Under the pieces are notes generated by a model. That model had not been told where the DNA came from and ran no database searches. It saw only the letters and a program-made list of their open reading frames with translations. From an uncultured Eubacteriales bacterium (GTDB taxonomy: Bacteria; Bacillota; Clostridia; Lutisporales; Lutisporaceae): DNA of 64,000 bases. A program made the translations under genes and the position numbers. The stretch is taken from contig OY969939.1 in the NCBI GenBank assembly GCA_963704785.1, forward strand, positions 2,383,475-2,447,474, written 5' to 3'. Positions within the stretch are counted from its first letter, which is position 1; every line of letters starts with the position of its first letter. Positions 1-64,000 of the stretch are shown piece after piece.

Positions 1-709
1 GATTATGTTAATGGGTGCTGGATATGCGGCATGGCAGGAAACCTTGACTATAGATAATACTGTATCAACTGGCTTATTGAATATTGAATTTATAGAAGGT
101 AGTGTCCAATGTCCAAATGTTTCACACCCATATGCAGCTACCTTTGATAATATGATAGCAGAACCAGATTATCATTCTTATGTGAATTTTGATCAAGATG
201 AGAGAAATGATAAAGTTACACTATCGGTTGATAAGCTTTATCCAGGTGCTACCTTCATGTATGAGCTGCTTGCTAAAAATGTAGGTTCTATTCCAGCAAC
301 TTTAGATAGTGTAAAGGTAGATTTAAGTAAAACAAATAATGAGTTTGATGAAACAATGTTAGTTTTTGGATGCATATTGCATAAACGACCTGGCAGAATA
401 TTAGCAGTAAACATAGCACCGATGATTCCTTGCGGAGTTAAGTTAAGTGAGCTTGAAGCATATTTGAATGTAGCAATTAATGACTGGGATATTGAAGTTG
501 GAGATTATATAGTATTTGATCTTCCAAGTGAGGAAGAAGCTCCAGGTTTTATAGCTAAGCTTACAGAAAGTCTTCCAGGATATAATCCTGAGACATCGAA
601 TTGCTTGTTCTTCCATATGCCTATTACAGCAGGAAATTCTCTGCAAAGTGAATTTTTACCACAGCAGAAATTCAGCATACAGTTTAACTTTAAGCAGTTT
701 AATCAATAA
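1..709 (+). CDS. TasA/camelysin-like (SipW-dependent type) secreted protein, 5' end outside window
   Basis: Frame is open from the window edge to TAA at 707-709. The pattern TLTIDNTVSTGLLNIEF, PGATF..NVGSIPA and a C-terminal SIQFNFKQ resembles TasA/CalY proteins. A hairpin terminator follows. Confidence 0.5.
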   Translation, partial: IMLMGAGYAAWQETLTIDNTVSTGLLNIEFIEGSVQCPNVSHPYAATFDNMIAEPDYHSYVNFDQDERNDKVTLSVDKLYPGATFMYELLAKNVGSIPATLDSVKVDLSKTNNEFDETMLVFGCILHKRPGRILAVNIAPMIPCGVKLSELEAYLNVAINDWDIEVGDYIVFDLPSEEEAPGFIAKLTESLPGYNPETSNCLFFHMPITAGNSLQSEFLPQQKFSIQFNFKQFNQ

Positions 710-728
710 CATTAAATTATTATTTTAT

Positions 729-762
729 AAGATAAGTAGAATAAATAAATTCTACTTATCTT
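729..762 (+). terminator. Hairpin terminator after the TasA-like gene
   Basis: Perfect 14-bp inverted repeat AAGATAAGTAGAAT-N6-ATTCTACTTATCTT. Confidence 0.6.
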
Positions 763-893
763 TATATGTGTGTATTGGCTAGCGTAAATTGTCGTTATTT
801 TGAGAATATAGCTGTCGACATAATATCAAGATATTAAGAAGGAAATGAATTACTTTAGTTGAATTATTAAGGAAGTGTGTCAGGGGGGAATAA

Positions 894-2003
894 ATGAAAA
901 AGAGTGTAAGCAAAAGAATAAAGATAGCCTTGGTTGCAATTGTATTGATTATAGCTATTATATCTGCATCCTTGCTTTTTGTGACAGAAAAGAATCCGGA
1001 AATTAAAGCAAATAAGATAACTCTGCTAAATTATATCAATAAAACCAGTGCAGAATTTAATGTGCTTCTGAAGCCAAATCCACTATATGATAGTGCAAGT
1101 CTGGGAGAAGATATGTTGTATATGACTTCCTTTGTGGATAAAGTAAAGACTAATTTTCAATATGAATTTATTGCAGATAAACCTACTGATATTGAAGGAG
1201 AATATGAAGTTTTAGCTGTTGTTGAGGGGTATATAATCGAGAAGGAGAAGGTTAAGACAATATGGAAGAAAAAATTTATCCTACTACCTAAAACGTTTTT
1301 TAAATTCAGAGATACAAAAGCTCTGATTGCAAAGGAAATTATTTTTTCACTAGATCAGTATAATCTCTTTGCAAATCAGATAAGCGAGGCAGCAAAAATT
1401 AATATATCTGAAAAGATGTCAGTGGTTATGAATATAAATATGAAAGCAACTTACGGCAGTCAGGTAATAGAAAAAAAGTTTGCTCCAGCTATCACAATAC
1501 CTCTAAATACCAATTATTTTGATATAGTAAAAAGTGGTATAGAAGAAAAGACAGAAGTAATGGAGAAGACAAAGCTAATTACTCTGCCAGTGAACCAAAA
1601 ACTTGTAATAACCTATAGCGTAATTTTAGGTATCTCGGTTCTTGCACTTTTATACTTAATAATATTTGTTAAAGGTGATGCTCATGTTGATGTATTGAAA
1701 AAACAGCTTAATAAAATATTTAAAGTCCATGGCAACAGATTTGTAGCTATTAACAGTGAAATAGGGACTTCCTTTGATATGAATTATCAAGTGAAATCAA
1801 TTGATGACTTAGTAAGAATAGCAGATGAATTGGGTAAGCCTATTTTGTATAAATACAGCTCGGATTCAAAGGAAATAAATAAGTTCTATATACATGATGA
1901 TAAAGCTATGTATTGTTATAATTTATTGACTTCTTTAGCCGATAATGATGTTGAAGTTAATTTCACGGAGTTTCCCTTTGCCAAAGACCAGAGCCTAACT
2001 TAA
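894..2003 (+). CDS. Membrane protein (DUF5305-like) commonly partnered with TasA/SipW loci
   Basis: 369-aa ORF with an N-terminal TM helix and a second TM around residue 240. It is preceded by GGGGGGA 5 nt before the ATG. The family call is from memory of the architecture only. Confidence 0.4.
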   Translation: MKKSVSKRIKIALVAIVLIIAIISASLLFVTEKNPEIKANKITLLNYINKTSAEFNVLLKPNPLYDSASLGEDMLYMTSFVDKVKTNFQYEFIADKPTDIEGEYEVLAVVEGYIIEKEKVKTIWKKKFILLPKTFFKFRDTKALIAKEIIFSLDQYNLFANQISEAAKINISEKMSVVMNINMKATYGSQVIEKKFAPAITIPLNTNYFDIVKSGIEEKTEVMEKTKLITLPVNQKLVITYSVILGISVLALLYLIIFVKGDAHVDVLKKQLNKIFKVHGNRFVAINSEIGTSFDMNYQVKSIDDLVRIADELGKPILYKYSSDSKEINKFYIHDDKAMYCYNLLTSLADNDVEVNFTEFPFAKDQSLT

Positions 2004-2026
2004 CAGTCAGACTCTGGTCTATTTTT
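1985..2026 (+). terminator. Hairpin terminator overlapping the stop codon
   Basis: AGACCAGAG ... CTCTGGTCT stem followed by ATTTTT. Confidence 0.45.
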
Positions 2027-2114
2027 ATGTGCAACCAGCATTACTAACTTAATCATCGCTTTCCTCTCTATTATTTTAAAAATAATAACATTTTTTATAA
2101 AAACAACAAATACA

Positions 2115-2279
2115 AAGGTGCTTTCAATAGCTCTTGGATTTTCAGCAGGAGTAATGATATATATTTCACTGGATGAGCTTTTACCAACAGCAAGAGAGTA
2201 TGGAGAAGAGCATCTTTCAATTTATGGTTTAATAGCAGGGATGATGGTAATGGCAGTGAGCCTGTTGCTATTTATTTGA
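2115..2279 (+). pseudogene. zupT: 3' remnant of a ZIP-family zinc transporter (ZupT-like)
   Basis: A 54-codon open frame KVLSIALGFSAGVMIYISLDELLPTAREYGEEHLSIYGLIAGMMVMAVSLLLFI* matches the ZupT C-terminus. There is no start codon and no upstream coding sequence. Confidence 0.6.
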
Positions 2280-2281
2280 TA

Positions 2282-2869
2282 TTAATGATATATGAAACTT
2301 AATGGACCTCTGAACATTGTATTACTCATTAAGTTTGTTAACTCTTCTGCAGATAACTTCATACCTGTCTCAAGCCAATAAACAATAATCCCAACATTGG
2401 CTGACACGATATATTCAATCAAATAGTCACCATATTCTGCTGACTTATTCTCAACCCTTAAATTATCTAAAAACTTGGTTTTTGCAATGTGTTTAATTTT
2501 TCTTAAAAATGAAGGAGAACCATTTGCACCCAAAAATGCCTTGAAATATTTACTTCTTTCACTAATATATTCTAGACCTTGTACTAAAAAGGGCTTAATG
2601 GTAGTTATATTGCTATTAATTGCGATAAGCTCTTTAATTTTGCTGATATGCTTGTCTAAACCAGAAATTAATTCATCCTCAACTTCATCTAGCAGATCAT
2701 ATATATCTTGATAGTGAATGTAGAAAGTACCTCTGTTTAGACCTGCTTTATCAGTAATTTCTTTTATGCGGATGCTATCAATACTTCTGTTTATATATAA
2801 ATCAATAAATTCATCCTTAATAACTTGTTTGGTATGCACAACCTTAGCTGATTCAAGCTCTATAACCAA
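2282..2869 (-). CDS. TetR/AcrR-family transcriptional regulator
   Basis: 195 aa with an N-terminal HTH (IRIKEITDKAGLNRGTFYIHYQDIYDL). It lies divergent to the activase gene. Confidence 0.75.
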   Translation of the reverse strand: MVIELESAKVVHTKQVIKDEFIDLYINRSIDSIRIKEITDKAGLNRGTFYIHYQDIYDLLDEVEDELISGLDKHISKIKELIAINSNITTIKPFLVQGLEYISERSKYFKAFLGANGSPSFLRKIKHIAKTKFLDNLRVENKSAEYGDYLIEYIVSANVGIIVYWLETGMKLSAEELTNLMSNTMFRGPLSFIYH

Positions 2870-3001
2870 TTATAATCACCTGTTTTCTATCAATTTAATT
2901 TTTAATCTTAAGACTGAAAAACAACTATTTAACAATGAAATCAACAAAAATATAAAAATTGTTCATCTTATTATTATATATTAGTAATATAATTGTAGTA
3001 T

Positions 3002-3022
3002 AAATCAACAAGGTGTTGATTT
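3002..3022. promoter_or_regulatory. Candidate TetR operator
   Basis: Perfect palindrome AAATCAACA-AGG-TGTTGATTT in the divergent intergenic region between tetR and the activase gene. Confidence 0.4.
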
Positions 3023-3088
3023 CAATAATATATTGCACTAAACAATTTATATTTATAAAATAGCATAAAGGTTTTGGGGGTCACAGTA

Positions 3089-6000
3089 ATGGCAAATCTA
3101 TTTCATATTGGGATTGATGTTGGTTCTACAACTGTCAAGGTAGTTGTATTAGACGATAACCTGAAGTTGGTATATAGCAGATACCAAAGACATTTATCCG
3201 ATATAAAAGGAACACTAGAAGAAGTTCTTCTCGAAGCTTATGAGAAATTCAAAGATGATAGAGCAACTATAATAATAACAGGTTCTGGAGGAATGTCCTT
3301 AGCAAAATTTTTGGGAGTTCCTTTCCTTCAAGAAGTTATAGCAGGTACAAAGGCTATACAAACCTACTATCCACAAACTGATGTTGCGATTGAGCTTGGC
3401 GGAGAAGATGCCAAGATTACGTATTTAAATGGCGGTATAGACCAAAGAATGAATGGAACCTGTGCAGGCGGTACAGGCTCTTTTATAGACCAAATGGCAA
3501 CGCTTCTCCAGACTGATGCCATAGGTTTAAATGAACTAGCTAAAAGCTACAAAACAATTTATCCTATTGCTGCAAGATGCGGAGTTTTTGCGAAGACTGA
3601 TATACAGCCATTGCTAAATGAAGGTGCTGCAAAAGAGGATATAGCTGTGTCTGTGCTTCAGGCTGTGGTAATACAGACCATAAGCGGTTTAGCATGTGGA
3701 AGACCTATTAGAGGTAGATGTAGCGTTTTTAGGAGGACCTTTATTCTTTTTATCAGAGCTTAGGAAGAGATTTATTGAGACTTTGAGCTTAAAGAAGGAA
3801 CAGATAATATTTCCAGAGAATTCTCAACTTTATATTGCAATTGGAGCAGCTTTATCATCAGTGGGAAATAAAAATACTGCCTTTAGTGCATTATATAACA
3901 AGCTAAAAGATGTAGATAGTATTTCTCATGGAGAAACAAACAGACTAGCATCACTTTTTAAGATAAAGAGGATTATGAGGAGTTTAAAGCAAGACATAGA
4001 AATCATTCTGTGCCACAAAGAGAGCTTTCAAGCTTTGAAGGCAAATGCTACCTAGGCATAGATGCAGGCTCTACTACTACAAAGGCAGCACTTATTAATG
4101 ATACAGGAGCAATACTTTATACATATTATGGAAGCAATGAAGGAAGTCCGCTTAAATCTACGGTCAGAATTCTAAAAGAGCTTTACAGTATTATGCCACC
4201 CAAGGCAAAGCTAGTGAATTCTACAGTAACAGGTTATGGGGAAGCACTTTTAAAGACTGCGCTTAAAATAGATATTGGAGAGATTGAGACAGTAGCACAC
4301 TATAAGGCGGCTGGATTTTTCTGCCCTGGTGTGGATTTTATATTAGATATTGGCGGACAGGATATGAAATGTCTGAAAATAAAGGATGGCGTAATAGACA
4401 GCATACTTTTAAATGAAGCTTGTTCTTCTGGTTGTGGCTCATTTCTAGAAACCTTTGCCAAATCTCTGAATATAGGTATAGAAGATTTTGCAGAGCAGGC
4501 ATTGTTTGCAGAGAATCCTGTAGATTTTGGCTCGAGATGTACTGTTTTCATGAACTCAAGAGTAAAGCAGGCACAAAAGGAAGGTGCAACTGTAGGTGAA
4601 ATTCAGCAGGGTTATCATATTCCGTAATAAAGAATGCTTTGTTTAAGGTTATAAAAATAAGAAATCCAAAAGAACTGGGAGAAAAGGTTGTTGTACAAGG
4701 TGGAACCTTCTATAATGATGCAGTATTAAGAAGCTTTGAGCTATTATCAGAAAGAGAAGTTATAAGACCTGATATCGCAGGCATTATGGGTGCATTTGGT
4801 GCAGCATTGATTGCCCACGAAAGATATCAAGAAGGCTAATATTACTCAAATATTAAGTGAAGAGCAGTTAAATAATCTAGATGTCCAAACTGGAATGTCA
4901 AGATGTGGACTCTGCGCAAACAACTGTTTACTGACTATTAATAGATTTGGAAACGGTGGGAAGTACGTTTCAGGAAACAGATGTGAAAGAGGAGCAGGGA
5001 TAGATACACAAAAAAATAAGATTCCGAATTTATTTAAATATAAAGTATAAAAGACTTTTTAACTATACACCTTTAGACAATTTGGAAGCAAAAAGAGGAG
5101 TAATAGGGATTCCAAGAGTATTAAATATGTATGAGAATTATCCCTTCTGGTTTACCTTTTTTACAGAGCTAGGCTTTAGAGTGGAGTTGTCTTCTAGATC
5201 CACCAAGAAGATTTATGAAAAGGGAATAGAGACAATACCATCGGAATCGGTATGCTATCCTGCAAAGCTAGTCCATGGGCATATAATGGAGCTTATAGAA
5301 AGGGGCATTGATGTTATTTTTTATCCTTGCATTGCCTATGAGATAAAGGAACAGGAAAAGGCAGACAATCATTATAATTGCCCAATAGTAACATCATATC
5401 CAGAAGTAATAAAGAACAATATGGATGTATTAAGAGAAAAGGATATACTATTTCTTAAGCCATTTTTACCTTTTGATGATAAAAAAAGATTGGCGAAAAG
5501 ATTATTTGAAGAGTTAAAGATATTTAAAATCTCAGAAAGAGAAGTATGTGAAGCTGCAGACAAGGGATGGCAGGAGCAAGAAAGCTTCAAGAGCTATATA
5601 CGAAAGGCAGGAGAAGATACTCTAAAGACAATAAAGGAGTCGGGGATAAAGGGAATAGTGCTTGCTGGAAGACCATATCATATAGATCCTGAGATAAATC
5701 ATGGAATACCAGATATAATTAATGGTCTTGGAATGGCAGTGTTAACAGAGGATTCAATTGCTCATTTAGGTGAAGTAGAAAGACCTCTTAGAGTAGTTGA
5801 TCAATGGATATATCACTCAAGACTATATGCAGCAGCAAGCTTTGTAGCTACACAACAGGATTTGGAGTTGGTACAGTTAAATTCCTTTGGCTGTGGCTTG
5901 GATGCTGTAACAACAGATCAGGTGCAAGAAATATTAAATGGAAATTCTAAGATATATACAACACTAAAAATAGATGAAGGAAATAATCTAGGAGCAGCAA

Positions 6001-7357
6001 GAATAAGACTTCGTTCACTAAAGGCTGCAATTTAAGAAAGAGAGAAGAATGGATTTAAGCATAAGAAGATAGATAATAAATATAAAAGAGTAATATTTAC
6101 AAAGGAAATGAAAAAGAAACATACAATATTGTCTCCTCAGATGTCTCCTATACATTTTGAATTTGTGGAAGAGGCGTTTAAATACTCAGGCTATAACATT
6201 GTTGTACTTCCATCAGTAGACAAAAAAGCAGTAGATGAAGGATTAAAATATGTTAATAATGATGCTTGCTATCCTGCAATAATTGTTATAGGTCAGCTTA
6301 TAGAAGCATTAAAATCTGGAAAATATGATCTTGATAATACTTCTGTAATAATTTCTCAGACAGGTGGAGGATGCAGAGCTACAAATTATATCGGCTTCTT
6401 AAGAAAAGCATTAAAGGATGCAGGATATGAAAAGATACCTGTAATATCCCTAAATGCATTTGGACTGGAGAAAAACCCGGGCTTCAAGCTATCTATGCCA
6501 TTGTTCAATAGAGCATTGATGGCGCTGGTATATGGTGATTTGCTTATGAAGGTTCTGTATAGAGTAAGACCCTATGAAAAAATAAAGGGCTCTGCGAATC
6601 AATTATATAGAAAATGGGCAGAAAAATGTAAAGAAGATTTGCACTCAGCAAACAGAAATGTCTATAAAAGCAATATATGGAACATAGTTAAAGACTTTGA
6701 CGAACTGGAGTTAAAAAATGAGATAAAGCCAAAAGTAGGATTAGTTGGAGAAATATTGGTAAAGTTTCATCCTACTGCCAATAATAATATAGTTGATATT
6801 GTTGAGACTGAAGGAGCAGAAGCAGTAATGCCCGACCTAATTGATTTCTTCCTGTACAGTGCCTATGGTATGATATATAAATATAAATATTTGTCAGGAA
6901 GTAAAACATCAAAAATTATAGCAGAAGCGATAATAGCGGCAATAGAGTTTTATAGGAAAGACTATAAGGAAGCTTTAGCGAAAAGCAAGAGATTCACTTC
7001 ACCAAAGACTATAAAGGAAATAGCCAACGGAGCTTCATCTGTCGTTACTTAGGAAATCAGACGGGAGAAGGCTGGTTTTTGACAGGAGAAATGGTTGAGC
7101 TAATTGAGAGCGGAGTCAAGAATATAGTATGTATGCAGCCCTTTGCATGTCTTCCAAATCATGTAACAGGAAAAGGAATGATGAAGGAATTGAAGAGAAT
7201 ATATCCCGGAACTAATATAGTTGCCATAGATTATGATCCAGGAGCTAGTGAAGTAAATCAATTAAATAGAATAAAGCTTATGATGTCAGCGGCGTTTGAG
7301 AATTTGGATGGGATTAAGGAATTAGAAGCGGAAGCAATAGATGAAAAGCTTGGTTAG
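3089..7357 (+). CDS. Acyl-CoA dehydratase activase-related giant protein (two BcrA/BadF/HgdC ATPase modules plus a dehydratase-like C-terminal region), interrupted
   Basis: Eight collinear ORFs (3074-7357) read through as one protein of about 1420 codons. It has DVGSTTVK and IDAGSTTTK ATPase starts, then [16 protein letters not shown] and a [11 protein letters not shown]-type C-terminal region. There are six frame changes and an in-frame TAA at 6033-6035. Confidence 0.7.
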
Positions 7358-7378
7358 GGATGACAAACAGGTCATCCC

Positions 7379-8131
7379 TTATTTATCAGCATACATATAA
7401 CAGCTAAGAGCAAGAAGAATTATTGCAGGAGTATAAAAAATCCATATAAAGCTGTTTGCCAACATTGACATAGCGCTGTCACCCAGTATCATATCCAGCC
7501 CTACTAAAATATCACAACAATAAAAGCATAGCATACCAATAGCTATCATTCTTGAGTTGGCTTTTGGAAACAGTGCCAAAAGGAAATTCGCTATTGCAGT
7601 CCACAGTGATATGCATAACATAGTCCAGTAGAAAACAGCAATAATTGATAACGCATAGTAGTTGCCAAAGGGGTATAGAAGGATTACTGTAGCTGTAATT
7701 ATGCTTGTAAGAATAATTGCTAAAAGAGCCAAAACTACCTTATGCCTTGTAGCTGACATAGCAAGCTTACCTAACAAACCCTTGCTATGTCTTATAATCA
7801 GCAAGCATTGGCAAAGTAAAAAGGCTATTACTGCAAAGGCAGGCTTTGCTGCTACGAAAAAATATTCGCCTATACATATTATAAAGAATACATACTTCAT
7901 AAGCCTATTGTCTTTTTGACTTAGGCTATCCTTTCCTGATAACCATACTAGAGCTGTAGCAAGTATTACATTTATTCTATTTATTAAGTAGCTTGGATAT
8001 AGCTTGTATAAATCATAACGTCCTAGAAACCTTGAAAAGTCCAATAATATAGTGAATATGCTTATAGATACAATTGCGGTTAAGATGGTGATAATTAGAA
8101 ATCTCTTATTTTTTGACATTTTACTCTCCAA
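7379..8131 (-). CDS. Polytopic membrane protein, function unknown
   Basis: 250 aa with about 7 hydrophobic segments. GGAGAG lies 4 nt before the ATG. Confidence 0.5.
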   Translation of the reverse strand: MESKMSKNKRFLIITILTAIVSISIFTILLDFSRFLGRYDLYKLYPSYLINRINVILATALVWLSGKDSLSQKDNRLMKYVFFIICIGEYFFVAAKPAFAVIAFLLCQCLLIIRHSKGLLGKLAMSATRHKVVLALLAIILTSIITATVILLYPFGNYYALSIIAVFYWTMLCISLWTAIANFLLALFPKANSRMIAIGMLCFYCCDILVGLDMILGDSAMSMLANSFIWIFYTPAIILLALSCYMYADK

Positions 8132-8133
8132 TT

Positions 8134-8177
8134 ACATAACTTTTAATATATTCTACTTAATATATTAAAAGTTATGT
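8134..8177. promoter_or_regulatory. Perfect 19-bp inverted repeat abutting the SD of the 7379-8131 gene
   Basis: ACATAACTTTTAATATATT-N6-AATATATTAAAAGTTATGT. Confidence 0.35.
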
Positions 8178-8562
8178 GTAAAGATCTCAAAAAAAGCATA
8201 AGCTAGAGAGAATGAACATTGAAGGATATAATGATTTTAGTATCCCTACAGTAAATGAGGATATGTCTATATTTATAATTATTAGCCCAAATCCATCAAA
8301 TGAAGCATATTCTAAAAGTATTGGTTAAAGCTAAGGAATACTCGTAGACAGCCTGCAACTATGATAAAATATATTAATAATATTATAAAATCCTAGAATA
8401 CTAAATTAATATTCTAGGATTTTAGTTTTTAATTATATCATCTTATTGGCTATTTATTGCTTGCAAATGTATATCCAATTTTAAATGAAGTCGACAATAT
8501 AATGCGTTTTGTTTTTATAGAAGTAACTTTTAGTTTGTATAAAATGGAAAGAGGGAAAAGGA

Positions 8563-10563
8563 ATGAAAGGCTATATGGGAAAGGTGCTCTTTGTTGACTT
8601 GACAACAAAAGAGATAAAAGAACAGAAAATAGATGATGAAGTATATGAGAAGCTGCTGTCTGGCGTAGGTCTTGGGGCATATATGCTTTATAATAATATA
8701 CCTAGGGGAGCAGAACCCTTGGGGACTGACAATGTACTAGGCTTTGTAAGCGGACTTTTAACCGGAACAGGAAGTGTAATGACAGGAAGATGGATGGCGG
8801 TATGCAAATCCCCCCTTACAGGAGGCTGGGGAGATGCAAACTGTGGTGGAACACTTTCCCCTGCAATCAAGCATTGTGGATATGACGGTATATTCTTTAA
8901 GGGTATTTCAGAAAATCCAGTGTACTTATATGTTGATAATACAGGAGCAGAGCTTAGAGATGCAGCTCATGTATGGGGTAAGGATGCTGTAGAAGCGGAG
9001 GAAATCTTAAAAATAGAGAGTAGTAATGGTAAGAAGAAGCCGTCTGTAGCAGTTATAGGGGAAGCAGCAGAGAAGCTTTCCCTTATTTCGGGAATTTGCA
9101 ATGACAAAGGACGAATAGCAGCACGCTCAGGTGTAGGCGCGGTAATGGGTTCAAAAAGGCTTAAGGCTTTGGTGTTGGCAGGCTCCATTGCAATCAAATG
9201 TGATAATCCTGAAGCTGTCAAAAGCATAAGCAAGGAGTTCACTGCAAAAATAAGAAATGTAAAGCTACCTAGCATAGTAAAGGGTAATATGCTTCCATTT
9301 GTGAGTAAACTAATGTCAAAGGGAAAGACATACTCTCCAGGCGATGGAATAATGAGTGCATATATGATGAAAAAGTGGGGGACTACATTTACAAATACTT
9401 TTGGTTTGCCGAATGGTGATTGTCCGGTTAAAAACTGGGGAGGCTCTGTTGTAGACTATAATAAGTCCTACTACAAAAACGTCAATCCTGATAAAATATT
9501 AAAAAGAGAAGAGAAAAAGTATTACTGCTACTCTTGTGTAATTGGTTGTGGAGGCGTATGCAACATACAGGATATTGCAAAGGGTGAGTTTACTCATACC
9601 CATAAGCCAGAATATGAAACAGTAAATGCCTTTGGTGCATTGCTTATGAATAAGGATTTGGATACCATATTCTATATAAATGAAATATTAAACAGAGCAG
9701 GTATGGACAGCATATCAGCAGGTAATACGGTAGCATATGCCATAGAATGCTATGAAAATGGTATACTGACTAAGGAAGATGCTGACGGACTTGAGCTTAA
9801 TTGGGGTAATGCAGATGCAATTGTTAAGCTTGTTAAAAAGATGATTGCTAGAGAAGGCATTGGAGATATACTGGCAGATGGAGTAAAGCAAGCGGTAAAA
9901 AAAATAGGCAAAGGCTTAGAAAGGTATGCCATGCATGCAGGTGGGCAAGAACCAGGGATGCATGATCCTAGAATGGATCCTATGATGGGAATACATTATT
10001 CTGTTGATCCGACCCCTGGACGGCATACTATAGGCTCAGACACGTACTACAATTATATGCAGCTGTGGCAATATGTGACCTGGGCACCAAAGGTGAAGAA
10101 TAGAACTCTAAAGGAAGAGCAATACGCTGCATCAGATACAGTGGCATTGAAATCAGTAGCAGGAAGCTGCTATAAACAGCTGGTAGACGGTATCGGAGGT
10201 TGTATATTTGCTATGATAACAGGGGCTCAGCATTGGAGAGTATTTGATTACCTAAATGCAGCCACAGGCTGGAACAAGACACCAGATGAATATATGGAAA
10301 TAGGTAAACGTATGCAGACCTTGAGACAAATGTTTAATATTAGAGAAGGAATCGACCCTGTAAGCTTTAAGCTGCATGATAGACTAATAGGTGTACCACC
10401 TCTCCAGGAGGGTGCAAATGCAGGAAAGACTTTGCCTATGCTTGATATGATGAAAGGACACTGGAATACTTTTGGTTGGGATCGTGAAACAGGAATTCCT
10501 ACCTCAGAAACAATTCAGGAGCTTGAACTGGAAAAGCTGATAAATTATCCGCCTCAAATATAA
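8563..10563 (+). CDS. aor: Aldehyde:ferredoxin oxidoreductase (tungstopterin AOR family)
   Basis: 666 aa. The N-terminus MKGYMGKVLFVDLT and overall length are typical of AOR. SD is GAGGGAAAAGGA. Confidence 0.85.
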   Translation: MKGYMGKVLFVDLTTKEIKEQKIDDEVYEKLLSGVGLGAYMLYNNIPRGAEPLGTDNVLGFVSGLLTGTGSVMTGRWMAVCKSPLTGGWGDANCGGTLSPAIKHCGYDGIFFKGISENPVYLYVDNTGAELRDAAHVWGKDAVEAEEILKIESSNGKKKPSVAVIGEAAEKLSLISGICNDKGRIAARSGVGAVMGSKRLKALVLAGSIAIKCDNPEAVKSISKEFTAKIRNVKLPSIVKGNMLPFVSKLMSKGKTYSPGDGIMSAYMMKKWGTTFTNTFGLPNGDCPVKNWGGSVVDYNKSYYKNVNPDKILKREEKKYYCYSCVIGCGGVCNIQDIAKGEFTHTHKPEYETVNAFGALLMNKDLDTIFYINEILNRAGMDSISAGNTVAYAIECYENGILTKEDADGLELNWGNADAIVKLVKKMIAREGIGDILADGVKQAVKKIGKGLERYAMHAGGQEPGMHDPRMDPMMGIHYSVDPTPGRHTIGSDTYYNYMQLWQYVTWAPKVKNRTLKEEQYAASDTVALKSVAGSCYKQLVDGIGGCIFAMITGAQHWRVFDYLNAATGWNKTPDEYMEIGKRMQTLRQMFNIREGIDPVSFKLHDRLIGVPPLQEGANAGKTLPMLDMMKGHWNTFGWDRETGIPTSETIQELELEKLINYPPQI

Positions 10564-10574
10564 GGAGTAGTAAT

Positions 10575-10808
10575 ATGAGAGTAAAAGTTTATCCCGGATC
10601 CTTTTGCGATACAAAAGTTTTAGATGAAGATGGGTTTATAGAGCTTGAAGAAGGTGCAGTGCTAAGCGATGTTCTAAAAAGGCTAAAATATCCCTTGCCA
10701 CTAAAGCTGATAGGTCTGTATACCGTTAATTATAAAAAGGTCAAGCTGAATACACATCTAAAGGATGGAGACATAATAAGCATAATAGCCCCTATGGCTG
10801 GGGGATAA
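10575..10808 (+). CDS. MoaD/ThiS-family small sulfur-carrier-like protein
   Basis: 77 aa ending in ...APMAGG. It starts 11 nt after the aor stop. Confidence 0.65.
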   Translation: MRVKVYPGSFCDTKVLDEDGFIELEEGAVLSDVLKRLKYPLPLKLIGLYTVNYKKVKLNTHLKDGDIISIIAPMAGG

Positions 10809-10813
10809 GTAAG

Positions 10814-10842
10814 AAGCGGAGGGGACGGTTCTTTTTGCTTTT
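10814..10842 (+). repeat. 30-nt hairpin repeat, copy A
   Basis: AAGCGGAGGGGACGGTTCTTTTTGCTTTT. It shares the core GGGACGGTTCTTTTTGCTT with copies at 14.06, 16.26, 29.32 and 31.17 kb. Confidence 0.7.
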
Positions 10843-10900
10843 GGCAATAATTTTAATAAGAATAATAACCCATATAACTGGGGGATAGAGAGGTTTTGAT

Positions 10901-11818
10901 ATGAGAAGTATTAATAAGATTTCCCTGATTGGTCTTGGAGCAGTAGGTACAACCTATGCCAGTAAGCTACATGATATGGACTCAAGCTGCTTAACTGTTA
11001 TAGCAAACCAGGAAAGAATCGATAGATACAGTGCAAAGGGAATCATAGTTAATAATAAAAAGTATCAGTTTAATTATATAAAGCCTGATGATATGGTAGA
11101 GCCAGCAGATTTAATCATAGTCTCAGTAAAGTTTCATCAGCTTTCACAAGCTATAAAGGATATGAAGAAGCATATAGGGCCAAATACTATAATACTATCT
11201 CTTATGAATGGTATTTCCAGCGAGAAAATCATAGGGGAAGTATACGGTATGGAGAAGCTTTTGTACGGTATGGTGCTAGCCATTGATGCAGAAAGAAATA
11301 ACAACAATATAACCCATGCAAGCACTGCAAAGATATACTTTGGAGAAGAAGACAATACTGTATATGGAGATAAGGTTAAAGCAGTAAAAGCTTTATTTGA
11401 CAGAGCAAATATTGAGTACATAATTCCTGATAATATGCTATACACCTTGTGGTGGAAATTTATGTTCAACGTAGGTATCAATCAAACCTCGGCAGTGCTA
11501 AAGGCTACCTATAAGGTGTTCCAAGAGATACCAGAAGCAGAAGACTTTCTAAGGGCGGCTATGAAGGAGGTACTTGTTTTATCTCAAAAAACTGGTATCA
11601 ATCTGAAGGAAGAAGCCATTGATGAATTTGTAAATCTGGTGAAAAGGCAGTCGCCTGACTCTAAAACTTCAATGCTACAGGATATAGAAGCAGGTAGGAA
11701 GACTGAGGTAGAGATGATGGCAGGAACTGTCTGTGAGCTAGGAGAGAAGCATGGGGTTGAGACGCCTATAAACAAGATGCTATATAATATGATAAGAACT
11801 ATAGAAAAGAGAGTATAA
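10901..11818 (+). CDS. panE: 2-dehydropantoate 2-reductase (ketopantoate reductase)
   Basis: 305 aa with an N-terminal Rossmann motif ISLIGLGAVGTTYA and a C-terminal [17 protein letters not shown] motif typical of ApbA/PanE. Confidence 0.8.
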   Translation: MRSINKISLIGLGAVGTTYASKLHDMDSSCLTVIANQERIDRYSAKGIIVNNKKYQFNYIKPDDMVEPADLIIVSVKFHQLSQAIKDMKKHIGPNTIILSLMNGISSEKIIGEVYGMEKLLYGMVLAIDAERNNNNITHASTAKIYFGEEDNTVYGDKVKAVKALFDRANIEYIIPDNMLYTLWWKFMFNVGINQTSAVLKATYKVFQEIPEAEDFLRAAMKEVLVLSQKTGINLKEEAIDEFVNLVKRQSPDSKTSMLQDIEAGRKTEVEMMAGTVCELGEKHGVETPINKMLYNMIRTIEKRV

Positions 11819-11843
11819 GCTGTTTGAAAAAAGATACATGTAT

Positions 11844-11910
11844 GGTGCGAAGATTATTAGGTTATTAAAATAGTATATTTAATAACTGTCAAACTGCTGA
11901 GTCTGGCACT
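11844..11910 (+). repeat. Two-tier hairpin element, partial copy X1
   Basis: GGTGC...GTTATTAAA/TTTAATAAC hairpin...AATAACTGTCAAACTGCTGAGTCTGGCAC. The last ~28 nt match copies at 30071-30098 and 32268-32295 with about 5 mismatches. Confidence 0.5.
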
Positions 11911-11976
11911 AACAAATTACTAACTTCAGTTTCACTATTAAAAACGGAATTTACAAATTCATTTTAGCAAAATGTA

Positions 11977-12005
11977 TTGACATACCATAAAGATTTGTAT
12001 AATAT
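11977..12005 (+). promoter_or_regulatory. Sigma-A-like promoter
   Basis: TTGACA-17 nt-TAATAT (alternative reading: TGTATAAT extended -10). Confidence 0.45.
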
Positions 12006-12049
12006 GGATATTATAGGCGTATATTACAAAATTTATGAGGAGTGACATT

Positions 12050-13231
12050 ATGAAGAAAAAATTAATTCCACTAATAGTTTTAGTTTTTACATTGAGCTGT
12101 TTTTTGATGAATACTTCAATCATGCAAGCTGATGAGAATAGGCAAATTGAAGCACAAAATAATTATTATGAAATTGATGATAAAGATGATGACGAATATC
12201 AATTAAATATTAATACATCTGAAGATTTAGCATTAAATGAAGGTTATGTTCAAGTTTATTCTATAGAAGATAATAAGAATGTATTTATTGGTAAAACTGA
12301 CCAAGATGGAAAAGTTACTATAAAGCTAAAAAACAATAAGAAATCATTAAGAGAACAACTTACCAAAGAAACTATTAATGTAATTGACAAGCACTATATA
12401 GTATTTGCTGGTAATAATAGCGAAGTAGCTACAAAAGGTATAACAGTATCATATAAGCTAAAAAATAATAAAAAGCAACTGATTGATGTAAACAATCAGG
12501 AAGTATTAATGAGAGATGATAGTTATGTTACTAAGAATATAAAGATAGAGAAAATGGAAGCGGTAAGTAACTTTAAGAAAAATAATGATGCTAAATTAAG
12601 TATATCAGAACCTCAATATGAAGTCCCAATATGGCATTTAGCAAGTGAAAAAAGTCTAGGTTCGAAAGCAACAGATATATTAAAAGTATATCTTACTGAT
12701 GGGGTAAACTCTCAAGCTACAATGGATCAAAGTGTTAGCGGAAATTTAACTGTTTCAGGTGGAAGTCTTGTAACAGCTAGTTATAGTACTGGTACTCAAA
12801 CATCATGTAGTAATGCGGAAGCTGCTGGTAGTTATACAGGTACAAGAAGAATGTATAAAACTTACTTTACTTATGCTGAACAATATTGGGTAAGTACAGT
12901 TGGTGAAATGTATAAAGTTGTTATAAAATCATGGGATGGATTTTTAAACAGATATGATTATTATGAACCATATTGTACTCCTTCTTATTTACCAACTTCA
13001 GATTATTTATTAGTACAAGGTGGTCAAACAAAATCGATTTCATATTCTACTACTAAAACACTTAGTGGTGCATTGAGTCTTTCTTCTCTATACATAAGTG
13101 GAGCAGTATATACTGTAAATACAGGTTATCAGTGTTCAACATCAACTTCAGTTACAAGAAATTTCACTACAGAACATGCATATTACCGTGTATATCCAAC
13201 AACATCTCAGAATTATATTGTATACCAATAA
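12050..13231 (+). CDS. Secreted protein of unknown function (Ser/Thr/Tyr-rich C-terminal domain)
   Basis: GAGGAG SD 7 nt before the ATG at 12050. The signal peptide is MKKKLIPLIVLVFTLSCFLMNTSIMQA. I recognise no family. Confidence 0.55.
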   Translation: MKKKLIPLIVLVFTLSCFLMNTSIMQADENRQIEAQNNYYEIDDKDDDEYQLNINTSEDLALNEGYVQVYSIEDNKNVFIGKTDQDGKVTIKLKNNKKSLREQLTKETINVIDKHYIVFAGNNSEVATKGITVSYKLKNNKKQLIDVNNQEVLMRDDSYVTKNIKIEKMEAVSNFKKNNDAKLSISEPQYEVPIWHLASEKSLGSKATDILKVYLTDGVNSQATMDQSVSGNLTVSGGSLVTASYSTGTQTSCSNAEAAGSYTGTRRMYKTYFTYAEQYWVSTVGEMYKVVIKSWDGFLNRYDYYEPYCTPSYLPTSDYLLVQGGQTKSISYSTTKTLSGALSLSSLYISGAVYTVNTGYQCSTSTSVTRNFTTEHAYYRVYPTTSQNYIVYQ

Positions 13232-13318
13232 CTAATATCTAGGCTTTGGAGACAAAAGAAAATAGTATTTTCTTTTGTCTCCTTCGATTATAATATTAAA
13301 AGATAAGGAGGTTTTATA

Positions 13319-13759
13319 GTGATTAGTAAACTGTTTAAGATTATTCTTGTTATTATAGTATGTTTTACCATAGTCACTGGTTGTAGTAGAAATGTTGAAA
13401 TGCCTACATTAAAGACAATAATTGATAATAAGGAGTATTCTACTATAACAACAAGTTACTACTGGGAACCATTACCGAAAAAGGATAGATTATTTGGTAC
13501 TATGCCATATGAGAGATTAAAAAGTGAAGAAGCTACATTAATCAGGGATAACAAAGTAGTTAAGCTTGAGTTTAATCGATTACCCGAAGATTATTTTGTT
13601 GTATTATATAATAATGATAATGGGAATTATGACCAAATAGAATTGAAGGATGAAAACTCAATAACTGTCCCAGATAAAGCAGGAGTATATTACTATTCAA
13701 TTAATACTAATTGGAAAGAAGGACAAATCAAATATGGTTTTTGTGTAAAGATAGAATAA
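13319..13759 (+). CDS. Lipoprotein, unknown function
   Basis: AAGGAGG SD, GTG start, lipobox IVTGC. Confidence 0.55.
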   Translation: MISKLFKIILVIIVCFTIVTGCSRNVEMPTLKTIIDNKEYSTITTSYYWEPLPKKDRLFGTMPYERLKSEEATLIRDNKVVKLEFNRLPEDYFVVLYNNDNGNYDQIELKDENSITVPDKAGVYYYSINTNWKEGQIKYGFCVKIE

Positions 13760-13761
13760 AA

Positions 13762-13790
13762 ATATCTCCGAACACATGGTTCGGAGATAT
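13762..13790. terminator. Bidirectional hairpin terminator
   Basis: ATATCTCCGAAC-N5-GTTCGGAGATAT followed by TTTT. It is homologous to the terminator at 16900-16926. Confidence 0.6.
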
Positions 13791-13798
13791 TTTTATAT

Positions 13799-14052
13799 TT
13801 AGAATCTCTTACAGATTGTTGCAACTCTTTCCTTAGCAGGTGTAAGGTCTTTATCCTTGTTCTCAATAGTCCAGTTGATTATATCGGCTATTTCAATCAT
13901 TTCTTCTTTGCCAAAGCCTCTTGTAGTAGTAGCTGGAGTACCTATACGGATACCGCTTGTTACAAATGGGCTTTGAGTTTCAAAAGGAACAGTGTTTTTA
14001 TTAGCTGTTATGCCTATTTCATCAAGTAGATGCTCTGCTTCCTTGCCTGTTA
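13799..14052 (-). pseudogene. glyA: Duplicated 3' fragment of glyA (last ~84 codons)
   Basis: 254 bp collinear with 16936-17189, with about 11 substitutions. Homology stops abruptly at 14052. Confidence 0.85.
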
Positions 14053-14054
14053 GA

Positions 14055-14082
14055 AAGCAGAAGGGACGGTTCTCTTTGCTTC
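14055..14082 (+). repeat. 30-nt hairpin repeat, copy B (in the duplication junction)
   Basis: AAGCAGAAGGGACGGTTCTCTTTGCTTC, inside the 39-bp filler between the glyA and panE fragments. Confidence 0.7.
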
Positions 14083-14091
14083 TACGGCTAT

Positions 14092-14222
14092 GAAGCAGGT
14101 AGGAAGACTGAGGTAGAGATGATGGCAGGAACTGTCTGTGAGTTAGGAGAGAAATATGTGGTAGAGACACCTATAAACAAGATGTTATATAATATGATAA
14201 GAACTATAGAAAAGAGAATATA
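14092..14222 (+). pseudogene. panE: Duplicated 3' fragment of panE (last ~43 codons)
   Basis: Collinear with 11687-11818, with about 8 substitutions. There is no 5' part. Confidence 0.85.
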
Positions 14223-14236
14223 AGCTATAACTGAAT

Positions 14237-14275
14237 AAAAAGTAAGAGGGCAAGTATACTTGCCCTCTTACTTTT
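14237..14275. terminator. Bidirectional terminator
   Basis: Perfect palindrome AAAAGTAAGAGGGCAAGTA/TACTTGCCCTCTTACTTTT. Confidence 0.65.
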
Positions 14276-14282
14276 TTAAATA

Positions 14283-14888
14283 TTAAGCTTGATTTATATC
14301 TTGACCTATTATTGTTTTGCTCTTGCTGTTTCGCTCCATCTTTGGAAGTCTGATTTCCAGAACTCCGCTTTGAAGAGTAGCTTCACATGACTCAGCTCTT
14401 ACGCTTGTTGAAAGAGGAATAGTTCTGTGAAGGATTAGATTTTCGTTGCCAGTCCATACATTACCGCTTATAGTACATGAATCTTGAGTTATATTTAGAT
14501 TCATGTTATTAACAGTTCCATTAGTAACAAATGCAGAAACTACTATTTCGCTAGATGTCTCTGAAATATCTATACTTGGTTGTACAAGTAGGCTTCTTCT
14601 ATTGTTCATCATGTAAATATCTGAAACGCCGCTTCCAAATTGTCCAAATTGACTAGCAGATATTGAAGGGTTAATATTTGTATAGCCTTGATTACTCCAG
14701 TTTGATGGTTGGTTTGAACCAAAGCTTCCTGAGTTAAAATTGGAGTTGTTTAAAGCGTTTACAGTATTACCACCTTGCAGACTATAACTTACTGTTGTAC
14801 CTACATAAGAACCATTACTTGAGAATGGAACTAGGCGTACTAGTTGAGTACTGTTTGTGGCTTGTGATTGTTGATTTTGATAATTCAT
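14283..14888 (-). CDS. Hsp20/alpha-crystallin-domain protein with an N/Q/S/G-rich N-terminal half
   Basis: The C-terminal ~100 aa (SIDISETSSEIVV...ATLQSGVLEIRLPK) fit the ACD fold. The N-terminal ~95 aa are low-complexity (NQQSQATNS...NSNFNSGSFGSNQPSNWSNQG). GGAGGAAG SD. Confidence 0.6.
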   Translation of the reverse strand: MNYQNQQSQATNSTQLVRLVPFSSNGSYVGTTVSYSLQGGNTVNALNNSNFNSGSFGSNQPSNWSNQGYTNINPSISASQFGQFGSGVSDIYMMNNRRSLLVQPSIDISETSSEIVVSAFVTNGTVNNMNLNITQDSCTISGNVWTGNENLILHRTIPLSTSVRAESCEATLQSGVLEIRLPKMERNSKSKTIIGQDINQA

Positions 14889-15064
14889 TGTTTTCTTCCT
14901 CCTTAAAATTTATGATATTTTTGAACAAATGTATTTTGTGTAATTAAAAAAAATATTATTCATGAATATCTATTTATTCTGATTCTAATAATAACGTAGT
15001 AAGTTTATGAAATTTTATAATAGCCTTTAACATAATGAGAATTCACATAGGAGGACAGCCTAAG

Positions 15065-16045
15065 ATGAATGGAAATAAGAAAGAACTTATAAGACAGATT
15101 GCTGAAATGAGAAACTCAAAGGTAATTTGTTATATTGGTGGCGACAGACAGAATGTAAGTATCAGAGTAGCACCGGACATTATACCTGTTTTTTATAAGC
15201 TTCTTGAGAATTTGGGACAATCTGATAAAATAGATCTTGTATTATTTACTAAGGGAGGGGACGTTCATACTGCTTTGAGATTAGTGGAGCTTATATATGA
15301 ATACACGAAGAATTTTTCAGTTATTGTCCCATATAAGGCATACAGTGCAGGTACCCTTATATGTCTTGGAGCTTCACAGCTGATTATGACAAAAATGGCA
15401 GAGTTGAGCCCCGTTGATCCCAATGTAACAAGTGTTTTTAATCCTCCTGATGAGAACAATCATCTTATCAAACAGCCTATTAATGTTGAAGATGTGTACT
15501 CATTCATTACAATAGCAAAAGAAGTTGTAGGGCTTAAGACTGATGATGCCCTCGTTAAGGTATTTACTGACCTTACAGAACATATTCATCCATTGGCTGT
15601 AGGAAGTATATATAGAACTCATGCCTTAATACGTTCAATTGCAAGAAGTCTTCTTACGATTCATATGGATTCAAGGGAAGAATATAAGATTAGTGAGATA
15701 ATAAACAGTCTTACAGAAAAGCTCCATTCTCATAGTTATATGATAACAAGGAGGCAAGCAAAAGAAATAATAAAGCTTCCTGTTGATTATTGCAATGAAG
15801 ATTTAGAAAAAAAGGTATGGGAGCTATATCAGAGCTATGAAACAGATCTAATGCTTAATGAGCCCTTTATGCCTGAAAATAATGTAGATGTAGATGGTAG
15901 ATTTTCAGTATGCTCTGGAATTATTGAGACTCTAGATATGACCTATGGATATGTTTTTGATGGTATGATTAACAGAATAAATAAAAACGATATCGATTTA
16001 CCCCCAAATATAAATATTACTAGCCAAGGCTGGAGGAGATTATAA
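15065..16045 (+). CDS. SDH-family (ClpP/SppA-fold) serine protease-like protein
   Basis: AGGAGG SD 9 nt before the ATG at 15065. The motif LFTKGGDVHTALRLVELI...KAYSAGTLICLGA...LSPVDP fits the Clp-fold 'serine dehydrogenase proteinase' family. Confidence 0.55.
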   Translation: MNGNKKELIRQIAEMRNSKVICYIGGDRQNVSIRVAPDIIPVFYKLLENLGQSDKIDLVLFTKGGDVHTALRLVELIYEYTKNFSVIVPYKAYSAGTLICLGASQLIMTKMAELSPVDPNVTSVFNPPDENNHLIKQPINVEDVYSFITIAKEVVGLKTDDALVKVFTDLTEHIHPLAVGSIYRTHALIRSIARSLLTIHMDSREEYKISEIINSLTEKLHSHSYMITRRQAKEIIKLPVDYCNEDLEKKVWELYQSYETDLMLNEPFMPENNVDVDGRFSVCSGIIETLDMTYGYVFDGMINRINKNDIDLPPNINITSQGWRRL

Positions 16046-16047
16046 AA

Positions 16048-16224
16048 ATGCCAGAAAATAATAAATATAGGAATGAGAAGTATATCAAGATAAGTAAGGA
16101 CTCAGGGTGTATATCTGCAAATTACAGTATACATAACATAGATGAAGATATAGTTATTGTTCCTTACGAAACCAATGAAGTAAGCGGAAGCTTCAAGCTA
16201 TCCAGGGTAGACAAAAGCAGATAA
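16048..16224 (+). CDS. 58-aa ORF translationally coupled to the protease gene
   Basis: Its ATG lies 2 nt after the protease stop and it is missing from the ORF track (<60 aa): MPENNKYRNEKYIKISKDSGCISANYSIHNIDEDIVIVPYETNEVSGSFKLSRVDKSR. Hairpin repeat copy C follows. Confidence 0.4.
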   Translation: MPENNKYRNEKYIKISKDSGCISANYSIHNIDEDIVIVPYETNEVSGSFKLSRVDKSR

Positions 16225-16248
16225 GTGATAAAAACAAGCTATGAATCT

Positions 16249-16276
16249 AAGCAGAAGGGACGGTTCTTTTTGCTTT
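16249..16276 (+). repeat. 30-nt hairpin repeat, copy C
   Basis: AAGCAGAAGGGACGGTTCTTTTTGCTTT. Confidence 0.7.
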
Positions 16277-16455
16277 CAAAATTATCAAGTGACAATTATA
16301 TATTTCCTTAAAACCAAATTAATATAAAAAATACTATATAATAACAATATAAATAATATATGGTATAATGAATCTAACAGTCAGTATTATGAAGTAAGCA
16401 ATATACGATAAGCCTTCAAATATGACTATTATAAACATATTTAAGAGGTGACATT

Positions 16456-16887
16456 ATGAGAAATAGACACACATTTTTATTATTCTTAGTAATTGTTATG
16501 ACTATAATGCTATTTACTAACGGATGTGCAAAAAGTAGTAATCAAGACAATGAAAAAATAACAGATAAAGTTATTGAGCTTGAGAAAGACTATTATCTTC
16601 TGCATTCAGCTCAAATGTCATATACCGAGTATTTAAGCAATGTAGAACCTATTATATTCTCAAACTCTAGTTATTTGGATATGTATGAAAAAGAAGATAT
16701 ATTTAGGAACATTGATAAAGAGTGGAAGCTCTTTGAAATGCGTTCAACTATCGTTGCAGGATATGATAATCCTAAGGGTGGACATATAGTAACACCACAG
16801 GACGAAACAAATTTATTTAAAGAATATAATAATGAAAAGGTAGTTTATGATACTACCATAAATTTAGAGCAATATGATGTAAAATAA
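16456..16887 (+). CDS. Lipoprotein, unknown function
   Basis: AAGAGGTG SD, lipobox LFTNGC. Confidence 0.55.
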   Translation: MRNRHTFLLFLVIVMTIMLFTNGCAKSSNQDNEKITDKVIELEKDYYLLHSAQMSYTEYLSNVEPIIFSNSSYLDMYEKEDIFRNIDKEWKLFEMRSTIVAGYDNPKGGHIVTPQDETNLFKEYNNEKVVYDTTINLEQYDVK

Positions 16888-16899
16888 AAGTTATTAAAA

Positions 16900-16926
16900 A
16901 AGCTCCGAACATATAGTTCGAAGCTT
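16900..16926. terminator. Bidirectional terminator (lipoprotein gene / glyA)
   Basis: AAGCTCCGAAC-N5-GTTCGAAGCTT (one mismatch) followed by TTT. Confidence 0.55.
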
Positions 16927-16935
16927 TTGACATAT

Positions 16936-18161
16936 TTAGAATCTCTTACAGATTGCTGCAACTCTTTCTTTAGCTGGTGTAAGGTCTTTATCTTTGTTCT
17001 CGATAGTCCAGTTGATTATATCGGCTATCTCGACCATTTCTTCCTTGCCAAAGCCTCTTGTAGTAGTAGCTGCTGTACCTATACGGATACCGCTTGTTAC
17101 AAATGGGCTTTGAGTTTCAAAAGGAACAGTGTTTTTATTAGCTGTTATGCCTATTTCATCAAGTAGATGCTCTGCTTCCTTGCCTGTTATTCCTTTATTT
17201 CTAAGGTCAACAAGCATTAAATGGTTGTCTGTACCTCCAGATACAAGGTCAAAACCTCTGTCAAGCAATGCTTGTGCAAGAGTCTTAGCGTTCTCAACAA
17301 CCTTTTGTTGGTAATCTTAAATTCCTCAGAAGCAGCTTCTTTGAAGCATACTGCCTTAGCAGCTATCATGTGCATCAGTGGTCCACCTTGAATGCCTGGG
17401 AATATTGTTTTGTCGATATCCTTTGCATACTTAGCCTTGCAGAGTATAGCACCACCTCTTGGACCTCTTAGAGTCTTGTGAGTAGTAGTTGTAACAAAGT
17501 CTGCATATGGTACTGGACTTGGATGAACTCCCGCAGCTACAAGACCTGCAATATGAGCCATATCCACCATCATATAAGCTCCAACCTCGTCACATATTTC
17601 TCTGATTCTTGGAAAATCTATTATTCTTGAGTAAGCACTTGCACCTGCAACTATCATTTTTGGCTTATTCTCAACAGCCATGTTTCTTAGCTCGTCATAG
17701 TTGATATAGCCTGTTTGGTCAACTCCGTAGGATATAAACTTGTAAAGCTTTCCTGAGAAGTTAACTGGGCTGCCATGTGTCAAGTGTCCGCCATGGGATA
17801 GGTTCATACCAAGTACAGTATCACCAGGGGTAAGCACTGCCATATAAACACCCATGTTTGCTTGTGAGCCTGAGTGAGGCTGTACATTTGCATGTTCAGC
17901 TCCATAAAGCTGTTTCATTCTGTCACGAGCAATGTTTTCTGTCATATCAACAAACTCACAGCCACCATAATATCTCTTTCCTGGATAACCTTCTGCATAT
18001 TTGTTTGTAAGGTGAGAGCCCATTGCTTCCATTACTGCTTGGCTTACAAAGTTCTCAGAAGCTATAAGTTCAATCTTGCTTGATTGTCTATTTATTTCTA
18101 GTTCAATGGTTTTAAATAGTTCTGGATCTTGTTGCTTTAAATTTTCGTACATATTGTTCAC
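16936..18161 (-). CDS. glyA: Serine hydroxymethyltransferase, one frame break
   Basis: ORFs 17217-18161 and 16936-17268 join into a full SHMT ([26 protein letters not shown]). The frame changes around 17.30 kb, where AAGATTACC appears where AAGGATTACC is expected. Confidence 0.85.
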
Positions 18162-18172
18162 TCCTTAAATAG

Positions 18173-19564
18173 TTATTTTTTTGACTGAACTAGGTGTATT
18201 GCCTCACCCTTTAAACCGCATACAGCTTCATGGAAAGCTTCGGATAAGGTTGGATGGGCATGTATAGTATTTTTGATGTCATCAATCTTTAATTTTGAGC
18301 TAATTGCAAGGGTACCCTCATGAATTAAATCTGAGGCATGTGGACCCATTATATGAACTCCGATTATTTCCTCTTGCATATTGGACATTACCTTTACAAA
18401 GCCTTCACTTTCACCAAGAGATAGAGCCTTACCATTAGCACCAAACATAAACTTGCTGGTCTTGTATTCCATACTCTGTTCCTTTGCCTCATCTTCTGTT
18501 ATACCAACAGTGGCAATCTCAGGGAATACAAATATACAGCTTGGGATAGGAGATTCTTGGTTGAACGCATGTCCATGTATTCTTTCTGCCACGTGAATTC
18601 CTTGATGAGATGCTGCGTGGGCAAGCATTATCTTACCATTAACATCTCCTATTGCATAAATACCCTTTATATTTGTTTCGTAGTTAGCATCTACCATGAT
18701 TGCTTTTCTGTTGAACTCAATGCCGACCTTTTCTAGGTTTAAGCCTTCTGTATGCGGAGTTCTTCCTGTTGCAATCAGAAGAGCCTCTGATTCTACTTCA
18801 AACTTACCCTTTTTATTCTCGCATAGAATGTAATAAAGATCATTTCTCTTTTCTATTTTATCAATTTTGCAGTTTGGATTCAACTCGATTCCCTTTTTCT
18901 TCACAGAAACAGAAAAACGTTTAACAATATCGCTGTCTACCCTATTTAGTATGCTGAATAAATCAATGACAGTAACTGCTGAACCCATAGCAGCAAATAT
19001 TCCTGCAAACTCCATACCTATTACACCACCACCGATTATAGTAAGGCGAGGAGGAATTTCCTTGAAGTTTAAGATGTCATCACTTGAAAGAATTCCTTCT
19101 ATATCATTACCTTCAATTGGTGGATTGCTAGATTTTGAGCCTGTTGCTATTATTATATTTTTTCCTGTAATCTCTTCTGTACTTCCATCAGGAAGCGTAA
19201 TAGTTACAGTGTTCTTATCCTTTAGGGTGGCTGTGCCATTTATGACTTCTATTTTATTAGCCTTAAGAAGCTGTTCAACACCAGAAACCAATTGGTCAAT
19301 AACCTTTTGCTTTCTGTTTTGAACCTCTTCAACATTTATGCTGTAGCCATCAACATTAATGCCAAATTCCTTTATATTTTTAAGGGTGTTTAAAATCTCT
19401 GCATTTCGCCAAAGAGCTTTTGTTGGGATACAGCCTCTATTTAGACATGTACCGCCAACCCTATCTCTTTCAACAATACAAACGTCAGATCCAAGCTGGG
19501 CAGCTCTTATAGCTGCCACATAACCGCCAGGACCTCCGCCTATTACTATAACATCTTTATTCAT
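18173..19564 (-). CDS. lpdA: Dihydrolipoyl dehydrogenase (glycine-cleavage L protein)
   Basis: 463 aa with GGGPGGY FAD motif and the redox-active GGTCLNRGCIPTK. Confidence 0.85.
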   Translation of the reverse strand: MNKDVIVIGGGPGGYVAAIRAAQLGSDVCIVERDRVGGTCLNRGCIPTKALWRNAEILNTLKNIKEFGINVDGYSINVEEVQNRKQKVIDQLVSGVEQLLKANKIEVINGTATLKDKNTVTITLPDGSTEEITGKNIIIATGSKSSNPPIEGNDIEGILSSDDILNFKEIPPRLTIIGGGVIGMEFAGIFAAMGSAVTVIDLFSILNRVDSDIVKRFSVSVKKKGIELNPNCKIDKIEKRNDLYYILCENKKGKFEVESEALLIATGRTPHTEGLNLEKVGIEFNRKAIMVDANYETNIKGIYAIGDVNGKIMLAHAASHQGIHVAERIHGHAFNQESPIPSCIFVFPEIATVGITEDEAKEQSMEYKTSKFMFGANGKALSLGESEGFVKVMSNMQEEIIGVHIMGPHASDLIHEGTLAISSKLKIDDIKNTIHAHPTLSEAFHEAVCGLKGEAIHLVQSKK

Positions 19565-19574
19565 AGGATTCTCC

Positions 19575-21034
19575 TTACTTATTCCACTTTAGCACTGGTG
19601 TTCTAGCTGCTTTTACTTCATCTAGTCTTCTAACTGGTGTGTCATGAGGTGCAGTCTTTAGAAGCTCTGGATTTGTCTTAGCTTCCTTAGCTATTTTAAT
19701 CATCGCATCAATGAAGTAATCCATAGTTTCCTTACTTTCTGTCTCTGTTGGCTCAATCATTATTGCGCTATCTACGATGAGTGGGAAGTAGATTGTCGGT
19801 GGATGATAGCCATAGTCTAGAAGTCTCTTTGCAATATCCAAGTGTTGATATCTCATGGCTATCAGGTCCTAAACCACCCAATACAAATTCATGCTTGCAA
19901 ATGCTATCAATAGGAAGATAGTAGATGGTTCTTAAGTCTTTCTTTCATATAGTTAGCATTAAGAACTGCCATTTCACTTGCTTTCTTAAGACCCTCTGCA
20001 CCCATAGTCAGTATATATGCATAAGCTTTAACCATAACACCAAAATTACCATAGAAGCTCTTTACTTTACCTATAGATAGAGGCTTATCATAATTTAACA
20101 CATATTTGTCAGCTTGCTTTTCTACAATTGGTACAGGAAGGAAGTCGACTAATTTCTTGGATACTCCAACAGGACCGCTTCCTGGACCGCCACCGCCGTG
20201 TGGGGTAGCAAAGGTCTTGTGTAGGTTCAAGTGAACCACGTCAAAGCCCATGTCTCCAGGTCTTGTAATTCCCATTATGGCATTTGTGTTTGCACCATCA
20301 TAGTATAAAAGACCGCCAGCTTCGTGTACTAGAGAAGCGATTTCCTTTATATTCTTTTCAAACAAGCCTAATGTGCTTGGATTTGTAAGCATCAAGCCTG
20401 CGATTTCATCGTTTAACGCAGCCTTTAAGCTTTCTAAATCAACTGCACCGTTTTTATCTGATTTGATTTCTACAATATCAAAGCCTGCTACTGATGCACT
20501 GGCTGGGTTTGTGCCATGAGCAGAGTCAGGAACTATTATCTTGTTTCTCTTATGGTCGCCTCTGTTTTGGTGGTAAGCCTTAATTATCATAAGACCGGAC
20601 AGCTCACCGTGAGCACCAGCTGCGGGCTGTAAGCTTACTTGCTCCATACCTGTTATTTCAGCAAGCATTTCAGCAAGCTTATACATTAGCTCAAGAGCAC
20701 CTTGCGCTGTTTCTACTGGCTGGTATGGATGTACGCCTGTAAGCTTTGGAAGTGAAGCCATATCTTCGTTTATCTTTGGGTTGTACTTCATAGTACAGGA
20801 GCCAAGAGGATAAAAGCCAGTATCAACTCCAAAGTTTTTATTTGAAAGCAGTGTAAAGTGTCTAACTACATCCACTTCACTAACTTCAGGAAGCTCTACT
20901 TCTTTTTCCTGAAGCATTTCTTTTGGGAATGTCTCGCTTAGATTTACTTCAGGCACATCACATGCAGGAAGAGTGTAAGCAATTCTGCCTTCTCTGGATA
21001 CTTCAAATATTAGTTTGTTATAATCCTTCATCAT
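19575..21034 (-). CDS. gcvPB: Glycine dehydrogenase (decarboxylating) subunit 2, interrupted
   Basis: ORFs 19907-21034 and 19575-19856 are collinear with GcvPB ([16 protein letters not shown]). There are two frame changes within 19.86-19.92 kb. Confidence 0.8.
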
Positions 21035-21042
21035 TACACCTC

Positions 21043-22388
21043 CTACATACCCTTCATGATATCAACCAATTGGTCGATTTCTGATTTTGTTCTCTTTTCT
21101 GTTACGCACAAAAGAAGTGCATTTTCCATGCATGGATAGTCACGAACCAGATCATAGCCACCGAGTATATCATGTTTTAAAAGCTCTGCATTTACTTCAG
21201 AAGCTTTTTTATTGCCTTTTACAACAAATTCCTTGAAGAATGGTTTGTTGAAAACAGGCTTGAATTTACCTGTAGCAATAAGCTGATTGTATGCATAGTG
21301 AGCTTTATTAGTGCTTTGCACTGCAACTTCCTTTAAGCCCTGCTTGCCCATAGTTGAAAGATATATAGCAGCAGTAAGTGCATTTAAAGCTTGGTTAGAA
21401 CAAATATTGGAGGTAGCCTTTTCTCTTCTTATATGCTGTTCTCTTGCTTGCAAGAGTAAGAACATAAGCTCTCTTGCCATCAACATCTGTTGTTTCACCT
21501 ATTATTCTGCCCGGAAGCTTTCTCATAAGCTTAGTTGTAGCTGCCATAAAGCCTAAGTATGGACCGCCGAAGCTTATGCTGTTTCCAAAGGATTGACCTT
21601 CGCCAACAACTATATCAGCACCTATTTCACCAGGAGTCTTTAGAATTCCAAGTGAGATTGGATCAACTACATTTACAATTAATAAAGCTTTGTTTTGATG
21701 TGTTATACTTTCTACTTCAGTTAAATCTTCAACTATACCAAAGAAGTTTGGATTTTGTACGATAACACCTGCTGTAGTATTTGATAAGGCCGCCTTCAAC
21801 TTTTCTATATCTGTAACACCATCTTGACTATCAATCTCTACTACTTCTACTCCAGCAAATCTCATATATGTTGCAAGTACCTTACGTACTTCAGGATGCA
21901 CTGTCTTTGAAACAACAATTGACTTTCTCTTTGTGTTTTCAGCAGCTAGCCTAGCAGCTTCAGCGCAGGCAGTAGCTCCATCATACATTGATGCATTTGC
22001 TACATCCATACCGGTAATATTAGCTATCATAGTCTGATATTCAAATATAACCTGTAAGGTTCCCTGGCTTATTTCAGGCTGATATGGAGTATAAGCTGTA
22101 TAAAACTCGGAACGTAAGGTAATATGCTTGATAACTGAGGGAATATAATGGTCATAAGCACCCGCCCCTAAGAAACATACCATATCATCTGTACTTTTAT
22201 TCTTGTTTGCAATACCATTTATATGCTTCGTAATCTCAAGTTCTGACATAGCCTCACCAAGGTTAAGCTTTCTGGAAAGTTTAACATCAGCAGGTATATC
22301 TGCAAACAGAGCATCAATTGAGTCTATTCCGATTGCTTTGCATCATTTGTTTTTCTTCAGTTTTTGTATTTGGTATATATGGAAACAT
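21043..22388 (-). CDS. gcvPA: Glycine dehydrogenase (decarboxylating) subunit 1, interrupted
   Basis: The N-terminal [15 protein letters not shown] starts at 22388. ORFs 21395-22249 and 21043-21498 continue the protein. There are two frame changes. Confidence 0.8.
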
Positions 22389-22399
22389 GTCATACCCCC

Positions 22400-22780
22400 C
22401 TATTGTTTGCTGCAATAGTCTTCATATGCTTCGGCATTCATAAGCTTATCTAGGTCTGACTTATCTGTTAATGAAACACTAACCAACCAGTTTGCATATG
22501 CATCTTGATTTAAAGCTGATGGGTCATCAACAACGGCTTCATTAGATTCAAGAACTGTACCTGAAACAGGCATATAAATGTCTGAAGCAGCTTTAACGGA
22601 TTCAACAGTACTAAAGGAATCTCTTATGCTAAATGTTGTATCTACTTCTGGCAATTCAACAAATACAATATCACCCAATGCATGTTGTGCAAAATCTGTT
22701 ATTCCTATATAAGCCTTTTCACCTTCTACCTTTACCCACTCATGATCTTCTGTGTAATATAAACCTTTTACTACGTTCAT
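22400..22780 (-). CDS. gcvH: Glycine cleavage system H protein
   Basis: 126 aa with the lipoyl-lysine motif ESVKAASD. Confidence 0.9.
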
Positions 22781-22843
22781 TTTATTTCCTCCTAATATTC
22801 ATTTTATTTTTATCTAAAAGCTTAAATTCTTATTGAAGTTATA

Positions 22844-23950
22844 TTACTTCTTGTAGTTCTTAGTTAAGAACTTCTTGCTTATTACTTCTGCTTTAAGTGG
22901 TTTGTTTCTAACTATAATATCAAATTTTGTTCCTATCTCAGAATAATTTGCATCTATAAGAGCTAAACCAATATTTTTCTTAAGAGTTGGTGACATGTAG
23001 CCTGTTGTAACAGCGCCTATAACCTTGCCATCAACAGCAACTTCATAACCATGTCTTGGAATTCCCTTGTCTATCATTTCAAAGCCAACAGTTTTTCTTT
23101 TTAGACCTTCCGATTTTTGCTTTACTAAAGCATCCTTACCAATGAAGTTTTCTTTAGTAAGTTTGACAAACATACCAAGTCCGGCTTCAAGAGGACTAAC
23201 ATCTTTTGATAGTTCATTGCCATATAAGGGCAGTGTTGCTTCAAATCTAAGAGTATCTCTGCAGCCAAGTCCGCAAGGCTTAATACCTAAATCCTTACCT
23301 GCTTCCATTATTTTATTCCAAACTGTTTCTATATCCTTATTTGCTGAATATATTTCAAATCCATCTTCACCTGTATAGCCTGTTCTTGAAATAAGACATT
23401 TTATACCTGCAACATTTACATCTCTTTTACAGAAGAAAAACTTAACTTCATCAAGATTTGTATCTGTTAGCTTTTGTAGTATTTCTTGTGCCTTTGGACC
23501 TTGAAGAGCTACTTCGGATATTTGATCTGATAGGTTAGTAAGTGTTACATTGTAGTTTCCCTTATTGTCTTTCATCCATTGGAAGTCTTTGTCTACATTA
23601 CTTGCGTTTATTACTAGATAGAAGTGTTGGTCGTCAAATTTATAAACAAGTAGGTCGTCAACTACCCCTCCGTCAGGGTAACACATAAGTGCATACAATA
23701 CCTGATTGTTCTGCAATGCAGAGGCGTCATTTGTTACGAGGTTTTGAACAAAGTTAAATGCTTCAGGACCCTTTACATCCACTTCACCCATATGAGATAC
23801 ATCAAAAATTCCAGCTTGATTTCTTACAGCTTCATGCTCAGAAATTAAGCCCTCATATTGTACAGGTAAAGCCCAGCCTGCAAAATCTATTACCTTGCCG
23901 CCAAATTTTTCGTGAGTACAAAAAAGTGCTGTTTTTTTAACATTTTCCAT
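22844..23950 (-). CDS. gcvT: Aminomethyltransferase (glycine cleavage T protein)
   Basis: 368 aa, intact, and the first gene downstream of the glycine riboswitch. Confidence 0.9.
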   Translation of the reverse strand: MENVKKTALFCTHEKFGGKVIDFAGWALPVQYEGLISEHEAVRNQAGIFDVSHMGEVDVKGPEAFNFVQNLVTNDASALQNNQVLYALMCYPDGGVVDDLLVYKFDDQHFYLVINASNVDKDFQWMKDNKGNYNVTLTNLSDQISEVALQGPKAQEILQKLTDTNLDEVKFFFCKRDVNVAGIKCLISRTGYTGEDGFEIYSANKDIETVWNKIMEAGKDLGIKPCGLGCRDTLRFEATLPLYGNELSKDVSPLEAGLGMFVKLTKENFIGKDALVKQKSEGLKRKTVGFEMIDKGIPRHGYEVAVDGKVIGAVTTGYMSPTLKKNIGLALIDANYSEIGTKFDIIVRNKPLKAEVISKKFLTKNYKK

Positions 23951-24008
23951 TACTGTCCTCCTAAATATAAATTGTTTGATGAGATGTGTTTTAGATTATT
24001 ATGCACAA

Positions 24009-24238
24009 AAAGAGGTATAAAATGTCATAGTAATCTATTATGCCATTTTATACCTCTGTTTTTTTACCTGAGAGCTTCACTTTTAATCGCTTTCTCCTTC
24101 GGTGCTAAACGCTTTTCAGAGTTCCATCCAATAACGGTACATTTGCCTGAAAGTTTCTACGAAAACCGGCGTTTTTCAAATTGCTTCTTCGGCTCCTTGA
24201 AGGGCTAAATTCTGAACCTTCAAGGCATCTCCCGTTAT
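24009..24238 (-). promoter_or_regulatory. Tandem glycine riboswitch with terminator expression platform
   Basis: Minus strand. Aptamer 1 (24131-24238) has an ATAACGG/CCGTTAT P1, GGGAGA, GGAGCCGAAGAAGCAA and CTTTCAGGCAAATGTAC. Aptamer 2 (about 24050-24128) has GGAACTCTG..GCACCGAAGGAGAAAGCG..CTCTCAGGTAAAAAAACAGAGG. A 14-bp terminator AGAGGTATAAAATG/CATTTTATACCTCT plus a T-run follows at 24009-24058. Confidence 0.85.
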
Positions 24239-24499
24239 CATCATATGGATATTTAATTATTTTGGATAAATAGTATATCCTAAGCAAATATTTTATCATA
24301 GAAAGGAGTAAAAATCAACCAATTGTTGTATAGTAATAGTGTATTATAGAGGTATAATCATGACTATTTTTTAACGATTCCTTTTCAAGTTTTACACTCT
24401 AAATATAAATTATTGACAGTTATCAGAGACTAAATTAATATTAAATACAATCGATAAAAAATGAAACAGTTTGAAATTTAATGTATTGAGGTGAAGGTT

Positions 24500-25171
24500 A
24501 TGAGTAATATAAGCATAATGGAGATAATGGGACCTGTAATGATAGGTCCATCAAGCTCACATACTGCAGGAGCAGAGAAGCTTGGTAAGGCGGCAAGTAG
24601 CATAGGAGGAAGTGACTTTGATGAAGCGTTGTTCTACCTTCACGGCTCATTTGCAAAGACATATATGGGACATGGAACAGATAAAGCTCTAGTAGCAGGT
24701 ATCCTGGGTATGGAGCCTGATGATGAGCGACTTAAGGATTCTTTTGATATTGCAAAGAAAAAGGGCATAAGTGTTGATTTTATAGAGGCCGATCTTGGAG
24801 AGGTACATCCGAATACTGTTAAAATAGTTTTAAAAAATAAGGGACAGGTAATATTGATGATAATGGGCTCTTCAATTGGGGGCGGCAATATACTTATAAC
24901 TGAAATTGACGGTTGTAGCTTAGAGATAAGCGGAAAATACCACGTGGTAATAGTTAAGCATAAGGATGCTCGGGGAATGGTAAGCAAGATTACTGGAGCT
25001 TTAGCACAGAGCAATGTAAATATTGCAACCCTAACGGTAAGTAGAGAGAGTAAAGGAGAGGTTGCAACCACTATAATAGAGACTGATAATAAAACACCAG
25101 AAAGTGCGGTGGAGGCGATTCTTAACATGGAAAATATAATATCGGTAAAAAGAGTAGCCGCTATTGCTTAA
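24500..25171 (+). CDS. sdaAB: L-serine dehydratase, iron-sulfur type, beta subunit
   Basis: MSNISIMEIMGPVMIGPSSSHTAGA N-terminus plus a C-terminal ACT-like region. Confidence 0.85.
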   Translation: MSNISIMEIMGPVMIGPSSSHTAGAEKLGKAASSIGGSDFDEALFYLHGSFAKTYMGHGTDKALVAGILGMEPDDERLKDSFDIAKKKGISVDFIEADLGEVHPNTVKIVLKNKGQVILMIMGSSIGGGNILITEIDGCSLEISGKYHVVIVKHKDARGMVSKITGALAQSNVNIATLTVSRESKGEVATTIIETDNKTPESAVEAILNMENIISVKRVAAIA

Positions 25172-25207
25172 TTAAAACACTTTGTGATAGGAATATTGGA
25201 GGATAAT

Positions 25208-26083
25208 ATGTATAGCAAAGCATATGAAATTTTGAAGCAAGCAAAGGAAGAAAACTGCAAAATCAGTGATATAGTACTAAAGAATGAATGTAAGCTGGCA
25301 GAAGCTAGTGAGGAGACCGTAAGAGACAGAGTAAGAGCTGTGCTTAAGGTTATGCGTGAGGCTTCTGAATCAGCAATAAAGAAAGAAACTACATCTATAA
25401 GTGGTTTAATCGGTGGAAATGCTGTTAAAGCAGATAAATATAGAGCTGTCGGAAATACTGTATGTGGCGATACTGTGAACAGAGCAATAGCAAGAGCACT
25501 GTCAAGCTCAGAGGTAAACGCTTCTATGGGAAGGATAGCTGCTATGCCTACAGCAGGTGCCAATGGAATAGTACCCGCTGCGGTTATCACTGCCGGAGAA
25601 AAACTTGGAGTAGATGAGGAAGCAATGATAGATGCATTGCTTACAGCTTCAGGTGTAGGACAGATAATAAAAAAGAATGCTACACTAGCAGGAGCTGAGG
25701 GAGGCTGTCAGGCAGAGTGCGGAGCAGCTGCGGCAATGGCGGCGGCAGCCGTGGTTGAGATGTATGGAGGTACACCTGAAATGGCTTTTCACGCATCAGC
25801 AATTGCTTTGAAAAGTGTTTTAGGACTTGTGTGTGATCCTGTGGCAGGTCTTGTGGAGGTACCATGTTCTAAACGAAATGCATCAGGAGTGGTAAACGCA
25901 ATGGCAAGTGCTGATATGGCATTAGCAGGTATAACAAGTGCTATACCATTTGATGAAGTGGTAGATGCAATGTTTAAAATAGGAAAGGTAATGCCTGTGT
26001 CGCTTAGGGAAACTGCTTTGGGAGGCTTGGCTGCTACACCAACAGGTCAAGCTATAAGATGCAGACTGGTTGACAAAAAATAA
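25208..26083 (+). CDS. sdaAA: L-serine dehydratase, alpha subunit
   Basis: GGAGG SD 6 nt before the ATG at 25208. Motifs are typical of SdaAA: AAMPTAGANGIVPA and GGCQAECG. Confidence 0.85.
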   Translation: MYSKAYEILKQAKEENCKISDIVLKNECKLAEASEETVRDRVRAVLKVMREASESAIKKETTSISGLIGGNAVKADKYRAVGNTVCGDTVNRAIARALSSSEVNASMGRIAAMPTAGANGIVPAAVITAGEKLGVDEEAMIDALLTASGVGQIIKKNATLAGAEGGCQAECGAAAAMAAAAVVEMYGGTPEMAFHASAIALKSVLGLVCDPVAGLVEVPCSKRNASGVVNAMASADMALAGITSAIPFDEVVDAMFKIGKVMPVSLRETALGGLAATPTGQAIRCRLVDKK

Positions 26084-26158
26084 AGCTAAATCTAAAATAG
26101 AGCTTGTATGGAATAATTTGATATATATTTTTTGATATAGGGAAGAAGGGGTTTAAGT

Positions 26159-27013
26159 ATGTATACAAAGAAGCCTGAATGGCTCAGAATGAAAATTCAA
26201 GGTGGTCAAATTTCAAGTGAGGTTAATAGCATTTTAGAAGAACTCTCTCTAAACACTGTATGTAAAGAAGCAAACTGCCCAAATAGAATGGAATGCTTCA
26301 ACAACAGTACAGCAACCTTTATGATTCTTGGAAGTGTTTGCACAAGAAATTGTACCTTCTGTAATGTTACAAAAGGGAAACCGCAGGAAGTCGATATTGA
26401 AGAGCCTAGAAAGGTTGCAATTGCTGTAGACAAGCTTAAACTAAAACATGCAGTTATTACCTCCGTTACTCGTGACGATTTGGACGACGGAGGAGCAAAC
26501 CAGTTTGTAGAAGTAGTGAAAGAGATTAGAGCGTTAAATAAGGGCATAACAGTAGAAATCCTTATACCTGATTTTGGTGGGGATTCTTCGTCCCTTGCTA
26601 AGGTTATAGCTGTAAAGCCCGATATATTAAACCATAATATAGAAACAGTACCTGTATTATATCCGACAGTAAGACCTAAGGCTATATATAAGCGTTCTCT
26701 AGAATTGCTCAGCAGAGTAAAGGAATCTGATTCATCGATTTTTACTAAGTCTGGTATTATGCTGGGACTGGGTGAAACAGAGGAGGGCGTTGTTAATGTA
26801 ATGAAGGATTTGAGAAGTGTCGGCTGTGATATTATGACAATAGGACAATACTTAGCGCCTTCAATCAAGCACCATCCTGTAGTAGAGTATGTACATCCTG
26901 ATATATATGCAAAATACAAGAATATAGGAATGGAGCTGGGATTTAAGTATGTAGCTTCATCACCTTTGGTAAGAAGCTCGTATCATGCTGGTGAGGTATT
27001 TGCAGAGAAGTAA
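26159..27013 (+). CDS. lipA: Lipoyl synthase
   Basis: CPNRMEC auxiliary-cluster motif plus the radical-SAM triad CTRNCTFC. Confidence 0.9.
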
Positions 27014-27018
27014 AGAAC

Positions 27019-27044
27019 AAGACTTGGATGGTTATCCAAGTCTT
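27019..27044 (+). terminator. lipA terminator
   Basis: AAGACTTGGAT-GGTT-ATCCAAGTCTT followed by ATTT. Confidence 0.6.
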
Positions 27045-27127
27045 ATTTAATATGTAAGGGTAATGTTTTAGAATTTACTCTGACATATATTTTCCTAATA
27101 TTTTATATTTGTAATCTTAAAATATAA

Positions 27128-27727
27128 TTATCTAAAAAGATATGTGGATAATGGAACTAATTCATTTTGGAGTTTATTATATATTGTATTGATGTCTAAA
27201 TCTTTTATAAAATCACCACAATCAGAGCCTTTTGTATAGATTTTATCAGCTTTATTAAATAGAAATTTCATCTTTTCATTTCCATCTTTTCCTTTTGGCA
27301 TTGTAGTGTCTATTTTTAAAAACTTACATATTCCATTTGTGTCAATCAAAAACCAATCCTCAATCATACGTACAGCTTTTATTTCATTTACTTTTAATGC
27401 CCCCAAACCTTTTAACTCTATCTTTACATTAGCCCAATTTACAGGAGGTTTTATAGAAAAGTCAAAAACATCAGTATCATATGCACAAATAACTTTGAAC
27501 TTAGTATCTTTATTTTTAGTTAATATTCTATTTTTAAATATTCCTATTAACTTTTTAGAGAAATTACCTATTCCATGTAAATCCACAATCTCTATAATAT
27601 CTACTCTAGTTTTTAAAGGATTTTGTTTAATAATATAATCTACTAATGCTTTATAAAATATTTTATCAGTTGACCCTTCTGCGAATATTACTAATCCTTT
27701 ATTAAGTATTCTCTTATTCTTACTCAT
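27128..27727 (-). CDS. Toprim-like (DUF4276/RloB/OLD-type) small protein
   Basis: 199 aa from the ATG at 27727, 2 nt after the ATPase stop. It has LVIFAEGSTDKIFYKAL (Glu motif) and a later CAYDTDVFD (DxD-like motif). Confidence 0.5.
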   Translation of the reverse strand: MSKNKRILNKGLVIFAEGSTDKIFYKALVDYIIKQNPLKTRVDIIEIVDLHGIGNFSKKLIGIFKNRILTKNKDTKFKVICAYDTDVFDFSIKPPVNWANVKIELKGLGALKVNEIKAVRMIEDWFLIDTNGICKFLKIDTTMPKGKDGNEKMKFLFNKADKIYTKGSDCGDFIKDLDINTIYNKLQNELVPLSTYLFR

Positions 27728-27729
27728 TA

Positions 27730-29021
27730 TTAATGCTCCATAAATGAACAAAGAAAACAATTATCCTTATAACTATCTATTAATAAATCGAATATATAGT
27801 CTCCTATTGATGTTTCTTGTTCAGAGGCATATTTAGTTATTGTCTTTTGCATTGATTTTCTTACCCTTCTAAAATTTGCAGTACCATCTTGAAAAGGAAT
27901 ACCTATATAAACCCTATCTAAATTAAAATATTGGATTAAATAAGGTGAATGACTTGATATTAAGATTTTACAATTTCCAATTAATTCAGTCAATATTATA
28001 ATCAGTTTTTGAAACAAGTATGGATGTATTGAATTTTCAAGCTCTTCAAATGTTATTAATGATGTTTTATTTAATTCTGCTAATACTGCAGATGTTAAAA
28101 GAACGAAAATTCTTTTGATCCTGTAGACATCATTTTCATACTAGTTAATTGATTATTATACTTTTCCTTCACTTTTATATCGTATATTTTTTCAGGAATT
28201 TTAAAAGGCAATGATTTTTTTTCGATTTCACCTTGAATATTTGTACTAAAATCAGTACACACAGGCTCAATCTCTTCAATAGTTGGGACAAGACTTTTAA
28301 AAGAATTTATTAACAAATTATATTTGTCAAAATGCTTTTCTCTAAGATAATATACGATATTAGAAATATTATAGCCATTATCCTTATCCAATTGCAAAAT
28401 ATCTTCTTCATCCTGAGTATTAAAAGAAATTACTTCAAATACTTTAGCTACATCTAAAAAACTATTGAAATCAAATCTTAAGTCATTGAGCTCATTTATT
28501 ATTTTTGAATAGTAAACTTCAACATCATTTAACTTATTAACAATTAAATCATTAATACTCACATCTATTTTAGTATCTGCTCTACCTGTCCTCGATGATT
28601 TATAGCATAACTTTTCACTCGTTCTATCTATTAACTTTGAAAACTTACTATTACCATTTTCTTTAATTTTCAAACTCTCATTTATTATCCTAGACCCTTT
28701 ATTCATATTTTTAATCCATTCAAATGAAAATTCATAACTAACAAGTATTTCGGTATCATCTAAGCTAGACTTAAATTCTATAGCAAAAGTGAAGTTATTA
28801 TCTTGTGTTTTATTGTTAATAGGTACACTTCCTATATGCTTCATCATCTTACTTTTTATTTTACTAGGCAGTTTTATGAAGTTTTCAGCAAACTTTATAC
28901 CATCTAGTATATTTGATTTACCATAGTTATTAAGAGCTATTAAAGCAGTAATGTCACTAAATTCAATTATAGTATTAAAAACATTTCTAAAACCATCAAT
29001 TTTCATTTTTGTAATTTCCAT
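27730..29021 (-). CDS. ABC/SMC-like ATPase (AAA_15/AAA_21 type), one frame break
   Basis: GGAGG SD 5 nt before the ATG at 29021. P-loop is ALNNYGKSN. Adding one base to the T4 run at 28113-28116 fuses ORFs 28095-29033 and 27730-28017, giving ...MSTGSKRIFVLL..FEELENSIHP..ILISSHSPYLI. Confidence 0.6.
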
Positions 29022-29182
29022 TGTTACCTCCAAAAGAAATAAAATATTTCATATAATTTTGATTATATTATTAGTATATACTTATTCTATGGAGTTATGC
29101 AATGATTTGTTTCATATTAAAAAAAGTTTGTTCCATTATGTATTCTGAGCTGTATAATATAACTTATGAAGTTAAGAAAAAT

Positions 29183-29234
29183 AAGCAAAATGAGAGGTTT
29201 AAGAAAGTGATTTCTTAAACCTCTCATTTTGCTT
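29183..29234. repeat. Perfect 24-bp stem hairpin
   Basis: AAGCAAAATGAGAGGTTTAAGAAA-GTGA-TTTCTTAAACCTCTCATTTTGCTT, upstream of the ATPase gene. Confidence 0.7.
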
Positions 29235-29311
29235 AAACTAATTATTATAATCCAACACTGCCCAAGTTTGATAATTATCAACTATATCAGTACGGTCTGG
29301 TTCTTTATATA

Positions 29312-29341
29312 AAAGCAGCGGGTTCGGTTATTTTTGCTTTT
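29312..29341 (+). repeat. 30-nt hairpin repeat, copy D (diverged) and left edge of duplicated unit 1
   Basis: AAAGCAGCGGGTTCGGTTATTTTTGCTTTT. Confidence 0.6.
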
Positions 29342-29635
29342 ATGGAGTCTGTTCTGTCTACCATACTCTTTGATATTCCTGCCAGGTTCGTCCTTTTTAT
29401 CGCTCAAAGTACAAATCACTTTTATTGAGATTTTTATTAAATTTTTCCAACATATTACTCATACTTAAAATACTACATGAATTTTTCATTATTACTGTAA
29501 ATAGCAATATCACAAGCTGTTATAAAGTCACTTGAATTACTGATTTTAGATGAACCAACAAGAGAATTAGACAAAAAAAGTGTGGAATCTATTCGTACAC
29601 TTTTTCTTAAAAATAAGGAGACACACATCAGATAG
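29342..29635 (+). pseudogene. Degenerate ABC-transporter ATPase fragment
   Basis: Multiple stops, but ...AISQAVIKSLELLILDEPTRELDKKSVESIRTLF retains the signature-to-Walker-B region. Confidence 0.6.
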
Positions 29636-29990
29636 ACAGTTATTGGCAATGTATTCACTAAATAAGAAGCCAGGGGCTTTAGCACGTTGCTGATATCCCT
29701 TCTGGGTTGATTTATTATATAAAACAAGTATATTTATCTTACCATCATATTCACCTATATATAGATAGCCTATTCCTTTGTCATCAACAATCCAGGCTTC
29801 GGGATATTTAAAGCTAAAGCCATATTTGCTAAAGTTATAGGTATAATCAGAAGCTTCTTTGTAATCCTCTGTATTGTCAGATACTTTTTTAATATTACTT
29901 GGATTCCACTTGCCCTTTACCACACCCTACAACTAACAATGAAATGGTAAATATTAATATAATTAGTACCACAATCTTTTTATGACTCAA
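29567..29990 (-). pseudogene. Deleted and frameshifted paralog of the 31601-32187 lipoprotein gene
   Basis: TTG start with the signal peptide SHKKIVVLIILIFTISLLVVGC. Relative to unit 2 it has an 11-nt deletion and an internal deletion, and its 3' end runs antisense into the ABC fragment. Confidence 0.6.
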
Positions 29991-30023
29991 TCTATATCCC
30001 ACCTTGTTTTTATAGAACAACAA

Positions 30024-30098
30024 GGTGCTAGGCCCGACAAATAGACAGTTAATAAGAAATATATTGTGAATAACTGTCTAACTGACTAGCCTGGCACC
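30024..30098 (+). repeat. Two-tier hairpin element, copy X2
   Basis: Outer stem GGTGCTAGGC/GCCTGGCACC (one wobble); inner stem AGACAGTTA/TAACTGTCT. Confidence 0.55.
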
Positions 30099-30331
30099 TA
30101 TTGTAATATTCCTGCCATATTCTAGTTTTAATAAACTAATTAGATCAACTTATATGTTTTATTATTGGTTTATAACTGTCTCAGTATGTTGTGTGTTTAC
30201 ATTTGTTTGATTGTTAGTATTTTTTGTATTGGTGAAAGTCCAGCTACAACTACAATAAAATATACTGCCAATATAGAAACAACAGTAATTAAAATAATTT
30301 TAAGTTTTTTATTAATAGTATCACCTCCTAT

Positions 30332-30993
30332 TTAGAACCATGTTGCAGAATAGTCTCCAGTTGGATTACATTGTATTTTGCAAGCCATTTCTACAGTTTG
30401 TAAAGTCATTCCTACAGGGTCAATTCCAATATAATACTCTAAATGAAATTTACATTTTGCCCATGCATAGCCTGTTGTACTTCCTATAGACATAGTTTCT
30501 AAAGTAGTATCGCCATTCCAGCCAGGATATGAAGTTGATACTGTACCAGTTACATCAATTGGGGTAACAGTAGAACCATTCCTAGAAAATACTCCTTCAG
30601 TAGTTAAAATTGCAATGTTAATACCAACTATACTTTTCATTGTATAAGTAGATGTAATAGTTGTTTCATAAGTTGTCAAATAATTAATAGGTACTATGGC
30701 ATTTAAAGTAGTAGCCGTAGCATTTTCTTTTACTAAGATTTGCTTTTCAAGAATTAGATTTTTACTTATTTGTATTTGTGCATTTTCTTTCCCTTGTGCT
30801 TCGAGTTGCTTTATGTACTTGGTAAGGTTATCTTGCTTTAAAGCTTCTTGTACTTCCTTTATAACTTCTTTACTCAGTCTTATTTCCTTTTGGTTTGGTT
30901 ACTTGAATTTCCTTCTTGTGCCATTACATTGATAGATAACATTGATAATGCTAATGACACTACTAAGAACATTGATAATAATTTTTTAAACAT
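30332..30993 (-). CDS. Secreted protein of unknown function, one frame break
   Basis: AAGGAG SD, ATG at 30993 and signal peptide MFKKLLSMFLVVSLALSMLSINVMA. Adding one base to the T4 run at 30888-30891 joins it to ORF 30332-30679 (...EIRLSKEVIKEVQEALKQ...ATWF). Confidence 0.55.
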
Positions 30994-31155
30994 TTACTCA
31001 CCACTCCTTATTATTATGATAGTTGTATCTTATCACAATATATGTAAATATTTTGTAGAAGTGTGGTATAAATAAAAAATTTTATCTACAGATTATAAAT
31101 AATAATTACTTATCTGATTAGATTACATCAAAGTTTTATAGTGTCTTTTATTTAT

Positions 31156-31185
31156 AAAGCAGTGGGGTCGGTTCTTTTTGCTTTT
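31156..31185 (+). repeat. 30-nt hairpin repeat, copy E and left edge of duplicated unit 2
   Basis: AAAGCAGTGGGGTCGGTTCTTTTTGCTTTT. Confidence 0.65.
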
Positions 31186-31472
31186 ATGGAGTCTGTTCTG
31201 TCTACCATACTCTTTGATATTCCTGCCAGGTTCGTCCTTTTTATAGCTCAAAGTACAAATCACTTTTATTGAGATTTTTATTAAATTTTTCCAACATATT
31301 ACTCATACTTAAAATATTACATGCATTTTTCATTATTACTGTAAATATCAATAGCTGTTATAAAGTCACTTGAATTACTGATTTTAGATGAACCAACAAG
31401 AGAATTAGACAAAAAAGTGTGGAATCTATTCGTACACTTTTTCTTAAAAATAAGGAGACACACATCAGATAG
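31186..31472 (+). pseudogene. Second copy of the degenerate ABC ATPase fragment
   Basis: Near-identical to 29342-29635, including LILDEPTRELD. Confidence 0.6.
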
Positions 31473-31600
31473 ACAGTTATTGGCAATATATTCCCTAAAT
31501 AAGAAGCCAAGGGCTTTAGTACGTTGCTGATACCCTTGACTTATAGACTATTATAATAAAAAATATTAAGCTTATTTCTTTTCAGATATTAATACTCAAG

Positions 31601-32187
31601 TTAATATTTCACACTACCCAAGATGTGCCAAATTTCATTCTTATGCTGTTGGTAGAAATCTTTGTTAACAAATACCACAGCATTCTGATATCCCTTTTGG
31701 GTTGATTTATTATATAAAACAAGTATATTTATCTTACCATCATATTCACCTATATATAGATAGCCTATTCCTTTGTCATCAATAATAAATTCTTTTATCT
31801 TACTAAAATTAGTTGGACTATAGGGACTATAAGAGCCTAAAATAGATATTTTATTTTCTTTATCCCCTTCTATATATACATTTACTCCCCAATCGGGACT
31901 TCCTTCCTTTTTGCTGTAGGCAAATATGATGGAAGTTCATCAACAATCCAGGCTTCGGGATATTTAAAGCTAAAGCCATATTTGCTAAAGCTATAGGTAT
32001 AATCAGAATATCCTTCATAGCCATAGGTATAATCAGAAGCTTCTTTGTAATCCTCTGTATTGTCAGATACTTTTTTAATATTACTTGTATTGCTAGAAGA
32101 TTCCACTTGCCCTTTGCCACACCCTACAACTAACAATAAAATGGTAAATATTAATATAATTAGTACCACAATCTTTTTATGACTCAA
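31601..32187 (-). CDS. Lipoprotein (longer paralog), frame break around 31.91 kb
   Basis: AAGGTGG SD 8 nt before the TTG at 32187 and lipobox LLVVGC. Three reading frames join to give ...FSFKYPEAWIVDE...DWGVNVYIEGDKENK...IGYLYIGEYDGKINILVLYNKSTQKGYQNAVVF...SVKY*. Confidence 0.5.
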
Positions 32188-32220
32188 TCTATATACCACC
32201 TTGTTTTTATAGAACAACAA

Positions 32221-32295
32221 GGTGCTAGGCCCAACAAATAGACAGTTAATAAGAAATATATTGTGAATAACTGTCTAACTGACTAGCCTGGCACC
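32221..32295 (+). repeat. Two-tier hairpin element, copy X3
   Basis: Same as X2 with one or two substitutions. On the minus strand it forms the 5' leader of the 31601-32187 gene. Confidence 0.55.
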
Positions 32296-32861
32296 TATGG
32301 TACGAGCTTTACTGAATCTACAATTTTTTGAATAGTATCTTCCTCTACATATTTTAAGTTAAAATTAAGCAATACAGCTTTTCTATCCTTTTGATTATAG
32401 AAAAAAGCGTGTAAAAGCTCATACTGAATAACTGGCTTGTTGTGTACATTGAAATAACATTTATATTTTTTCCTTAATACAGGACAAAAATAATTATCAA
32501 GAACCTCTGACTCTAACACATCACACATATTTCTAAAAAACAATTCAGGTAAATCATCATGCTGGTAGTCTTCCTCAAAGACATATGCAATATTTTTATC
32601 TTTATAATTCAAAGAAAACCATCCAAAACTACTTTGGGTAAAGTTTAATTCTTTGGGAGCAGAAAACTCTATAAGATGATTTTTATATGTAATCCATTCT
32701 TCATCTTCTGCTATTTTAATGATTTCTGTTTCTATTTCTTCTTTTGTTGCTTTATTATTATCAACATTTGGTGTGTTGGTATTTACTACTTCATTAGAAT
32801 TGTTACAGGATGTAAATAGAAGAATTAAAATAAAACACATTATACATATATATTTTTTCAT
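32295..32861 (-). CDS. Lipoprotein, unknown function
   Basis: 188 aa, lipobox LLFTSC, AAGGAGAAA SD. Confidence 0.55.
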   Translation of the reverse strand: MKKYICIMCFILILLFTSCNNSNEVVNTNTPNVDNNKATKEEIETEIIKIAEDEEWITYKNHLIEFSAPKELNFTQSSFGWFSLNYKDKNIAYVFEEDYQHDDLPELFFRNMCDVLESEVLDNYFCPVLRKKYKCYFNVHNKPVIQYELLHAFFYNQKDRKAVLLNFNLKYVEEDTIQKIVDSVKLVP

Positions 32862-33127
32862 TTAATAATTTCTCCTTTTTAAGAAATATACAAGCATATC
32901 CGACCAATATTATACTGGAATTATATTTAATAAATAACACTTCGCTTTCCTTTAAAATTAAGTTTAACTGAATTTAATTTTCCACTGGTGTAATAATCAA
33001 TAATTGCATACAATTAACAATATATCATTTATATTACTTTGTTACAATATAATGTTAATTAAATGCAAGCTTTGAGTTTTGCACTTTTATTATGTCATAA
33101 TTATTTTGCAAAAGCTTACCTCACAAC

Positions 33128-33168
33128 CAAAAAAAATCCTTGGATAGAGCTACATCTATCCAAGGATT
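33128..33168 (-). terminator. Rho-independent terminator of the 55-aa gene
   Basis: 13-bp stem AATCCTTGGATAG/CTATCCAAGGATT followed on the minus strand by T8. Confidence 0.7.
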
Positions 33169-33186
33169 TTCAATCTTTATCAGTAG

Positions 33187-33354
33187 TTAATTATATGCCT
33201 CGATTTCAGGTAATGCCTTGTCTATGACTACAAGTTTATAAACTTGTGCAATTAACTCATGTACTATTTCAGGATCGACTCCCAGTTTTTCTGCTTTTCT
33301 ATACACTGAGTCAAACTTACTAATAAAATCTTCCATGTATTCTTTATTAAACAT
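33187..33354 (-). CDS. 55-aa helical protein, unknown function
   Basis: Not in the ORF track. A strong SD (AAGGAGA) lies 6 nt before the ATG at 33354 and the gene has its own terminator. Sequence: MFNKEYMEDFISKFDSVYRKAEKLGVDPEIVHELIAQVYKLVVIDKALPEIEAYN. Confidence 0.55.
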   Translation of the reverse strand: MFNKEYMEDFISKFDSVYRKAEKLGVDPEIVHELIAQVYKLVVIDKALPEIEAYN

Positions 33355-33765
33355 TGTATATCTCCTTTCCTTGTTAAAGTTCTTAAAAGAAGTTTATAAT
33401 CTCAAGAAAAGTGATATATGAATAGGTTTATTTTCTGCAATGTATAACCTATTTCGCTTGGTAGGAGTTGGAGAAATCCGGCTCTTTCACTTTTCTGTTT
33501 AATATAATTTGCTTTCCCTCCTTTCAATGAATTATGTAATGTATTGTTACATTGTGTTTACTTTGTAATTTTAACAAATTTTCTCATACTTGTAAAGTTG
33601 ACAGGTTTCCATTATATGTAATCTGTTGTGTGGTGGCGTGAATAAATATTTATAATTAATAATATTTAATTGATACAAGTTATATTTTGTTATAAATTTA
33701 CGTTTTTTAAAGGACATCGCCTATAAATTTCATAATTTTTCCATAACTTATTTTAAAATTCCCTA

Positions 33766-33794
33766 CAAAAAAAACAGAAAGCATAAAGCCTTCT
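33766..33794 (-). terminator. Terminator after the pro-peptide gene
   Basis: Minus strand AGAAGGC-TTTAT-GCTTTCT followed by GTTTTTTTT. Confidence 0.55.
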
Positions 33795-33808
33795 ATTAGG
33801 TGATGGGT

Positions 33809-33955
33809 TTACTTATTTATTGGATTTATCATGCATGAATGGTATGGATCGCTACCATCTTGTGCATTTACTTCTGTCGGAATTACTACCGATATAGTAA
33901 CTGCAAATAAAATTGCTATTATAAAATATTTTGTTATTGTTTTAAACTTATTCAT
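33809..33955 (-). CDS. 48-aa secreted pro-peptide (candidate signalling peptide)
   Basis: Not in the ORF track. Its ATG overlaps the regulator's stop (ATGAATAA). Sequence is MNKFKTITKYFIIAILFAVTISVVIPTEVNA|QDGSDPYHSCMINPINK, a Sec-type signal followed by a 17-aa tail. Confidence 0.6.
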   Translation of the reverse strand: MNKFKTITKYFIIAILFAVTISVVIPTEVNAQDGSDPYHSCMINPINK

Positions 33956-35222
33956 TATATGCCTCCTTTTTTCTTATTTTTCTATGTATTCTTCCTATAC
34001 ATGAGTACAAATCATCTTTATATACATAATTATCTGTGTTCTCTTCTATGTAACAAACCACATTGTACAATTCTTTTAATAAGTCAACATCATATATATA
34101 GTTAGTTATATTAATTATTCCATCCTTCATATCTTTTTTATCAATAGAAGTATAAATTGTTTTCTTTAGCATACTAAAATATTCATAGCAGGCAGAGGTA
34201 TCTCCTGCCATTAATCTTATCTCCGCATGGGTTTGAGCGACTATTAAATGTCTCTCAGTAATTCTATCCTTATCTAATAGCTCCATTGCTGCTTCGATGT
34301 ATTTAATCGCTTCGTCATAATTCTTAAAAATGCAATATATGTCAGCAATATTATTAAGAGTTAATGACCTACCATTTATATCTTTTTCGTGGAATTCAAG
34401 CAAAGCCATTAAGTAGTATTCTTTTGCTTCTGCATACATTCCATCTCTTTTATATGTAGACCCTATAGCCAAATATGCCGCACCTTTATCACTATTTAAT
34501 TCAGTATTATCACCTGCATACACAATTGACTTCTCTATGTAGCCTCTTGCCTCAGAGTGCCTGCCCACTTCTGAATTTAACATTATACCTCTTCTATAAT
34601 AGTATTTATACAAGGCTGAATTACTAACCTTCTCAGATTTATCAATGTAATTCTGAGCTTTTATAAATAATCTTTCTGCCTCTTTAACTTCTCTCTCCAT
34701 ATAATGATATTCTGCCAATTCAACCGTTATAATTATTAATGTATCAATATTTTCCATATCAACTAGATTTAAGGCTTCATTATAATATTCTAAGGTTTTA
34801 ATAATATCATTTCTATAGTAAAAGTGTTTTCCAAGGCATCTTATCATTAAAGCAGTTTCGTTTATAAGTCCAAACTTAACACACAATGCTCTTACTTTTT
34901 CCAGCAAAGCATAGTCCTTATCTTCTTTATAGAGCATTATATCTCTATAAATTTTAATTGCAAAATTTTTGATTTGTCCAGCATCATCACATATTAGCTC
35001 GTCCCAGCCTTCATCAAGAGTTCTAAGCATTATGCATTTAAAGGTTGGTGAAGAAATTTTATTAAAACCACAGTAATTTCTCACAGCCTTGAGAGATAAT
35101 TCAGTTATCTTTTCTGTTTCATAAAAATCTTTTATAGAACCATACTTTTCTTCAATTTTCTTTTTTATTTGTTGCCCCTCATTTAAAAATTCTATGTCTT
35201 CTGGCATTAACTTTTTTCCCAT
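33948..35222 (-). CDS. TPR-repeat regulator with a degenerate N-terminal HTH (RRNPP-like)
   Basis: 424 aa. The N-terminus GQQIKKKIEEKYGSIKDFYETEKITELSLKAVRNYCGF is XRE-HTH-like. At least 5 TPR-like repeats follow (e.g. AYLAIGSTYKRDGMYAEAKEYYLMAL, LNNIADIYCIFKNYDEAIKYIEAAM). Confidence 0.6.
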   Translation of the reverse strand: MGKKLMPEDIEFLNEGQQIKKKIEEKYGSIKDFYETEKITELSLKAVRNYCGFNKISSPTFKCIMLRTLDEGWDELICDDAGQIKNFAIKIYRDIMLYKEDKDYALLEKVRALCVKFGLINETALMIRCLGKHFYYRNDIIKTLEYYNEALNLVDMENIDTLIIITVELAEYHYMEREVKEAERLFIKAQNYIDKSEKVSNSALYKYYYRRGIMLNSEVGRHSEARGYIEKSIVYAGDNTELNSDKGAAYLAIGSTYKRDGMYAEAKEYYLMALLEFHEKDINGRSLTLNNIADIYCIFKNYDEAIKYIEAAMELLDKDRITERHLIVAQTHAEIRLMAGDTSACYEYFSMLKKTIYTSIDKKDMKDGIINITNYIYDVDLLKELYNVVCYIEENTDNYVYKDDLYSCIGRIHRKIRKKEAYNE

Positions 35223-35524
35223 ATGATCACCCTCAAACCAATTTTTTGTCTAAAAAAGCTCTGTAAGTATCTAGCGGAAATTCGTCCACTCTTTGTCAAA
35301 TAAAATCATACAAATAAGATAAGGATTGTTTTTACAACCCCTGTATGTAATATTGAATTATACTAATTATTTGATTTATACCTACAATTAGCATAACATG
35401 GTTAAATATTCAATTCAATATTTATTTACTTGTCGGAGCTGAGAAATTTAATAATAAAGGAATTATTTTGATTCAGGACGAATAAATAGCCTATGCAATA
35501 AGCGTGCAATTAGGAGGGGTTATA

Positions 35525-35791
35525 TTGAAAAAGGTAATTATTTATGGAAGTCATATGTGACCAGGATGTGGGGAGTTGAAAGAGGTTCTTTCACAAAAAG
35601 GCATAGATTTTATATACTTTGATATCAGTTTAGATTTTGGGGCATTGAAGAGATTTCTAAAGATTAGAGATACTAACGAAATATTTGATCCAGTAAGGGC
35701 AGGCGGAAGAGTAGGGGTACCTACTGTTTTGGTTGATGATAAAGTAATGCTTGGATTGGAAGAGGATCAAATAGAAGAACTACTGAAATAG
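35525..35791 (+). CDS. Glutaredoxin/NrdH-like small redoxin with in-frame TGA (putative selenocysteine, UPGC motif)
   Basis: AGGAGGGG SD 6 nt before the TTG at 35525. It reads LKKVIIYGSHM-TGA-PGCGELKEVL... in frame with ORF 35576-35791 (…GRVGVPTVLVDD…). The TGA at 35558-35560 occupies the first Cys of the CxxC motif. A hairpin at 35577-35593 has a GG-containing loop. Confidence 0.6.
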
Positions 35792-35820
35792 AGCTGCAAC
35801 TTGCAGCTCTATTTTTTTTT
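35790..35820. terminator. Bidirectional terminator
   Basis: AGAGCTGCAA-C-TTGCAGCTCT followed by T9. Confidence 0.7.
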
Positions 35821-35864
35821 CAAACTATCAAATTGTATAGTAACTTTATCCTTCCAGATTATTC

Positions 35865-36479
35865 TTAAATAAGCCTTAGAACTGCAAGAATTAGTAGTAT
35901 AAAGCCCGGAAGCAGGGAGAATTTCTCACTAAAGCTACTTACTATACTAGTTCTTGCAACAATATTACCTGCTCCGATAAGCACAAAGTGAGCAATACCA
36001 AAAAGAAACGGAGTGGTAAAAGGGTTTACTCCTATAAGAGCTATAGTAAAGGCTGCAATGGAGGCATCCATTGCAACCGCTAAACCTAGCATTGTGCCTT
36101 CCATTGGTTTTATATCACCTTCATTGTCATAGTCTGCCAACAAAGGGTTTTGGAGTATTTTGACTAATTCATGAAAATTAATCTTTGGTTGGATATTGTC
36201 CTTTTGCTCCTTTCTATGCGCATTGCCTTCCTTTAAGGTATACAATGCAAGCAGCAGAAGGAGAATACCTCCAATATATTTAGCCATTTCAATAGGGATA
36301 TAGAATTGTAAATAGTGTCCTACAATCATTGCAAGCATAGTGCATACAACAGACCAAGAGGATATAATCAATAAAGAATTAAACGGTATCTTGATTTTTC
36401 GCAATCCAAATGCAAATCCGCCCCAAAAGCCATCTAAGCTCACGGCAATTGCGATAAGAATCAAGCTAAAGAGCCCCAT
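35865..36479 (-). CDS. ytaF: MntP/YtaF-family membrane protein (sporulation protein YtaF-like)
   Basis: Best start is Met95 of ORF 35865-36761 (MGLFSLILIAIAVSLDGFWGGFAFG...), giving a 204-aa protein with the twin-repeat MntP-like topology. Confidence 0.55.
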   Translation of the reverse strand: MGLFSLILIAIAVSLDGFWGGFAFGLRKIKIPFNSLLIISSWSVVCTMLAMIVGHYLQFYIPIEMAKYIGGILLLLLALYTLKEGNAHRKEQKDNIQPKINFHELVKILQNPLLADYDNEGDIKPMEGTMLGLAVAMDASIAAFTIALIGVNPFTTPFLFGIAHFVLIGAGNIVARTSIVSSFSEKFSLLPGFILLILAVLRLI

Positions 36480-36732
36480 TGGTATCCACCTCTCATACTC
36501 AAAATTTTGCTTTATACTACTGTATGAAAGATGTGGTAACTTTGACACAATGCTTGTCATATGCAGATAATTTGGCGAAAGCCTTGCACTAAGTGCCAAA
36601 CATGTAAAATACAATCGAAGGGTTTTTGATTTAGACAAGGGGTTTTGACACATTTTTCCTTTTATATTTGTTAATATTATATAGAACCAATAGTGGTAGC
36701 TTATATCTTTTACAAAAGAGGAGAAATGTGTA

Positions 36733-37272
36733 ATGAGAAAGATAATCAACAGTATTTTCAACTTAATAGTAATTTTTATTATAGTATTTTCATCGTTATA
36801 TTTAATATCAGCAGCTCAAACTATCAGTAACCCTACCAACATACCCTCAATATTGGGCTTTACCCCTCTTACCGTAATATCAGGGAGCATGAGCCCGGGT
36901 ATAGAAACTGGAGATATGGTTGTGATAAAAAAGAACATCGACAATATAAATCCGGGGGATATCATAACATATAGGCTGGATGATATACTGGTTACCCATA
37001 GGGTAAAGGAAATTTCTAAGGATGATATAAAAGAGGTGTTTGTTACTCAAGGTGATGCAAATAGTGTGTCAGATTATAAAACAGTAGATCGAAGCCAGAT
37101 AGTGGGTAAATACTTATTTAGAATTCCGTTAGGTGGGTATATTAAGGCAAGCTTAAGAGGAATGGCAGGTATATTGATTTTATTGGGATTGATTCTTATA
37201 GCACTCATGCTTGAAGTGCTTAAGTTTACTAATAACAAGCTGAAGGAAGTTGAAAAATGTTTATTAGAATAG
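36733..37272 (+). CDS. sipW: Signal peptidase I, SipW (archaeal/ER) type
   Basis: 179 aa with VISGSMSPGIETGDMVVIKK, THRV and TQGDAN motifs, plus a C-terminal TM helix. Confidence 0.8.
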   Translation: MRKIINSIFNLIVIFIIVFSSLYLISAAQTISNPTNIPSILGFTPLTVISGSMSPGIETGDMVVIKKNIDNINPGDIITYRLDDILVTHRVKEISKDDIKEVFVTQGDANSVSDYKTVDRSQIVGKYLFRIPLGGYIKASLRGMAGILILLGLILIALMLEVLKFTNNKLKEVEKCLLE

Positions 37273-37274
37273 AC

Positions 37275-37300
37275 AGCAGACAGATGTATATCTGTCTGCT
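37275..37300. terminator. Bidirectional terminator
   Basis: Perfect 11-bp stem AGCAGACAGAT-GTAT-ATCTGTCTGCT. Confidence 0.7.
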
Positions 37301-37304
37301 CTAT

Positions 37305-37780
37305 TCATATGAATAATTGCATGTCTGATTCTAAGGCTTCTTTTAGATAATCCTTTGCTTCTTTTACTTCAAGCTCAGGTATCATTTCCTCTTGCTTAAG
37401 CCCCATTATCTCCATAGATAATTTACAGCCGTAAAACTTAACACCCTTTTTTGAGCACCCTTCAAAAATGCTGTTAAGGGAGGGGTATCATCATCCTCCA
37501 TCATTTCAATAAGCATTTTCTTACCAATACCTGCAAAATTCATTTTTGATAAGGGTAAATCTTCTGGCCCCTTGGGTGTCATCACACCAAACATTTTCTC
37601 ATATAGTGACTTATCTTCTAAACTGAATTTTTTAGGATCTCTAACAAGACCTAAACCCCAAAAAGCAAAAAATATAGTGGTTTCTACATCTATAGTTCTT
37701 GCGGTATTTGCTAGTAATAGGGCAGCAAGTGCTTTATCATATTCTCCGCTAAATAAAAGAATGTTCATTTTCTTATTCAA
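37305..37780 (-). CDS. DsrE/DsrF-like (COG2210 'peroxiredoxin-like') sulfur-relay protein, one frame break
   Basis: Adding one base to the T6 run at 37447-37452 extends ORF 37406-37780 into ...KGVKFYGCKLSMEIMGLKQEEMIPELEVKEAKDYLKEALESDMQLFI*. Confidence 0.6.
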
Positions 37781-37865
37781 GTTAGTTCCTCCTTTGTTTT
37801 TTTACATATATATTGTCTGCTATTTACAGTGCTTTTATTACATAAACCACACCGCAAATTCTATG

Positions 37866-39194
37866 TTATTCCTTAATAGACTTATATTTTTCCAGATAGA
37901 ACTCTGAACTTTTATATATTTGAAAAAGAGCATTTATAAGGGCATCTATTTCCTCTTGAGTGTTGTAAACTCCAAAGCTTATACGCACCATGCCAGGATG
38001 AGGTAAATCACTATATCTTATTCTTTTCTTTATGTCTTTTTTTGAAATGTCTAAAAGTCTCTGGACATAAGGTTGAGCGCAGAAACAGCCGTTTCTGACT
38101 GCTATGCCAAACTCGTATGATAGGATAGTTGCCACAATTCTATGTGGTATGTCCTTTATGTTAAATGATATTATACCTAGCCTATCACTACAGTCAGTAG
38201 TATTCCCGTATAATTGTATACCTGGTACAGCTTTAAGCCTGTTTAGAGCATATTCTGTAAGAGCCTTTTCTTTCTTTTCTATATTTATCATACCTATATT
38301 ATTAAAGGTTTTTATTGCTTCTACTAAAGCTACAACGCCTATAACGTTTGGGGTTCCTGCCTCATCTCTCTCTGGTGCATCTGCCCACCTTATATAGTCA
38401 TGGGTAACTAGCTTGATGGTACCGCCGCCTTTATAGTCAGGCTCACCTCTCTGGAAGACCTCCTTAGGACCTATTAGCACACCTATTCCAAAGGGTGCAT
38501 ACATCTTATGTGCGGAGAAAACTAAGTAATCAATATGCTGAGGGGATGAGTCAGGCTTCATATCTAACTCTGCATGAGGCACTAGCTGTGCACCATCCAC
38601 CAATATTTTTGCTCTGTACTTATGGGCTATTTCTGCAATTTCGTGTATGGGATTTAAATAACCTGTGACGTTGGAGGCACCTGCAACTGCCACAAGCTTC
38701 ACTCGACCTTTGTACTCTCTAAGCTTGTATTCCAAGCTTTTGAGGGAAAGTCTACCATTAGAATCTACTGCGATATAGTCAACCTCATAATTACTTCTCC
38801 AAGGCAGGTCGTTGGAGTGATGCTCCATTTCTGTAGACAAAACGACATTTTTATGACTGTTAATATATAATCTATTTGAAAGCTTGTTTATTGCCTCGGT
38901 GGTGTTCTTTACATAAATAACCGTATTTATATCTAAATCTGCCTTTACAAAGCTTGCGACAATTTCTCTAGAATTATCATAAAAATCTGATGAATGCTGA
39001 GATTTGTAGCCTGTACCTCTATGAATTGAGGAATACCAAGGAGAAAAATTATTTACTGCTTGTAAAACAGATGCGAAAGGTGGAGTGGTAGCGGCATTAT
39101 CAAAATTAATACCTGTTACATATTCCCCATTTGATAGAGGTATAGGCGTATTGACTCCCACTACCAATCCTCTGTAGTTGATGCTAGTATCCAT
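37866..39194 (-). CDS. Class-V aminotransferase-fold PLP enzyme (cysteine desulfurase / selenocysteine lyase-like)
   Basis: 442 aa with FSAHKMYAPFGIG (PLP lysine) and a C-terminal RNGCFCAQPY. Confidence 0.65.
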   Translation of the reverse strand: MDTSINYRGLVVGVNTPIPLSNGEYVTGINFDNAATTPPFASVLQAVNNFSPWYSSIHRGTGYKSQHSSDFYDNSREIVASFVKADLDINTVIYVKNTTEAINKLSNRLYINSHKNVVLSTEMEHHSNDLPWRSNYEVDYIAVDSNGRLSLKSLEYKLREYKGRVKLVAVAGASNVTGYLNPIHEIAEIAHKYRAKILVDGAQLVPHAELDMKPDSSPQHIDYLVFSAHKMYAPFGIGVLIGPKEVFQRGEPDYKGGGTIKLVTHDYIRWADAPERDEAGTPNVIGVVALVEAIKTFNNIGMINIEKKEKALTEYALNRLKAVPGIQLYGNTTDCSDRLGIISFNIKDIPHRIVATILSYEFGIAVRNGCFCAQPYVQRLLDISKKDIKKRIRYSDLPHPGMVRISFGVYNTQEEIDALINALFQIYKSSEFYLEKYKSIKE

Positions 39195-39335
39195 ATTATT
39201 CCACTCACCTGCCTAGTTTTTTTGAATTCTATATTATACTATGCAAAAATGGGGAAAAATTGACATAAATGAAACAATATCAAACTTTATAAATTTATGC
39301 TATTATAAGTATAGAAAATTATGGAGGTTGATAAC

Positions 39336-40439
39336 ATGCAGAAACGTATGTTTTGTATACTTTTAGTGCTATTATGTATAATTTTATCTTCCTGTGCATC
39401 AGAGGTTACTCCAAAAGCGGAAGTACCGAAGCCTATAATAGAAACAAAAATAGAGACATCTGAAGCATCGGTTCTGGCTGTAGGTGATATAATGTTTCAT
39501 TTGCCTCAGGTGAAAGAAGCATACACAGATCAGGGCTATGATTTTAGCATGTCATTTGAAAAGGTCAGAAATTTAATAACGCAATCGGATATTACGATAG
39601 CAAATTTTGAGACAAGCATAAATGAGAACAAGAAACTCTCAGGATATCCTCGTTTCAACTCACCTCCTGAGGTTTTGGAGGGTATTAGTAAGACTGGCTT
39701 TGACCTAATGGTAACAGCGAACAATCATTGTATGGATACAGGGGTAGAGGGAGCGGAGAACACTATTGAGCTAATAAAGAAGAATGGGATGATACCCCTA
39801 GGTACAGGTGATAAGCAAAACAAAAGTACAATACAAGAGGTAAATGGGATTAAGCTGGGAATCCTAGCCTACACTACTACAATAAATGGGCTGACTGCAC
39901 CAGAAGGCTTCGTGAGTATGGTAGATGAGGAACAGATAAAAAACGATATTGATGATATAAAAGATAACTGTGATTTTGTTATAGTATATATGCATGCAGG
40001 TATAGAGTATGCCAGAGATGTGTCAGAAGAGCAGGTCAGGCTTTTTAGAGCTGTAGCGGATATGGGGGCAGACTGTGTACTGGGAAGCCACCCTCATGTA
40101 GCACAGAGGTCTGAGCTTTATGATACTAGAGGTAAGAAGGTGCTTATAAACTACTCTATGGGGAACTTCTTATCCAATCAAAACGATAAGTATACTGATA
40201 TAGGCACAATGACAAAGCTGATATTAAAGAAGGAGAACGGAGCAACCTATTTAGCTGATTTTGAAATAATACCAACCTACAGACTAAGATATACAGACAC
40301 AGATGGACAGACCAAAAGGAGAATAATTCTTGCTTCTGATATAGATAAATACAATCGTATTAGTGAGACGGACAAGCAGTATATTAAAGAAGTAGAGAAT
40401 GAGTTGACCAAGCTTCTAAATGAAGATGAAGTGGAGTAG
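39336..40439 (+). CDS. CapA-family (PGA_cap metallophosphatase-like) lipoprotein
   Basis: GGAGG SD 8 nt before the ATG at 39336, lipobox ILSSC, and VGDIMFH, ANFET and NNHCMD motifs. Confidence 0.7.
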   Translation: MQKRMFCILLVLLCIILSSCASEVTPKAEVPKPIIETKIETSEASVLAVGDIMFHLPQVKEAYTDQGYDFSMSFEKVRNLITQSDITIANFETSINENKKLSGYPRFNSPPEVLEGISKTGFDLMVTANNHCMDTGVEGAENTIELIKKNGMIPLGTGDKQNKSTIQEVNGIKLGILAYTTTINGLTAPEGFVSMVDEEQIKNDIDDIKDNCDFVIVYMHAGIEYARDVSEEQVRLFRAVADMGADCVLGSHPHVAQRSELYDTRGKKVLINYSMGNFLSNQNDKYTDIGTMTKLILKKENGATYLADFEIIPTYRLRYTDTDGQTKRRIILASDIDKYNRISETDKQYIKEVENELTKLLNEDEVE

Positions 40440-40456
40440 GAGAGGAAGCAAATAAA

Positions 40457-40954
40457 ATGAATAATCTAAGCTTTGTTTTATATAAAGGAGCAGAATGTAG
40501 CGTTAAAATGATTGACTATGCTGGTAAGCATACGCAGATAGTTTTTAGGGAAGAGACTTTTACTGTATATACTAATAAAAATTATGAAGACAGTAGAAAG
40601 TATAGTGAAGCGGCAAAGCACTTAGAGCTGTGGCTTAGAGAAAAGGCAAAAGAGGCTATTGCGGAGAGAACTATGGAATACAGCAAGGTAATCGGAGTAA
40701 GCTATAACAATATAAGAATCAAGGATACAAAATCAAGATGGGGAAGCTGCTCTAGCAAAGGCAACCTTAATTTTAGCTGGAGAATAATTATGGCACCTGT
40801 TGCTGTGATGGATTATATAATCATACATGAGCTTTGCCATTTAATACATATGAATCATTCAAAGGAGTACTGGGAAACCGTGGAGCAGTATATGCCTGAT
40901 TACAAAAGGCATAAGGAATGGTTAAAGGTAAATGGCGCAAAGCTTCGCATATAG
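40457..40954 (+). CDS. YgjP/DUF45-type (M48-like) metallopeptidase
   Basis: WGSCSSKGNLNFSW and the HELCHLIHMNHS zinc motif. Confidence 0.7.
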   Translation: MNNLSFVLYKGAECSVKMIDYAGKHTQIVFREETFTVYTNKNYEDSRKYSEAAKHLELWLREKAKEAIAERTMEYSKVIGVSYNNIRIKDTKSRWGSCSSKGNLNFSWRIIMAPVAVMDYIIIHELCHLIHMNHSKEYWETVEQYMPDYKRHKEWLKVNGAKLRI

Positions 40955-40962
40955 TAAAATAA

Positions 40963-40993
40963 CAGGAAGACATTTTATTTGTTTGTCTTCCTG
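40963..40993. terminator. Bidirectional terminator
   Basis: CAGGAAGACA-N11-TGTCTTCCTG followed by ATTTTTTTT. Confidence 0.65.
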
Positions 40994-40999
40994 ATTTTT

Positions 41000-41383
41000 T
41001 TATTTAATTTGTCCATGTATCTCAATAGCAGCAGTTTCTAAAATTTTATTTTTTTCGTCAACAAAAACAATTTTTGGCTTTAGATTGCGTGCTTCTTCTT
41101 CTGTTACCCAGCAGTACGCTATGATTATAACATTATCTCCGGGCTGTACAAGTCTAGCAGCTGCACCATTAAGACAAATTACTCCGCTGTCTGCCGCGCC
41201 TTCAATTACATAGGTTTCCAATCTTGCACCATTATAGTTATTAACTATCTGTACCTTTTCTCCAGGCAGAATGTTGGAAGCCTCCATCAAGGTTTTGTCT
41301 ATAGTTATGCTACCAACATAGTTGAGATTTGCCTCAGTTACAGTGGCACGATGGATTTTTGATTTATACATATTTAAAAGCAT
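41000..41383 (-). CDS. panD: Aspartate 1-decarboxylase
   Basis: [25 protein letters not shown], including the self-processing GS site. Confidence 0.9.
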
Positions 41384-41385
41384 TT

Positions 41386-42231
41386 TTATACCTCCGCTCG
41401 GATATTGTCTATTAGTCTTGTTTTACCAAATCTTACGGCAAGTGCTATTAAAATGCTGCCTTTTAAAGCAGTAATATTATCTAAGGTAACTGCATCAACT
41501 ATCTCTACATAATCAATATCAGCCAAAGGTTCACTGTTGATCGAAGCAACAATAATTTTTTTAAGCTCAGTAGCATCCTTGTAGCCACCTTTTATCATTT
41601 CCTTTGCAGCAAAAAGAGATTTTGATAATATCAATGCTGCTTTCCTTTGCTCTATAGTCAAATATGTATTTCTTGAGCTCAATGCTAGTCCATCTTCTTC
41701 TCTTACAATAGGACATGGTACTATTTCTACATTCATATTTAAATCCTTGACCATTTTTTGTAGAACTGCTACTTGCTGTGCATCCTTTTGACCAAAGTAT
41801 GCCTTATCAGGCTGTACTATGTTAAAAAGCTTGTTTACTACAGTGGCAACTCCTCTAAAGTGAATTGGTCTGGAAATTCCACAAAGTTTTTTTGTTATTT
41901 CCTCAACCTCAACATATGTTAGATATTTTCCTGGATACATTTCCTCTACAGACGGATGGAAAATTATATCAGCACCAGCTGTTTCAGATAGCCTTGCATC
42001 TCTATCTAAATCTCTAGGATATGACTCAAGGTCTTCTCCTACTCCAAACTGTGTAGGATTAACAAATATGCTGACTACAACAAAGTCATTATCCTTTTTA
42101 GCAGCCTGTATAAGAGAAAGGTGTCCTTGATGAAGGTAGCCCATGGTAGGTACAAAGCCTATCGATTTTCCAGCCTTCCTATTGCTCTTTATTATGTCTT
42201 TTAATTCTTTTATTGTTTCTACTATTTTCAT
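41386..42231 (-). CDS. panC: Pantoate--beta-alanine ligase
   Basis: [16 protein letters not shown] and FGQKDAQQ motifs. Confidence 0.9.
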
Positions 42232-42244
42232 ATTGTACCTCCAG

Positions 42245-43081
42245 TTAATATAGTTTTGTTAGTATTTCATGATCTATATGAAAAGAATGCTCTTCACTTG
42301 GAAACTCTTGACCTTCTACCTCTGACATATACTGCTTGCAAGCATCCTTAATAGCATTTCCCATCTGTGCATATTCCTTTACAAACTTAGGTTTAAGGTC
42401 AGTATACATACCCAGCATATCCTGTGAAACCAATACCTGACCATCACAGCCTGCACCCGCGCCAATACCGATAGTAGGAATTTGTAATCTCTCACTTATT
42501 AGCGTTGCAACCTTTGCTGGCACACATTCAAGTACAATGGCAAAAACACCTGCTTGTTGAAGCAACTCGGCATCTTCAATCATCTTTTCTATCTGTTCTA
42601 GGTTGGTACCTTGTATCTTATAGCCGCCCAAAACATTAATAGATTGAGGGGTAAGCCCTAGATGTCCCATTACTGGGATTTGAGCTCTTACTATTGCCTT
42701 AACCATATCTATTATGTTTGCTCCGCCCTCTAGCTTGACTGCGCTGGCTCCACCTTCTTGAATCAGACGTCCTGCATTTCTGACACTTTCCTCTATGCTA
42801 ATATGATAGGACAGGAAAGGCATGTCTGCTACGACCATAGATCTTTTGGCTCCTCTTACTACAGCCTTAGTATGATGTATTATATCATCCACTGTAACTT
42901 GAAGTGTGCTTTCATATCCAAGCATAACCATTCCAAGGGAATCTCCTACCAGTAAGGAGTCAATGCCTGCTTCGTCTAAAAGCTTTGCGGTAGTGTAATC
43001 ATAAGCTGTTAGCATTGTTATTTTTTTACCATCTTTTTTAGCTTTTAAAAAGCTTATAGTTGTAAATTTATTGTTACTCAT
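42245..43081 (-). CDS. panB: 3-methyl-2-oxobutanoate hydroxymethyltransferase
   Basis: LTAYDY, VGDSLGMV and VKLEGG motifs. Confidence 0.9.
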   Translation of the reverse strand: MSNNKFTTISFLKAKKDGKKITMLTAYDYTTAKLLDEAGIDSLLVGDSLGMVMLGYESTLQVTVDDIIHHTKAVVRGAKRSMVVADMPFLSYHISIEESVRNAGRLIQEGGASAVKLEGGANIIDMVKAIVRAQIPVMGHLGLTPQSINVLGGYKIQGTNLEQIEKMIEDAELLQQAGVFAIVLECVPAKVATLISERLQIPTIGIGAGAGCDGQVLVSQDMLGMYTDLKPKFVKEYAQMGNAIKDACKQYMSEVEGQEFPSEEHSFHIDHEILTKLY

Positions 43082-43102
43082 AAATTTATCTCCTATCTAT
43101 AT

Positions 43103-43966
43103 TTAAGATTTAATTATTGCTCTTAATTTATCAATTTCTTCATTATCCTGTAGCTTAGCTTCTGAGGCTAGCTCTATGGTTTCTGCTGCCAAATGAGTAA
43201 ACAAACTTAGTTGCTCAGGTGAAGTCGAGCTTATAGCATCAAGCTGTTTTGACAATGTTGCTCCATCACCTCTAGATATTGGTCCTGTTAAAGCATTTTC
43301 TGTTCCAAATGCCAAAATGTTTTGTATAGTGCTGTTTATTAAAGGTAGCATAGCTCTAAAGGCTGTTTCCTGCTCGATATTAATGCCTTCCATTAGCTTA
43401 AGTCCACTGTGAATTAATGTTACCAGATAATTTGAAACCATACATGCAGAGGCGTGATATAGAGTCTTCTGCTCTGGCTTAAGCTTGAAATATTTATTGC
43501 CTAAAACTTGGAGCATTTGCTCAAGCTCTGGCATTTTCTCTTCATCACCTTCTATACAAAAATAAGAGCTTTTTAAAGCTTCTGCTGACTTTTCTTTATC
43601 TGCAAAGGACATAAGAGGATGCATTGAATATACATTGCATCCAAACGCTTTTAGCGGGCTTAATATTGTTGAGGGAAGTGCACCGCTAGTATGTATGATC
43701 ATCTGATTTGGCTTTAAGCAGCTATCTTTAAAAAGCTGACGTACAACATTTTCTATTTCATCATCATTGGTTGTTATAAATATAAGCTCCGAGGCTTCTG
43801 CAAGCTGTTTTTGTGTATCAAAACAATTACTTTGTGTTAGCAATGCTGACTGCTTACTAGATTTTTCAGATCTGCTAAAATATCCGGATATCAAAAATCC
43901 ATTTAATTTAAGGTAAATGCCTAGGGCAGTACCAACCTTACCTGCACCGATAAAGCCAATGCTCAT
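43103..43966 (-). CDS. Rossmann-fold / DUF2520 protein, first gene of the pan operon (possible alternative ketopantoate reductase)
   Basis: GGAAGGGAG SD and ATG at 43966. N-terminus MSIGFIGAGKVGTALG. The DUF2520-like C-terminal part contains LTGPISRGD. Confidence 0.6.
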   Translation of the reverse strand: MSIGFIGAGKVGTALGIYLKLNGFLISGYFSRSEKSSKQSALLTQSNCFDTQKQLAEASELIFITTNDDEIENVVRQLFKDSCLKPNQMIIHTSGALPSTILSPLKAFGCNVYSMHPLMSFADKEKSAEALKSSYFCIEGDEEKMPELEQMLQVLGNKYFKLKPEQKTLYHASACMVSNYLVTLIHSGLKLMEGINIEQETAFRAMLPLINSTIQNILAFGTENALTGPISRGDGATLSKQLDAISSTSPEQLSLFTHLAAETIELASEAKLQDNEEIDKLRAIIKS

Positions 43967-44265
43967 AAAAAACACTCCCTTCCAGCTCCATAGAAAAGCA
44001 GGAAAAGAGTGATGTTTTTACCATGCAAAACACTATTCTAGTCCCTGTCCCTAAGGATCAAAGCAGATTTTGAAAAATTTTGTTACAAAATGGTATAACT
44101 CCTTATGGATGTCACCCATTTTGATTTTAGCATATGGATTAATTCATTACAATATTTATAATAATAAATATACAGCTTTCCTTTGTTACTTTGTCATTAG
44201 GATGTATTATGATATATTATAAAAGAAGAAAACACAAAGAATAAATATTACTAAAGGTGAGATAT

Positions 44266-45219
44266 ATGAAAACATGGAATGATAAGCGATATAACAATTT
44301 AAACTATTATTTGCGTAATAAATTTGGAGAAAAGGTATACAAAATATCCTTAGATGCAGGCTTTTCGTGTCCTAACAGAGACGGTACAATATCGACAGGA
44401 GGTTGTATTTTTTGCAGTGCCAGAGGTTCTGGAGATTTCGCAGGTATAAATAAGGATTTGATAAAGCAGTTTGAAGAAGTAAAGACAATGATGCAGAAAA
44501 AGTGGAAAAACGGAAAATATATAGCATACTTTCAAGCATACACAAACACTTATGCAGATGTAAAAACTCTTAAAGAAAAATATTATAGTGTTTTAAAGCT
44601 TGAAGATGTGGTAGGCATTGCCATTGCAACCCGACCTGACTGTCTTGAAGAACCTATACTTGACTTACTAGAAGAAACAAGTAAGGAAAAGTATCTTTGG
44701 GTTGAGCTAGGACTACAAACAATACATGAAAAAACAGCTAATACTATAAACAGAGGTTATGAGCTGGAAACTTATATAAAAGCAGTTAAGGAGTTAAAAA
44801 AGAGAAATATTGAAGTAGTTACACATGTGATTTTGGGACTTCAAGGAGAGAATAAGGCTGATGTACTGGATACAATTGACTTCGTTGCTAATACTGGTAC
44901 TCAAGGCATAAAGTTGCATTTATTACATGTACTAACAGATTCAAGACTTGCGAAGTTATACGATGAAGGCTCACTAGATATAATGAGCAAGGATGAGTAT
45001 GTAGAGTTGGTTGTGGATTGTATACAACGTCTGCCAGAAGATATTGTAATTCACAGGCTCACAGGAGATGGAGCAAGAGAAACTCTGATAGCTCCCCAAT
45101 GGAGTTTGAAAAAATGGGAGGTTATTAATGCTATTGAGCATGAAATAATGGAGCGCAGCACATGGCAGGGTGAAAAATATGTAAAAAATCAAGATATATG
45201 GGAAGTATTTGAAGTGTAG
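44266..45219 (+). CDS. TIGR01212-type radical SAM protein (YtqA-like)
   Basis: SLDAGFSCPNRDGT..GGCIFCS, the variant Cys motif of this family. Confidence 0.7.
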   Translation: MKTWNDKRYNNLNYYLRNKFGEKVYKISLDAGFSCPNRDGTISTGGCIFCSARGSGDFAGINKDLIKQFEEVKTMMQKKWKNGKYIAYFQAYTNTYADVKTLKEKYYSVLKLEDVVGIAIATRPDCLEEPILDLLEETSKEKYLWVELGLQTIHEKTANTINRGYELETYIKAVKELKKRNIEVVTHVILGLQGENKADVLDTIDFVANTGTQGIKLHLLHVLTDSRLAKLYDEGSLDIMSKDEYVELVVDCIQRLPEDIVIHRLTGDGARETLIAPQWSLKKWEVINAIEHEIMERSTWQGEKYVKNQDIWEVFEV

Positions 45220-45228
45220 GAAAGTAAT

Positions 45229-45271
45229 ATGGTGACAATGACATGTATTTTGCATGTGTTATTGTCACCAT
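45229..45271. terminator. Bidirectional terminator
   Basis: ATGGTGACAAT...ATTGTCACCAT with an inner ACATG/CATGT extension. Confidence 0.65.
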
Positions 45272-45284
45272 TGTTTATTTATTA

Positions 45285-47165
45285 TTAACCTCTTTCTTTG
45301 AACAGTTCTACCATCCCATCAATAAGCTTGTTCAGACCATGTTTTTCAAAAAAATCTTGATACTCCTCTGACGAATTAAAATCATTAATACTAGAACTAA
45401 CTATGTAAACATGAATAAGAATATCTTTATCAGTAAATTCAGTTTCTAGTAGTTTTGAATTATCCTCTGTTTTAATTACACAGTAATTATTTTTACCTAT
45501 TTTCTGAACCTTTGACTTATCATTAGCTATGTATTCAGCAAATTCTCTATTATATAACTGCATTTCTTGAGTGCTTTCTGTTTTATAGGTGGTAAATGAA
45601 ACTGTGCATGGTGGCATACTTAGTGTATTAAATTGAAAGTAGCGGATATCTGAAATATCGTTTGGTTCCTGTCTTGGCTTTGCAGGATCAGTCATCTCAA
45701 ACATACCGATTCTTGACATTATGCTTATAGTAGCTTGATTAGAATCTAAAAAATCCAATTTGCAGCTGAACCTTTCTTCAAAATCAGAAGGAGCCATAGC
45801 CATGTCTGAGCTATCTTCACTTACATTGCCACTAGATGTTTTTGGTAATTCCATTTTATCTATGCTTATTGTGCTAATAGTGTTCTCAATGCAAGTAGCA
45901 AGCTTCTCGGCAATTTCGGATAAAAAGGTAGTATTGATTTTGTCAGGGGTGTCTTCTAGAGAATGAGTATAGCTTTTATTTAAATCTGGAACAGTTGTAA
46001 AGCATACAGCGTGCGGAAATGTTTTATGGTCACTGATAAAATCTTCCTTATATGATTCCACATTTATATTTTGCGCTTTTAGATTATCAATTATTTTTTC
46101 TGATGCTTCCTTCGATTCAACAGTTTCATTGACTAGTATATAAAGACTAGAGCTGTCACTGTTTCCTAAGCAATCAAGGTTAATGTCAAATACAGAAGTG
46201 TATTTACCCTTTATATATTCTAAGAAGTAGCTGCTACCTCTCGGGGTAAGCAATTTTTCTTCTTCGTTAAAGGCACAAAATATAATGTCGCAGGGTGGCT
46301 TACTGTTACTATATACTTTCTTCAAGTATCTTGCGGTTTCAAGCATTGTAGAAACGCCAGATGAATTGTCTAATGCACCTCTCCATATAAAATAGTTTTC
46401 ATCGCCAGCTTTGCCTATACTTCCTATATGGTCAAAGTGGGCACTTATAAGAAGTGCACTATTATGGTTTTCCCCCTCAATGACACTGGCTATATTATTG
46501 CACTCCTTTTCTTGAATATCGATATCAGTACTAAAATGTATGATTTTCCCTATATTGCTTTGGAGCATATTATATGTCTCCACTGTAACCCTTATTAGTG
46601 GTATACATCCTTTAGAGTAGAACTCTGAAGGCTTTGAATACTTCTTCGGAGCTTTAAAAATTATCATCTTAGTATGGACATCTTTATTGTATTCAGCTAT
46701 ATTTTGAATATTATCTGTCAGCACTATACAGTCTGTGTTAGAGGGTTCGTTATATAAAGGCAGTGAAATATCTGCATCATCCAAATGTACCTCGACATAA
46801 TCCTTACCATATACAAATGCATGGACTGGTTTCCCTTTGTCAATCAACTCTAAGTTTATTCTACCGATACTTTCTATATTCTTTTTATATGGAATATGAT
46901 AAGCATTATCCAAAGTGGCTAAGGACATCTCTTTAAACTGACTGGCAATATAGTCTGCAGCATTTTTATTGCCATCTGTACCAGACTGCCTTCCTCCGCA
47001 TTCATCGGAGCAAAGGTATTCCAGATTCTTTGATATCTGATCTGTATTCTGCTCTTGCAGAGAGATAGGTGTTTGATTGTTACTTACTTCTTTGCTGCAG
47101 GATATAGTAAAACTGCACAAAATCATAAGTAGAATTAGAAGGTTTTTTGATGTTTTTTTCGACAT
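45285..47165 (-). CDS. M28-family metallopeptidase lipoprotein
   Basis: 626 aa, lipobox FTISC, and SAHFDH, GALDNSSGV and FNEEE zinc-ligand motifs. Confidence 0.7.
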   Translation of the reverse strand: MSKKTSKNLLILLMILCSFTISCSKEVSNNQTPISLQEQNTDQISKNLEYLCSDECGGRQSGTDGNKNAADYIASQFKEMSLATLDNAYHIPYKKNIESIGRINLELIDKGKPVHAFVYGKDYVEVHLDDADISLPLYNEPSNTDCIVLTDNIQNIAEYNKDVHTKMIIFKAPKKYSKPSEFYSKGCIPLIRVTVETYNMLQSNIGKIIHFSTDIDIQEKECNNIASVIEGENHNSALLISAHFDHIGSIGKAGDENYFIWRGALDNSSGVSTMLETARYLKKVYSNSKPPCDIIFCAFNEEEKLLTPRGSSYFLEYIKGKYTSVFDINLDCLGNSDSSSLYILVNETVESKEASEKIIDNLKAQNINVESYKEDFISDHKTFPHAVCFTTVPDLNKSYTHSLEDTPDKINTTFLSEIAEKLATCIENTISTISIDKMELPKTSSGNVSEDSSDMAMAPSDFEERFSCKLDFLDSNQATISIMSRIGMFEMTDPAKPRQEPNDISDIRYFQFNTLSMPPCTVSFTTYKTESTQEMQLYNREFAEYIANDKSKVQKIGKNNYCVIKTEDNSKLLETEFTDKDILIHVYIVSSSINDFNSSEEYQDFFEKHGLNKLIDGMVELFKERG

Positions 47166-47247
47166 AATGTTATCCTTTCCAATTAGATTGTTTTGATTTT
47201 AGAATACATAGATTAATATTGACAATGAAATTATCTAAATAATAAAG

Positions 47248-47282
47248 TTTTGGTAAACCTTATTTTACAAGGTTTACCAAAA
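47248..47282. terminator. Hairpin terminator downstream of the 47314-47679 gene
   Basis: 14-bp stem TTTTGGTAAACCTT/AAGGTTTACCAAAA. Confidence 0.55.
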
Positions 47283-47313
47283 CTTATTTTTAAAGAGATT
47301 TTATAATTATTTT

Positions 47314-47679
47314 CTAGTATGTAGAACAATGTCTGTAATCATACTCTGGCGTTGTAATAGAGAAACCATAACTGCAAGTACTGCATCTATATGTTGTCAT
47401 TTTAGTTCTAGACCATTTTTCAATTGCACAGTGGGTATGTGTAGTGCATACTGTCATTTCTCCTGTATATGACCATGCAGTATAATAAATATCCGTAATA
47501 TTAAGAGTATAAGAACCACATTCTGGGCAGTTTATTCCTCTAGTTACTTCTTCAATAGCTTGTTGCTCTACATTATAATTTGTGACAGATTCACTTGTGT
47601 TTGCATATGAAACTGTACTAAAGCATAAAGTTAAAATCAGAGCAAGAACTATTGGTAAAAATGTTTTAATTTTTTTCAT
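47314..47679 (-). CDS. Small secreted Cys-rich protein
   Basis: 121 aa with GGAGGTG SD and signal peptide ...STVSYA. Two CxxC knuckles (CPECGS, CSTCSY) plus further Cys/His residues. Confidence 0.5.
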   Translation of the reverse strand: MKKIKTFLPIVLALILTLCFSTVSYANTSESVTNYNVEQQAIEEVTRGINCPECGSYTLNITDIYYTAWSYTGEMTVCTTHTHCAIEKWSRTKMTTYRCSTCSYGFSITTPEYDYRHCSTY

Positions 47680-47720
47680 TATGTCACCTCCATTAATTAT
47701 ATATTATATATAATTATAAC

Positions 47721-47774
47721 TTTATATACTACATTTGTAAAATATGAGTATATATGTGTACAAGCTGTATAACT
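47721..47774 (+). repeat. 54-bp direct repeat flanking the IS (left)
   Basis: TTTATATACTACATTTGTAAAATATGAGTATATATGTGTACAAGCTGTATAACT, identical to 49760-49813. Confidence 0.9.
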
Positions 47775-49759
47775 CGGGTATTTGACAGTTGAATAAAGAA
47801 AAAATTACCGAAAGCCTTGATTTAGGCTTATTTTTTTGTCAAATTATGCATTTTGATGTTGCGCATTTTATCGCATTGTGTTATGATATAAGGATGAGGA
47901 GGGGATGCTAAAAATGAGACTTAATGTGACCAAATCGAAAAATGCGGCTTCGCTATATGTAATAAAATCCGTTTACAACAGTAAAACTCAATCAAATTAT
48001 TCTAAGATCGTTGAAAAACTTGGAACCGAAGCTGAGCTTAGAGAAAAACTTAATGGTGCTGATCCATACGAATGGGCAAAAGAATATATTAGGGAACTTA
48101 ACAATAAGGAAAAAGAAGAAAAGCGTGATGTGCTCGTTAAATATTCTCCCTCAAAGCTTATCAACAAAGGTGAACAGCGTTCCTTCAATGGTGGGTATTT
48201 ATTCCTTCAAAAGATATATCACGAACTTGGATTACATAAGATTTGCAAGGAAATTTCCAAAAAGTATAAATTCGATTTTGACTTGGATTCAATTCTGTCA
48301 AGATTAATTTACGGTAGAGTAATCTTTCCTTCTTCAAAGCTTGCAACATATGAACTTTCAAAAGGTTTATTGAACAACCCAATTTTGATTTACATCAAAT
48401 ATACAGGGCTCTTGAAGTCCTTGCAAAAGAAACAGATTTTATTCAATCCTCTTTGTACGAAAACAGCTTAAAAGTTTCAAAAAGAAATACTAATGTACTT
48501 TACTATGATTGCACTAATTACTTTTTTGAAATCGAACAGGAGGATGGCGATAAACAATATGGGCCTTCTAAAGATCACAAGCCAAATCCTATCGTTCAAA
48601 TGGGGTTATTTATGGACGGAGACGGCATTCCTCTTGCTTTTAGTATAAACAAAGGAAACACAAACGAGCAGCTGACCTTAAAGCCATTGGAAAAGAAAAT
48701 TTTATCCGACTTTGAACTTTCAAGGTTTGTCGTCTGTACAGATGCAGGACTGGCCTCAGAAGATAATCGAAAGTTTAATAATAAAAATGGTCGGGATTTT
48801 ATTACTACACAATCTATTAAAAAATTAAAAGAACACCTGAAAAAATGGGCTCTTGCTTCAGATGGCTGGAAACTACCAGGAAGTGAGAAAACTTATGACA
48901 TTTCTACTCTTGATGAAATGATAGATAAAGCTACTCCTGAAGATAAGGCAAAAATACGAACAAAAGCATTTTACAAAGAACGCTGGATCAATGAAAACGA
49001 TTTTGAACAAAGACTTATTGTAACCTATTCTATTAAATACAGAGATTATCAGCGTAAAATCCGTAGCTCTCAAGTAGAACGCGCTCGAAAGGCAATAGAA
49101 AACAACCCAACAAAAATAAAGAAATGCAATGCTAACGATTACAAAAGGTTTATTAATAAAACAAGCTGTACCCCTGATGGAGAAGTCGCTGATAAAGAAA
49201 TCTACAGCATTGATTCTACTCTCATCCAGAAAGAAGAAACATTTGATGGTTTTTATGGAGTTTGTACAAGCCTTGAAGATGACGTGTCTAAAATCATCAA
49301 GGCAAATCACAGGAGATGGGAGATTGAAGAGTGCTTTAGGATTATGAAAAGTGAATTCAAGGCACGTCCTGTGTATTTAAGCAACGATGACCGGATTGAA
49401 GCACATTTCAACACATGCTTTATATCGCTAATTATTTATAGATTGCTTGAAAAGCGACTCGGCGAGAATTTTACCTGTCATGAGATTATTTCTGGGCTTA
49501 AGGATATGGAATTCTTTGAAATTAAAGGTGAAGGTTACGTTCCAACCTACACAAGAACTGATTTAACCGATGCATTACATGAAACGTTTGGGTTTCGTAC
49601 GGATTATCAAATTGTTGCTTCGAGTATGATGAAAAAAATTTTAAAAGATACGAAAAAATAAAAAACATTACGCACTTTTTACCAAAACACGAAATCCTGC
49701 AACGCCTTCTGCTTCAAGGCGTTACAGGATTTTTATTTCGTTCAAGTGTCAAATACGGG
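47775..49759 (+). mobile_element. IS1634-family (IS4 superfamily) insertion sequence, 1985 bp
   Basis: Terminal inverted repeats C(G/C)(G/C)GTATTTGACA(G/C)TTGAA, a single DDE transposase gene and an internal terminator at about 49703-49745. It is flanked by a 54-bp duplication. Confidence 0.8.
47905..49661 (+). CDS. IS1634-family DDE transposase, one frame break
   Basis: ORFs 47905-48471 and 48453-49661. Adding one A to the A4 run at 48360-48363 gives ...ELSKRFIEQPNFDLHQIYRALEVLAKETDFIQSSLYENSLKV... Confidence 0.75.
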
Positions 49760-49813
49760 TTTATATACTACATTTGTAAAATATGAGTATATATGTGTAC
49801 AAGCTGTATAACT
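49760..49813 (+). repeat. 54-bp direct repeat flanking the IS (right)
   Basis: Identical to 47721-47774. Confidence 0.9.
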
Positions 49814-50056
49814 GCAAAATTTACTATTTAGACAAGATAGCTATGATATACGTGGCATTGATTACAAATTAAACTATTTATGTCTCAAAGTACCAATTTG
49901 TACATAAACACTATTTTACTTTAGAATATTTTATAAAAAAAGAAAAATTAATAGAGTTTATATCCTATTTCAATGCTCTCCCCTAGCTTTTTTTTTATTA
50001 ATCCTGCTCCTACGTTTTTTAGTGTTATAAAGTATATTGAATAATCTTTCTCAATA

Positions 50057-50085
50057 TTGACATACTTAAGTAAAGATGATACAAT
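50057..50085 (+). promoter_or_regulatory. Promoter of the leuS leader
   Basis: TTGACA-17 nt-TACAAT. Confidence 0.6.
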
Positions 50086-50099
50086 TATTGCTAATTAAA

Positions 50100-50368
50100 T
50101 ATATAATGCGTTGAGCGGAAATAGTAAGTAGTAGGATTCTTTCAGAGAGCCGTAAGGAGTATATACTCCACTGGTGTGATACGGTAGTGTCTTGTTATTG
50201 AACTCACCCGGGAGCAGCTGCCTGAAATTATGAAATTAGGGTAAGACGTCAGCCCACGTTATAGGGATAGATGATTATAGTCATCGATAAAGTGGATTTT
50301 CATATGAAAATCAATTTGAGTGGTACCACGGATAATATCTCCGTCTCTTTTTAGAGGCGGAGTTTTTT
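50100..50368 (+). promoter_or_regulatory. T-box leader (Leu specifier CUC)
   Basis: AGAGA box; specifier context GAA-CTC-A at 50203-50205; T-box sequence AATTTGAGTGGTACCACGG at 50313-50331; terminator CTCCGTCTCT-TTTT-AGAGGCGGAG plus a T-run at 50339-50368. Confidence 0.85.
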
Positions 50369-50403
50369 ATTTTTGTAATAATTATTTGAAGGGAGTGTAT
50401 AAA

Positions 50404-52852
50404 ATGACATATTCAAAAGAAATAGATCGCAAATGGCAAAAGGTATGGGAAGATACTAAATTATATAAATTTCATCCCGAAAAAGTTGATAAAAAGCTTT
50501 ATACTCTGGAGATGTTCTCCTATCCATCAGGGGCAAAGCTTCATGCAGGACACTGGTACAATTATGCACTAAGCGATTCATGGGCAAGAATGAAGAAGAT
50601 GCAGGGCTATGAGATATTTCAGCCTATGGGCTTTGATGCTTTCGGGTTGCCTGCAGAAAACTATGCAATAAAGACAGGGATTCATCCTCAGGATTCCACA
50701 ATAAAGAACATTGAGACAATGGAAAGACAGCTAAAAGAAATGGGAGCTATGTTTGACTGGGACTATGAGGTTATAACATGCATACCTGAGTATTATAAAT
50801 GGACTCAATGGCTATTCTTGACACTTTATAAAAGTGGGCTGGCATATAGAAAGGAAGCACCTGTAAACTGGTGTCCTAAGTGTAACACAGTGCTTGCAAA
50901 TGAGCAGGTAGTTGATGGTCATTGTGAAAGATGTGAGACAGAAGTTACAAAGAAAAACCTTACACAATGGTTTTTCAAAATAACTGATTATGCACAAGAG
51001 CTGCTTGATAAGCTAGAGGGACTTGATTGGCCTGAAAAGACAAAGAAGATTCAAACCAACTGGATTGGCAGATCTGAAGGTGCAGAAATAGAATTTAAGG
51101 TAGATGATGCAGATATAAGCTTCAAGGTGTTTACAACAAGAGCAGATACCTTGATGGGAGTAACCTATGTTGTGCTTGCACCAGAAAATGAGCTTGTAAA
51201 GCAGCTTACTAAGGATGCATATAAAAAGGCTGTTGCAGAATACCAGGATTCAACAAAGAAAATACTGAAATTGACAGACTTTCCACTACAAAAGAAAAAA
51301 CAGGGGTATTTACAGGCTCCTATGCTATTCATCCTATAACAGGTGAAAAGGTTCAGATTTGGATTGCTGACTATGTACTTGGAAACTATGGTACTGGCTG
51401 CGTAATGGCGGTTCCAGCTCATGATGAGAGAGATTTTGAGTTTGCAACAAAGTATGAGCTTCCTATAAAGAGGGTAATTAAGAGTAAAGAAGCTGTAGAA
51501 GACATTCTTCCTTTTATAGAATATGGTATATTGGTAAATAGCGGAGAATTTGATGGCATAACCACAGAAGAGGGTAAAATCAATATAGTAAAGAAGCTGG
51601 AAGAGGATAATAAAGGACAGCTTAAGATAAATTATAGGATTAGAGACTGGCTGGTTTCCAGACAAAGATATTGGGGCTCACCTATTCCTATAATACACTG
51701 TGAAAAGTGTGGAGCTGTACCAGTACCTGAAAAGGATTTGCCAGTATTACTTCCATACGATGTAGAATTTGCACCAGATGGAGAATCACCATTAAAGAAA
51801 AGTGAAGAATTTATGAACACTACTTGTCCTAAATGTGGAGGTCCTGCTAAGAGAGAGGCTGATACTTTGGATACCTTTGTATGTTCATCTTGGTACTATT
51901 TAAGATATCCAGACAATAAGAATGACGATAAGACTATTTGACACAGGAATGGATAAACAAAATGCTGCCTGTTGACAAATATATAGGCGGAGCAGAGCAT
52001 GCTGCAATGCATCTGCTATATGCAAGATTTATAACAAAAGCACTTACGAGATGCTGGCTATTTAAATTTTGATGAACCGTTTAAATCACTTGTACATCAA
52101 GGTACAATACTTGGACCAGATGGTTTTAAAATGAGTAAATCAAAAGGAAATGTGATATCTCCAGATATATATATTGATGAGTACGGTTCGGATGTATTCA
52201 GAATGTATCTTGCCTTTGGTTTCGCATATATTGAGGGTGGCCCTTGGAGTGATGATGGAATAAAGGCTATGTCAAGGTTTGCTGGCAGGGTTGAAAGAAT
52301 GGTTGAGCGAGTAGAAGAGCTTGCAGGACATAAAGGAAAGACTGATATGGGCAAGAGTGAAAAAGAGCTGAACTATGTAAGAAATCTCGCTATTAAGAGT
52401 GTTACAAAGGATGCAGAAGATGTTCCAATTTAATACGTCTATAGCCAAATCAATGGAGCTTTTAAATGCACTATACAAATATGACGCAGATGTCGAGAAC
52501 AAAAACATGACTCTGTTTAGAGCTGCAATTGAGGATATGATTAAGCTTCTTTCTCCATTTGCACCGCATTTTGCAGAAGAAATGTGGGAGAAGCTTGGCG
52601 AGAGCTTACTCTATATTTAATGAAAAATGGCCATCATGGGATGAAGAAGCCCTTGTTAAAGATGTAGTTGAGATTGCAATTCAAGTAAATGGTAAGGTTA
52701 AAGGCAGAATGGAAATTTCATCATCAGCAGAACAGCAGGAAATTGAGAAAATGGTAATAGAAAATGATGAAGTGAAGCCTATGCTTGAGGGTAAGCAAAT
52801 AGTAAAAGTTATAGTTATTAAAAATAGGCTGGTAAATATAGTAGTAAAATAG
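50404..52852 (+). CDS. leuS: Leucine--tRNA ligase, interrupted by at least 6 frame changes
   Basis: Collinear ORFs 50320-51339, 51405-51941, 52131-52433, 52399-52620 and 52559-52852, plus two short unlisted frames at 51.93-52.06 kb. They contain the HAGH-type motif ([11 protein letters not shown]), CP1 zinc Cys pairs and the KMSKSKGN motif. Confidence 0.85.
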
Positions 52853-52986
52853 CGAAATACAAAATGGCTGTAGTCTAAAAACTGCGGCTGTTTTGTATAT
52901 ATTAACATTTATGTTTGCTAAATGTCAAAAATGTGCAATAATAGACAATGTGTATAAAAATTGGATTTAGCGTTCGGAGGATGTTT

Positions 52987-54825
52987 ATGTTTAGAAAAAT
53001 TATGACTAAGTGTATTTTGAGTGGACTGTTAATATTTTATAGTACAAATGGAATTTTAAGTGCAAATGAAATGACGCCTCCTAAAATGAACATATTGCTA
53101 TTGAACTCGTATAATTTTTCTGCTAAAGAATTATGGGTGGGGTTTTCTGTATTCTTATGCGTAGTAGTCGCTATAAACTTTCTTTTGTTTATAAATATAA
53201 AAAAGAGAAGAATGGCTGAAAAAGACTTGCAGCGGAGCGAGGGTATAACAAGAGCGACACTTAATGCAACAGCGAACGGAATTATAGTAATCAGCTTAGA
53301 TAAGAAAATAATAGACTGTAATCAGCTATTTTTAAGTATGTGGAAGTTTCCTATTGAGATCGTAGAAAACAAGGACTTGAGTGCAATGCTTCTATATGGT
53401 CTGGAGCAAGTATATGAACCTACAATTCATCATGACTGGATTAAAGAGTGCTTTGAGCAAGCCGAGGCTGCTTTTGATATTATATATCTAAAGGATGATA
53501 GAGTTTATGAGATATACTCAGAGTCGTTAAAAATTCAAGGAGAATTGCAAGGCAGAGTATGGAGTTTTAAGGATATAACAGTTCAAAAACAAATAGAAAA
53601 TGAGCTGCAAAGAAGTGAAGAACGTTATAGACGTTTGGTGGAGCTTAGTCCAGATGCCATATATATGGTAGTTGATGGGAAAATTGAATTTACAAATGAA
53701 GCAGGTAAAGAGCTAGTAAGAGCACCCCATGGAATAGATATAAATGGAAGATCTATATTGGACTTTGTATGCTACGAACACGATGAAGCGTTTAAGAACT
53801 TCTTGTTAGGACAAAATGATAATAATGAAGATTTTCCTTTGGTGGAAATGAAGTTTAAAAGACTGGATAATACTCTTGTAGATGTTGAAGCTGCAACAAC
53901 TGAATTTATCTATGACAGAAAAAAAGCTGTCCTAAGCTTTATAAGAGATATTTCAGAAAGAAAAGAAACAGAACTATTAAAGATAAGCATTAAGGAGAAA
54001 ATAGAACAGCTAAATGAGGCATTGGAATATGATAAGCTTAAGACAGAGTTTTTTGCAAACATCTCACACGAGCTAAGAACTCCTATAAATGTTATTTTAG
54101 GTGCTCAGAAGCTGCTTGGACTATTTTTGAAGGATGTTGAGCTGGGGGATAAGCAGGAGAAGCTGACAAAGTATATATATATGATAAGACAGAACTGTTA
54201 CAGGCTTATGAGGACGGTAAACAATCTAATTGATATTACGCGTATTGATGCAGGGTTCTTCAATGTAAATCTAAGAAATTACGATATCATAAATATTGTT
54301 GAGCGTATAACTTTATTGGTAGCTGAATATGTACAAGATAAGGGGATAGAGCTGGTTTTTGATACTAAGCTTGAGGAAAAAATAATAGCTTGTGATGAAG
54401 ACAAAATTGAAAGGATAATGTTGAATCTTCTATCAAATGCCATTAAATTTACAAATAATGATGGAGTTATAACAGTAGACATCAAGGAAGAATTGAATAA
54501 TATTGTAATAATGGTAAGTGATAGCGGTATTGGGATACCAGAGGGAAAGCTTAATACAGTTTTTGAGAAATTTGTACAAGTTGATAAATCATTTATAAGG
54601 GACCATGAAGGAAGTGGTATAGGTTTATCTTTAGTAAAATCATTAGTTGACTTGCATGGAGGAAGTATTGATCTTAGAAGTGAAGTTGGCAAAGGCACAA
54701 CCTTTGAAGTAAGGCTGCCCATTATTTTAAGCGCAGAAGAAGAAGTGGCAGTAACATCAGAAGTTGTTTATCAAAGCTCGACAGAAAGAATAGATGTGGA
54801 ATTCTCTGATATATATTTTGATTAA
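52987..54825 (+). CDS. Membrane PAS-domain sensor histidine kinase (no adjacent response regulator)
   Basis: H-box FFANISHELRTP, N-box LLSNAIKF and G-boxes DSGIGIP / GSGIGLSL. Two PAS-like segments. The start is chosen 6 nt after GGAGG. Confidence 0.75.
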   Translation: MFRKIMTKCILSGLLIFYSTNGILSANEMTPPKMNILLLNSYNFSAKELWVGFSVFLCVVVAINFLLFINIKKRRMAEKDLQRSEGITRATLNATANGIIVISLDKKIIDCNQLFLSMWKFPIEIVENKDLSAMLLYGLEQVYEPTIHHDWIKECFEQAEAAFDIIYLKDDRVYEIYSESLKIQGELQGRVWSFKDITVQKQIENELQRSEERYRRLVELSPDAIYMVVDGKIEFTNEAGKELVRAPHGIDINGRSILDFVCYEHDEAFKNFLLGQNDNNEDFPLVEMKFKRLDNTLVDVEAATTEFIYDRKKAVLSFIRDISERKETELLKISIKEKIEQLNEALEYDKLKTEFFANISHELRTPINVILGAQKLLGLFLKDVELGDKQEKLTKYIYMIRQNCYRLMRTVNNLIDITRIDAGFFNVNLRNYDIINIVERITLLVAEYVQDKGIELVFDTKLEEKIIACDEDKIERIMLNLLSNAIKFTNNDGVITVDIKEELNNIVIMVSDSGIGIPEGKLNTVFEKFVQVDKSFIRDHEGSGIGLSLVKSLVDLHGGSIDLRSEVGKGTTFEVRLPIILSAEEEVAVTSEVVYQSSTERIDVEFSDIYFD

Positions 54826-54906
54826 ATAAACAGCAGATAATATATAGCATGTGTGCAATTTGAAGCATACATGCTTTTATATTTATAGGATATGCTAAAT
54901 AATAAT

Positions 54907-54961
54907 ATTGACAAGTATAAATAGAAATAATATATTACATATAGATATAGGATACATATGT
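54907..54961 (+). promoter_or_regulatory. copA promoter with a downstream TACAnnTGTA palindrome
   Basis: TTGACA (54907-54912)-17 nt-TATATT (54930-54935), with TACATATGTA at 54952-54961. Confidence 0.4.
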
Positions 54962-55023
54962 AGGGTATATTTGTATTCCATATATAAGATTCACAAACTA
55001 TAGGAGAGGGTGGGAGTGAGAAA

Positions 55024-57270
55024 ATGAAAAAAACCTTTAAAATAATAGGCATGACCTGAGCATCTTGTGTAAAAGCTGTTGAGAAGGCAGTAAAAAAACT
55101 TGATGGAATATCAGATATTAATATTAACCTTGCAACTGAAATAATGGTTGTAAGCTATGATAAAAACAAGCTAAATGAAAAAAACATCATTGGAGCAGTA
55201 GAAAAGGCAGGTTACAAGGCTTTAGAGATTGAGGCTAATAATCGCGTGGATGAAGATAAAAATAGAAAAGAAAAAGAAATAAGAACACTATGGACAAAGT
55301 TTCTTATTTCTGCGATTTTCTCTATTCCATTGCTATATATAGCAATGGGGCCAATGGTTTCCTGGTGGAACTTTCCTATTCCTAGCTGGCTTGAACCTAT
55401 GCAGTACCCGCTAACTTATGCTATAGCAGAAATATTACTGGTAATACCAGTGATTATAGCAGGTAATAAATTCTACACAGTGGGGTTTAAGGCTTTAGTC
55501 AGAAGAAGTCCCAACATGGATTCTTTGGTTGCAATGGGTACATCTTCTGCAATATTATACAGCTTGTATTCCACTTATAGAATCTCAATAGGGGATCATA
55601 TGTATGTAGAAAATTTATACTTTGAAACAGCAGGAATAATAATTACTTTGATATTGTTAGGAAAATCTCTTGAAGCAGTATCTAAGGGTAGAACCTCAGA
55701 GGCAATAAAGAAGCTAATGGGACTTACTCCAAAGACAGCTATAGTAATACAGGATGAGAAGGAAATAGTGATACCAATTGAAGAGGTCGAGGTAGGCGAT
55801 ATAATACTGGTTAAGCCTGGTGAAAAGGTACCTGTAGATGGAGAAGTTATAGAAGGATTAACTTCTATAGATGAGTCAATGCTGACTGGAGAAAGCATTC
55901 CAGTTGAGAAAAAAATTGGAGATAAGGTCATAGGTGCCAGCATAAACAAAAATGGTTCTATAAGATTTAGAGCGACAAAGGTAGGCAGCGAAACAGCATT
56001 GGCACAAATTATTAAGCTTGTAGAGGATGCGCAGGGTTCAAAGGCGCCGATTGCGCAGATGGCTGATATAGTATCAGGCTACTTTGTGCCTACGGTATTT
56101 ATTATAGCATTGGTTTCAGCAGTAGTGTGGTTGCTTGTAGGACAGACTATAGTATTTGCACTTACAATATTCATTGCAGTTCTAGTTATTGCTTGTCCTT
56201 GTGCATTGGGGCTTGCCACTCCAACGGCTATAATGGTTGGAACAGGCAAAGGTGCAGAGTACGGAGTATTGATAAAGGGTGGAGAAGCCTTAGAGAGCAC
56301 TCATAAGATAAAGACAATTGTATTTGACAAAACAGGTACAATTACAGAAGGAAGACCGGAAGTAACAGACATAGCTACCACAGAGCTAATAGATAAGGAT
56401 ATACTTTTGCAGCTTGCTGCCTCAGCTGAAAAGGGCTCAGAACATCCTTTAGGAGAAGCTATAGTGAGAGGGGCGGAAAAGCAAGGTCTGGAGATTTTGA
56501 AGCCTTCAAGCTTCAATGCTATTCCAGGACATGGCATAGAGGTTACTATAGATGGCAAGCAAATATTACTAGGTAACAAAAAGCTTATGCAAGATAGAGA
56601 TATAAGCTTGCAGCTCTTAGAAAAGCAATCGGATAAGCTGGCATCAGAAGGCAAGACACCTATGTATATAGCTATAGAAAATCAACTTGCTGGTATAATT
56701 GCAGTAGCTGATATAGTTAAGGAAAGCAGTGTCAAGGCTATAGAAAAGCTGCACAAAATGGGTATAGAGGTTGCTATGATAACCGGGGACAACAGAAGAA
56801 CAGCGGAAGCAATTGCAAAACAGGTAGGAATAGACAGAGTACTTGCAGAAGTGCTACCTCAAGACAAAGCCAATGAGATAAAGAAGCTTCAGGCAGAAGG
56901 CAAAAAGGTTGCTATGGTAGGAGATGGTATAAATGACGCACCAGCTTTGGCACAAGCTGATATAGGTATCGCTATAGGCTCAGGCACAGACGTTGCAATG
57001 GAATCAGCAGATATAGTGTTGATGCGAAGCGACCTTATGGATGTTCCTACAGCCATACAGCTAAGCAAGAGCACAATCAGAAATATTAAGCAGAACCTGT
57101 TCTGGGCATTTGGCTACAATGTTGCAGGAATACCAATAGCAGCAGGAGTATTGTATGCATTTGGTGGACCATTGTTAAACCCTGTTTTCGCCGCTGCTGC
57201 AATGTCTCTCAGCTCAGTATCAGTATTGACAAATGCATTGAGACTCAAAGGATTTAAACCATATAAATAA
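55024..57270 (+). CDS. copA: Copper-translocating P1B-type ATPase with in-frame TGA in the N-terminal metal-binding CxxC motif
   Basis: The ATG at 55024 follows AGGAGAGGGTGGGAG. It reads [48 protein letters not shown] in frame (offset of 120 nt) with ORF 55144-57270. That ORF carries [16 protein letters not shown] and the other P-type ATPase motifs. Confidence 0.8.
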
Positions 57271-57285
57271 ATGGAGGAATGTAAA

Positions 57286-57501
57286 ATGAAGGTACAAATA
57301 TCTATTGAAGGAATGACCTGCGGACATTGCTCTGCACGTGTAGAAAAGGCATTAAAGGCAGTTGACGGAATTGTTGATGCAAAAGTGGATTTGGCTAACA
57401 AAAATGCTACTGTAGAATTATCCAGCAATGTTGATGATAATGTTTTGAAGGAAGCTGTAGAAGATGCAGGCTATGATGTAACAGACATCAAGAGAATGTA
57501 G
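57286..57501 (+). CDS. copZ: Copper chaperone CopZ (HMA domain)
   Basis: GGAGG SD 8 nt before the ATG at 57286, with the GMTCGHC motif (both Cys encoded as TGC/TGT-type codons). Confidence 0.85.
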   Translation: MKVQISIEGMTCGHCSARVEKALKAVDGIVDAKVDLANKNATVELSSNVDDNVLKEAVEDAGYDVTDIKRM

Positions 57502-57513
57502 CTTGAAAGGTAG

Positions 57514-57657
57514 TGGAGTTATGTCGGGAGAAAGCATGAAAAATACAGACTGCTTTTAGAAAGTCATATGAAAACTTGTTTGATAAATAGAATCCAATCA
57601 GGTGAAACAGAAGTCGTAGATGAGCTGTTAGTAACTATTGAAAAAATGATGAAATAA
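57514..57657 (+). pseudogene. csoR: C-terminal remnant of a CsoR/FrmR-family metal-sensing repressor
   Basis: The open frame ...KYRLLLESHMKTCLINRIQSGETEVVDELLVTIEKMMK* resembles the CsoR C-terminal helix with its H-x3-C ligand pair. The N-terminal two-thirds are absent. Confidence 0.4.
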
Positions 57658-57671
57658 GCAATTTACTTAAT

Positions 57672-57713
57672 AAAGCAAAAATTAAGGCTAGTATTTGTCT
57701 TAATTTTTGCTTT
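57672..57713 (+). terminator. Terminator of the cop operon
   Basis: 15-bp stem AAAGCAAAAATTAAG/CTTAATTTTTGCTTT followed by a T-rich tail. Confidence 0.65.
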
Positions 57714-57787
57714 ATTCTTTTTAATAATATTATTGACATATCTAAAATAAAAAATACCAAATACGTAATTAAGAAACATAATTACAA

Positions 57788-57817
57788 TTGACATACATAA
57801 CAGTAAAGGTTTATAAT
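57788..57817 (+). promoter_or_regulatory. Promoter upstream of the radical-SAM gene
   Basis: TTGACA-18 nt-TATAAT. Confidence 0.5.
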
Positions 57818-57949
57818 AGAGCATGCAATATACATAAAAGTAAATATATGTATGCTAGGCTAATTAGCATTTATATATCGAATATACTTGTACTATAAGA
57901 GCTGAAGAAAATAGTACTATTATTTGCATTATAGAAAGGAACTTGTCAC

Positions 57950-59449
57950 ATGAGGAACAAAAGTATAAAGTTGGTACCATGGATTTCTTATAAAAATTAT
58001 TTTTTTGATACACAGGAAAGTCGGAGTATTATATCAAATGAAAAAGAGCATACTTTTCTGCTTTTAGAGGGAGAAGCAGCAAGTATATTTACAAAGCTGA
58101 CATCTGACTGTAGTCATATGGAGCTTCTAGAATATGCAGAAAAAATCGGTGCGTCTGATGAGCTAGAGGATTTTATAGCAGAACTTTTCCAAGAGGGACT
58201 ACTGATTATAGATGACGAATATTTCGTACCAGAGCAAGTACAGAATGCCGTTTTAGATACAAACTCCTCTGGACAAGCTATTAAAAGTGATGAGTATGAT
58301 GAATTCATAAAAGATATGAAAAAATGGGGATGGAATAAAGGTCTGCTTATGTCAGCACATTGGGATATGACCTATAGCTGCAATGAAAATTGTATTCATT
58401 GCTATAACAGGTGTCTCGACACAAATCAGAACAATTCAAAAGAGCTAACTACCAAAGAAGCCTTAGCTTTAATCGACGATATGTATGAAGCAGGAGTGTT
58501 TTTCCTTACCCTGAGTGGTGGAGAAGCCGCACTAAGACAGGATTATTTTGAAATACTAGGATATGCACGCAGTAAGGGGCTGTGCGTGCAATTATTGACT
58601 AATGGGTTGATTTGGGATGCTAACTTCTCAAAAAAAGTGGCAGCCTACTGGCCTAATGAGGTAGGAATAAGCATCTACAGTGCAGACCCAGTGCGACACG
58701 ACGAGGTTACAAGGGTACCAGGCTCTTTTGAAGCTTCCATTGCCGCCTTGAAAAGCTTAAAGGAAGCAGGAATACAGGTGGAGCTTAGGAGCGTACAGAT
58801 GAAGAAGACCTTGAAGGGTTATGAAAATACAAAGAAGCTAGCTGTTGAGCTTGGAATTAAGTCAGTAATTACTGTATCTATAATACCTGCATTAAATGGA
58901 AGTCTGGAGCCTGTAGAGCAGTCAGCGGGTGTTTTTAACGAGATGGTGGTTCTTGCAGCTACAGAAGGCACACCACTGTCTGTAAGCTATATGAAGAATG
59001 CCTTTGATGATTCTGGAAAGCCAAAGAATATAGAGCAATCTTTATGCTCTGCTGGAAAATACTCACTATATTTTGACCCAGCAGGAAATATAAATCCCTG
59101 TTTGTCTCTTCCTATAGTAGTGGGAAATGTAAAACAGTTAAATCTAAAAAAATTCTGGCTGGACTCGCTTGATGATTCTGAAGCATTAAAACAGATAGAT
59201 TTGAAATATATACACAATATCAAGCTTAAGGATGTAGAACCATGTGGAACAGAAGATTATTGTAAATATTGTATAGATGTTTGTCCTGGAAACAGTTTTT
59301 TAGAAAATGGCAGCTTTTTTACTGCTCCTAAGGTCAGCTGTTTTCAGGCAAAAGCGAGAAAGACAGCCGTTGAGCTATTATCCCAAGGATTAAGCAGAAA
59401 TGAAATATGTGCAAAACTGGGCGTTCCAGTAGAGTTCGGTTGTATTTAG
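57950..59449 (+). CDS. Radical SAM/SPASM-domain peptide-modifying enzyme with an N-terminal PqqD-like (RRE) domain
   Basis: CNENCIHC (CX3CX2C). SPASM pattern CSAGKYSLYFDPAGNINPC ... CGTEDYCKYCIDVCPG. The N-terminal ~90 aa (HTFLLLEGEAASIFTKL..ELLEYAEKIG..FIAELFQEGLL) are PqqD-like. Confidence 0.7.
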   Translation: MRNKSIKLVPWISYKNYFFDTQESRSIISNEKEHTFLLLEGEAASIFTKLTSDCSHMELLEYAEKIGASDELEDFIAELFQEGLLIIDDEYFVPEQVQNAVLDTNSSGQAIKSDEYDEFIKDMKKWGWNKGLLMSAHWDMTYSCNENCIHCYNRCLDTNQNNSKELTTKEALALIDDMYEAGVFFLTLSGGEAALRQDYFEILGYARSKGLCVQLLTNGLIWDANFSKKVAAYWPNEVGISIYSADPVRHDEVTRVPGSFEASIAALKSLKEAGIQVELRSVQMKKTLKGYENTKKLAVELGIKSVITVSIIPALNGSLEPVEQSAGVFNEMVVLAATEGTPLSVSYMKNAFDDSGKPKNIEQSLCSAGKYSLYFDPAGNINPCLSLPIVVGNVKQLNLKKFWLDSLDDSEALKQIDLKYIHNIKLKDVEPCGTEDYCKYCIDVCPGNSFLENGSFFTAPKVSCFQAKARKTAVELLSQGLSRNEICAKLGVPVEFGCI

Positions 59450-59502
59450 AGGCTATAAATATAAATATTTATAGATAGTATATAAAGAGGGGAGGTGAAA
59501 CA

Positions 59503-59598
59503 ATGAAAAAGCTTACAATATCAAAAAAGGTAGAAAACTCAAATACTAACAATGCAATACCAAGAGTTATAATTTATTATGTTTGTGAAAGATTTTAG
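59503..59598 (+). CDS. 31-aa candidate RiPP precursor peptide
   Basis: Not in the ORF track. GGAGGTGA SD 5 nt before the ATG. Sequence MKKLTISKKVENSNTNNAIPRVIIYYVCERF. It lies 53 nt after the maturase stop and is followed by a compound hairpin at about 59655-59720. Confidence 0.5.
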   Translation: MKKLTISKKVENSNTNNAIPRVIIYYVCERF

Positions 59599-59812
59599 TA
59601 TTATTTCCCAATCCTTACATGTCTGCTAGACAGTATGACTAATATTTGCAGGCACAAAGGCTCCATCTTAATAGCTTTGTGAATAAAATTATTCCAAAGC
59701 TTGAATGACGGAGCCTTTTTCTTTTTGCAAATTTATTGTGTCACTTTTTCTTGTACCTTAATACTCTGTATTAGGCAGTTTTTTTGCCAAAAAGAGTGTT
59801 GGAGGGAGCACA

Positions 59813-60673
59813 GTGACACCATATAAAGCAGTACCAGTACTAAAGGAGAGGCTTTGGGGAGGACAAAAGCTAAAGCAATATAATAAAGAATTCGAAAAGG
59901 GCAGAATAGGCGAAAGTTGGGAAACTGACATTGATACTATGCCAGTGCTAATAAAGTTTATTGATGCTATGGATATATTATCTGTACAGGTGCACCCTGA
60001 TGATCATGAAGCCCTGCTTTTTGAAGCACAGCCAAGAGGTAAGACAGAGGCATGGATAGTGCTGGATTGTGAAGAAGGTGCAAAGGTAGTGGCAGGTCTA
60101 AAGATAGGAACAGACTGTACACAGTTAAGCAGAGCATTAGTGGAGAGCAATGTACAAGACCTTCTTAATATAATAAAAGTAAAAAAGGGAGACTGCATAT
60201 ACATACCAGCAGGTACCGTACACAGCTTGGGGAAGGGCATAGTAGCTTATGAGGTGCAGCAGCCCTCTGATTTGACTTATCGTTTATATGATTGGGATAG
60301 GATGGATGAGATAGGGCAGAGCAGAGAACTTCATATAGAAAAAGCTTTAAGCTGTATTGACTTTGATGCATCAAGGGTAGAGGTTACAAACCTATATCAA
60401 CAAGACATTTGCAGAGGTTATAAGAATCCAGTATTTCAGAGCAATTATTTTAATACCTTTTATATACAGTTAAAAGAAGCTCAAAATTGGAGCTTCAAAA
60501 ATAAATGTTTTACTGTGCTGACTTTGATATTTGGAGAAGCTTTTATATATGATGGGAGTAAAATGGAGCCTATGAAGAAGGGTGATACATGGATAATACC
60601 TGATATGTTTAGAGATACCATTAATATTACTGCCAAGGAAGCTACAGAAATAATTCTTACAGAGCATGATTAA
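59813..60673 (+). CDS. manA: Type I (cupin) mannose-6-phosphate isomerase
   Basis: GTG start after GGAGGGAG. Motifs LSVQVHPDD and KTEAWIV. Confidence 0.7.
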   Translation: MTPYKAVPVLKERLWGGQKLKQYNKEFEKGRIGESWETDIDTMPVLIKFIDAMDILSVQVHPDDHEALLFEAQPRGKTEAWIVLDCEEGAKVVAGLKIGTDCTQLSRALVESNVQDLLNIIKVKKGDCIYIPAGTVHSLGKGIVAYEVQQPSDLTYRLYDWDRMDEIGQSRELHIEKALSCIDFDASRVEVTNLYQQDICRGYKNPVFQSNYFNTFYIQLKEAQNWSFKNKCFTVLTLIFGEAFIYDGSKMEPMKKGDTWIIPDMFRDTINITAKEATEIILTEHD

Positions 60674-60916
60674 TATTGATACTTTTTTTACAGAGTGATT
60701 ACAAAGTGGTTACAGAAGGATTAAAAATAACTTGTATTATAATAAATCGTTGACATGTATGTAGTTAAAGTGATAGGATTTTCTTACAAAGTTTACTAAG
60801 TTCACATATTGATTTTCAGATAAATATAGAACACACAAATTAATTAACAACAAAATATATGAAAAATGTTTAGTGCGATAATATACAGAATGGTCTCTAG
60901 TGGAAGGAGTGACGCT

Positions 60917-61105
60917 ATGATTACTCATATTAATTTGGATAATGAACAAAATCAATTTAACATAATTGATAAGTTTTTTAAAAAGGATTATAAAATCAAA
61001 TACAATAAAAAGCTTTCAGGTAAGATAAGGTTATATATTAGCGAGAGAAACACAATAAAGGATTTAAGCAATATTGTTACTCTATACAATAAGGAATTAC
61101 ATTAA
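60917..61105 (+). CDS. 62-aa protein of unknown function
   Basis: GGAAGGAG SD 7 nt before the ATG at 60917, and its own terminator. Confidence 0.4.
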   Translation: MITHINLDNEQNQFNIIDKFFKKDYKIKYNKKLSGKIRLYISERNTIKDLSNIVTLYNKELH

Positions 61106-61114
61106 TGAATATTA

Positions 61115-61140
61115 AAGCCCCTGGTTTACATCAGGGGCTT
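61115..61140 (+). terminator. Hairpin terminator
   Basis: AAGCCCCTG-N8-CAGGGGCTT. Confidence 0.6.
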
Positions 61141-61178
61141 ATACTATGGAGATAATAATAAATGTGGAGGTGGAGTAA

Positions 61179-63473
61179 ATGCCTGCGAAGAACCATCCTG
61201 CTTACAAAGAAGAACTGAAAAGAATGGAGTATACCTTAGACTATGTAGAGGAAAATCTCGCGGCTATGTCACAACGTAAGTCTGGCATAGATAAGGACAT
61301 AGAACAAGGTAAAAAGCATTACAGCTCAGACAATAGTCAGATGTACATAGACCTTATGGTTGGGTCTATGCTGCAAGACAGAGCTGATATCAAGCTAAGA
61401 AATCTGCTTACAGCTAGGAGTAAGCCTTACTTTGCGAGAGTAGATTTTAAGGAAAATGAAAAACTTGATAGTGAGAAGCTATATATTGGCAAGATGGCAC
61501 TAATAAGAGAAGAGGATCAGGAGCTTATAATTGTTGATTGGCGAGCTCCAGTAGCGAATCTTTACTACGAAGAGCGATTAGGGGATGCACATTATGAGAG
61601 TCCTGACGGCAACATAGAAGGGCAACTTAAGATAAAGCGACAATTTGTAATAAATGAAGGAAAACTGGAAGAAATATTTGATATCGACATTACCACTAAT
61701 GATGAGTTCCTACAAGCCTCCCTTGGCTCCAGTGCTGATAACAGGCTAAAGGAAATAGTATCCACCATACAAGCCGAGCAAAACAGAGTTATAAGAGCGG
61801 ATATGTGGAAGCCCTTAATAGTACAGGGTGCTGCTGGTGGTGGTAAGACTACTATAGCCTTGCATAGAATTGCGTATCTGATCTACACTCATGAGAAGAG
61901 CTTTAAACCAGAGAATTTTATGATATTAGCTCCTAGTAAACTCTTTCTTAACTATATTTCTGATGTACTTCCTGAATTGGGGGTAGAGAAGACAAAGCAA
62001 ACCACCTACGAGGAATTTGCGTTTAATGTAATCGGTCAGAAGTTCAAGGTAAACGACCCAAACCAAAAGCTTATACAGTTTGTAGAAATGAACAAGACAG
62101 AAGAGCAGCAGTTGTACAACAAAAGGTTAAGAGCACAGTCAGAGCTTAAGTGCTCTATGGCTTTTAGAGAAATAATTGACCAATACATAGAAAATATAGA
62201 GAGTAATTTCATACCCAAGGAGGATTTCACTCTAGGTGGAAGAGTAATATTAAAGTATGAGGAAATAAACAGGCTCTTTATTAAGGAGTACTATAGACAC
62301 CCCATTGTAAAGAGAATAGATGAAATAAAAAAACATCTGCAAAATCGCTTAAAGGCTTATAAACAGCACTTAACAGAGGATGTACAAGGCAAATGCGACA
62401 GGTATATTATAAATGTAAAGCACGCCATGGAACCTAGCGATGAGAGACAGCAGATGATTATAAGGGCGATAGACAAAAAAGATGGAGTAATAGGCAAGCT
62501 TGAGGAATATACTAAGACAGCAGTCAAGGACTATATAGCCAAGATATCTAAGACAAACCCTCTTCAATATTATAAGGACTTTTTGACAAATGAGGAATTG
62601 TATCGTTCTATAGTCTCTGATAAAACTGATGAAGAAACAGCAAGCTTCCTTAGAGGCTATACCCTAGAGGTATTGAAGTCTGATACTGTTGATTTGGAGG
62701 ATATAGCACCTATAATGTATCTGAAATTTAAAATTTATGGAGTGGATGAGAAAATCCCTGTGAGGCACATAGTAATAGATGAGGCTCAGGATTTTAGCAT
62801 ATTTCAGATATATACACTAAAGCACATAATAAAGGACAGCTCCTTTACCATACTTGGAGACTTATCTCAGGGAATACACTCCTATAGAGGTATAAAGGAT
62901 TGGAAGGAGCTAAATAAACATGTGTTTGAAGCGAAAAGCGAAATGTTGACATTAGAGCAGAGCTATCGTACCTCTATTGAAATAATGGATGCAGCAAATA
63001 AGGTAATAGCATCACTAAAGGATGAAAAGCTCACACCTGCAAAGCCTGTAATAAGACACGGAGACAAAGTGCAAGTTATCAAGCTGGAAACGAAGAAGGA
63101 AATTGCTGAGGATATATCAGCAAAGGTAAAAGAGATAAGGAGGCAAAACTTTAAATCCATAGCAATTATTTGCAAAACAGCAAAAGATTGTGAGGAAATG
63201 CACTCGTATTTCAAAAAAGGCAAGGAAAGCCCTTACGTCATAACTGGCAAGGAAAAGGAATACAAAAGTGGACTTTTGATTGTACCATCTTATCTTGCAA
63301 AGGGCTTAGAGTTTGATGCAGTATTTGTAGCAGGCGCTTCTGCGGACAATTATACAACTGCGGAGCTAGATACAAAGCTTTTGTATGTGGCACTGACCAG
63401 ACCTTTGCATAAGCTGTATATCTACTATATAGGAGAACCATCAGAGCTTCTGGCTGAAATAAATGATGTGTAG
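61179..63473 (+). CDS. helD: HelD-type UvrD-like helicase (RNA polymerase recycling ATPase)
   Basis: 764 aa. The N-terminal region (YFARVDF, LYIGK, DWRAPVANLYY) is typical of HelD, followed by Walker A GAAGGGKTT and later helicase motifs. Confidence 0.75.
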   Translation: MPAKNHPAYKEELKRMEYTLDYVEENLAAMSQRKSGIDKDIEQGKKHYSSDNSQMYIDLMVGSMLQDRADIKLRNLLTARSKPYFARVDFKENEKLDSEKLYIGKMALIREEDQELIIVDWRAPVANLYYEERLGDAHYESPDGNIEGQLKIKRQFVINEGKLEEIFDIDITTNDEFLQASLGSSADNRLKEIVSTIQAEQNRVIRADMWKPLIVQGAAGGGKTTIALHRIAYLIYTHEKSFKPENFMILAPSKLFLNYISDVLPELGVEKTKQTTYEEFAFNVIGQKFKVNDPNQKLIQFVEMNKTEEQQLYNKRLRAQSELKCSMAFREIIDQYIENIESNFIPKEDFTLGGRVILKYEEINRLFIKEYYRHPIVKRIDEIKKHLQNRLKAYKQHLTEDVQGKCDRYIINVKHAMEPSDERQQMIIRAIDKKDGVIGKLEEYTKTAVKDYIAKISKTNPLQYYKDFLTNEELYRSIVSDKTDEETASFLRGYTLEVLKSDTVDLEDIAPIMYLKFKIYGVDEKIPVRHIVIDEAQDFSIFQIYTLKHIIKDSSFTILGDLSQGIHSYRGIKDWKELNKHVFEAKSEMLTLEQSYRTSIEIMDAANKVIASLKDEKLTPAKPVIRHGDKVQVIKLETKKEIAEDISAKVKEIRRQNFKSIAIICKTAKDCEEMHSYFKKGKESPYVITGKEKEYKSGLLIVPSYLAKGLEFDAVFVAGASADNYTTAELDTKLLYVALTRPLHKLYIYYIGEPSELLAEINDV

Positions 63474-63543
63474 TAATTGTATATCATTTATTTTTGTATT
63501 ATTGATATTTTACCATAACAAGACGTAGGGGAGGACAAACCTA

Positions 63544-64000
63544 ATGAAAAAGATAACCATAATTGGTTCAGGAGGCTCAGGAAAATCTACGTTGGCACGT
63601 AAGTTAGGCGATATTACAGGTATAAAAGTCTATCACCTTGACACATTATTCTGGAAGCCTGGATGGGTGTCTATATCTAGAGAAGAGCTAGCAGAAAAGA
63701 TTAGACATATTATTTCTAAGGACAGTTGGATAATAGATGGAAACTATAGCAGTACAATGGAAATGAGACTGGAAGCGTCCGATGTAATAATCTATCTTGA
63801 CTTCTCTACCCTTAGCTGTCTCTGGGGTATAACTAAGAGGAGATTCCTGTTTGCAAATAAGACGAGACCAGATATTACCGAGGGCTGTAAAGAAAAGCTT
63901 GATTGGGAGTTTGTTAACTGGGTATTGAGCTTCCGTCGTAGGAAAAGGAAAAATCTCCTTGCATATTTAGAAAAATGCAAAGAGGGCAGAGATATATTTG
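63544..64000 (+). CDS. P-loop NMP-kinase-like protein (topology-modulation/FlaR-like), 3' end outside window
   Basis: ATG at 63544 after GGGGAGGA. It reads MKKITIIGSGGSGKSTLARKLG and is open to the window end. Confidence 0.6.
   Translation, partial: MKKITIIGSGGSGKSTLARKLGDITGIKVYHLDTLFWKPGWVSISREELAEKIRHIISKDSWIIDGNYSSTMEMRLEASDVIIYLDFSTLSCLWGITKRRFLFANKTRPDITEGCKEKLDWEFVNWVLSFRRRKRKNLLAYLEKCKEGRDIF

Follow-up and report, generated by a model that had tools for sequence, protein, structure and literature searches.

A low-GC two-gene cassette encoding an ABC ATPase and a small Toprim-like protein, probably an acquired anti-phage module related to HEC-01 and AbiL

The window, i.e. the whole stretch of 64,000 nucleotides analysed here, contains at 27128–29021 two coupled genes on the minus strand, an ABC ATPase gene followed by the gene of a 199-aa Toprim-like protein. 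The ATPase gene (27730–29021, minus strand) codes for 430 aa after a one-base repair and has a GGAGG ribosome-binding site 5 nt before its ATG at 29021. The second gene (27128–27727, minus strand), the product of which is the presumed nuclease effector, starts with an ATG at 27727, 2 nt past the ATPase stop and 8 nt after a GGAG, and extends to 27128. The tight coupling reported in the original prediction is therefore present exactly where it had been placed.

As assembled, the ATPase gene is in two pieces (28095–29021 and 27730–28140): a 312-aa ORF (28095–29033) is followed by a C-terminal piece extending to the TAA at 27730–27732. The frameshift site is a run of four A residues on the minus strand (28113–28116; a T-run on the plus strand) from which one A is missing in this assembly, and adding it restores the 430-aa protein. 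Only once this base is restored at 28113–28116 is the set of ABC motifs complete, comprising ALNNYGKSN (Walker A), STGSKR (signature), FEELENSIHP (Walker B) and ILISSHSP (H-loop). Consistent with the earlier assignment to the AAA_15/AAA_21 type, the repaired protein passes both Pfam cut-offs (AAA_21, 59.9 bits, cut-off 27; AAA_15, 56.1 bits, cut-off 32.1). No variation occurs among 51 homologues at G34, K35, S299, G301, E326, E327 and H358, and the homologues listed are all full length, about 416–461 aa, save two shorter entries, one of them labelled as partial by its source. In Foldseek searches the AF2 model (pLDDT 88.9) matches PtuA, Ts OLD (6p74), SMC heads and Rad50 at E-values of 1e-14 to 1e-11. 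The protein is an ABC ATPase of the AAA_15/AAA_21 group with an ABC head fold. Among PADLOC models the best match is HEC-01A (5e-25); an AriA model scores 7e-20, GajA and Old models score 1e-13 to 1e-14, and AbiLi is matched at 6e-21 over part of the model only (positions 78–249 of 326). Weak matches to RecF and SMC_N were also found.

The small protein carries the sequences LVIFAEGSTDK and YDTDVFD, the motifs that had pointed to a Toprim-type protein. In an alignment of 115 relatives E17, G18, D84, D86, E123 and D124 are invariant or nearly so, with E17, D84 and D86 each at least 90% conserved. The AF2 model (pLDDT 91.4) has a (beta-alpha)x4 core in which E17 lies just past strand 1 (residues 9–16) and D84-x-D86 lies where strand 3 (residues 75–84) ends. 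These positions of acidic residues at strand ends fit the published definition of Toprim (PMC12065111), and both residue elements expected of the superfamily, a Glu following strand 1 and a DxD following strand 3, are present and conserved. Nevertheless, the window protein itself scores below every Toprim-type Pfam cut-off, including those of OLD-like_TOPRIM (PF20469; 19.2 bits versus 23.2, E 1.8e-3) and DUF4276 (PF14103; 12.8 bits versus 30.2), and is thus outside DUF4276 as curated. The family, which comprises 557 clusters at 50% identity found mostly in Bacillota and Bacteroidota, is more informative: at E<=0.01, 64 of the 115 relatives match DUF4276 (best 7e-9) and 56 match OLD-like_TOPRIM (best 7e-7), while RloB is matched by 21/115 and DUF3226 by 13/115. 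Since relatives match DUF4276, RloB and DUF3226 side by side, the family sits between these Pfam families. Among PADLOC models HEC-01B is the best for the window protein (22 bits, E 3e-5, 61% of the model), and most of the 115 relatives match at least one HEC-01B model; the AbiLii model is matched by the window protein at E 0.026 and by 47 of the relatives at E<=1e-3.

Structural confirmation of the Toprim assignment failed, as Foldseek comparison of the model with the PDB returned no match with E<0.01 (best 0.011) and the 50 best matches included no Toprim structure; what it did return, at E>=0.01, were generic folds resembling flavodoxin, KaiC and lumazine synthase. The best viral match (BFVD) is an RloB-like protein (E 1.6e-3, TM 0.47). 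In a profile search of PDB sequences with the 115 relatives, a 29-residue N-terminal stretch matched the DUF3226 structure PH0156 (E 0.23); a match to TCA17 in the same search was judged spurious. Sequence comparison thus supports placing the small protein in the DUF4276/RloB/OLD-like Toprim group at the level of the family, not of the protein alone.

The closest relative of the locus lies in a different genomic context (locus L001) and shares 78.6% nucleotide identity over 2012 nt, from 29122 to 27115. Similarity ends sharply at both of these positions, delimiting a transferable cassette (27115–29122, minus strand) that consists of an upstream control region, the ATPase gene and the Toprim-like gene. 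The cassette is also the lowest-GC 1.9 kb of the window (rank 4 of 621), with a GC content of 25.3% versus a mean of 34.6% (sd 3.4%, 1.9-kb windows). Both the low GC content and the occurrence of the same cassette in another context bear out the earlier description of an AT-rich acquired islet. The block upstream of the ATPase gene that is conserved between the window and L001 (29022–29122, minus strand) contains a candidate promoter with the hexamers TTGCAT (29102–29097) and TATACT (29078–29073), which are separated by 18 nt; the second reads TATAAT in L001. This candidate was missed by a consensus scan that needs at least 4/6 matches in each hexamer.

Two hairpins, both anticipated, flank the cassette. 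The lipA-side hairpin (27019–27044), located by a terminator scan in the gap that separates the cassette from the convergently oriented lipA, has the features of a terminator on either strand; as the similarity to L001 does not reach it, it is part of the insertion site and not of the cassette. The other (29182–29235, minus strand) is perfect, with arms of 25 bp (29182–29206 and 29211–29235), one more than originally counted, and a T-rich tail on the minus strand. This terminator-like hairpin insulates the cassette from upstream transcription, but it is not conserved in L001 and lies outside the transferred unit. The decayed repeat block noted next door is likewise there: 29312–30105 is duplicated at 31156–32302 with 96–98% identity.

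To collect related loci, genomes were scanned with an 8-sequence alignment as seed, the 115-sequence alignment being too diverse for this use. In 16 of 17 genome loci the ATPase and small-protein genes are neighbours with the same orientation, their ORFs abutting or overlapping, and the pairing is thus no chance juxtaposition. Moreover, the identity matrices of the two proteins correlate (Mantel r 0.89, a value reached in 0/5000 permutations); by this measure of sequence divergence the ATPase and the small protein co-evolve. In L007, L016 and L018 the gene that follows the pair was considered as a third member and rejected, as the three proteins are unrelated to each other, and no conserved third gene was found beside the pair in the relatives' loci. 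Decayed pairs also occur: one locus (L021) has lost the ATPase and in another (L022) the small gene is frameshifted. The distribution is patchy across Bacillota and Bacteroidota, and the GC content of the cassette is below that of its flanks in 11 of 12 relatives. The occurrence of the cassette in another context with sharp boundaries and its low GC content support the view that the locus is a horizontally acquired low-GC islet that moves as a 2.0-kb cassette. On the other side of the balance, using tblastn, we found a single match among 72,556 plasmids and none in 50,697 phage records.

A defence or mobile setting is seen for some relatives and not for the window. In the window genome there is no defence island and no mobility gene near the cassette; its neighbours are all housekeeping or decayed lipoprotein genes, and the region at 29.3–33.9 kb is full of decayed gene fragments. 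The cassette has no methyltransferase gene and no gene of a type I R-M system beside it, and no helicase or UvrD-type GajB gene adjoins the pair. Islands of defence or mobile genes surround the pair in three relatives for which annotation is available. The Clostridium perfringens pair is at the cargo end of an integrase/HTH/DnaB island; on a Bacillus cereus megaplasmid it adjoins a KAP NTPase, an SLFN-like helicase, a second AAA_21 pair and PemK; and in Clostridium sp. CS001 it adjoins Abi_2, Gp49/HTH, an AAA_21+RloB pair and Cap15. Neighbours in other loci match MADS, SspH and methyltransferase models, and some relatives of the cassette are near mad2, mad3 and mad8 homologues. Housekeeping genes make up most of the neighbourhood in several Bacteroidota loci.

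Collectively, these data make it probable that the locus is a horizontally acquired 2.0-kb anti-phage cassette consisting of an ABC ATPase and a stand-alone Toprim nuclease, the frameshift in the ATPase gene being an assembly error. Its closest relatives are HEC-01, lactococcal AbiL, RloA/RloB and MAD3/MAD4. Both genes would be transcribed together from a promoter of their own, with coupled translation. If PARIS and the PtuA-PtuB pairs of Septu and retrons are a guide, the ATPase probably oligomerizes through its ABC heads, binds the 199-aa Toprim protein and keeps the nuclease inactive. A phage-derived cue or a change of ATP state may then release or activate the nuclease, which would use a metal site formed by Glu17, Asp84-x-Asp86 and Glu123-Asp124 to cut nucleic acid. 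The target could be DNA or, as for AriB, tRNA, and its cleavage would stop phage propagation. Complex formation, trigger, substrate and the defence phenotype in this organism are all inferred.

The pair might instead have no immune role and represent a selfish addiction (toxin-antitoxin-like) module, or an accessory of repair or recombination in which a Rad50/RecF-like ATPase acts with a Toprim nuclease. This is unlikely. The resemblance of the ATPase to SMC and Rad50 heads, its weak RecF/SMC_N matches and the mostly housekeeping neighbourhoods in this genome and in several Bacteroidota loci would be in keeping with such a role, and PARIS itself acts as a toxin-antitoxin pair (PMC13064643). 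However, the patchy distribution in Bacillota and Bacteroidota and the behaviour of a low-GC cassette point elsewhere, as do the annotated loci that place the pair in islands with Abi_2, Cap15, PemK, a KAP NTPase or an integrase, and the nearest profile relatives are all defence components. Addiction and abortive infection, furthermore, are not mutually exclusive.

There is also a small chance that this divergent branch represents an anti-phage system of distinct function, which responds to its own trigger and attacks its own target; one example would be a minimal Toprim RNase of 199 aa under the control of an ABC ATPase. If so, it would be the smallest tractable model for the licensing of stand-alone Toprim effectors by ABC ATPases. 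A less likely variant of the same idea treats the A4/A5 run as a real on/off switch for a costly system. Phase variation at this run is unlikely, because the run is only 4–5 nt long and core genes in the window are also broken by indels outside homopolymers.

It is also unlikely that the cassette is a genuine pseudogene remnant, in which the ATPase is truncated at 312 aa, without Walker B and H-loop, and the module is inactive or the small protein alone is made. In favour of this reading, the window sequence has A4 with a stop at 28095–28097, the gene as called by the source encodes 308 aa (P0010), the adjoining 29.3–33.9 kb are rich in decayed gene fragments and pairs have decayed elsewhere, as in L021 and L022. 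Against this, the Logan contig L005 (ERR10755943), an independent assembly, is identical to the window over 4418 bp (29008–24592) save for A5 at 28113–28116, with no other substitution in the cassette, and its version yields an uninterrupted ATPase ORF, an intact copy outside this assembly; the one-base repair first suggested at this run is exactly the difference seen there. The same Logan contig was the only one returned by a look-up with lipA. In addition, glyA and gcvPA in the same 64-kb window are likewise split by single-base indels, and a BcrAD_BadFG/DUF2229 activase gene is probably broken in the same way, consistent with assembly error. Given the A5 in L005 and the single-base indels in the core genes glyA and gcvPA, the frameshift is most likely an artefact of assembly and the real gene intact. 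For annotation, the lesson is that the apparent pseudogene here is probably an assembly artefact, similar indels being present in core genes of this assembly.

Strict membership in PARIS (AriA/AriB) or Gabija/OLD, for which the AriA, GajA and Old matches of the ATPase would speak, is very improbable and in effect already refuted by the missing DUF4435 domain and the missing fusion: the small protein has no DUF4435/AriB match and only 1–2 of its 115 relatives have one, the Toprim is unfused, no UvrD-type GajB is adjacent and HEC-01A models score higher.

An anti-phage cassette of the kind we favour belongs to a widespread type. [quoted passage not shown] The present cassette is a compact and sharply delimited example (2.0 kb, with its own candidate promoter) from a low-GC Firmicute. 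As existing HMMs catch it weakly, it could help to broaden detection models and could also provide a small test case.

Comparison with individual systems places the cassette more precisely. Gabija and class 1–2 OLD systems differ in that the window has two separate genes, no ATPase-Toprim fusion and no adjacent helicase gene. The solved structures nearest to the ATPase model are PtuA chains of Septu and retron I-A (E ~5e-14, TM 0.4–0.5), and PtuA-PtuB similarly combines an ATPase oligomer with a small nuclease partner that it regulates; however, that partner is an HNH nuclease and not a Toprim protein, sequence similarity is marginal (E 1e-4 to 1e-2), and membership in Septu was rejected. PARIS resembles the cassette in being a coupled gene pair of an ABC ATPase sensor and a separate Toprim nuclease effector, in which the ATPase scaffold sequesters the nuclease until trigger binding releases it to cleave tRNA. 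By contrast, AriB is a 35-kDa DUF4435 protein, whereas the window protein has 199 aa and is DUF4276/RloB-like, and the 50 best structural matches to the ATPase model do not include AriA. RloA/RloB and MAD3/MAD4 likewise pair an AAA_21-type ATPase with a RloB or DUF4276 (Mad4) Toprim protein, MAD3/MAD4 being the ATPase and DUF4276 pair of the methylation-associated defence system, MADS (PMC12065111). Membership in MADS was nevertheless rejected, since the NCBIfam MAD3 equivalog (NF047739) scores 44.9 bits versus a cut-off of 420 and there is no methyltransferase in the window neighbourhood.

The original prediction held that the ATPase and DUF4276-like combination has no experimentally defined function. 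This is out of date. Besides MAD3/MAD4, AbiL (AbiLi/AbiLii) of Lactococcus lactis is a validated two-gene abortive-infection system of the ATPase and Toprim type (PMC13064643, PMC11464382), and AbiL and MADS3-4 have been grouped with PARIS as ABC ATPase and Toprim systems. AbiL is similar to the cassette in combining a Rad50/SMC-type ABC ATPase with a small Toprim/OLD-like protein, but the AbiLii match of the window protein is poor and that of AbiLi partial. For HEC-01 (Hma-embedded candidate 01, PADLOC-DB v2), an ABC ATPase with a TOPRIM protein, the published tests disagree: it gave no protection in MG1655 (Payne et al., bioRxiv 10.1101/2024.01.29.577857), and a representative tested in E. 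coli B protected against at least one of T4/T5/T7 (PMC12881386). The match to an ATPase and Toprim defence architecture, as predicted, is closest here: HEC-01 too is a two-gene operon of an AAA_21-type ABC ATPase followed by a stand-alone TOPRIM protein of ~200 aa, and HEC-01A and HEC-01B are the best PADLOC models for the window proteins and their relatives. Homologues of both are adjacent on one strand, 2 nt apart, so that by gene content and adjacency the cassette counts as HEC-01-like. It differs in not being embedded in an Hma system and in the weak match of its B protein, whose subfamily is poorly covered by existing HEC-01B models. As HEC-01 and AbiL have already been published with some experimental support, the cassette is best regarded as a divergent member of a described class.

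The cassette comprises two minus-strand genes in head-to-tail order. The ATPase gene runs from ATG 29021 to TAA 27730–27732 with GGAGG five bases before its start codon, and the small-protein gene (27727 to 27128, 199 aa, GGAG eight bases upstream) begins two bases past the ATPase stop. The two-gene module described in the original prediction is confirmed in the sequence, where all of the motifs it quoted are found together with both hairpins, namely, the lipA terminator (27019–27044) and a perfect hairpin with 25-bp arms (29182–29206/29211–29235). The pair has a GC content of 25.3%, compared with an average of 34.6% for the whole window, and marks the GC minimum of the window at the 1.9-kb scale (rank 4 of 621).

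As assembled, the ATPase gene has a premature stop at 28095–28097, and its C-terminal third lies in another frame. Adding one A to the A4 run at 28113–28116 yields a continuous protein of 430 aa with Walker A (NNYGKSN), ABC signature (STGSKR), Walker B (ITFEELE) and H-loop (SSHSP) motifs. This one-base homopolymer repair, already proposed from the sequence, is matched by an independent assembly: Logan contig L005 (4418 bp, run ERR10755943), found by exact-match look-up with the 199-aa protein, is identical to window 29008–24592 but for a single gap, A5 against the window's A4, and its ATPase ORF is uninterrupted. Two of the listed ATPase homologues are shorter, one of them labelled partial in its source; the others are full length (about 416–461 aa). 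Other genes of the window are broken as well. Serine hydroxymethyltransferase (glyA, 16939–18164, minus strand) is split into two overlapping ORFs, 17220–18164 (Pfam positions 1–315) and 16939–17316 (positions 301–399), with one G missing near 17322, where EEFK is followed by DYQQKVVEN; the gene is likely broken by an indel of the assembly and not a pseudogene. Subunit 1 of the glycine-cleavage P-protein (gcvPA, 21046–22342, minus strand) likewise occupies two ORFs, 21398–22342 (positions 16–307) and 21046–21498 (positions 300–428), with one surplus G near 21452, after VLTL and before 17 residues not shown here; since this site is not a homopolymer, the assembly indel errors are not limited to homopolymers. 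A large plus-strand gene of the BcrAD_BadFG + DUF2229 'CoA enzyme activase' type (3059–7354) seemingly lies in several overlapping ORFs (3059–3760, 3693–4052, 3962–4624, 6036–7049 and 6968–7354), and its breaks are probably further indel errors. With at least three broken genes in 64 kb, two of them core metabolic, assembly indel errors are a far better explanation than decay. The ATPase frameshift is thus very probably an assembly artefact, and the module is probably intact in reality.

The repaired ATPase exceeds the curated cut-offs of both AAA_21 and AAA_15, in agreement with the family assignment made originally, and G34, K35, S299, G301, E326, E327 and H358 are invariant in 51 homologues. 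Sequence-level similarity to solved structures is marginal. The structures nearest to its AlphaFold2 model (pLDDT 88.9) are PtuA chains of Septu and type I-A retrons, and the Thermus scotoductus OLD nuclease and the SMC and Rad50 heads match as well (E 1e-14 to 1e-11, TM 0.4–0.5). Scores against the NCBIfam MAD3 and PtuA equivalogs are far under the cut-offs. Collectively, the profile scores, invariant motifs and structure matches identify the protein as an ABC ATPase of the OLD/PtuA/SMC-head group.

The Toprim/DUF4276-like character claimed for the small protein holds at the level of the family and its conserved residues, although the protein alone stays under every Pfam cut-off (OLD-like_TOPRIM, 19.2 bits versus 23.2; DUF4276, 12.8 versus 30.2). 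An exhaustive profile search (E ≤ 1e-3) places it in a family of 557 representative clusters, nearly all about 200 aa. Among 115 full-length relatives, 64 match DUF4276 (best 7e-9), 56 OLD-like_TOPRIM (best 7e-7), 21 RloB and 13 DUF3226; PADLOC models matched by relatives are those of HEC-01B, the Toprim component of the candidate system HEC-01, and AbiLii (47/115). E123 and Y164 are invariant among relatives, and E17, G18, D84, D86 and D124 are conserved in at least 90%. The AlphaFold2 model (pLDDT 91.4) consists of a (beta-alpha)x4 core followed by a helical C-terminal part, with E17 right behind strand 1, D84-x-D86 closing strand 3 and E123-D124 past strand 4. Published descriptions of Toprim domains give this same arrangement of strands and acidic residues and assign DUF4276 and RloB to the Toprim superfamily (PMC12065111). 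A Foldseek search of the model against the PDB returned nothing under E 0.01 and no Toprim structure in the top 50; the best match to viral models is an RloB-like protein (E 1.6e-3, TM 0.47). The prediction of a Toprim-type nuclease is therefore well supported by profiles and motifs and unconfirmed by fold comparison.

Of the 17 loci recovered from species-representative genomes, 16 have an ATPase homologue as the next gene upstream in the same orientation, and the paired ORFs abut or overlap. The two exceptional loci look decayed, one lacking the ATPase (L021) and another retaining it beside a frameshifted small gene (L022). The pairwise identity matrix of the ATPases is strongly correlated with that of the small proteins (Mantel r 0.89, reached by none of 5000 permutations), and no conserved third gene was found beside the pair among the loci compared. 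Two loci, L007 and L014, encode a shorter upstream ATPase of about 360 aa that shares only some 29% identity with the window ATPase, while their small proteins keep 37–43% identity; this ATPase may form a distinct sub-branch. The closest relative of the cassette (75% and 70% protein identity) has different neighbours: pilin and sortase genes and a resolvase fragment. Nucleotide similarity to it (78.6% over 2012 nt) runs from 29122 to 27115 of the window and ends sharply on both sides, delimiting a mobile unit of about 2.0 kb that comprises the two genes and roughly 100 nt of upstream sequence. The upstream block contains a conserved TTGCAT-18-TATACT element, a candidate promoter, and the 25-bp hairpin falls outside the unit. 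GC content of the cassette is below that of its flanks in 11 of 12 relatives.

Housekeeping genes surround the pair in the window, namely, the glycine cleavage system, glyA, serine dehydratase, lipA, pantothenate synthesis genes and a tRNA-synthetase editing-domain protein. Past these lies a low-GC stretch (25–31%), extending to about 35.3 kb, that contains a TPR protein and decayed fragments of PsbP_2-like lipoproteins, some of them duplicated. The duplicated segments, 29312–30105 and 31156–32302 (96–98% identity, with indels), carry lipoprotein gene fragments with the signal peptide MLFYKNKV...LLVVGCGKG, both copies decayed. The TPR-repeat protein (424 aa, 33948–35222, minus strand) may be an RNPP/Rgg-type regulator. 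The generic PADLOC 'TPR' model matched one ORF somewhere in the window (5e-9). No other bona fide defence system or mobility gene was found in the neighbourhood, where PADLOC matches are generic (DndA/SspA-like aminotransferases, a UvrD-type helicase and radical-SAM proteins), and the module is solitary in this genome.

The defence signal is clearer in the contexts of annotated relatives than in the window. The Clostridium perfringens pair comes last among the cargo genes of an island that also encodes an integrase, cI/Cro-like HTH proteins, DnaB and a sigma factor; at L023 and L024, both of this species, it ends an integrase/HTH/DnaB (or IstB-like)/sigma-70 element that resembles a phage satellite or small integrative island and recalls PARIS on P4. 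Around the pair are a KAP NTPase, an SLFN-like helicase, a second AAA_21 pair, HD-CE and PemK on a Bacillus cereus megaplasmid, and Abi_2, Gp49/HTH, an AAA_21+RloB pair and Cap15 in Clostridium sp. CS001. Second, different pairs of AAA_21 and a small protein lie less than 10 kb from the cassette in L025 (5424–7350) and L026 (18305–20313, with RloB); thus, paralogous ATPase+Toprim systems co-locate. The 148 neighbouring ORFs of 11 further loci include matches to MADS components, SspH, methyltransferases and PD-Lambda-5_B, which are given as occurrences and not as evidence of enrichment. Flanks of the homologue on a contig labelled MAG: Bosea thiooxidans (L013) have about 35% GC, and Bosea GC content is typically far higher; mis-binning of this contig is probable, and it should not be taken as a sign that the pair occurs in Alphaproteobacteria.

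Most likely, an ATPase oligomer would bind and restrain the Toprim nuclease until signals arising from infection, or an altered nucleotide state, free or activate it. The nuclease would then cut DNA or tRNA through a metal site formed by the two acidic clusters, stopping phage replication, possibly at the cell's expense. To our knowledge, PARIS alone in this class has a worked-out mechanism. Strict membership in PARIS is rejected by the lack of DUF4435, in Gabija/OLD by the lack of an ATPase–Toprim fusion and of GajB, in MADS by a MAD3 score of 44.9 of 420 bits, and in Septu by a partner that is not HNH. HEC-01 has the same architecture as the cassette. Its published description is of an ABC ATPase paired with a TOPRIM protein, and it conferred no protection on E. 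coli MG1655 (bioRxiv 10.1101/2024.01.29.577857). In E. coli B, a HEC-01 representative of cold-seep origin gave protection from one or more of T4, T5 and T7 (PMC12881386). AbiL of Lactococcus, MADS3–4 and RloAB are placed in one ABC ATPase + Toprim group with PARIS (PMC11464382; PMC13064643). The original interpretation was largely right but overstated the novelty of the module, which is a divergent member of this known, partly validated class.

Follow-up and report, generated by a model that had tools for sequence, protein, structure and literature searches.

Our analysis of a 64,000-nucleotide stretch of DNA from an uncultured Eubacteriales bacterium (the window, hereafter) suggests, with a probability that we put at roughly 0.7, that its minus strand carries a chromosomal peptide quorum-sensing cassette of the RRNPP type, built around a previously uncharacterised receptor family and provided with a separate output transcript under a second control exerted by RNA. 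The parts that a first-pass annotation had recognised here, namely a 424-aa TPR gene, an overlapping 48-codon ORF, a terminator and a 55-aa ORF, are all present on the minus strand at the positions given for them, and it is on this strand that all the features described below lie.

The receptor gene (33948-35222, 424 aa) ends in KEAYNE-TAA, and its stop codon (33950-33948) lies inside the pro-peptide gene (33809-33955, 48 codons), which we delimit from the ORF, from reading of the sequence and from conservation. The pro-peptide ATG occupies 33955-33953, so that the two genes overlap by 8 nt reading ATGAATAA, and a Shine-Dalgarno sequence GGAGG can be read at 33962-33966, within the last codons of the receptor and 6 nt before that ATG. 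A hairpin search finds a terminator-like hairpin with a T-run just after the pair (33773-33797), and such a hairpin stands at the same spot downstream of the pro-peptide in all 8 loci of alignment A2. Because of the overlap, the Shine-Dalgarno sequence inside receptor codons and the terminator-like hairpin after the pair, we infer that the two genes are transcribed as a single unit and that their translation is coupled. Beyond them comes a gap of 454 nt (33355-33808), whose length had been given correctly but which had been described simply as non-coding; it is not inert, for within it lie a strongly conserved promoter and a structured RNA leader. The gap ends at the output gene (33187-33354, 55 aa), where the strong Shine-Dalgarno sequence and the terminator initially ascribed to this ORF are indeed found, the former as GGAG 7 nt upstream of the ATG and the latter as a bidirectional hairpin of 17 bp (33132-33171) that closes the output transcript. 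The neighbouring genes encode Mntp, a signal peptidase, DsrE, an aminotransferase and lipoproteins; these are housekeeping neighbours, the three cassette proteins have no PHROG matches, and in agreement with the first reading we find no phage link for the window copy.

Could both small ORFs simply be chance frames in AT-rich DNA, with the TPR gene alone being real? The stretch does contain many ORFs of 25-57 aa by chance, among which a lone 48-codon ORF would not be significant, and neither small ORF matches any family library. However, we compared 21 homologous loci, drawn from Lutisporaceae and from other Clostridia (the search gave 18 close homologues and, with clustering at 50%, about 100 full-length representatives), and in 20 of the 21 an ORF of 43-53 aa follows or overlaps the receptor stop, with position, architecture and motif kept, beside receptors whose identity runs from 97% down to that of distant relatives which only the family profile recovers. 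It is because of this conservation at the same place that we count the 48-codon ORF as real, and the finding bears out the proposed pairing of receptor and pro-peptide as adjacent, overlapping genes on the same strand. Homologues of the 55-aa ORF, at 34-46% identity, likewise occupy the same position, and both ORFs have strong Shine-Dalgarno sequences. Given this conservation, the chance-frame explanation appears effectively refuted, and we attach next to no credence to it.

The 48-aa product reads MNKFKTITKYFIIAILFAVTISVVIPTEVNA up to the predicted SPase I cut and QDGSDPYHSCMINPINK beyond it. Its predicted signal peptide spans residues 1-31 (33863-33955), with the cut after VNA, and the predicted exported part has 17 aa (33812-33862), QDGSDP followed by YHSCMINPINK. 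We judged the secretion signal by rules and conservation, that is, by n/h/c architecture and the -3/-1 rule, and by this rule-based measure the Sec-type signal peptide claimed for the product holds. The n/h/c layout and the -3/-1 rule are kept without exception: among the 20 pro-peptides the n-region carries a charge of +2 to +4 and the h-region has 13-26 residues with a mean Kyte-Doolittle value of 1.7-2.7; the residue at -1 is Ala in every one, and -3 is V, I, L or S, with Val in 16. After the cleavage site a handle [AGQF][DE]xx[DE]P is conserved, with Tyr in 18 of the 20, while the tail C-terminal to the handle is hypervariable across the 20 loci and has no conserved Trp. The tail diverges faster than either signal peptide or receptor: in one example a receptor identity of 81% goes with a tail identity of 36%, in another 72% goes with 18%. 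Receptor and tail identities are correlated (Spearman 0.38, Mantel p about 0.004), a correlation that linkage and shared ancestry alone could yield.

One may ask whether the secreted product is a signal at all. It might instead be an effector, secreted or anchored in the membrane, or a peptide that is bacteriocin-like or a RiPP precursor, and the TPR protein would then regulate it, chaperone it or confer immunity. Cys occurs in several tails, and these run to 10-20 aa, longer than the 5-7 aa of classical RRNPP signals, and the h-region of 22-26 residues seen in a few homologues could anchor in the membrane. Yet no modification enzyme, transporter or immunity gene stands beside the pair in the 21 loci, the invariant Ala at -1 argues for cleavage, and multiple paralogs, hypervariable tails and co-located cytoplasmic TPR receptors are typical of RRNPP systems (PMC7425212, PMC7376267). 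We consider an effector or antimicrobial precursor very unlikely, and a secreted signal remains our preferred reading of the small gene.

Turning to the receptor, Pfam recovers TPR families only (residues about 128-342), of which TPR_12, TPR_2 and TPR_8 exceed their cut-offs, and the AF2 model (pLDDT 92.5) is an all-alpha superhelix of 22 helices in which the TPR part takes up residues about 80-424. The N-terminus is hydrophilic and has no signal peptide, and the protein is predicted to be cytoplasmic. The RRNPP_detector signature asks for a receptor of 250-500 aa with TPRs next to a Sec-tagged ORF of 10-100 aa (PMC10075063). The earlier assignment to the RRNPP type agrees with this, both in the size and TPR content of the 424-aa protein and, for the cassette as a whole, in the adjacent 48-aa ORF with its ribosome-binding site and rule-based Sec signal.

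The N-terminal domain (residues 1-78, 34989-35222), a putative DNA-binding HTH modelled with an XRE-like fold of five to six helices, ranks with the best conserved regions of the receptor, with dense invariant columns from K4 to W73 in alignment A1. It had been called a degenerate XRE-like HTH, a description that finds support at the level of the fold and none from sequence methods. In a Foldseek search with a separate model of the domain almost every top-ranking PDB structure is an XRE-type HTH domain, among them ImmR, SinR, BldD, lambda cI, C.Esp1396I, Rgg2 (4yv9) and ComR (5jub), with TM scores by target of 0.5-0.69, an rmsd of 2.7 A over 66 residues and weak E-values of 0.8-5. By sequence, Pfam gave no HTH signal at E up to 10 in the N-terminal 100 aa of this receptor and of nine distant family members, a profile built from the alignment of the N-domain found no HTH in the PDB, and hhalign against genuine HTH_3 neighbours found none either (probability 0.05). 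Because the Foldseek E-values are weak and the net charge of the domain, counted from sequence, is about -1, DNA binding by this predicted XRE-like domain is not secure.

A structural kinship with RRNPP receptors, which the first reading had led us to expect, is suggested for the N-domain, whose neighbours include Rgg2 and ComR, but not for the whole protein. Full-length Foldseek against the PDB is dominated by generic TPR proteins, with Rap at ranks 35-45 and TM about 0.47-0.50; in phmmer and profile searches of the PDB designed TPRs and LGN lead and RapJ comes in only at E 0.0034; and a full-length fold search of BFVD (viral structures) again yields mainly generic TPR proteins and no AimR. 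Across the PDB searches we saw no specific similarity of sequence or fold, beyond generic TPR, to Rap, NprR, PlcR, PrgX, Rgg, ComR or AimR. Since specific homology to Rap, NprR, PlcR and AimR is lacking, and since it is set apart from Qsr by description, the receptor appears to represent a new family, so far seen only in Lutisporaceae and related uncultured Clostridia. Some distant members of the family adjoin cI/Cro-like pairs, an integrase or Rep3.

The undetectability of the HTH by sequence, together with the fact that Rap proteins (3q15, 4i1a, 4gyo, 8rte and 8rsu) are the only RRNPP receptors recovered in the full-length fold and profile searches, raises the alternative that this receptor does not bind DNA. 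Like Rap it would sequester or dephosphorylate a protein partner (a response regulator or a component of the Spo0A pathway) until relieved by the peptide, and the leader and 55-aa gene would then be a frequent neighbour that it does not directly control. Against such a mechanism, the N-domain is modelled as five to six helices with XRE-type HTH neighbours rather than as the three-helix bundle of Rap, and the N-domain is well conserved within the family, as it is in Qsr regulators (PMC7376267). Further evidence on this point comes from the output side of the cassette.

The output transcript has its own predicted promoter of sigma-70 type, TTTACA-17 nt-TG-n-TAAAAT (33568-33596; 10/12 matches, with the TG), and the same arrangement recurs in L018, L020 and L021. 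In alignment A2 conservation starts at the -35 of this promoter and nothing upstream is conserved, which fits a receptor acting on a protein partner. At about +10 to +28 of the transcript there is a near-perfect palindrome ATGTAAC-N5-ATTACAT (33534-33552). Allowing up to 2 mismatches, it is the sole copy in its locus and sits at the same position in the window and in L001, L002, L004, L008 and L010; L005 and L007 have weaker versions there, L018 and L020 have a covarying version, TGTAAT-N5-ATTACA, and the distant loci L014 and L021 have none. We regard the palindrome as a candidate operator for the receptor or, alternatively, a candidate 5' stabilising hairpin of the RNA. A plain RNA 5' hairpin would be conserved as well. 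A search with up to 2 mismatches found no second copy upstream of the receptor gene, where it would have pointed to autoregulation.

Downstream of the palindrome lies a three-way-junction RNA leader (33400-33502), which covariance model R1 scores at 102.7 bits. In its P1 helix AGAAAAGUGA pairs with UCACUUUUCU, P2 is formed by GAGCCGGA and UCCAACUC around a loop, and P3 brings AAUAGGUU together with AACCUAUU. Paired cells make up 89.9% of alignment A6 (35-54% in slid controls), 7 pairs change on both sides, and none of 500 shuffles attains the covariation score. The leader occurs in 13 of the 21 cassettes, including that of L014, which was outside the training set (E 1.3e-10), and in close relatives the module always lies about 240-280 nt downstream of the peptide gene. 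Rfam 15 has no match to it, whether in the window (E up to 1) or at six other loci (E up to 0.5); weak matches to mir-2558, rteR and NsiR1 (E 0.1-0.7) were dismissed as terminator or AT-rich hairpins. A scan with the RNA pattern gave 0 matches in JGI metagenome contigs and 0 in viral contigs, and among the sequences examined this three-way-junction RNA is seen only inside the quorum-sensing cassette. We also considered a coding function for the leader and ruled it out because of 2-nt indels. A 41-aa ORF inside it (33402-33527) and a putative short leader peptide after an upstream SD-like AAGGAGG were both rejected, since these indels interrupt the frame across loci and starts and stops follow no conserved pattern.

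How could such an RNA bear on the output gene? The 3' strand of P1, UAUAUCACUUUUCUUG (about 33401-33416), instead of closing P1, is able to pair with the Shine-Dalgarno region CAAGGAAAGGAGAUAUA (33357-33373), and this alternative pairing defines a predicted expression platform at 33355-33414. The pairing is present in the MFE fold of the window. RNAduplex gives it -15.3 kcal/mol in the window; over the 11 leaders tested the energy ranges from -11 to -17 kcal/mol, a level that at most 4% of shuffles match in each leader, and the flanks of the anti-SD helix covary (CUUG/CAAG, CCUG/CAGG, CCAU/AUGG). Three-way-junction riboswitches acting as translational ON/OFF switches, for example those of the purine class, likewise share the 3' strand of P1 with a helix that sequesters the Shine-Dalgarno sequence; the present leader differs from them in having no family match in Rfam 15, even at permissive E-values. 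From the covariation and the predicted competing helices, the leader looks like a riboswitch-like translational switch that matches no described RNA family.

The 55-aa product is a small helical protein of the form helix - G[IV]DP - helix. Homologues stand at the same position in L001, L002, L004, L008, L017 and L021, and a decayed copy is found in L020; the order regulator, peptide, small gene noted in the first-pass annotation is thereby real and recurrent, with a homologous gene of 45-55 aa in 7 loci and the decayed copy in an eighth. The protein belongs to no Pfam, NCBIfam or PHROG family. A Spo0E-like identity was rejected, there being no PF09388 match at E up to 10 in 6 of 6 members, and at what we take to be the position of the Spo0E motif alignment A8 shows no conserved acidic residue. 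Matches to designer PPR proteins in a PDB profile search were dismissed as reflecting a single repeat-like helical hairpin motif.

Some genomes carry the cassette in several paralogous copies: OW818645.1 has at least five, one Lutisporaceae MAG has four, and the genome to which the window belongs has at least two. For P0004, a paralog from that last genome, an exact look-up returned no record, and a protein-based scan of metagenome contigs yielded no relatives. Between L002 and the window, which are paralogous cassettes, the output gene and the output module are 98% identical, the receptor 85% and the peptide 70%, which is the pattern expected if signal specificity diversifies over a common output, and output promoter, palindrome and RNA are kept across cassettes whose receptors are only 46-52% identical. 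In L019, on the other hand, a syntenic ortholog with a receptor 90% identical to ours and an identical tail, leader and 55-aa gene are missing, and the RNA is absent from 8 of the 21 cassettes. Because of L019 and these 8 cassettes the output module would seem to be dispensable or replaceable. That L019 keeps receptor and peptide without the module also speaks for a receptor that titrates or dephosphorylates a protein partner; the co-occurrence of module and pair in 13 of 21 loci speaks against it. Overall we judge that Rap-like mechanism unlikely, though clearly less so than an effector role for the peptide, and we proceed with a receptor that acts on DNA.

Among known systems the closest in layout include the Alo pairs of Paenibacillus polymyxa, in which a Sec-tagged pro-peptide of 32-50 aa comes after an HTH-TPR receptor, both on one strand, and many paralogous pairs occur per genome (PMC7425212). 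In Alo13 the small gene immediately downstream is the direct regulatory output, control of it having been shown experimentally for AloR13-AloP13-spo0E-like (PMC7425212). The window cassette has no detectable kinship in sequence with Alo, and it differs in that sequence methods do not recognise its HTH, its output protein does not resemble Spo0E, its host belongs to an anaerobic lineage of Clostridia, and the output stands behind a structured RNA leader, a feature not described in PMC7425212. Qsr-Qsp of Clostridium acetobutylicum (PMC7376267) and QssR-QssP of C. saccharoperbutylacetonicum (PMC7206700) are RRNPP regulators from Clostridia with multiple paralogs, and they too have a most conserved N-terminal region, then several TPRs, and a pro-peptide gene directly downstream; the data on QsrB fit a repressor inactivated by its peptide (PMC7376267, PMC7206700). 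Compared by description, however, Qsr has an Xre HTH that is detectable by sequence (PMC7376267), Qsp has Leu, Pro and Trp near its C-terminus (PMC7376267) where the present peptides have [DE]xx[DE]P-Y by the SPase site and no conserved Trp, and a conserved adjacent output module is not described in PMC7376267 or PMC7206700. The arbitrium system AimR-AimP-AimX of SPbeta-like phages (PMC6458997, PMC9232636) shares the succession of receptor, pro-peptide and separately promoted small output on one strand, with the AimR target downstream of the peptide gene. Unlike arbitrium, the window copy is not phage-borne, its three cassette proteins are without PHROG matches, its tail is longer and unrelated, and its output consists of a structured leader and a 55-aa ORF. 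Rap-Phr and NprR-NprX of Bacillus, finally, also combine a TPR receptor with an adjacent or overlapping gene for a Sec-exported pro-peptide; here, however, the resemblance is no closer than to LGN, consensus TPRs and other generic TPR proteins, and the modelled N-domain is XRE-like where Rap has a three-helix bundle.

We propose that the 48-aa product would be exported by Sec and cut by SPase I after VNA(31), and that processing outside the cell would then use the conserved acidic [DE]xx[DE]P-Y segment as its handle. A fragment of the hypervariable tail, lying within YHSCMINPINK, would build up with cell density, be re-imported, presumably via an Opp permease, and bind the concave face of the receptor's TPR superhelix, and this binding would alter the activity of the XRE-like N-domain. 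What, then, would the receptor act on? The most likely direct target would be the adjacent, separately promoted output transcript, since the only other conserved DNA near its promoter is the palindrome at about +10 to +28. Because that position suits a repressor or roadblock site, we prefer a model in which the receptor would repress the output transcript and the peptide would toggle its binding, although activation would leave the same traces in the sequence. In a second layer P1 of the three-way junction would compete with the helix that sequesters the Shine-Dalgarno sequence of the 55-aa gene, whose helical, not detectably Spo0E-like product would be the effector.

Going further, the leader could be a new riboswitch-like class integral to a peptide quorum-sensing cassette, so that the output would be gated twice, in transcription by the receptor and in translation by the RNA. 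We offer this only tentatively, as a possibility that we find more doubtful than probable; the second input, read by the RNA, might be a metabolite or some protein, and conceivably the receptor or the peptide itself.

In Firmicutes RRNPP systems govern sporulation, solvent production, virulence, competence and phage lysogeny, and to our knowledge almost all that is understood of their mechanisms comes from Bacilli, streptococci and two solventogenic clostridia. Since the new receptor family has no HTH recognisable by sequence, tools based on HTH HMMs would not mark its members as transcription factors, and its pro-peptide has what looks like a distinctive, conserved processing handle. Related genomes carry several paralogous 'pherotypes', at least some of which share a near-identical output module, and with receptor, peptide, candidate operator, putative RNA switch and 55-aa effector all within 2 kb, the cassette would make a compact, self-contained and directly testable model. 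A twice-gated output, if true, would combine cell density with physiological state in the manner of an AND gate, of which we know no described example in RRNPP systems. Should the leader prove to be a genuine RNA switch, this would be a first structured-RNA-gated quorum-sensing output in the RRNPP superfamily and a new orphan riboswitch candidate.

Our analysis favours an RRNPP-type quorum-sensing system as the best-supported reading of the cassette, and by the RRNPP_detector signature, whose criteria we used to class it, the cassette is such a system (PMC10075063); RRNPP systems are widely predicted in Clostridia. The three ORFs claimed by the first-pass annotation are all present on the minus strand, to which all cassette coordinates refer. 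The TAA of the 424-aa receptor (33948-35222) does overlap the ATG of the 48-codon pro-peptide ORF (33809-33955), reading ATGAATAA, and the GGAGG of the latter lies 6 nt upstream of its ATG, inside the last receptor codons. A terminator-like hairpin follows (33797-33773), and a gap of 454 nt separates the pro-peptide ORF from the 55-aa output ORF (33187-33354), which, as proposed, has its own Shine-Dalgarno sequence (GGAG, 7 nt upstream of the ATG) and its own terminator (a 17-bp hairpin, 33171-33132).

The surroundings are, as had been noted, free of phage genes: the neighbours are ordinary chromosomal ones (by Pfam and NCBIfam an Mntp-family membrane protein, an S24/S26 signal peptidase, a DsrE-like protein, a class-V aminotransferase and lipoproteins), and none of the three cassette proteins matches a PHROG family. 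The signal peptidase I-like gene (Peptidase_S24/S26; 36733-37272) is encoded on the plus strand, opposite to the receptor and 1.5 kb upstream of it; its product is a candidate pro-peptide-cleaving enzyme, though the position of the gene may be coincidental. Directly downstream of the cassette is a lipoprotein-like ORF (32295-32861), and beyond it a paralogous pair of small lipoprotein-like genes, each with a PsbP_2-like region (31882-32220 and about 29780-30023, both minus), 95% identical over their first 41 residues and 69% over the next 59.

Could the small ORFs be chance open frames? Pfam and NCBIfam recognise nothing in either, and since the region holds dozens of short ORFs, the 48-codon ORF is not significant alone; conservation is the test. 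We examined 21 cassettes, namely the window and homologous loci from Lutisporaceae and other Clostridia (L001-L011 and L013-L021). In all except L015, where we found an orphan receptor with no adjoining pro-peptide ORF, the homologous TPR gene is accompanied by an ORF of 43-53 aa that overlaps the receptor stop or starts within a few bases of it (20/21). The reading thus withstands the conservation check proposed in the first-pass annotation, which asked whether the short ORF stays beside homologous TPR genes. L007 carries tandem pro-peptide genes (5250-5399 and 5440-5589) behind one receptor, with tails YPQSIINPTYNL and YRKNVVNPTYNL, like the aloP10 alpha/beta pair (PMC7425212). Homologues of the 55-aa ORF occupy the same position in L001, L002, L004, L008, L017 and L021, and L020 retains a frame-shifted remnant.

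A second, unlikely rival is that the secreted product is a non-signalling peptide. The proposed Sec-type signal peptide is borne out by n/h/c-type architecture in the 20 homologous products, with an n-region charge of +2 to +4 in every one, a hydrophobic stretch of 13-26 residues, Ala at -1 in 20/20 and Val at -3 in 16/20. All 20 share an acidic segment, [AGQF][DE]xx[DE]P, followed in 18 by a Tyr and then by a variable C-terminal tail of 5-20 residues. In sequence this tail changes far more rapidly than either the signal peptide or the receptor: between L008 and L010 identity is 81% for the receptors and 36% for the tails, and between the window and L003 it is 72% and 18%. Such divergence is what one expects of an RRNPP pro-peptide. 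In the RRNPP reading, the pro-peptide would be co-expressed with the receptor, exported, trimmed and re-imported, and a tail-derived peptide would bind the receptor's TPR domain.

In the receptor, Pfam and NCBIfam recognise the TPR repeats previously described and nothing else. An AlphaFold2 model built on an 18-sequence alignment (pLDDT 92.5, pTM 0.82, 22 helices) places a small N-terminal helical domain (helices 15-27, 30-37, 44-50, 59-69 and 73-76) before a continuous TPR-like superhelix. Generic TPR proteins dominate the fold and profile searches made with the whole receptor, which therefore give no sign of homology specific to any characterised RRNPP subfamily; the fold search places Rap phosphatases only at ranks 35-45, the profile search finds RapJ only at E 0.0034, and AimR is not among the viral-structure neighbours. 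The N-terminal 98 residues, modelled separately (pLDDT 87), do have RRNPP receptors, Rgg2 and ComR, among their PDB neighbours, which are almost all XRE-type HTH proteins (ImmR, SinR, BldD, lambda cI, TP901-1 CI, C.Esp1396I, HigA), with rmsd about 2.7 A over 66 residues and E-values of only 0.8-5. The description "degenerate XRE-like HTH" is fair as to fold, but no sequence method applied detects an HTH. The receptor probably binds DNA, but might instead act in a Rap-like way, without doing so.

The gap, described as about 450 bp of non-coding DNA, has that length but is not empty, as it holds a conserved promoter, a palindrome and a structured RNA. A conserved block of ~230 nt common to 8 close cassettes begins exactly at the promoter (TTTACA-17-TGnTAAAAT, 33596-33568), with nothing conserved upstream of its -35. 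Just past the -10, at +10 to +28, lies a near-perfect palindrome, ATGTAAC-N5-RTTACAT (33552-33534), the sole copy in its locus at <=2 mismatches; L018 and L020 have covarying versions, TGTAAT-N5-ATTACA. In AloR13/spo0E-like and AimR/aimX, direct control of the adjacent output has been shown experimentally (PMC7425212); by analogy, the adjacent output transcript here is most probably the receptor's direct target. Because the sole conserved DNA besides the promoter sits at +10 to +28, we favour a tentative model in which the receptor may repress this transcript there by roadblock and the peptide would toggle it; the palindrome may just as well form a hairpin at the 5' end of the RNA as serve as an operator. 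A second short conserved motif, GACAAATAWCGAC-like, occurs in L004, L005, L007, L008, L010 and L020, some 50-70 nt past the pro-peptide terminator and ~150 nt before the leader promoter (columns about 116-132 of A2, our alignment of 8 leader loci); the window, L001 and L002 lack it, and it may provide an alternative operator or an extra one.

Downstream of the palindrome lies a three-way-junction RNA (33502-33400; helices P1-P3), which we aligned across 11 sequences. Paired cells make up 89.9% of this alignment and 35-54% when partners are slid, 7 pairs changed on both sides, and the covariation score was reached by 0/500 shuffles; 2-nt indels exclude a coding function. A covariance model built from the alignment finds the leader in 13/21 cassettes (window, L001, L002, L004, L005, L007, L008, L010, L014, L017, L018, L020, L021). 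L014, outside the training set and with a distantly related receptor, matches at E 1.3e-10, and L014 and L017 retain all three helices in largely different sequence. No Rfam 15 family matches the leader, and among the sequences examined it is known only within this cassette.

The P1 3' strand has an alternative pairing partner in the Shine-Dalgarno region of the ORF behind the leader, with a duplex energy of -15.3 kcal/mol in the window and -11 to -17 in 11/11 leaders tested, energies matched by <=4% of shuffles in each; the duplex flanks covary (CUUG/CAAG, CCUG/CAGG, CCAU/AUGG). This is the predicted anatomy of a translational RNA switch, and the leader looks like an orphan riboswitch-like element. 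An SD-like AAGGAGG (33505-33530) is strongly conserved 25-35 nt upstream of P1 in all leaders, with no start codon or ORF conserved after it; possible roles are a standby site for ribosomes or a further alternative pairing. Elsewhere, a conserved antisense "ORF" (L005, about 6470-6870; L006, about 1975-2260) lies upstream of what we take, from its N-terminal sequence, to be a seryl-tRNA synthetase gene, and presumably marks a T-box-type leader.

The 55-aa protein is small and helical and has a G[IV]DP turn at its centre; no family matched it, and family searches did not detect it as Spo0E-like. Between the paralogous cassettes of the window and L002 the output module is 98% identical, the receptors 85% and the peptides 70%. 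In further cassettes the leader precedes another gene, or something else stands behind the receptor/pro-peptide pair: a GNAT acetyltransferase in L005, and different small ORFs in L016 and L018. In one subclade a 606-aa M3 oligoendopeptidase (Peptidase_M3, PepF-like) stands behind the leader in L007 (6090-7910) or behind the small ORF in L008 (about 2397-4217) and L020 (2242-4062). In B. subtilis, overproduced PepF interferes with sporulation signalling that depends on Phr, and the peptidase, if under quorum-sensing control, could give feedback on the signal.

A search of 5.8 billion clustered proteins returned only 18 close receptor homologues, and a profile search of 1.84 billion representatives a wider family of ~100 full-length proteins of about 415 aa; named loci are from Lutisporaceae and other uncultured Clostridia, the remainder being metagenome contigs without taxonomic labels. 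Paralogs number at least 5 on one 4.19-Mb chromosome, 4 in one MAG and at least 2 in the window's own 3.75-Mb genome. L019 (JGI contig Ga0308317_1093855, 4415-7275) is a syntenic ortholog with upstream genes identical in kind, the signal peptidase I-like gene included; its receptor shares 90% identity with that of the window, and the peptide tails are identical. It lacks both leader and 55-aa gene, and their place is taken by genes on the opposite strand that encode MauJ-like and TIR domains and may have been inserted as a defence island. Three more distant members lie close to hallmarks of mobile elements: L013 adjoins a divergent HTH_19/HTH_3 pair and a Rep3 gene for plasmid replication, a cI/Cro-like divergent pair stands immediately before the L017 receptor, and the neighbours of L021 include a tyrosine integrase and an S24 peptidase. 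Plasmids or prophages may therefore carry part of the family.

The gene layout is like that of Alo13 and arbitrium, and the regulatory logic possibly like that of QsrB (PMC7376267). The receptor is outside the Rap, NprR, PlcR, Rgg, AimR, Alo and Qsr families by all tests run, Qsr being judged by published features. The literature searches turned up no description of the receptor family, of the [DE]xx[DE]P-Y handle or, most notably, of the conserved RNA-switch leader. The candidate RNA switch would add a second input to the output gene. The quorum-sensing pair is of moderate interest, to which the leader adds.

Follow-up and report, generated by a model that had tools for sequence, protein, structure and literature searches.

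The window (the whole stretch of 64,000 nucleotides that was analysed) carries a copA gene for a P1B-type ATPase, followed by copZ, a broken csoR and a terminator-like hairpin, in that order (Table 1). The copA frame opens with the ATG at 55024–55026, meets a TGA at codon 12, which is followed by the residues ASCVK, and then runs uninterrupted into the 708-residue P1B-ATPase open reading frame that begins at 55144 and lies in the same frame. All 736 codons that remain after the TGA are intact. The original prediction had proposed this start, preceded by a Shine–Dalgarno sequence and leading in frame into the 708-residue open reading frame, and each of these elements is present.

Table 1. Features of the copA operon and its upstream region.
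Feature	Position	Strand	Remarks
Terminator-like hairpin of the upstream histidine-kinase gene	54846-54875		
Sigma-70-type promoter-like site, TTGACA-17 nt-TATATT	54908..54936	+	3′ of the histidine-kinase terminator-like hairpin
Palindrome TACATATGTA	54953..54962	+	Between promoter-like site and ribosome-binding site
Ribosome-binding site GGGAG	55012..55016	+	7 nt 5′ of ATG 55024
Full copA coding sequence	55024..57270	+	748 codons, Sec predicted at codon 12; P1B-1 Cu(I)-type ATPase whose only HMA domain is N-terminal
HMA metal-binding domain, motif GMT-U-AS-C	55033..55218	+	Residues 4-65; PF00403
In-frame TGA, very probably read as Sec, at the first ligand position of the CxxC copper site	55057..55059	+	
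SECIS-like element	55061..55105	+	Upper hairpin 55075-55091: GCUGUU, loop GAGAA, GGCAGU
Internal Met41, false start of ORF finders and gene callers	55144..55146	+	Inside the HMA domain
copZ, copper chaperone with ordinary GMTCGHC site	57286..57501 (ORF from 57271)	+	
csoR (copper-sensing repressor) remnant	57521..57664	+	About 222 nt internal deletion; ends out of frame
Terminator-like hairpin closing the operon	57669..57716	+	

Cys was placed at the TGA for the domain search of the 748-residue copA product. The Pfam HMA model PF00403 matched residues 4–65 over its entire length (model positions 1–62 of 62; 67.8 bits), and the N-terminal HMA domain was matched by this model only with the TGA read through. 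As the match spans residues 4–65, Met41 falls within the HMA domain, which bears out the earlier view that the methionine at 55144 is not a natural start. The product scored 685.2 bits against TIGR01525 (cut-off 346.25) and 653.2 bits against TIGR01511 (cut-off 397), matched the Pfam E1-E2_ATPase and Hydrolase domains, and contains the P-type catalytic motifs TGES, DKTGT and GDGxNDxP. Furthermore, its membrane metal-site signature is intact, comprising CPC, N-x6-YN-x4-P and M-x2-SS-x5-N; these signatures mark the Cu(I)/Ag(I) subgroup P1B-1.

Alignment to solved HMA structures set the TGA column against the first Cys of GMTCxSC in the domains of ATP7B, and the GMTCxSC of human ATP7B (7xuk) aligns column for column with GMT-U-AS-C of the window. 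The stop had been predicted to sit on the first ligand Cys of the GMTCxxC copper site, and it is indeed found there. The Bacillus subtilis CopA domains were also strong matches in this comparison. The pump shares its HMA type with the Cys-type CopA of Firmicutes (Bacillus subtilis; N-terminal domain structures 1p6t, 2rml, 1kqk and 1opz); common features are also the membrane signature of P1B-1 and an operon of the form copA-copZ(-csoR). In contrast to Cys-type CopA and ATP7B, the first copper ligand in the window is encoded by TGA and not by TGT or TGC, and where those proteins have two or six HMA domains the pump has one. An 81-base HMA/TGA pattern matched once in the window and not at all in 100 shuffles.

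The promoter-like site upstream of copA, a consensus match only, agrees with 11 of 12 consensus positions and is the best in the interval 54700–57800; the ATG at 55024 is the first start codon 3′ of it. The palindrome TACATATGTA occurs three times in the window against 1.47 expected, a count that is not significant, and it is also found upstream of copA in the related locus L154 (described below). On position alone, it is a candidate operator for a copper repressor. Downstream of copA, the adjacent chaperone gene retains ordinary Cys codons in its metal site, as originally noted, and the likely start of copZ is its second ATG, giving a protein of 71 residues as in relatives. An intact csoR of 121 residues in the related loci L153–L157 served as the reference for the broken copy in the window.

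Relatives were found by a protein search with the copA read-through product, and the DNA of the best entries was then fetched. The closest database proteins are truncated calls that start inside the HMA domain or just after CxxC: P0003 (98% identical, 708 residues) and P0001 (94% identical, 780 residues) start at the equivalent of Met41, and P0002, P0004, P0005 and P0006 (88–90% identical, 805 residues) start directly after CxxC. At the DNA level, TGA is present at the same codon in seven loci (L153–L159) from six other assemblies, with 88–98% protein identity. One locus comes from a JGI metagenome (L153), three come from NCBI assemblies and three from sequencing runs assembled by Logan; L154 lies on OW818645.1, the 4.19-Mb chromosome of the 94% relative in assembly GCA_942492835.1, L155 and L156 are a Lutisporaceae assembly and a Logan contig of the same gene, L157 and L158 come from two further Logan assemblies, and L159 is from GCA_029238945.1.

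All seven loci have an in-frame M/V-KK(T/H)FKIIGMT immediately 5′ of the TGA, with a purine-rich ribosome-binding site kept before the same start codon (ATG; GTG in L154). Changes in the 11 codons upstream of the TGA amount to six or more synonymous ones and a single non-synonymous one, in addition to the ATG/GTG start change, and the non-coding DNA just 5′ of these codons diverges freely among the relatives. Judging by this pattern of change, the short frame upstream of the TGA is under purifying selection in the relatives. Such a preponderance of synonymous change argues against a dead leader peptide.

The original prediction had pointed to orthologous copA genes with TGA or Cys at this site as a means of checking it, and both kinds exist. 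Among 80 copA loci sampled from species-representative genomes, 75 encode Cys at the TGA-equivalent codon. TGA was present in two loci more distant from the window, L002 (a Lutispora assembly) and L030 (a Tepidibacter assembly); both of these pumps have two HMA domains, with the TGA in the second. The others comprise one Ser (in a degenerate GMGSDHC), two that were unreadable in frame and one ended by its contig. In this unbiased sample, the 167 HMA motifs of the 80 genomes contain only two in-frame stops, both of them TGA on the first Cys, and none on the second Cys. Metagenome contigs were scanned with a targeted pattern, which yielded 72 matches. About 60 of them are genuine HMA domains whose first Cys is replaced by TGA, in most cases with an ATPase reading frame of 680–890 residues behind it, and nine are chance matches.

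The next-closest proteins to the window's pump (P0007–P0016; 84–85% identical) carry GMTCASC or GMTCAAC in the first domain. Because these neighbours have Cys in the first domain, the Sec form is a small clade nested among Cys forms. Comparison of L002 and L030 with the window's relatives likewise indicates that the switch between Cys and Sec occurred in different domains in different lineages.

A SECIS-like element lies directly 3′ of the TGA. The hairpin at 55075–55091 had been described as four pairs; it exists, but it comprises six pairs, three of which are G-U. Weak lower pairs join 55061–55064 with 55102–55105 and 55067–55068 with 55098–55099, and the folding energy of the element is −11.4 kcal/mol. 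The bacterial SECIS (bSECIS) model specifies an apical loop of 3–9 nt with a G in the first two loop positions, an upper stem of 4–16 bp, a UGA–loop spacing of 16–37 nt and a folding energy of −7.5 kcal/mol or lower (PMC13188914). The copA hairpin fits this model, with a loop of 5 nt starting with G, a stem of 6 bp and a spacing of 21 nt. Its loop reads GA; GG or GU is commoner. Rfam at gathering thresholds gave no match at the TGA site. Elsewhere in the window, Rfam matched a T-box, glycine riboswitches and a pan motif.

Taken alone, the hairpin of the window is not significant, with z-scores of −0.99 against dinucleotide shuffles and −1.13 against synonymous-codon shuffles, and the case for a SECIS is therefore built on comparison. 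GC content confounds a simple comparison of folding energies between orthologues, and same-gene controls and synonymous-codon randomisation were used instead. A hairpin lies 16–40 nt 3′ of the UGA in nearly all of 56 distinct Sec-type sequences. Under synonymous randomisation the 56 Sec sites had a mean z of −1.33, and 38 Cys HMA sites of the same genes had one of −0.28 (Mann–Whitney p = 1.7e-6), and 43% of the Sec sites fell below −1.64, compared with 8% of the Cys sites.

No single consensus structure fits all 56 Sec-type sequences, as the hairpin occurs in at least three registers, and pairs were accordingly counted in subgroups defined by peptide motif. These subgroups are small, their members are related to one another and the conserved peptide itself accounts for some of the pairing potential. 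Among genes encoding the peptide [AT]VE[KR][AT][VI], all six pairs of the window's hairpin form in 5/5 Sec-type sequences versus 1/15 Cys-type sequences. Within the Sec-type subgroup, the pair between the wobble positions of codons 7 and 11, counted from the UGA, occurs as U-A, G-C and A-U. In the window's hairpin subtype, 100% of cells are paired, compared with 17–53% when the partners are slid by one to three columns. Close relatives keep the hairpin, some of them with a seventh pair (U-A in L155 and L157, C-G in L159), and L155 has one U-G pair changed to C-G. A second hairpin subtype (GUUGAUA-GGGC-UAUCAAC and variants) is 89.7% paired, with a covariation score that was reached by none of 500 shuffles. 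Compensatory changes maintain the hairpin in related Sec-type genes. The original judgement that SECIS support is poor was thus too pessimistic.

A Sec-containing cation-transporting ATPase was among the selenoprotein families known by 2007 (PMC1976440), and a 2016 survey of more than 5200 genomes reported 32 Sec-type cation-transporting ATPase genes in 25 organisms (PMC5029168). The original prediction was right that such a listing exists. Reviews, including one of 2026, describe the Sec-type cation-transporting ATPases as predicted, not demonstrated, to contain selenium. As in these proteins, the TGA of the window's copA lies in the UxxC motif of a heavy-metal P1B ATPase, Cys orthologues exist, a hairpin lies 3′ of the TGA, and the function is predicted by computation only. 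The Sec/Cys pair, the UxxC motif, the TGA-containing homologues elsewhere and the SECIS-like element together place it, almost certainly, in the catalogued UxxC cation-transporting ATPase selenoprotein family. It differs from the family as described in coming from an uncatalogued lineage close to Lutisporaceae assemblies and in carrying Sec in the first HMA domain, the Cys-type second HMA domain having been lost.

Two further protein families, NF041115 (‘UxxU metal-binding (seleno)protein’) and NF045683 (‘MerT/CopZ fusion-like heavy metal transport selenoprotein’), similarly have an HMA domain in which a metal-ligand Cys can be replaced by Sec. Their members are small soluble proteins or MerT fusions, whereas the window's protein is a P-type ATPase. 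The window's HMA domain gave a weak match to NF041115 that stays below threshold (47.6 bits against a cut-off of 95), and membership was rejected, as was membership of NF045683, which was matched only by CopZ (36.4 bits against a cut-off of 375).

If the TGA were a true nonsense codon, copA would be a pseudogene or would yield only an N-terminally truncated pump from Met41. Gene callers produce exactly this truncated product in the relatives, and in the window csoR is inactivated and many other genes are broken. A truncated pump could still transport copper, since the metal-binding domain has a regulatory role in pumps of the CopA type. This explanation is nevertheless very unlikely. Met41 lies inside the HMA fold, and no GGAGG-like site was seen by eye upstream of it; the stop falls on the one residue where the Sec-type ATPase family uses Sec, and the frame behind it is unbroken to the end of the gene. 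Moreover, the seven loci share the TGA and the 11 preceding codons, with mostly synonymous change, and the downstream hairpin covaries. The original preference for Sec over a random nonsense change is strengthened by this conservation and by the Cys found in the next-closest orthologues.

Neither selA, selB, selC nor selD lies within the 64-kb window, and ARAGORN found no tRNA genes in it. With no sel gene in the window, we infer Sec decoding only from the two candidate Sec genes and the taxon. The second candidate, which the original prediction had already cited as another TGA-for-Cys case, is a glutaredoxin-like gene in the same window that reads HM-TGA-PGC, with the TGA at 35558 and a hairpin UGAAAGA-GGU-UCUUUCA (GGU loop). 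This UxxC gene lends indirect support to Sec decoding by the organism.

UGA might also be read through without Sec, by a reassigned code (Trp or Gly), by near-cognate suppression or by insertion of Cys on tRNA(Sec). The one point that suggests such a reading is the use of stop codons: of 33 well-supported genes in the window, 23 end in TAA, 10 in TAG and none in TGA. Apart from copA and the glutaredoxin-like gene, however, no TGA-containing frame matches a recognised gene. Under a reassigned code, TGA would be spread over all genes, and the restriction of in-frame TGA to two CxxC sites led us to reject reassignment. Both TGAs align with Cys of CxxC, rather than with Trp or Gly, and the conserved hairpin points to a SelB-type mechanism. 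Taken as a whole, read-through without Sec is highly improbable, although Cys may be inserted at the copA UGA when selenium is scarce. The one apparent exception, an in-frame TGA in gcvPA, is a frameshift artefact.

There is a negligible chance that faulty sequencing or assembly turned a TGT or TGC into this TGA: the window assembly does have many frame disruptions (leuS, which is intact at 814 residues in a close relative, changes frame five times, and gcvPA, gcvPB, glyA and a DsrE-like gene are also split), but those examined are all frame changes with no base substitutions, copA aligns to L153 and L154 over 2.3–2.5 kb with zero gaps, and the same TGA recurs in seven loci from six other assemblies and four different sources. 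On the agreement of these copies, the TGA is not an assembly error.

Codon 12 of copA is thus very probably decoded as Sec, in a predicted Cu(I)-exporting P1B-1 ATPase whose sole N-terminal metal-binding domain would carry a U-x-x-C site. This reading draws on the continuous frame, the Sec/Cys pair, the conserved TGA and upstream mini-frame, and a hairpin that fits the bSECIS model and covaries. By analogy with the bacterial pathway, the hairpin would recruit SelB carrying Sec-tRNA(Sec) as the ribosome reaches the UGA, and Sec would be inserted at position 12. The selenolate of Sec12, together with Cys15, may then bind Cu(I) received from CopZ within the regulatory domain, and the transport step would use the membrane CPC site. 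A selenolate is softer and has a lower pKa than a thiolate, and its presence could alter the affinity or the exchange rate of the regulatory domain.

In the window and in L153, the second, Cys-type HMA domain has been lost, leaving the Sec domain as the pump's only metal-binding domain. Since this lone Sec domain is coupled with a broken csoR, copper export could be imagined to depend on selenium supply, with the UGA acting as a selenium-dependent copper-tolerance switch and not as a simple substitute for Cys. With selenium, a full-length pump with a selenolate–thiolate Cu(I) sensor would be made; without it, translation would end at codon 12 or an unregulated pump would be made from Met41. 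We regard this extension of the Sec reading as unlikely.

The public databases annotate every close relative as a truncated ATPase whose start lies within the HMA site or immediately behind it, which implies that copper-pump selenoproteins are systematically missed. Judging from the metagenome scan, dozens of them exist. No experimental test of any Sec-type copper pump seems to have been reported in the literature. Sec would here bind metal within a transporter domain instead of serving in redox catalysis, one of few such cases, and a pump with a single, Sec-only domain offers a clean system in which to study the effect of a selenolate on Cu(I) binding and on hand-over from CopZ. In other respects the finding is an ordinary one, confirming the known Sec-type ATPase family in one more lineage. 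Its unusual points are local, namely the loss of the second HMA domain, shared by the window and L153, and the internal deletion of csoR in the window.

In the close relatives L154–L159, CopA contains a second, Cys-type HMA domain that is missing from both the window and the metagenome locus L153. Comparison of the window with L154 (positions 10078–10277) places the site of this loss at about 55204–55221. This leaves the window CopA with a single metal-binding domain, the Sec-type one. Throughout the window's clade, the TGA lies in the first HMA domain (window 55057), whereas in the copA loci L002 (Lutispora, 3908) and L030 (Tepidibacter, 3908) it lies in the second. Judged from these sequences, the differing position suggests independent Cys/Sec switches.

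An ATPase encoded by the metagenome locus L147 (1686–2021, − strand) has two tandem HMA domains, with TGA on the first Cys of both. Four further metagenome matches (L084, L119, L128 and L151) are not ATPases, yet carry the same TGA on the first Cys. Three of the four proteins are short and carry long N-terminal leaders; in the fourth, a longer reading frame has the HMA domain at its C-terminus.

The palindrome upstream of copA recurs unchanged in L154; at this place L153 instead carries another inverted repeat, GTAGTGTAAA-TAC-TTTACACTAC. In L153–L157, csoR comes after copZ; the window retains a csoR remnant that runs into a stop after just 12 codons. The copA operon may be derepressed through the csoR deletion, or the deletion may be an assembly artefact.

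None of 33 well-supported window genes terminates in TGA (TAA, 23; TAG, 10), an unusual result for this many genes. Even so, the window shows no sign of a changed genetic code.

On the basis of its sequence, the glutaredoxin-like gene, in which the TGA is flanked as HM-TGA-PGC, is a candidate second selenoprotein gene in the window. Once the TGA is replaced by Cys, its product passes the Pfam Glutaredoxin cut-off and gives sub-threshold matches to both TIGR02196 and NF041212 (NCBIfam). The gene is close to both a DsrE/DsrF-like gene and a SufS-family cysteine desulfurase, the latter weakly resembling a selenocysteine lyase model.

Coordinates of features in the window
Feature	Position	Strand	Remarks
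gcvPA, gcvPB, glyA	16939–22400	−	
Glutaredoxin-like gene	35525–35791	+	TTG start; ribosome-binding site AGGAGG; in-frame TGA 35558–35560
Hairpin, glutaredoxin-like gene	35577–35593		UGAAAGA-GGU-UCUUUCA
DsrE/DsrF-like gene	37074–37780	−	frameshift near 37490
SufS-family cysteine desulfurase	37866–39194	−	adjoins DsrE/DsrF-like gene
M28 peptidase gene and DDE transposase	45285–49661		between radical-SAM gene and leuS
DDE transposase	47905–49661		
T-box leader of leuS	50102–50351		
leuS	50320–52852	+	
Palindrome TACATATGTA	54953–54962		between promoter-like site and copA ribosome-binding site
csoR remnant (copper-sensing repressor)	57521–57664	+	out-of-frame internal deletion of ~222 nt

Reading frames are also broken elsewhere in the window. 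Five frame changes interrupt leuS, the T-box leader of which is intact; in the 96%-identical relative L154, leuS is unbroken (814 aa). These changes could be assembly indels or mark a pseudogene. The radical-SAM gene lies directly beside leuS in L154, whereas the M28 peptidase and DDE transposase genes intervene in the window; the transposase is probably one frameshifted gene. Frame changes also split each of gcvPA, gcvPB and glyA, and a seemingly in-frame TGA at 22343 was rejected as a Sec codon, being a frameshift artefact. A glycine riboswitch precedes these glycine-cleavage/serine genes.

Follow-up and report, generated by a model that had tools for sequence, protein, structure and literature searches.

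A probable RiPP maturase-precursor pair with a shortened, single-cysteine core in an uncultured clostridium

Layout of the locus

The stretch of DNA analyzed here (the window) comprises 64,000 nucleotides of contig OY969939.1 from an uncultured Eubacteriales bacterium. Toward its end lies a gene for a radical-SAM enzyme, followed on the same strand by a 31-codon open reading frame (ORF). An earlier note, made from the sequence alone, had proposed the two as a candidate RiPP system, and the sequence features that it described were all found in place. In window coordinates, the locus contains the following features.

57788 to 57817, plus strand: predicted sigma-70-type promoter, TTGACA-18-TATAAT, matching the consensus at 12/12 positions
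57950 to 59449, plus strand: gene for a 499-aa maturase with RRE, radical-SAM and SPASM domains (Pfam, alignment, AF2, Foldseek)
57950 to 58225, plus strand: RiPP recognition element (RRE), aa 1-92 (AF2 domain model, Foldseek, profile)
58379 to 58402, plus strand: CX3CX2C ligands of the SAM-binding [4Fe-4S] cluster, codons 144-151 (sequence and alignment)
59045 to 59341, plus strand: SPASM Cys ligands C366, C384, C432, C438, C441, C445 and C464 (family alignment)
59453 to 59474, no strand: 22-bp AT palindrome CTATAAATAT-AA-ATATTTATAG in the enzyme-peptide spacer (read from the sequence)
59491 to 59498, plus strand: Shine-Dalgarno sequence GGAGGTGA, 4 nt 5' of the ATG
59503 to 59598, plus strand: gene for the 31-aa precursor peptide MKKLTISKKVENSNTNNAIPRVIIYYVCERF (sequence, leader conservation)
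59599 to 59622, plus strand: untranslated remnant of the tail of the ancestral core (alignments with relatives)
59656 to 59729, plus strand: intrinsic terminator, made up of a nested GC-closed hairpin and UUUUUCUUUUU behind it (folding and inverted repeat)

The promoter and the closing compound hairpin that had been described around the gene pair were both recovered. The promoter lies ∼130 nt ahead of the enzyme start codon, and a terminator-like hairpin farther upstream (57669-57716) sets the cassette apart from the preceding cop genes. At the distal end, the nested hairpin itself spans 59656-59718, with the U-run behind it; folding of the 140 nt from 59596 to 59735 gives -41.3 kcal/mol (z = -5.5), a stability reached by 0/200 shuffled sequences, and the inverted repeat is conserved in the sister genome (L168). 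The peptide gene starts 53 nt past the enzyme stop codon and ends in a TAG at 59596-59598; its Shine-Dalgarno sequence is kept in 5/5 aligned orthologous and paralogous peptide genes, and inspection of the spacer between the two genes found no terminator-like site. The coding DNA beside the spacer palindrome varies among the window, L002, L003 and both L168 copies, but the palindrome itself is nearly invariant; it is a candidate operator or RNA processing site. An Rfam search of 57.5-59.9 kb, covering the 5' UTR and the spacer, returned no RNA element at E ≤ 1. On balance, promoter, maturase, precursor and terminator appear to make up a self-contained two-gene RiPP cassette.

Upstream of the cassette lie copA, copZ and a remnant of csoR, and downstream lie a cupin/PMI-like gene and a gene for a UvrD-like helicase. 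No protease, exporter or immunity gene was found among the genes adjoining the cassette, in agreement with the earlier note, and no pqq genes were found in the neighborhood. With no protease or exporter nearby, removal of the leader and export of the product are left unexplained. A general decay of the region was also considered. The csoR gene is internally deleted in the source genome; however, the apparent truncation of copA is a conserved in-frame TGA, and a shorter histidine kinase is common to the window and the sister isolate. The case for regional decay is thereby weakened, csoR alone being clearly deleted.

The maturase and its recognition element

Three hallmarks of a RiPP maturase had been read from the enzyme sequence, namely, a CX3CX2C triad, a SPASM-type cysteine pattern and a PqqD-type N-terminal segment of ∼90 aa, and each withstood closer analysis. 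The triad, C144-x3-C148-x2-C151 within SCNENCIHCYN, is invariant in 20/20 family members, and the match to the Pfam model Radical_SAM (PF04055) exceeds the gathering cut-off by a wide margin (63.5 bits versus 29.5; E = 3.5e-17), which places the enzyme in this family. The SPASM pattern reads C366-x12-G379-x4-C384 ... C432-x5-C438-x2-C441-x3-C445 ... C464; its first block fits CX9-15GX4C exactly, and its middle block, CX5CX2CX3C, swaps the spacing order of CX2CX5CX3C. All ten cysteines of the triad and the SPASM domain are invariant in the 20-sequence family alignment, and the seven in the SPASM domain would be enough to hold two auxiliary Fe-S clusters. The Pfam SPASM model (PF13186) scores 21.3 bits, marginally under its gathering cut-off of 21.5, and a precomputed match to it is recorded for several relatives; by the seven-cysteine pattern, the enzyme belongs to the SPASM subfamily.

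The N-terminal segment was modeled as a separate domain with AF2 (pLDDT 90.4), yielding strands (residues 12-18, 24-30 and 35-40) and then three helices (41-50, 56-65 and 69-81). The top Foldseek matches of this domain are TbiB1 (5v1v; TM 0.69/0.72) and TfuB1 (6jx3; TM 0.66/0.71), with CteB and TruD also among the matches, and a profile search of the PDB matches TbiB1 at E = 7e-4, whereas Pfam PqqD gives no match in the enzyme N terminus. By fold and profile, the first ∼90 residues are thus an RRE that is predicted to bind a leader peptide. TbiB1 and TfuB1, its closest counterparts by both measures, are stand-alone RREs (B1 proteins) of lasso peptide systems, and the matched structures are complexes with leader peptides; the likeness is restricted to the RRE domain, and the B2 protease and the C cyclase of lasso peptide systems are absent.

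For the whole maturase (AF2 model with pLDDT 82.8 and pTM 0.85), the top full-length structures found by Foldseek are SuiB, SkfB and TigE, with PqqE also near the top, and the best sequence matches in the PDB are SkfB (6efn, E = 1e-22), PqqE (2e-16) and CteB (1e-7). The enzyme thus sides with RiPP maturases rather than with sulfatase maturases, a grouping on which the earlier note had made its reading depend. The anaerobic sulfatase maturase (anSME) family is absent from the best 25 of the 52 NCBIfam families matched and from the PDB matches, no sulfatase gene is present at the locus, and the enzyme carries an RRE; it is therefore not assigned to the anSMEs.

NCBIfam models all stay below threshold, and the best scores are those of AhbD, 120.9 bits, and NirJ2, 119.9 bits. 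These matches bring up the alternative that the protein is an AhbD/NirJ-type radical-SAM enzyme with a small molecule or tetrapyrrole as its substrate and that the downstream ORF is incidental. However, both scores are far under the cut-offs of 500 and cover the generic radical-SAM core alone (aa 137-318 and 137-457, respectively); AhbD and NirJ are not known to have an RRE, in contrast to the window enzyme; and a short ORF accompanies the enzyme across phyla. This alternative is accordingly highly improbable. The curated maturase models also stay under their cut-offs, the two sactisynthase models among them (StsB, 78.5 versus 625 bits; SkfB, TIGR04403, 52 versus 300 bits; MftC, TIGR03962, 98.4 versus 265 bits; PqqE, TIGR02109, 71.5 versus 381 bits), and AlbA is not among the best 25 of the 52 NCBIfam families for the enzyme.

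Comparison with characterized systems points to several partial likenesses. SuiB, the streptide maturase, is the top structural match (5v1q and 5v1t; E ∼1e-11; ∼490 aligned columns) and has the same build, in which an N-terminal RRE precedes the radical-SAM barrel and a SPASM domain for two auxiliary clusters, but its sequence identity is 13-15%, and its match in the PDB sequence search is marginal (E ∼1e-3); moreover, the window precursor lacks the Lys/Trp motif of SuiA, and the bond formed by SuiB is C-C, as opposed to the S-C bond presumed here. SkfB of Bacillus subtilis, the nearest solved relative by sequence and the second by fold, is likewise a radical-SAM peptide maturase that has auxiliary Fe-S clusters; it acts on a short precursor, SkfA, and installs a single Cys-to-C-alpha thioether, the same chemistry as proposed here. 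It differs in its low model score, in the twitch-like, partial auxiliary domain, where the window enzyme has a full seven-cysteine SPASM domain, and in the skf operon, which includes genes for export, immunity and cyclization that the window cassette lacks; SkfA has no similarity to the window peptide.

The SCIFF/ranthipeptide maturase CteB has the same RRE-rSAM-SPASM architecture and is among both the sequence and the fold matches. SCIFF/ranthipeptide loci of Clostridia are minimal as well, consisting of a maturase and a precursor that acquires Cys-based cross-links, with no known dedicated exporter or protease; SCIFF precursors, however, carry six cysteines in a conserved C-terminal region, whereas the window peptide has one, and the SCIFF/ranthipeptide NCBIfam models are matched by neither the enzyme nor the peptide, which keeps the pair outside this class. 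Finally, MftC/MftA and PqqE/PqqA resemble the window pair in that an RRE-dependent radical-SAM/SPASM enzyme acts on the C-terminal residues of a short peptide. In these systems, the RRE is a separate protein, MftB or PqqD, rather than a fused domain, and the window precursor has neither the C-terminal Gly-Val-Tyr of MftA nor the Glu-x3-Tyr of PqqA, its core being hypervariable within the clade; the pair is assigned to neither system.

A precursor family in many phyla

With clustering at 50% identity, the enzyme has full-length matches among more than 100 cluster representatives, including proteins from Pelagibacteraceae, Methylococcaceae, Planctomycetota and Verrucomicrobiales. The window enzyme is a full-length member of this family at 32-38% identity, and no curated model reaches its cut-off for the family. 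The earlier note had called the enzyme an orphan; the architecture that it described stands, but the orphan status does not, because short ORFs that neighbor homologous enzymes carry the leader of the small peptide at more than 30 loci in many phyla.

In nearly all of these loci, the short ORF lies on the same strand, 25-70 nt past the enzyme stop codon; in two, it lies upstream. Leaders with the motif K-K-L-x-[IV]-S-K-K-V occur from Clostridia to Pelagibacteraceae, where the peptide is present on 76 contigs, and the usual form of the precursor is MKKLG[IV]SKKV...G-C-x7-C-G. We define this G-C-x7-C-G precursor family by the leader K-K-L-G-[IV]-S-K-K-V together with the G-C-x7-C-G core. A precursor HMM built from 20 short ORFs adjoining homologous enzymes detects 31 family loci at E ≤ 3e-5, 11 of which are independent of the model, and finds nothing below E = 1e-3 in the other radical-SAM/SPASM loci that were fetched. 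The presence of a conserved short ORF near homologous enzymes, on which the RiPP proposal hinged, is thus borne out. The sister subfamily shows the same motif (KRLKISRRAK, KKLKIAAKLK) and Cys-rich C termini that end in GCC or ACCCV, which makes a C-terminal cysteine the one constant of the cores. Between the two cysteines of the wider-family cores lie seven hypervariable residues with fixed flanks.

The window peptide consists, approximately, of a leader (codons 1-16, 59503-59550) and a core (codons 17-31) with CERF at its C terminus; its sole cysteine, encoded by codon 28 (59584-59586), has an invariant Glu directly behind it. Its leader MKKLTISKKV is common to the L002, L003, L169 and L168 peptides and resembles those of distant precursors, such as MNKLGISKKVKV of L103, to which it is identical at 9/12 positions, and MKKLGVSKVV. 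Conservation of the leader as protein in orthologous and distant loci shows that the small ORF is not a chance one; it had been missing only from the ORF track of the earlier note, since it is already called as a gene in public gene sets. The core, conversely, is the sole substitution-driven divergence hotspot of the locus. It has one cysteine and lacks the flanking glycines of G-C-x7-C-G, and the precursor HMM misses the peptides of the window clade (the best, L168_A, at E = 0.45). By manual count, Cys28 stands 24 residues past the leader Leu, as does the second cysteine of the G-C-x7-C-G cores, to which it may be equivalent in spacing. A peptide-profile search of a 5.8-billion-protein set gave three matches, all of them clade peptides, and no known precursor family in NCBIfam or Pfam was matched by the window peptide or ten relatives; one distant peptide shows a weak TQQ match (15.5 bits versus a cut-off of 50).

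A co-oriented ORF, a conserved leader, a variable core and co-inheritance with the enzyme are together what is expected of a generic RiPP maturase-precursor system. Cross-phylum co-occurrence, the grouping of the enzyme and the RRE all support the RiPP reading of the earlier note, and the two genes are very likely a maturase-precursor pair.

The neighborhoods of the family bear on a different role for such a pair. In 5/5 related clostridial loci, the cassette directly follows copA-copZ-csoR, and its product could be a peptide-derived cofactor or a metal-binding peptide for copper homeostasis, by analogy with PQQ, mycofactocin or chalkophores, instead of a secreted compound. Such a role would account for both the missing protease and exporter and the adjacency to the cop genes. 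MftC and PqqE rank among the better matches below threshold, SCIFF, PQQ and mycofactocin cores are likewise minimal two-gene layouts with no known exporter, and the thiol of such a peptide could serve to bind Cu(I). However, the cop synteny is restricted to a narrow clade in which the flanking genes are 88-94% identical, and therefore reflects common ancestry, whereas more distant members have other neighbors (WD40, kinase-like, GT9 or ATP-grasp genes). The cassette is further separated from the cop genes by a terminator and its own promoter, and hypervariability of the core within the clade is atypical of cofactor precursors. Overall, a function in copper homeostasis is very unlikely. Some subfamilies of the wider family combine kinase-like and GT9 heptosyltransferase-like genes, and others have ATP-grasp tailoring genes; a glycosyltransferase is present in some members, as it is in mycofactocin loci. 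For the wider family's third gene, the matches are weak (KSR2, E = 0.11), and we therefore describe it only as having kinase-like motifs.

The shortened core and the predicted chemistry

The earlier note had described a core with a single cysteine. This is correct for the peptide as encoded, but the core appears from the alignments to be a derived, truncated form of a two-cysteine core. The nearest relatives, from metagenome-assembled genomes (MAGs), have 41-aa peptides with two cysteines (DCELYPFRTTICD), and the second cysteine is invariant in 20 aligned G-C-x7-C-G precursors and present in three MAG/Logan-contig relatives. In the window, a TAG falls three codons past the first cysteine, and behind it remains an in-frame relic of the lost tail, YYFPILTC, corresponding to LYPFRTTIC in the 41-aa relatives. 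The TAG occupies the identical aligned position in three peptide genes, those of the window, L168_B and L168_A; for a fourth close ortholog, P0004, both contigs stop at the enzyme's stop codon, leaving the peptide region outside the comparison. A sequencing error at the TAG was rejected, as the same stop is found in both paralogs of an independent genome (OW818645.1). Read-through of the TAG or pyrrolysine insertion, which would give a two-cysteine product of the form ..CERF-X-YYFPILTC.., was likewise rejected: TAG ends 6/40 long ORFs of the window, including the enzyme gene, and the product would extend into the terminator. The relic is also unconstrained, with non-synonymous differences between the window and L168_B and, in paralog A, a TGA two codons past the TAG. 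The window copy is thus an unusually short, single-cysteine version of a large family.

The truncation could mark the beginning of the end for this cassette, with a nonsense TAG at 59596 having removed the second cysteine, the peptide no longer productive and the genes being lost. The two-cysteine form of all 20 aligned precursors and the three MAG/Logan-contig relatives, the relic directly past the TAG and the internal deletion in the adjacent csoR are consistent with such decay. In the sister genome, moreover, the enzyme gene is present in two tandem copies, the first of which (copy A) is broken and also carries a 66-nt deletion, and the window enzyme has evolved faster than its neighbors (78% amino acid identity to L002 versus 88-94% for the flanking genes). 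Against these observations, the TAG predates both the split of the A and B alleles and that of the isolates, yet each of the two genomes retains an intact enzyme ORF. Purifying selection acts on the enzyme, with dN/dS of 0.216 relative to the sister isolate (dS 0.095) and 0.144 relative to a MAG, and every family-invariant residue is retained in the window copy. Leader, Shine-Dalgarno sequence and promoter are unchanged, the terminator is intact as well, and the copA "truncation" is, as noted above, conserved.

The paralogous L168 peptides speak to the same question. Their cores are identical at 29/48 aligned nucleotides, with additional indels that are in frame, whereas their leaders, compared over 16 codons only, are under purifying selection (dN 0.054 versus dS 0.635), and the flanking enzyme genes are nearly identical (dS 0.007-0.03). 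The combination of divergent cores, leader dN far below dS and near-identical enzymes implies that the peptide alleles are old and have been maintained as coding sequence. Together, the TAG shared with the L168 paralogs and an enzyme dN/dS of 0.22 favor a working single-cysteine cassette over a decaying one: the cassette is probably still functional in the source genome, and its decay is unlikely.

If functional, the cassette might operate as follows. The RRE of the maturase would bind the conserved leader MKKLTISKKV..., probably as an added beta-strand, with the single-cysteine peptide presumably still serving as the substrate. The CX3CX2C cluster would cleave SAM to yield a 5'-deoxyadenosyl radical that removes a hydrogen atom from one residue of the core, and the two SPASM auxiliary clusters would ligate the substrate and remove an electron. 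The substrate radical would most likely be trapped by the sulfur of Cys28, within the clade-invariant Cys-Glu dipeptide. The aromatic C-terminal core would thereby lose 2 Da and gain a single intramolecular thioether ring of the sactionine or ranthionine type. Of these steps, thioether formation is the most conjectural; a Cys-derived thioether is our best guess at the chemistry, and a tentative one.

A true maturase-precursor pair could instead carry out other chemistry, such as a C-C or C-O cross-link involving Tyr25, Tyr26, Arg30 or Phe31, epimerization or a transformation of the cysteine. The best full-length structural match, SuiB, is a Lys-Trp C-C cross-linker, and the structural matches also include the cyclopropylglycine synthase TigE and the epimerase EpeE, but similarity of fold among SPASM maturases is no predictor of chemistry, and the best solved relative by sequence is the sactisynthase SkfB. 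The clade cores are rich in aromatic residues near the cysteine, most family cores have an aromatic or basic residue 2-5 positions past it, and the hypervariable seven-residue loop with its fixed flanks suggests a scaffold whose cross-link perhaps does not involve loop residues. Yet cysteine is the sole core residue conserved in all subfamilies, including the sister subfamily that ends in GCC or ACCCV. Chemistry other than a thioether is conceivable but rather unlikely.

Radical-SAM/SPASM maturases are a major source of novel cross-link chemistry in peptides, and any uncharacterized maturase family whose precursor is defined offers a concrete target for experiments. A full-text literature search found no paper on the present family, which could sit uncharacterized in the supplements of Precord et al. 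2023 (PMC10288494). It is a speculative and somewhat doubtful proposition that the cassette is the smallest and most tractable member of a seemingly undescribed multi-phylum RiPP superfamily, marked by a K-K-L-x-I-S-K-K-V leader that a fused RRE reads and by Cys-bearing C-terminal cores, with a cross-link type new to sactipeptides, ranthipeptides and cyclophane RiPPs; if true, one cysteine in a 15-residue core would permit unambiguous mapping of the bond. If the cassette is inactive, it would be an instance of the ordinary decay of a RiPP locus; if active, the window peptide would be the simplest substrate with which to find how the family enzyme acts. The two divergent peptides beside near-identical enzymes in the sister genome are a natural test of substrate tolerance. 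In either case, a 31-aa clostridial ORF is tied to a precursor family with members across many phyla, some of them in abundant aquatic lineages.

Maturase architecture and expression signals

The elements of the cassette are listed below. The promoter, the Shine-Dalgarno (SD) sequence, the unannotated ORF and the closing hairpin had all been proposed in an earlier note from the sequence alone, and each was recovered.

57669-57716, terminator-like hairpin upstream of the promoter
57788-57817, promoter TTGACA-18-TATAAT, a 12/12 consensus match
57950-59449, plus strand, maturase gene (499 aa, read from the sequence)
59491-59498, SD sequence GGAGGTGA
59503-59598, 31-codon ORF, starting 53 nt after the maturase stop
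59656-59718, nested hairpin followed by a U-run

Folding of the 140-nt segment 59596-59735 gives -41.3 kcal/mol (z = -5.5). As the note also stated, no protease, exporter or immunity gene adjoins the cassette. Between the maturase stop and the SD lies a perfect 22-bp AT palindrome (59453-59474, CTATAAATAT-AA-ATATTTATAG), better conserved in the clade than the coding DNA on either side, that may serve as an operator or in RNA processing or stability.

The radical-SAM triad (C144-x3-C148-x2-C151) and SPASM-type pattern (C366-x12-G-x4-C384 ... C432-x5-C438-x2-C441-x3-C445 ... C464) claimed for the maturase are present, and all ten Cys are invariant across 20 aligned full-length family enzymes (alignment A2), which also keep the family-specific motifs HD-x-[VI]-T-x-V-P-G-S-F and LAAT-x-G-S-P. 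Pfam returned Radical_SAM (E = 3.5e-17) and SPASM at 21.3 bits, slightly below the gathering score of 21.5. Against solved structures, the A2 profile matched SkfB (1e-22), PqqE (2e-16) and CteB (1e-7). The AF2 model (pLDDT 82.8, pTM 0.85) places N-terminal strands and then three helices before a disordered linker (89-112), the barrel and the SPASM region; its top Foldseek neighbors are SuiB, SkfB, TigE, BlsE and PqqE, with the SuiB alignment spanning ∼490 columns. The Pfam search found no PqqD match anywhere in the maturase, but the fused N-terminal recognition element (RRE) that had been suggested is supported by fold and profile: residues 1-92, modeled separately (pLDDT 90.4), find their best matches in the lasso-peptide leader binders TbiB1 (TM 0.69/0.72) and TfuB1 (0.66/0.71), with CteB and TruD also among the matches, and the domain profile matches TbiB1 (E = 7e-4).

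The enzyme falls below the cut-off of every NCBIfam model. The best scores, for AhbD and NirJ2 (∼120 bits versus 500), are confined to the radical-SAM core, followed by MftC (98/265), StsB (78/625), PqqE (72/381) and SkfB (52/300 bits). The ∼35-residue tail of the enzyme (aa 465-499, 59342-59446) folds as two helices, carries a conserved LGVPxxFG motif, gives a weak HTH_23 match (E = 0.046) and is conserved family-wide. Many 570- to 610-aa family members (P0006-P0015) extend ∼90 aa beyond SPASM (A2 columns ∼545-650); the extension includes a segment containing Cys (e.g., CGSSSPLTS, GCSRCCDSTP) as well as a conserved G-x-x-x-T-x-x-A-L-x-x-F motif, and it is absent from the window maturase.

The precursor family

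The enzyme had been called an orphan, a description that does not hold: in an exhaustive HMMER search of 1.84 billion representatives, >100 proteins match across RRE, barrel and SPASM jointly, at 262-741 bits. At 30-51% identity, full-length relatives were found in uncultured Proteobacteria, Methylococcaceae, Planctomycetota, Verrucomicrobiales, Flavobacteriaceae, Pelagibacteraceae and many metagenomes. None of 10 sampled members and 2 sister-subfamily enzymes reaches an NCBIfam cut-off, and the peptides matched no Pfam or NCBIfam family.

Directly 3′ of the maturase gene, three orthologous loci (L002, a Lutisporaceae MAG, and the Logan contigs L003 and L169) each encode a 41-aa peptide (MKKLIISRKVESLDSNKTKFENYVTYTIDCELYPFRTTICD; MKKLTISRKVESLNSDKTKYENYVTYTLDCELYPFRTTICE; MKKLTISRKVESLNSNKSKYENYLTYTLDCELYPLRTTICE), and ORFs of 31-41 aa occupy the same position beside the 30-51%-identity enzymes (e.g., MNKLGISKKVKVQAVVRSGCGRSSTNQCGGSYKNG; MKKLGVSKVVSVERKPLTGCPSMSEVSCGINYRAS; MFKIKTRVRYTKRPRQGCTRQSDANCGIGTRGA). 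An HMM built from 20 short ORFs beside family enzymes matches in 31 family loci (E ≤ 3e-5), 11 of them outside the model; in 2 of the 31 the precursor precedes the enzyme gene. On other fetched radical-SAM/SPASM loci, the HMM found nothing below 1e-3 (best E = 0.0023). The family consensus comprises a leader, K-K-L-G-[IV]-S-K-K-V, and a core, G-C-x7-C-G-x-x-Y-R, in which the seven residues separating the two Cys are hypervariable. The window leader, MKKLTISKKVEN, fits this consensus and shares 9/12 residues with that of family locus L103. By sequence comparison, the small ORF is the predicted precursor, and a conserved one.

In a more distant subfamily, precursors ending ...KRLKISRRAKQSLYIGSGVSIYSYTTHGACCCV and ...KKLKIAAKLKFKVAYENRIGQTGYTDSQGCC lie upstream of the enzyme, with an ATP-grasp neighbor. 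What stays constant across the superfamily is thus a C-terminal Cys together with a basic K-L-x-I leader. In the loci of this subfamily (L170, 336-1911; L171, 1097-3475), the precursors end GCC or ACCCV, have the leader motif K-L-K-I-S/A and are followed by a TupA-like ATP-grasp gene; L170 has two further radical-SAM genes.

Nine Gram-negative-type loci (L008, L009, L010, L011, L012, L089, L090, L092 and L093), including a Pelagibacteraceae SAG, carry a gene for a conserved ∼300-aa protein after the precursor, with the kinase-like motifs HGR, KGxGW and H...N...D-x-E. This protein has no Pfam/NCBIfam match, and its kinase matches are weak (E = 0.11). Five of these loci also carry a GT9 heptosyltransferase-like gene (PF01075, 1e-16 to 1e-24). 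The window's clade has neither gene; they hint that the peptide products may be phosphorylated or glycosylated in other phyla.

The single-Cys core and the state of the cassette

Between the window and the L002 and L003 loci, the DNA of the spacer, SD, leader and terminator is ∼90% identical; in the core (about 59535 to 59644) identity falls to 33-51%. The window peptide ends at a TAG three codons past its sole Cys; the in-frame DNA beyond reads YYFPILTC, resembling LYPFRTTIC of the relatives, and the ancestral stop is missing. The window core is a shortened derivative. In a sister isolate (OW818645.1; L168, 3196-7912), the whole cassette is tandemly duplicated. In copy A, which encodes the peptide MKKLTISKKVKNSNSNISIPTLWTYSDVWCEYKN, the enzyme is broken (248 + 211 aa, 66-nt deletion); in copy B, which encodes the peptide MKKLTISKKVENSNTNNAIPRVIIYYVCEAF, the enzyme is intact at 499 aa and shares 95% identity with that of the window. 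All three isolate peptides terminate at an identically aligned TAG and retain a Cys-Glu dipeptide.

The cassette may be decaying, as suggested by loss of the second Cys typical of the family, the tail relic after the TAG, the broken copy A enzyme and the internal deletion of the copper repressor gene csoR beside it. In the window, csoR (57521-57657) retains a 5′ stub of 12 codons that ends in TAG and its last 36 codons (residues 86-121), the deletion apparently lying between two 9-bp repeats (CAGACTGCT); it is intact (115-121 aa) in L002, L003, L169 and L168. Against decay, the window enzyme has a dN/dS of 0.216 versus copy B (dS 0.095) and 0.144 versus L002 (neighboring genes, 0.05-0.17), and the promoter, SD and terminator are intact. 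Furthermore, the two L168 enzyme genes hardly differ (dS 0.007-0.03), whereas the accompanying peptide genes have diverged strongly: leader dS is 0.635 and dN 0.054, the cores share 29/48 aligned nt, with gaps (9 positions in all) that come in multiples of three, and the sequences immediately past the stop share 19/27 nt. On these values, the two single-Cys alleles are old, and their leaders have stayed under constraint. The enzyme genes were either homogenized or recently duplicated, a contrast that suggests either that gene conversion acted on the enzyme genes or that a foreign peptide allele was imported. On balance, the cassette is probably still functional.

Proposed chemistry and genomic context

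We infer a mechanism in which the RRE would bind the precursor leader, a 5′-deoxyadenosyl radical would take a hydrogen atom from a core residue, and the Cys28 sulfur would capture the resulting radical, yielding one thioether ring. A thioether is proposed because Cys is the sole universally retained core residue, because no solved relative is closer in sequence than SkfB, and because Cys28 lies 24 residues after the leader Leu (our own count), as does the second Cys of modal family cores. Alternatively, the maturase may perform C-C or C-O cross-linking, epimerization or other chemistry, a reading retained because SuiB, TigE and EpeE are structural neighbors.

Orthologous loci share the synteny copA-copZ-csoR-rSAM-peptide-cupin-uvrD, raising the idea of a copper-related role. 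This is given low weight, since the synteny is confined to the window's clade and the upstream terminator and separate promoter set the cassette apart from the cop genes. In the window copA (55025-57270), an in-frame TGA (55057-55059) replaces the first Cys of the N-terminal HMA motif, and gene callers place the CopA start after it. This TGA sits at an identical codon position in each of four related genomes (window; L168, ∼310; L002, ∼1701; L169, ∼193), which makes it a candidate selenocysteine codon (GMT-U-xx-C) rather than the mark of a pseudogene; the hairpin 16 nt downstream is small and not significant (z = -0.9). Elsewhere in the window (50102-52852), a leucyl-tRNA synthetase-like gene lies behind a T-box leader (Rfam RF00230, 120 bits) and is broken up into five ORFs lying in different frames (50320-51339, 51405-51941, 52131-52433, 52399-52620 and 52559-52852), reflecting either assembly indel errors or a pseudogene copy.

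Overall, the RiPP interpretation of the earlier note is supported: the locus holds a genuine maturase-precursor cassette of RiPP type, here as a derived single-Cys version. It belongs to a large family for which a literature search found no published description, and the core of the window copy derives from a two-Cys one. The cassette is valuable chiefly for the family-level link and for the simplicity of the single-Cys substrate.
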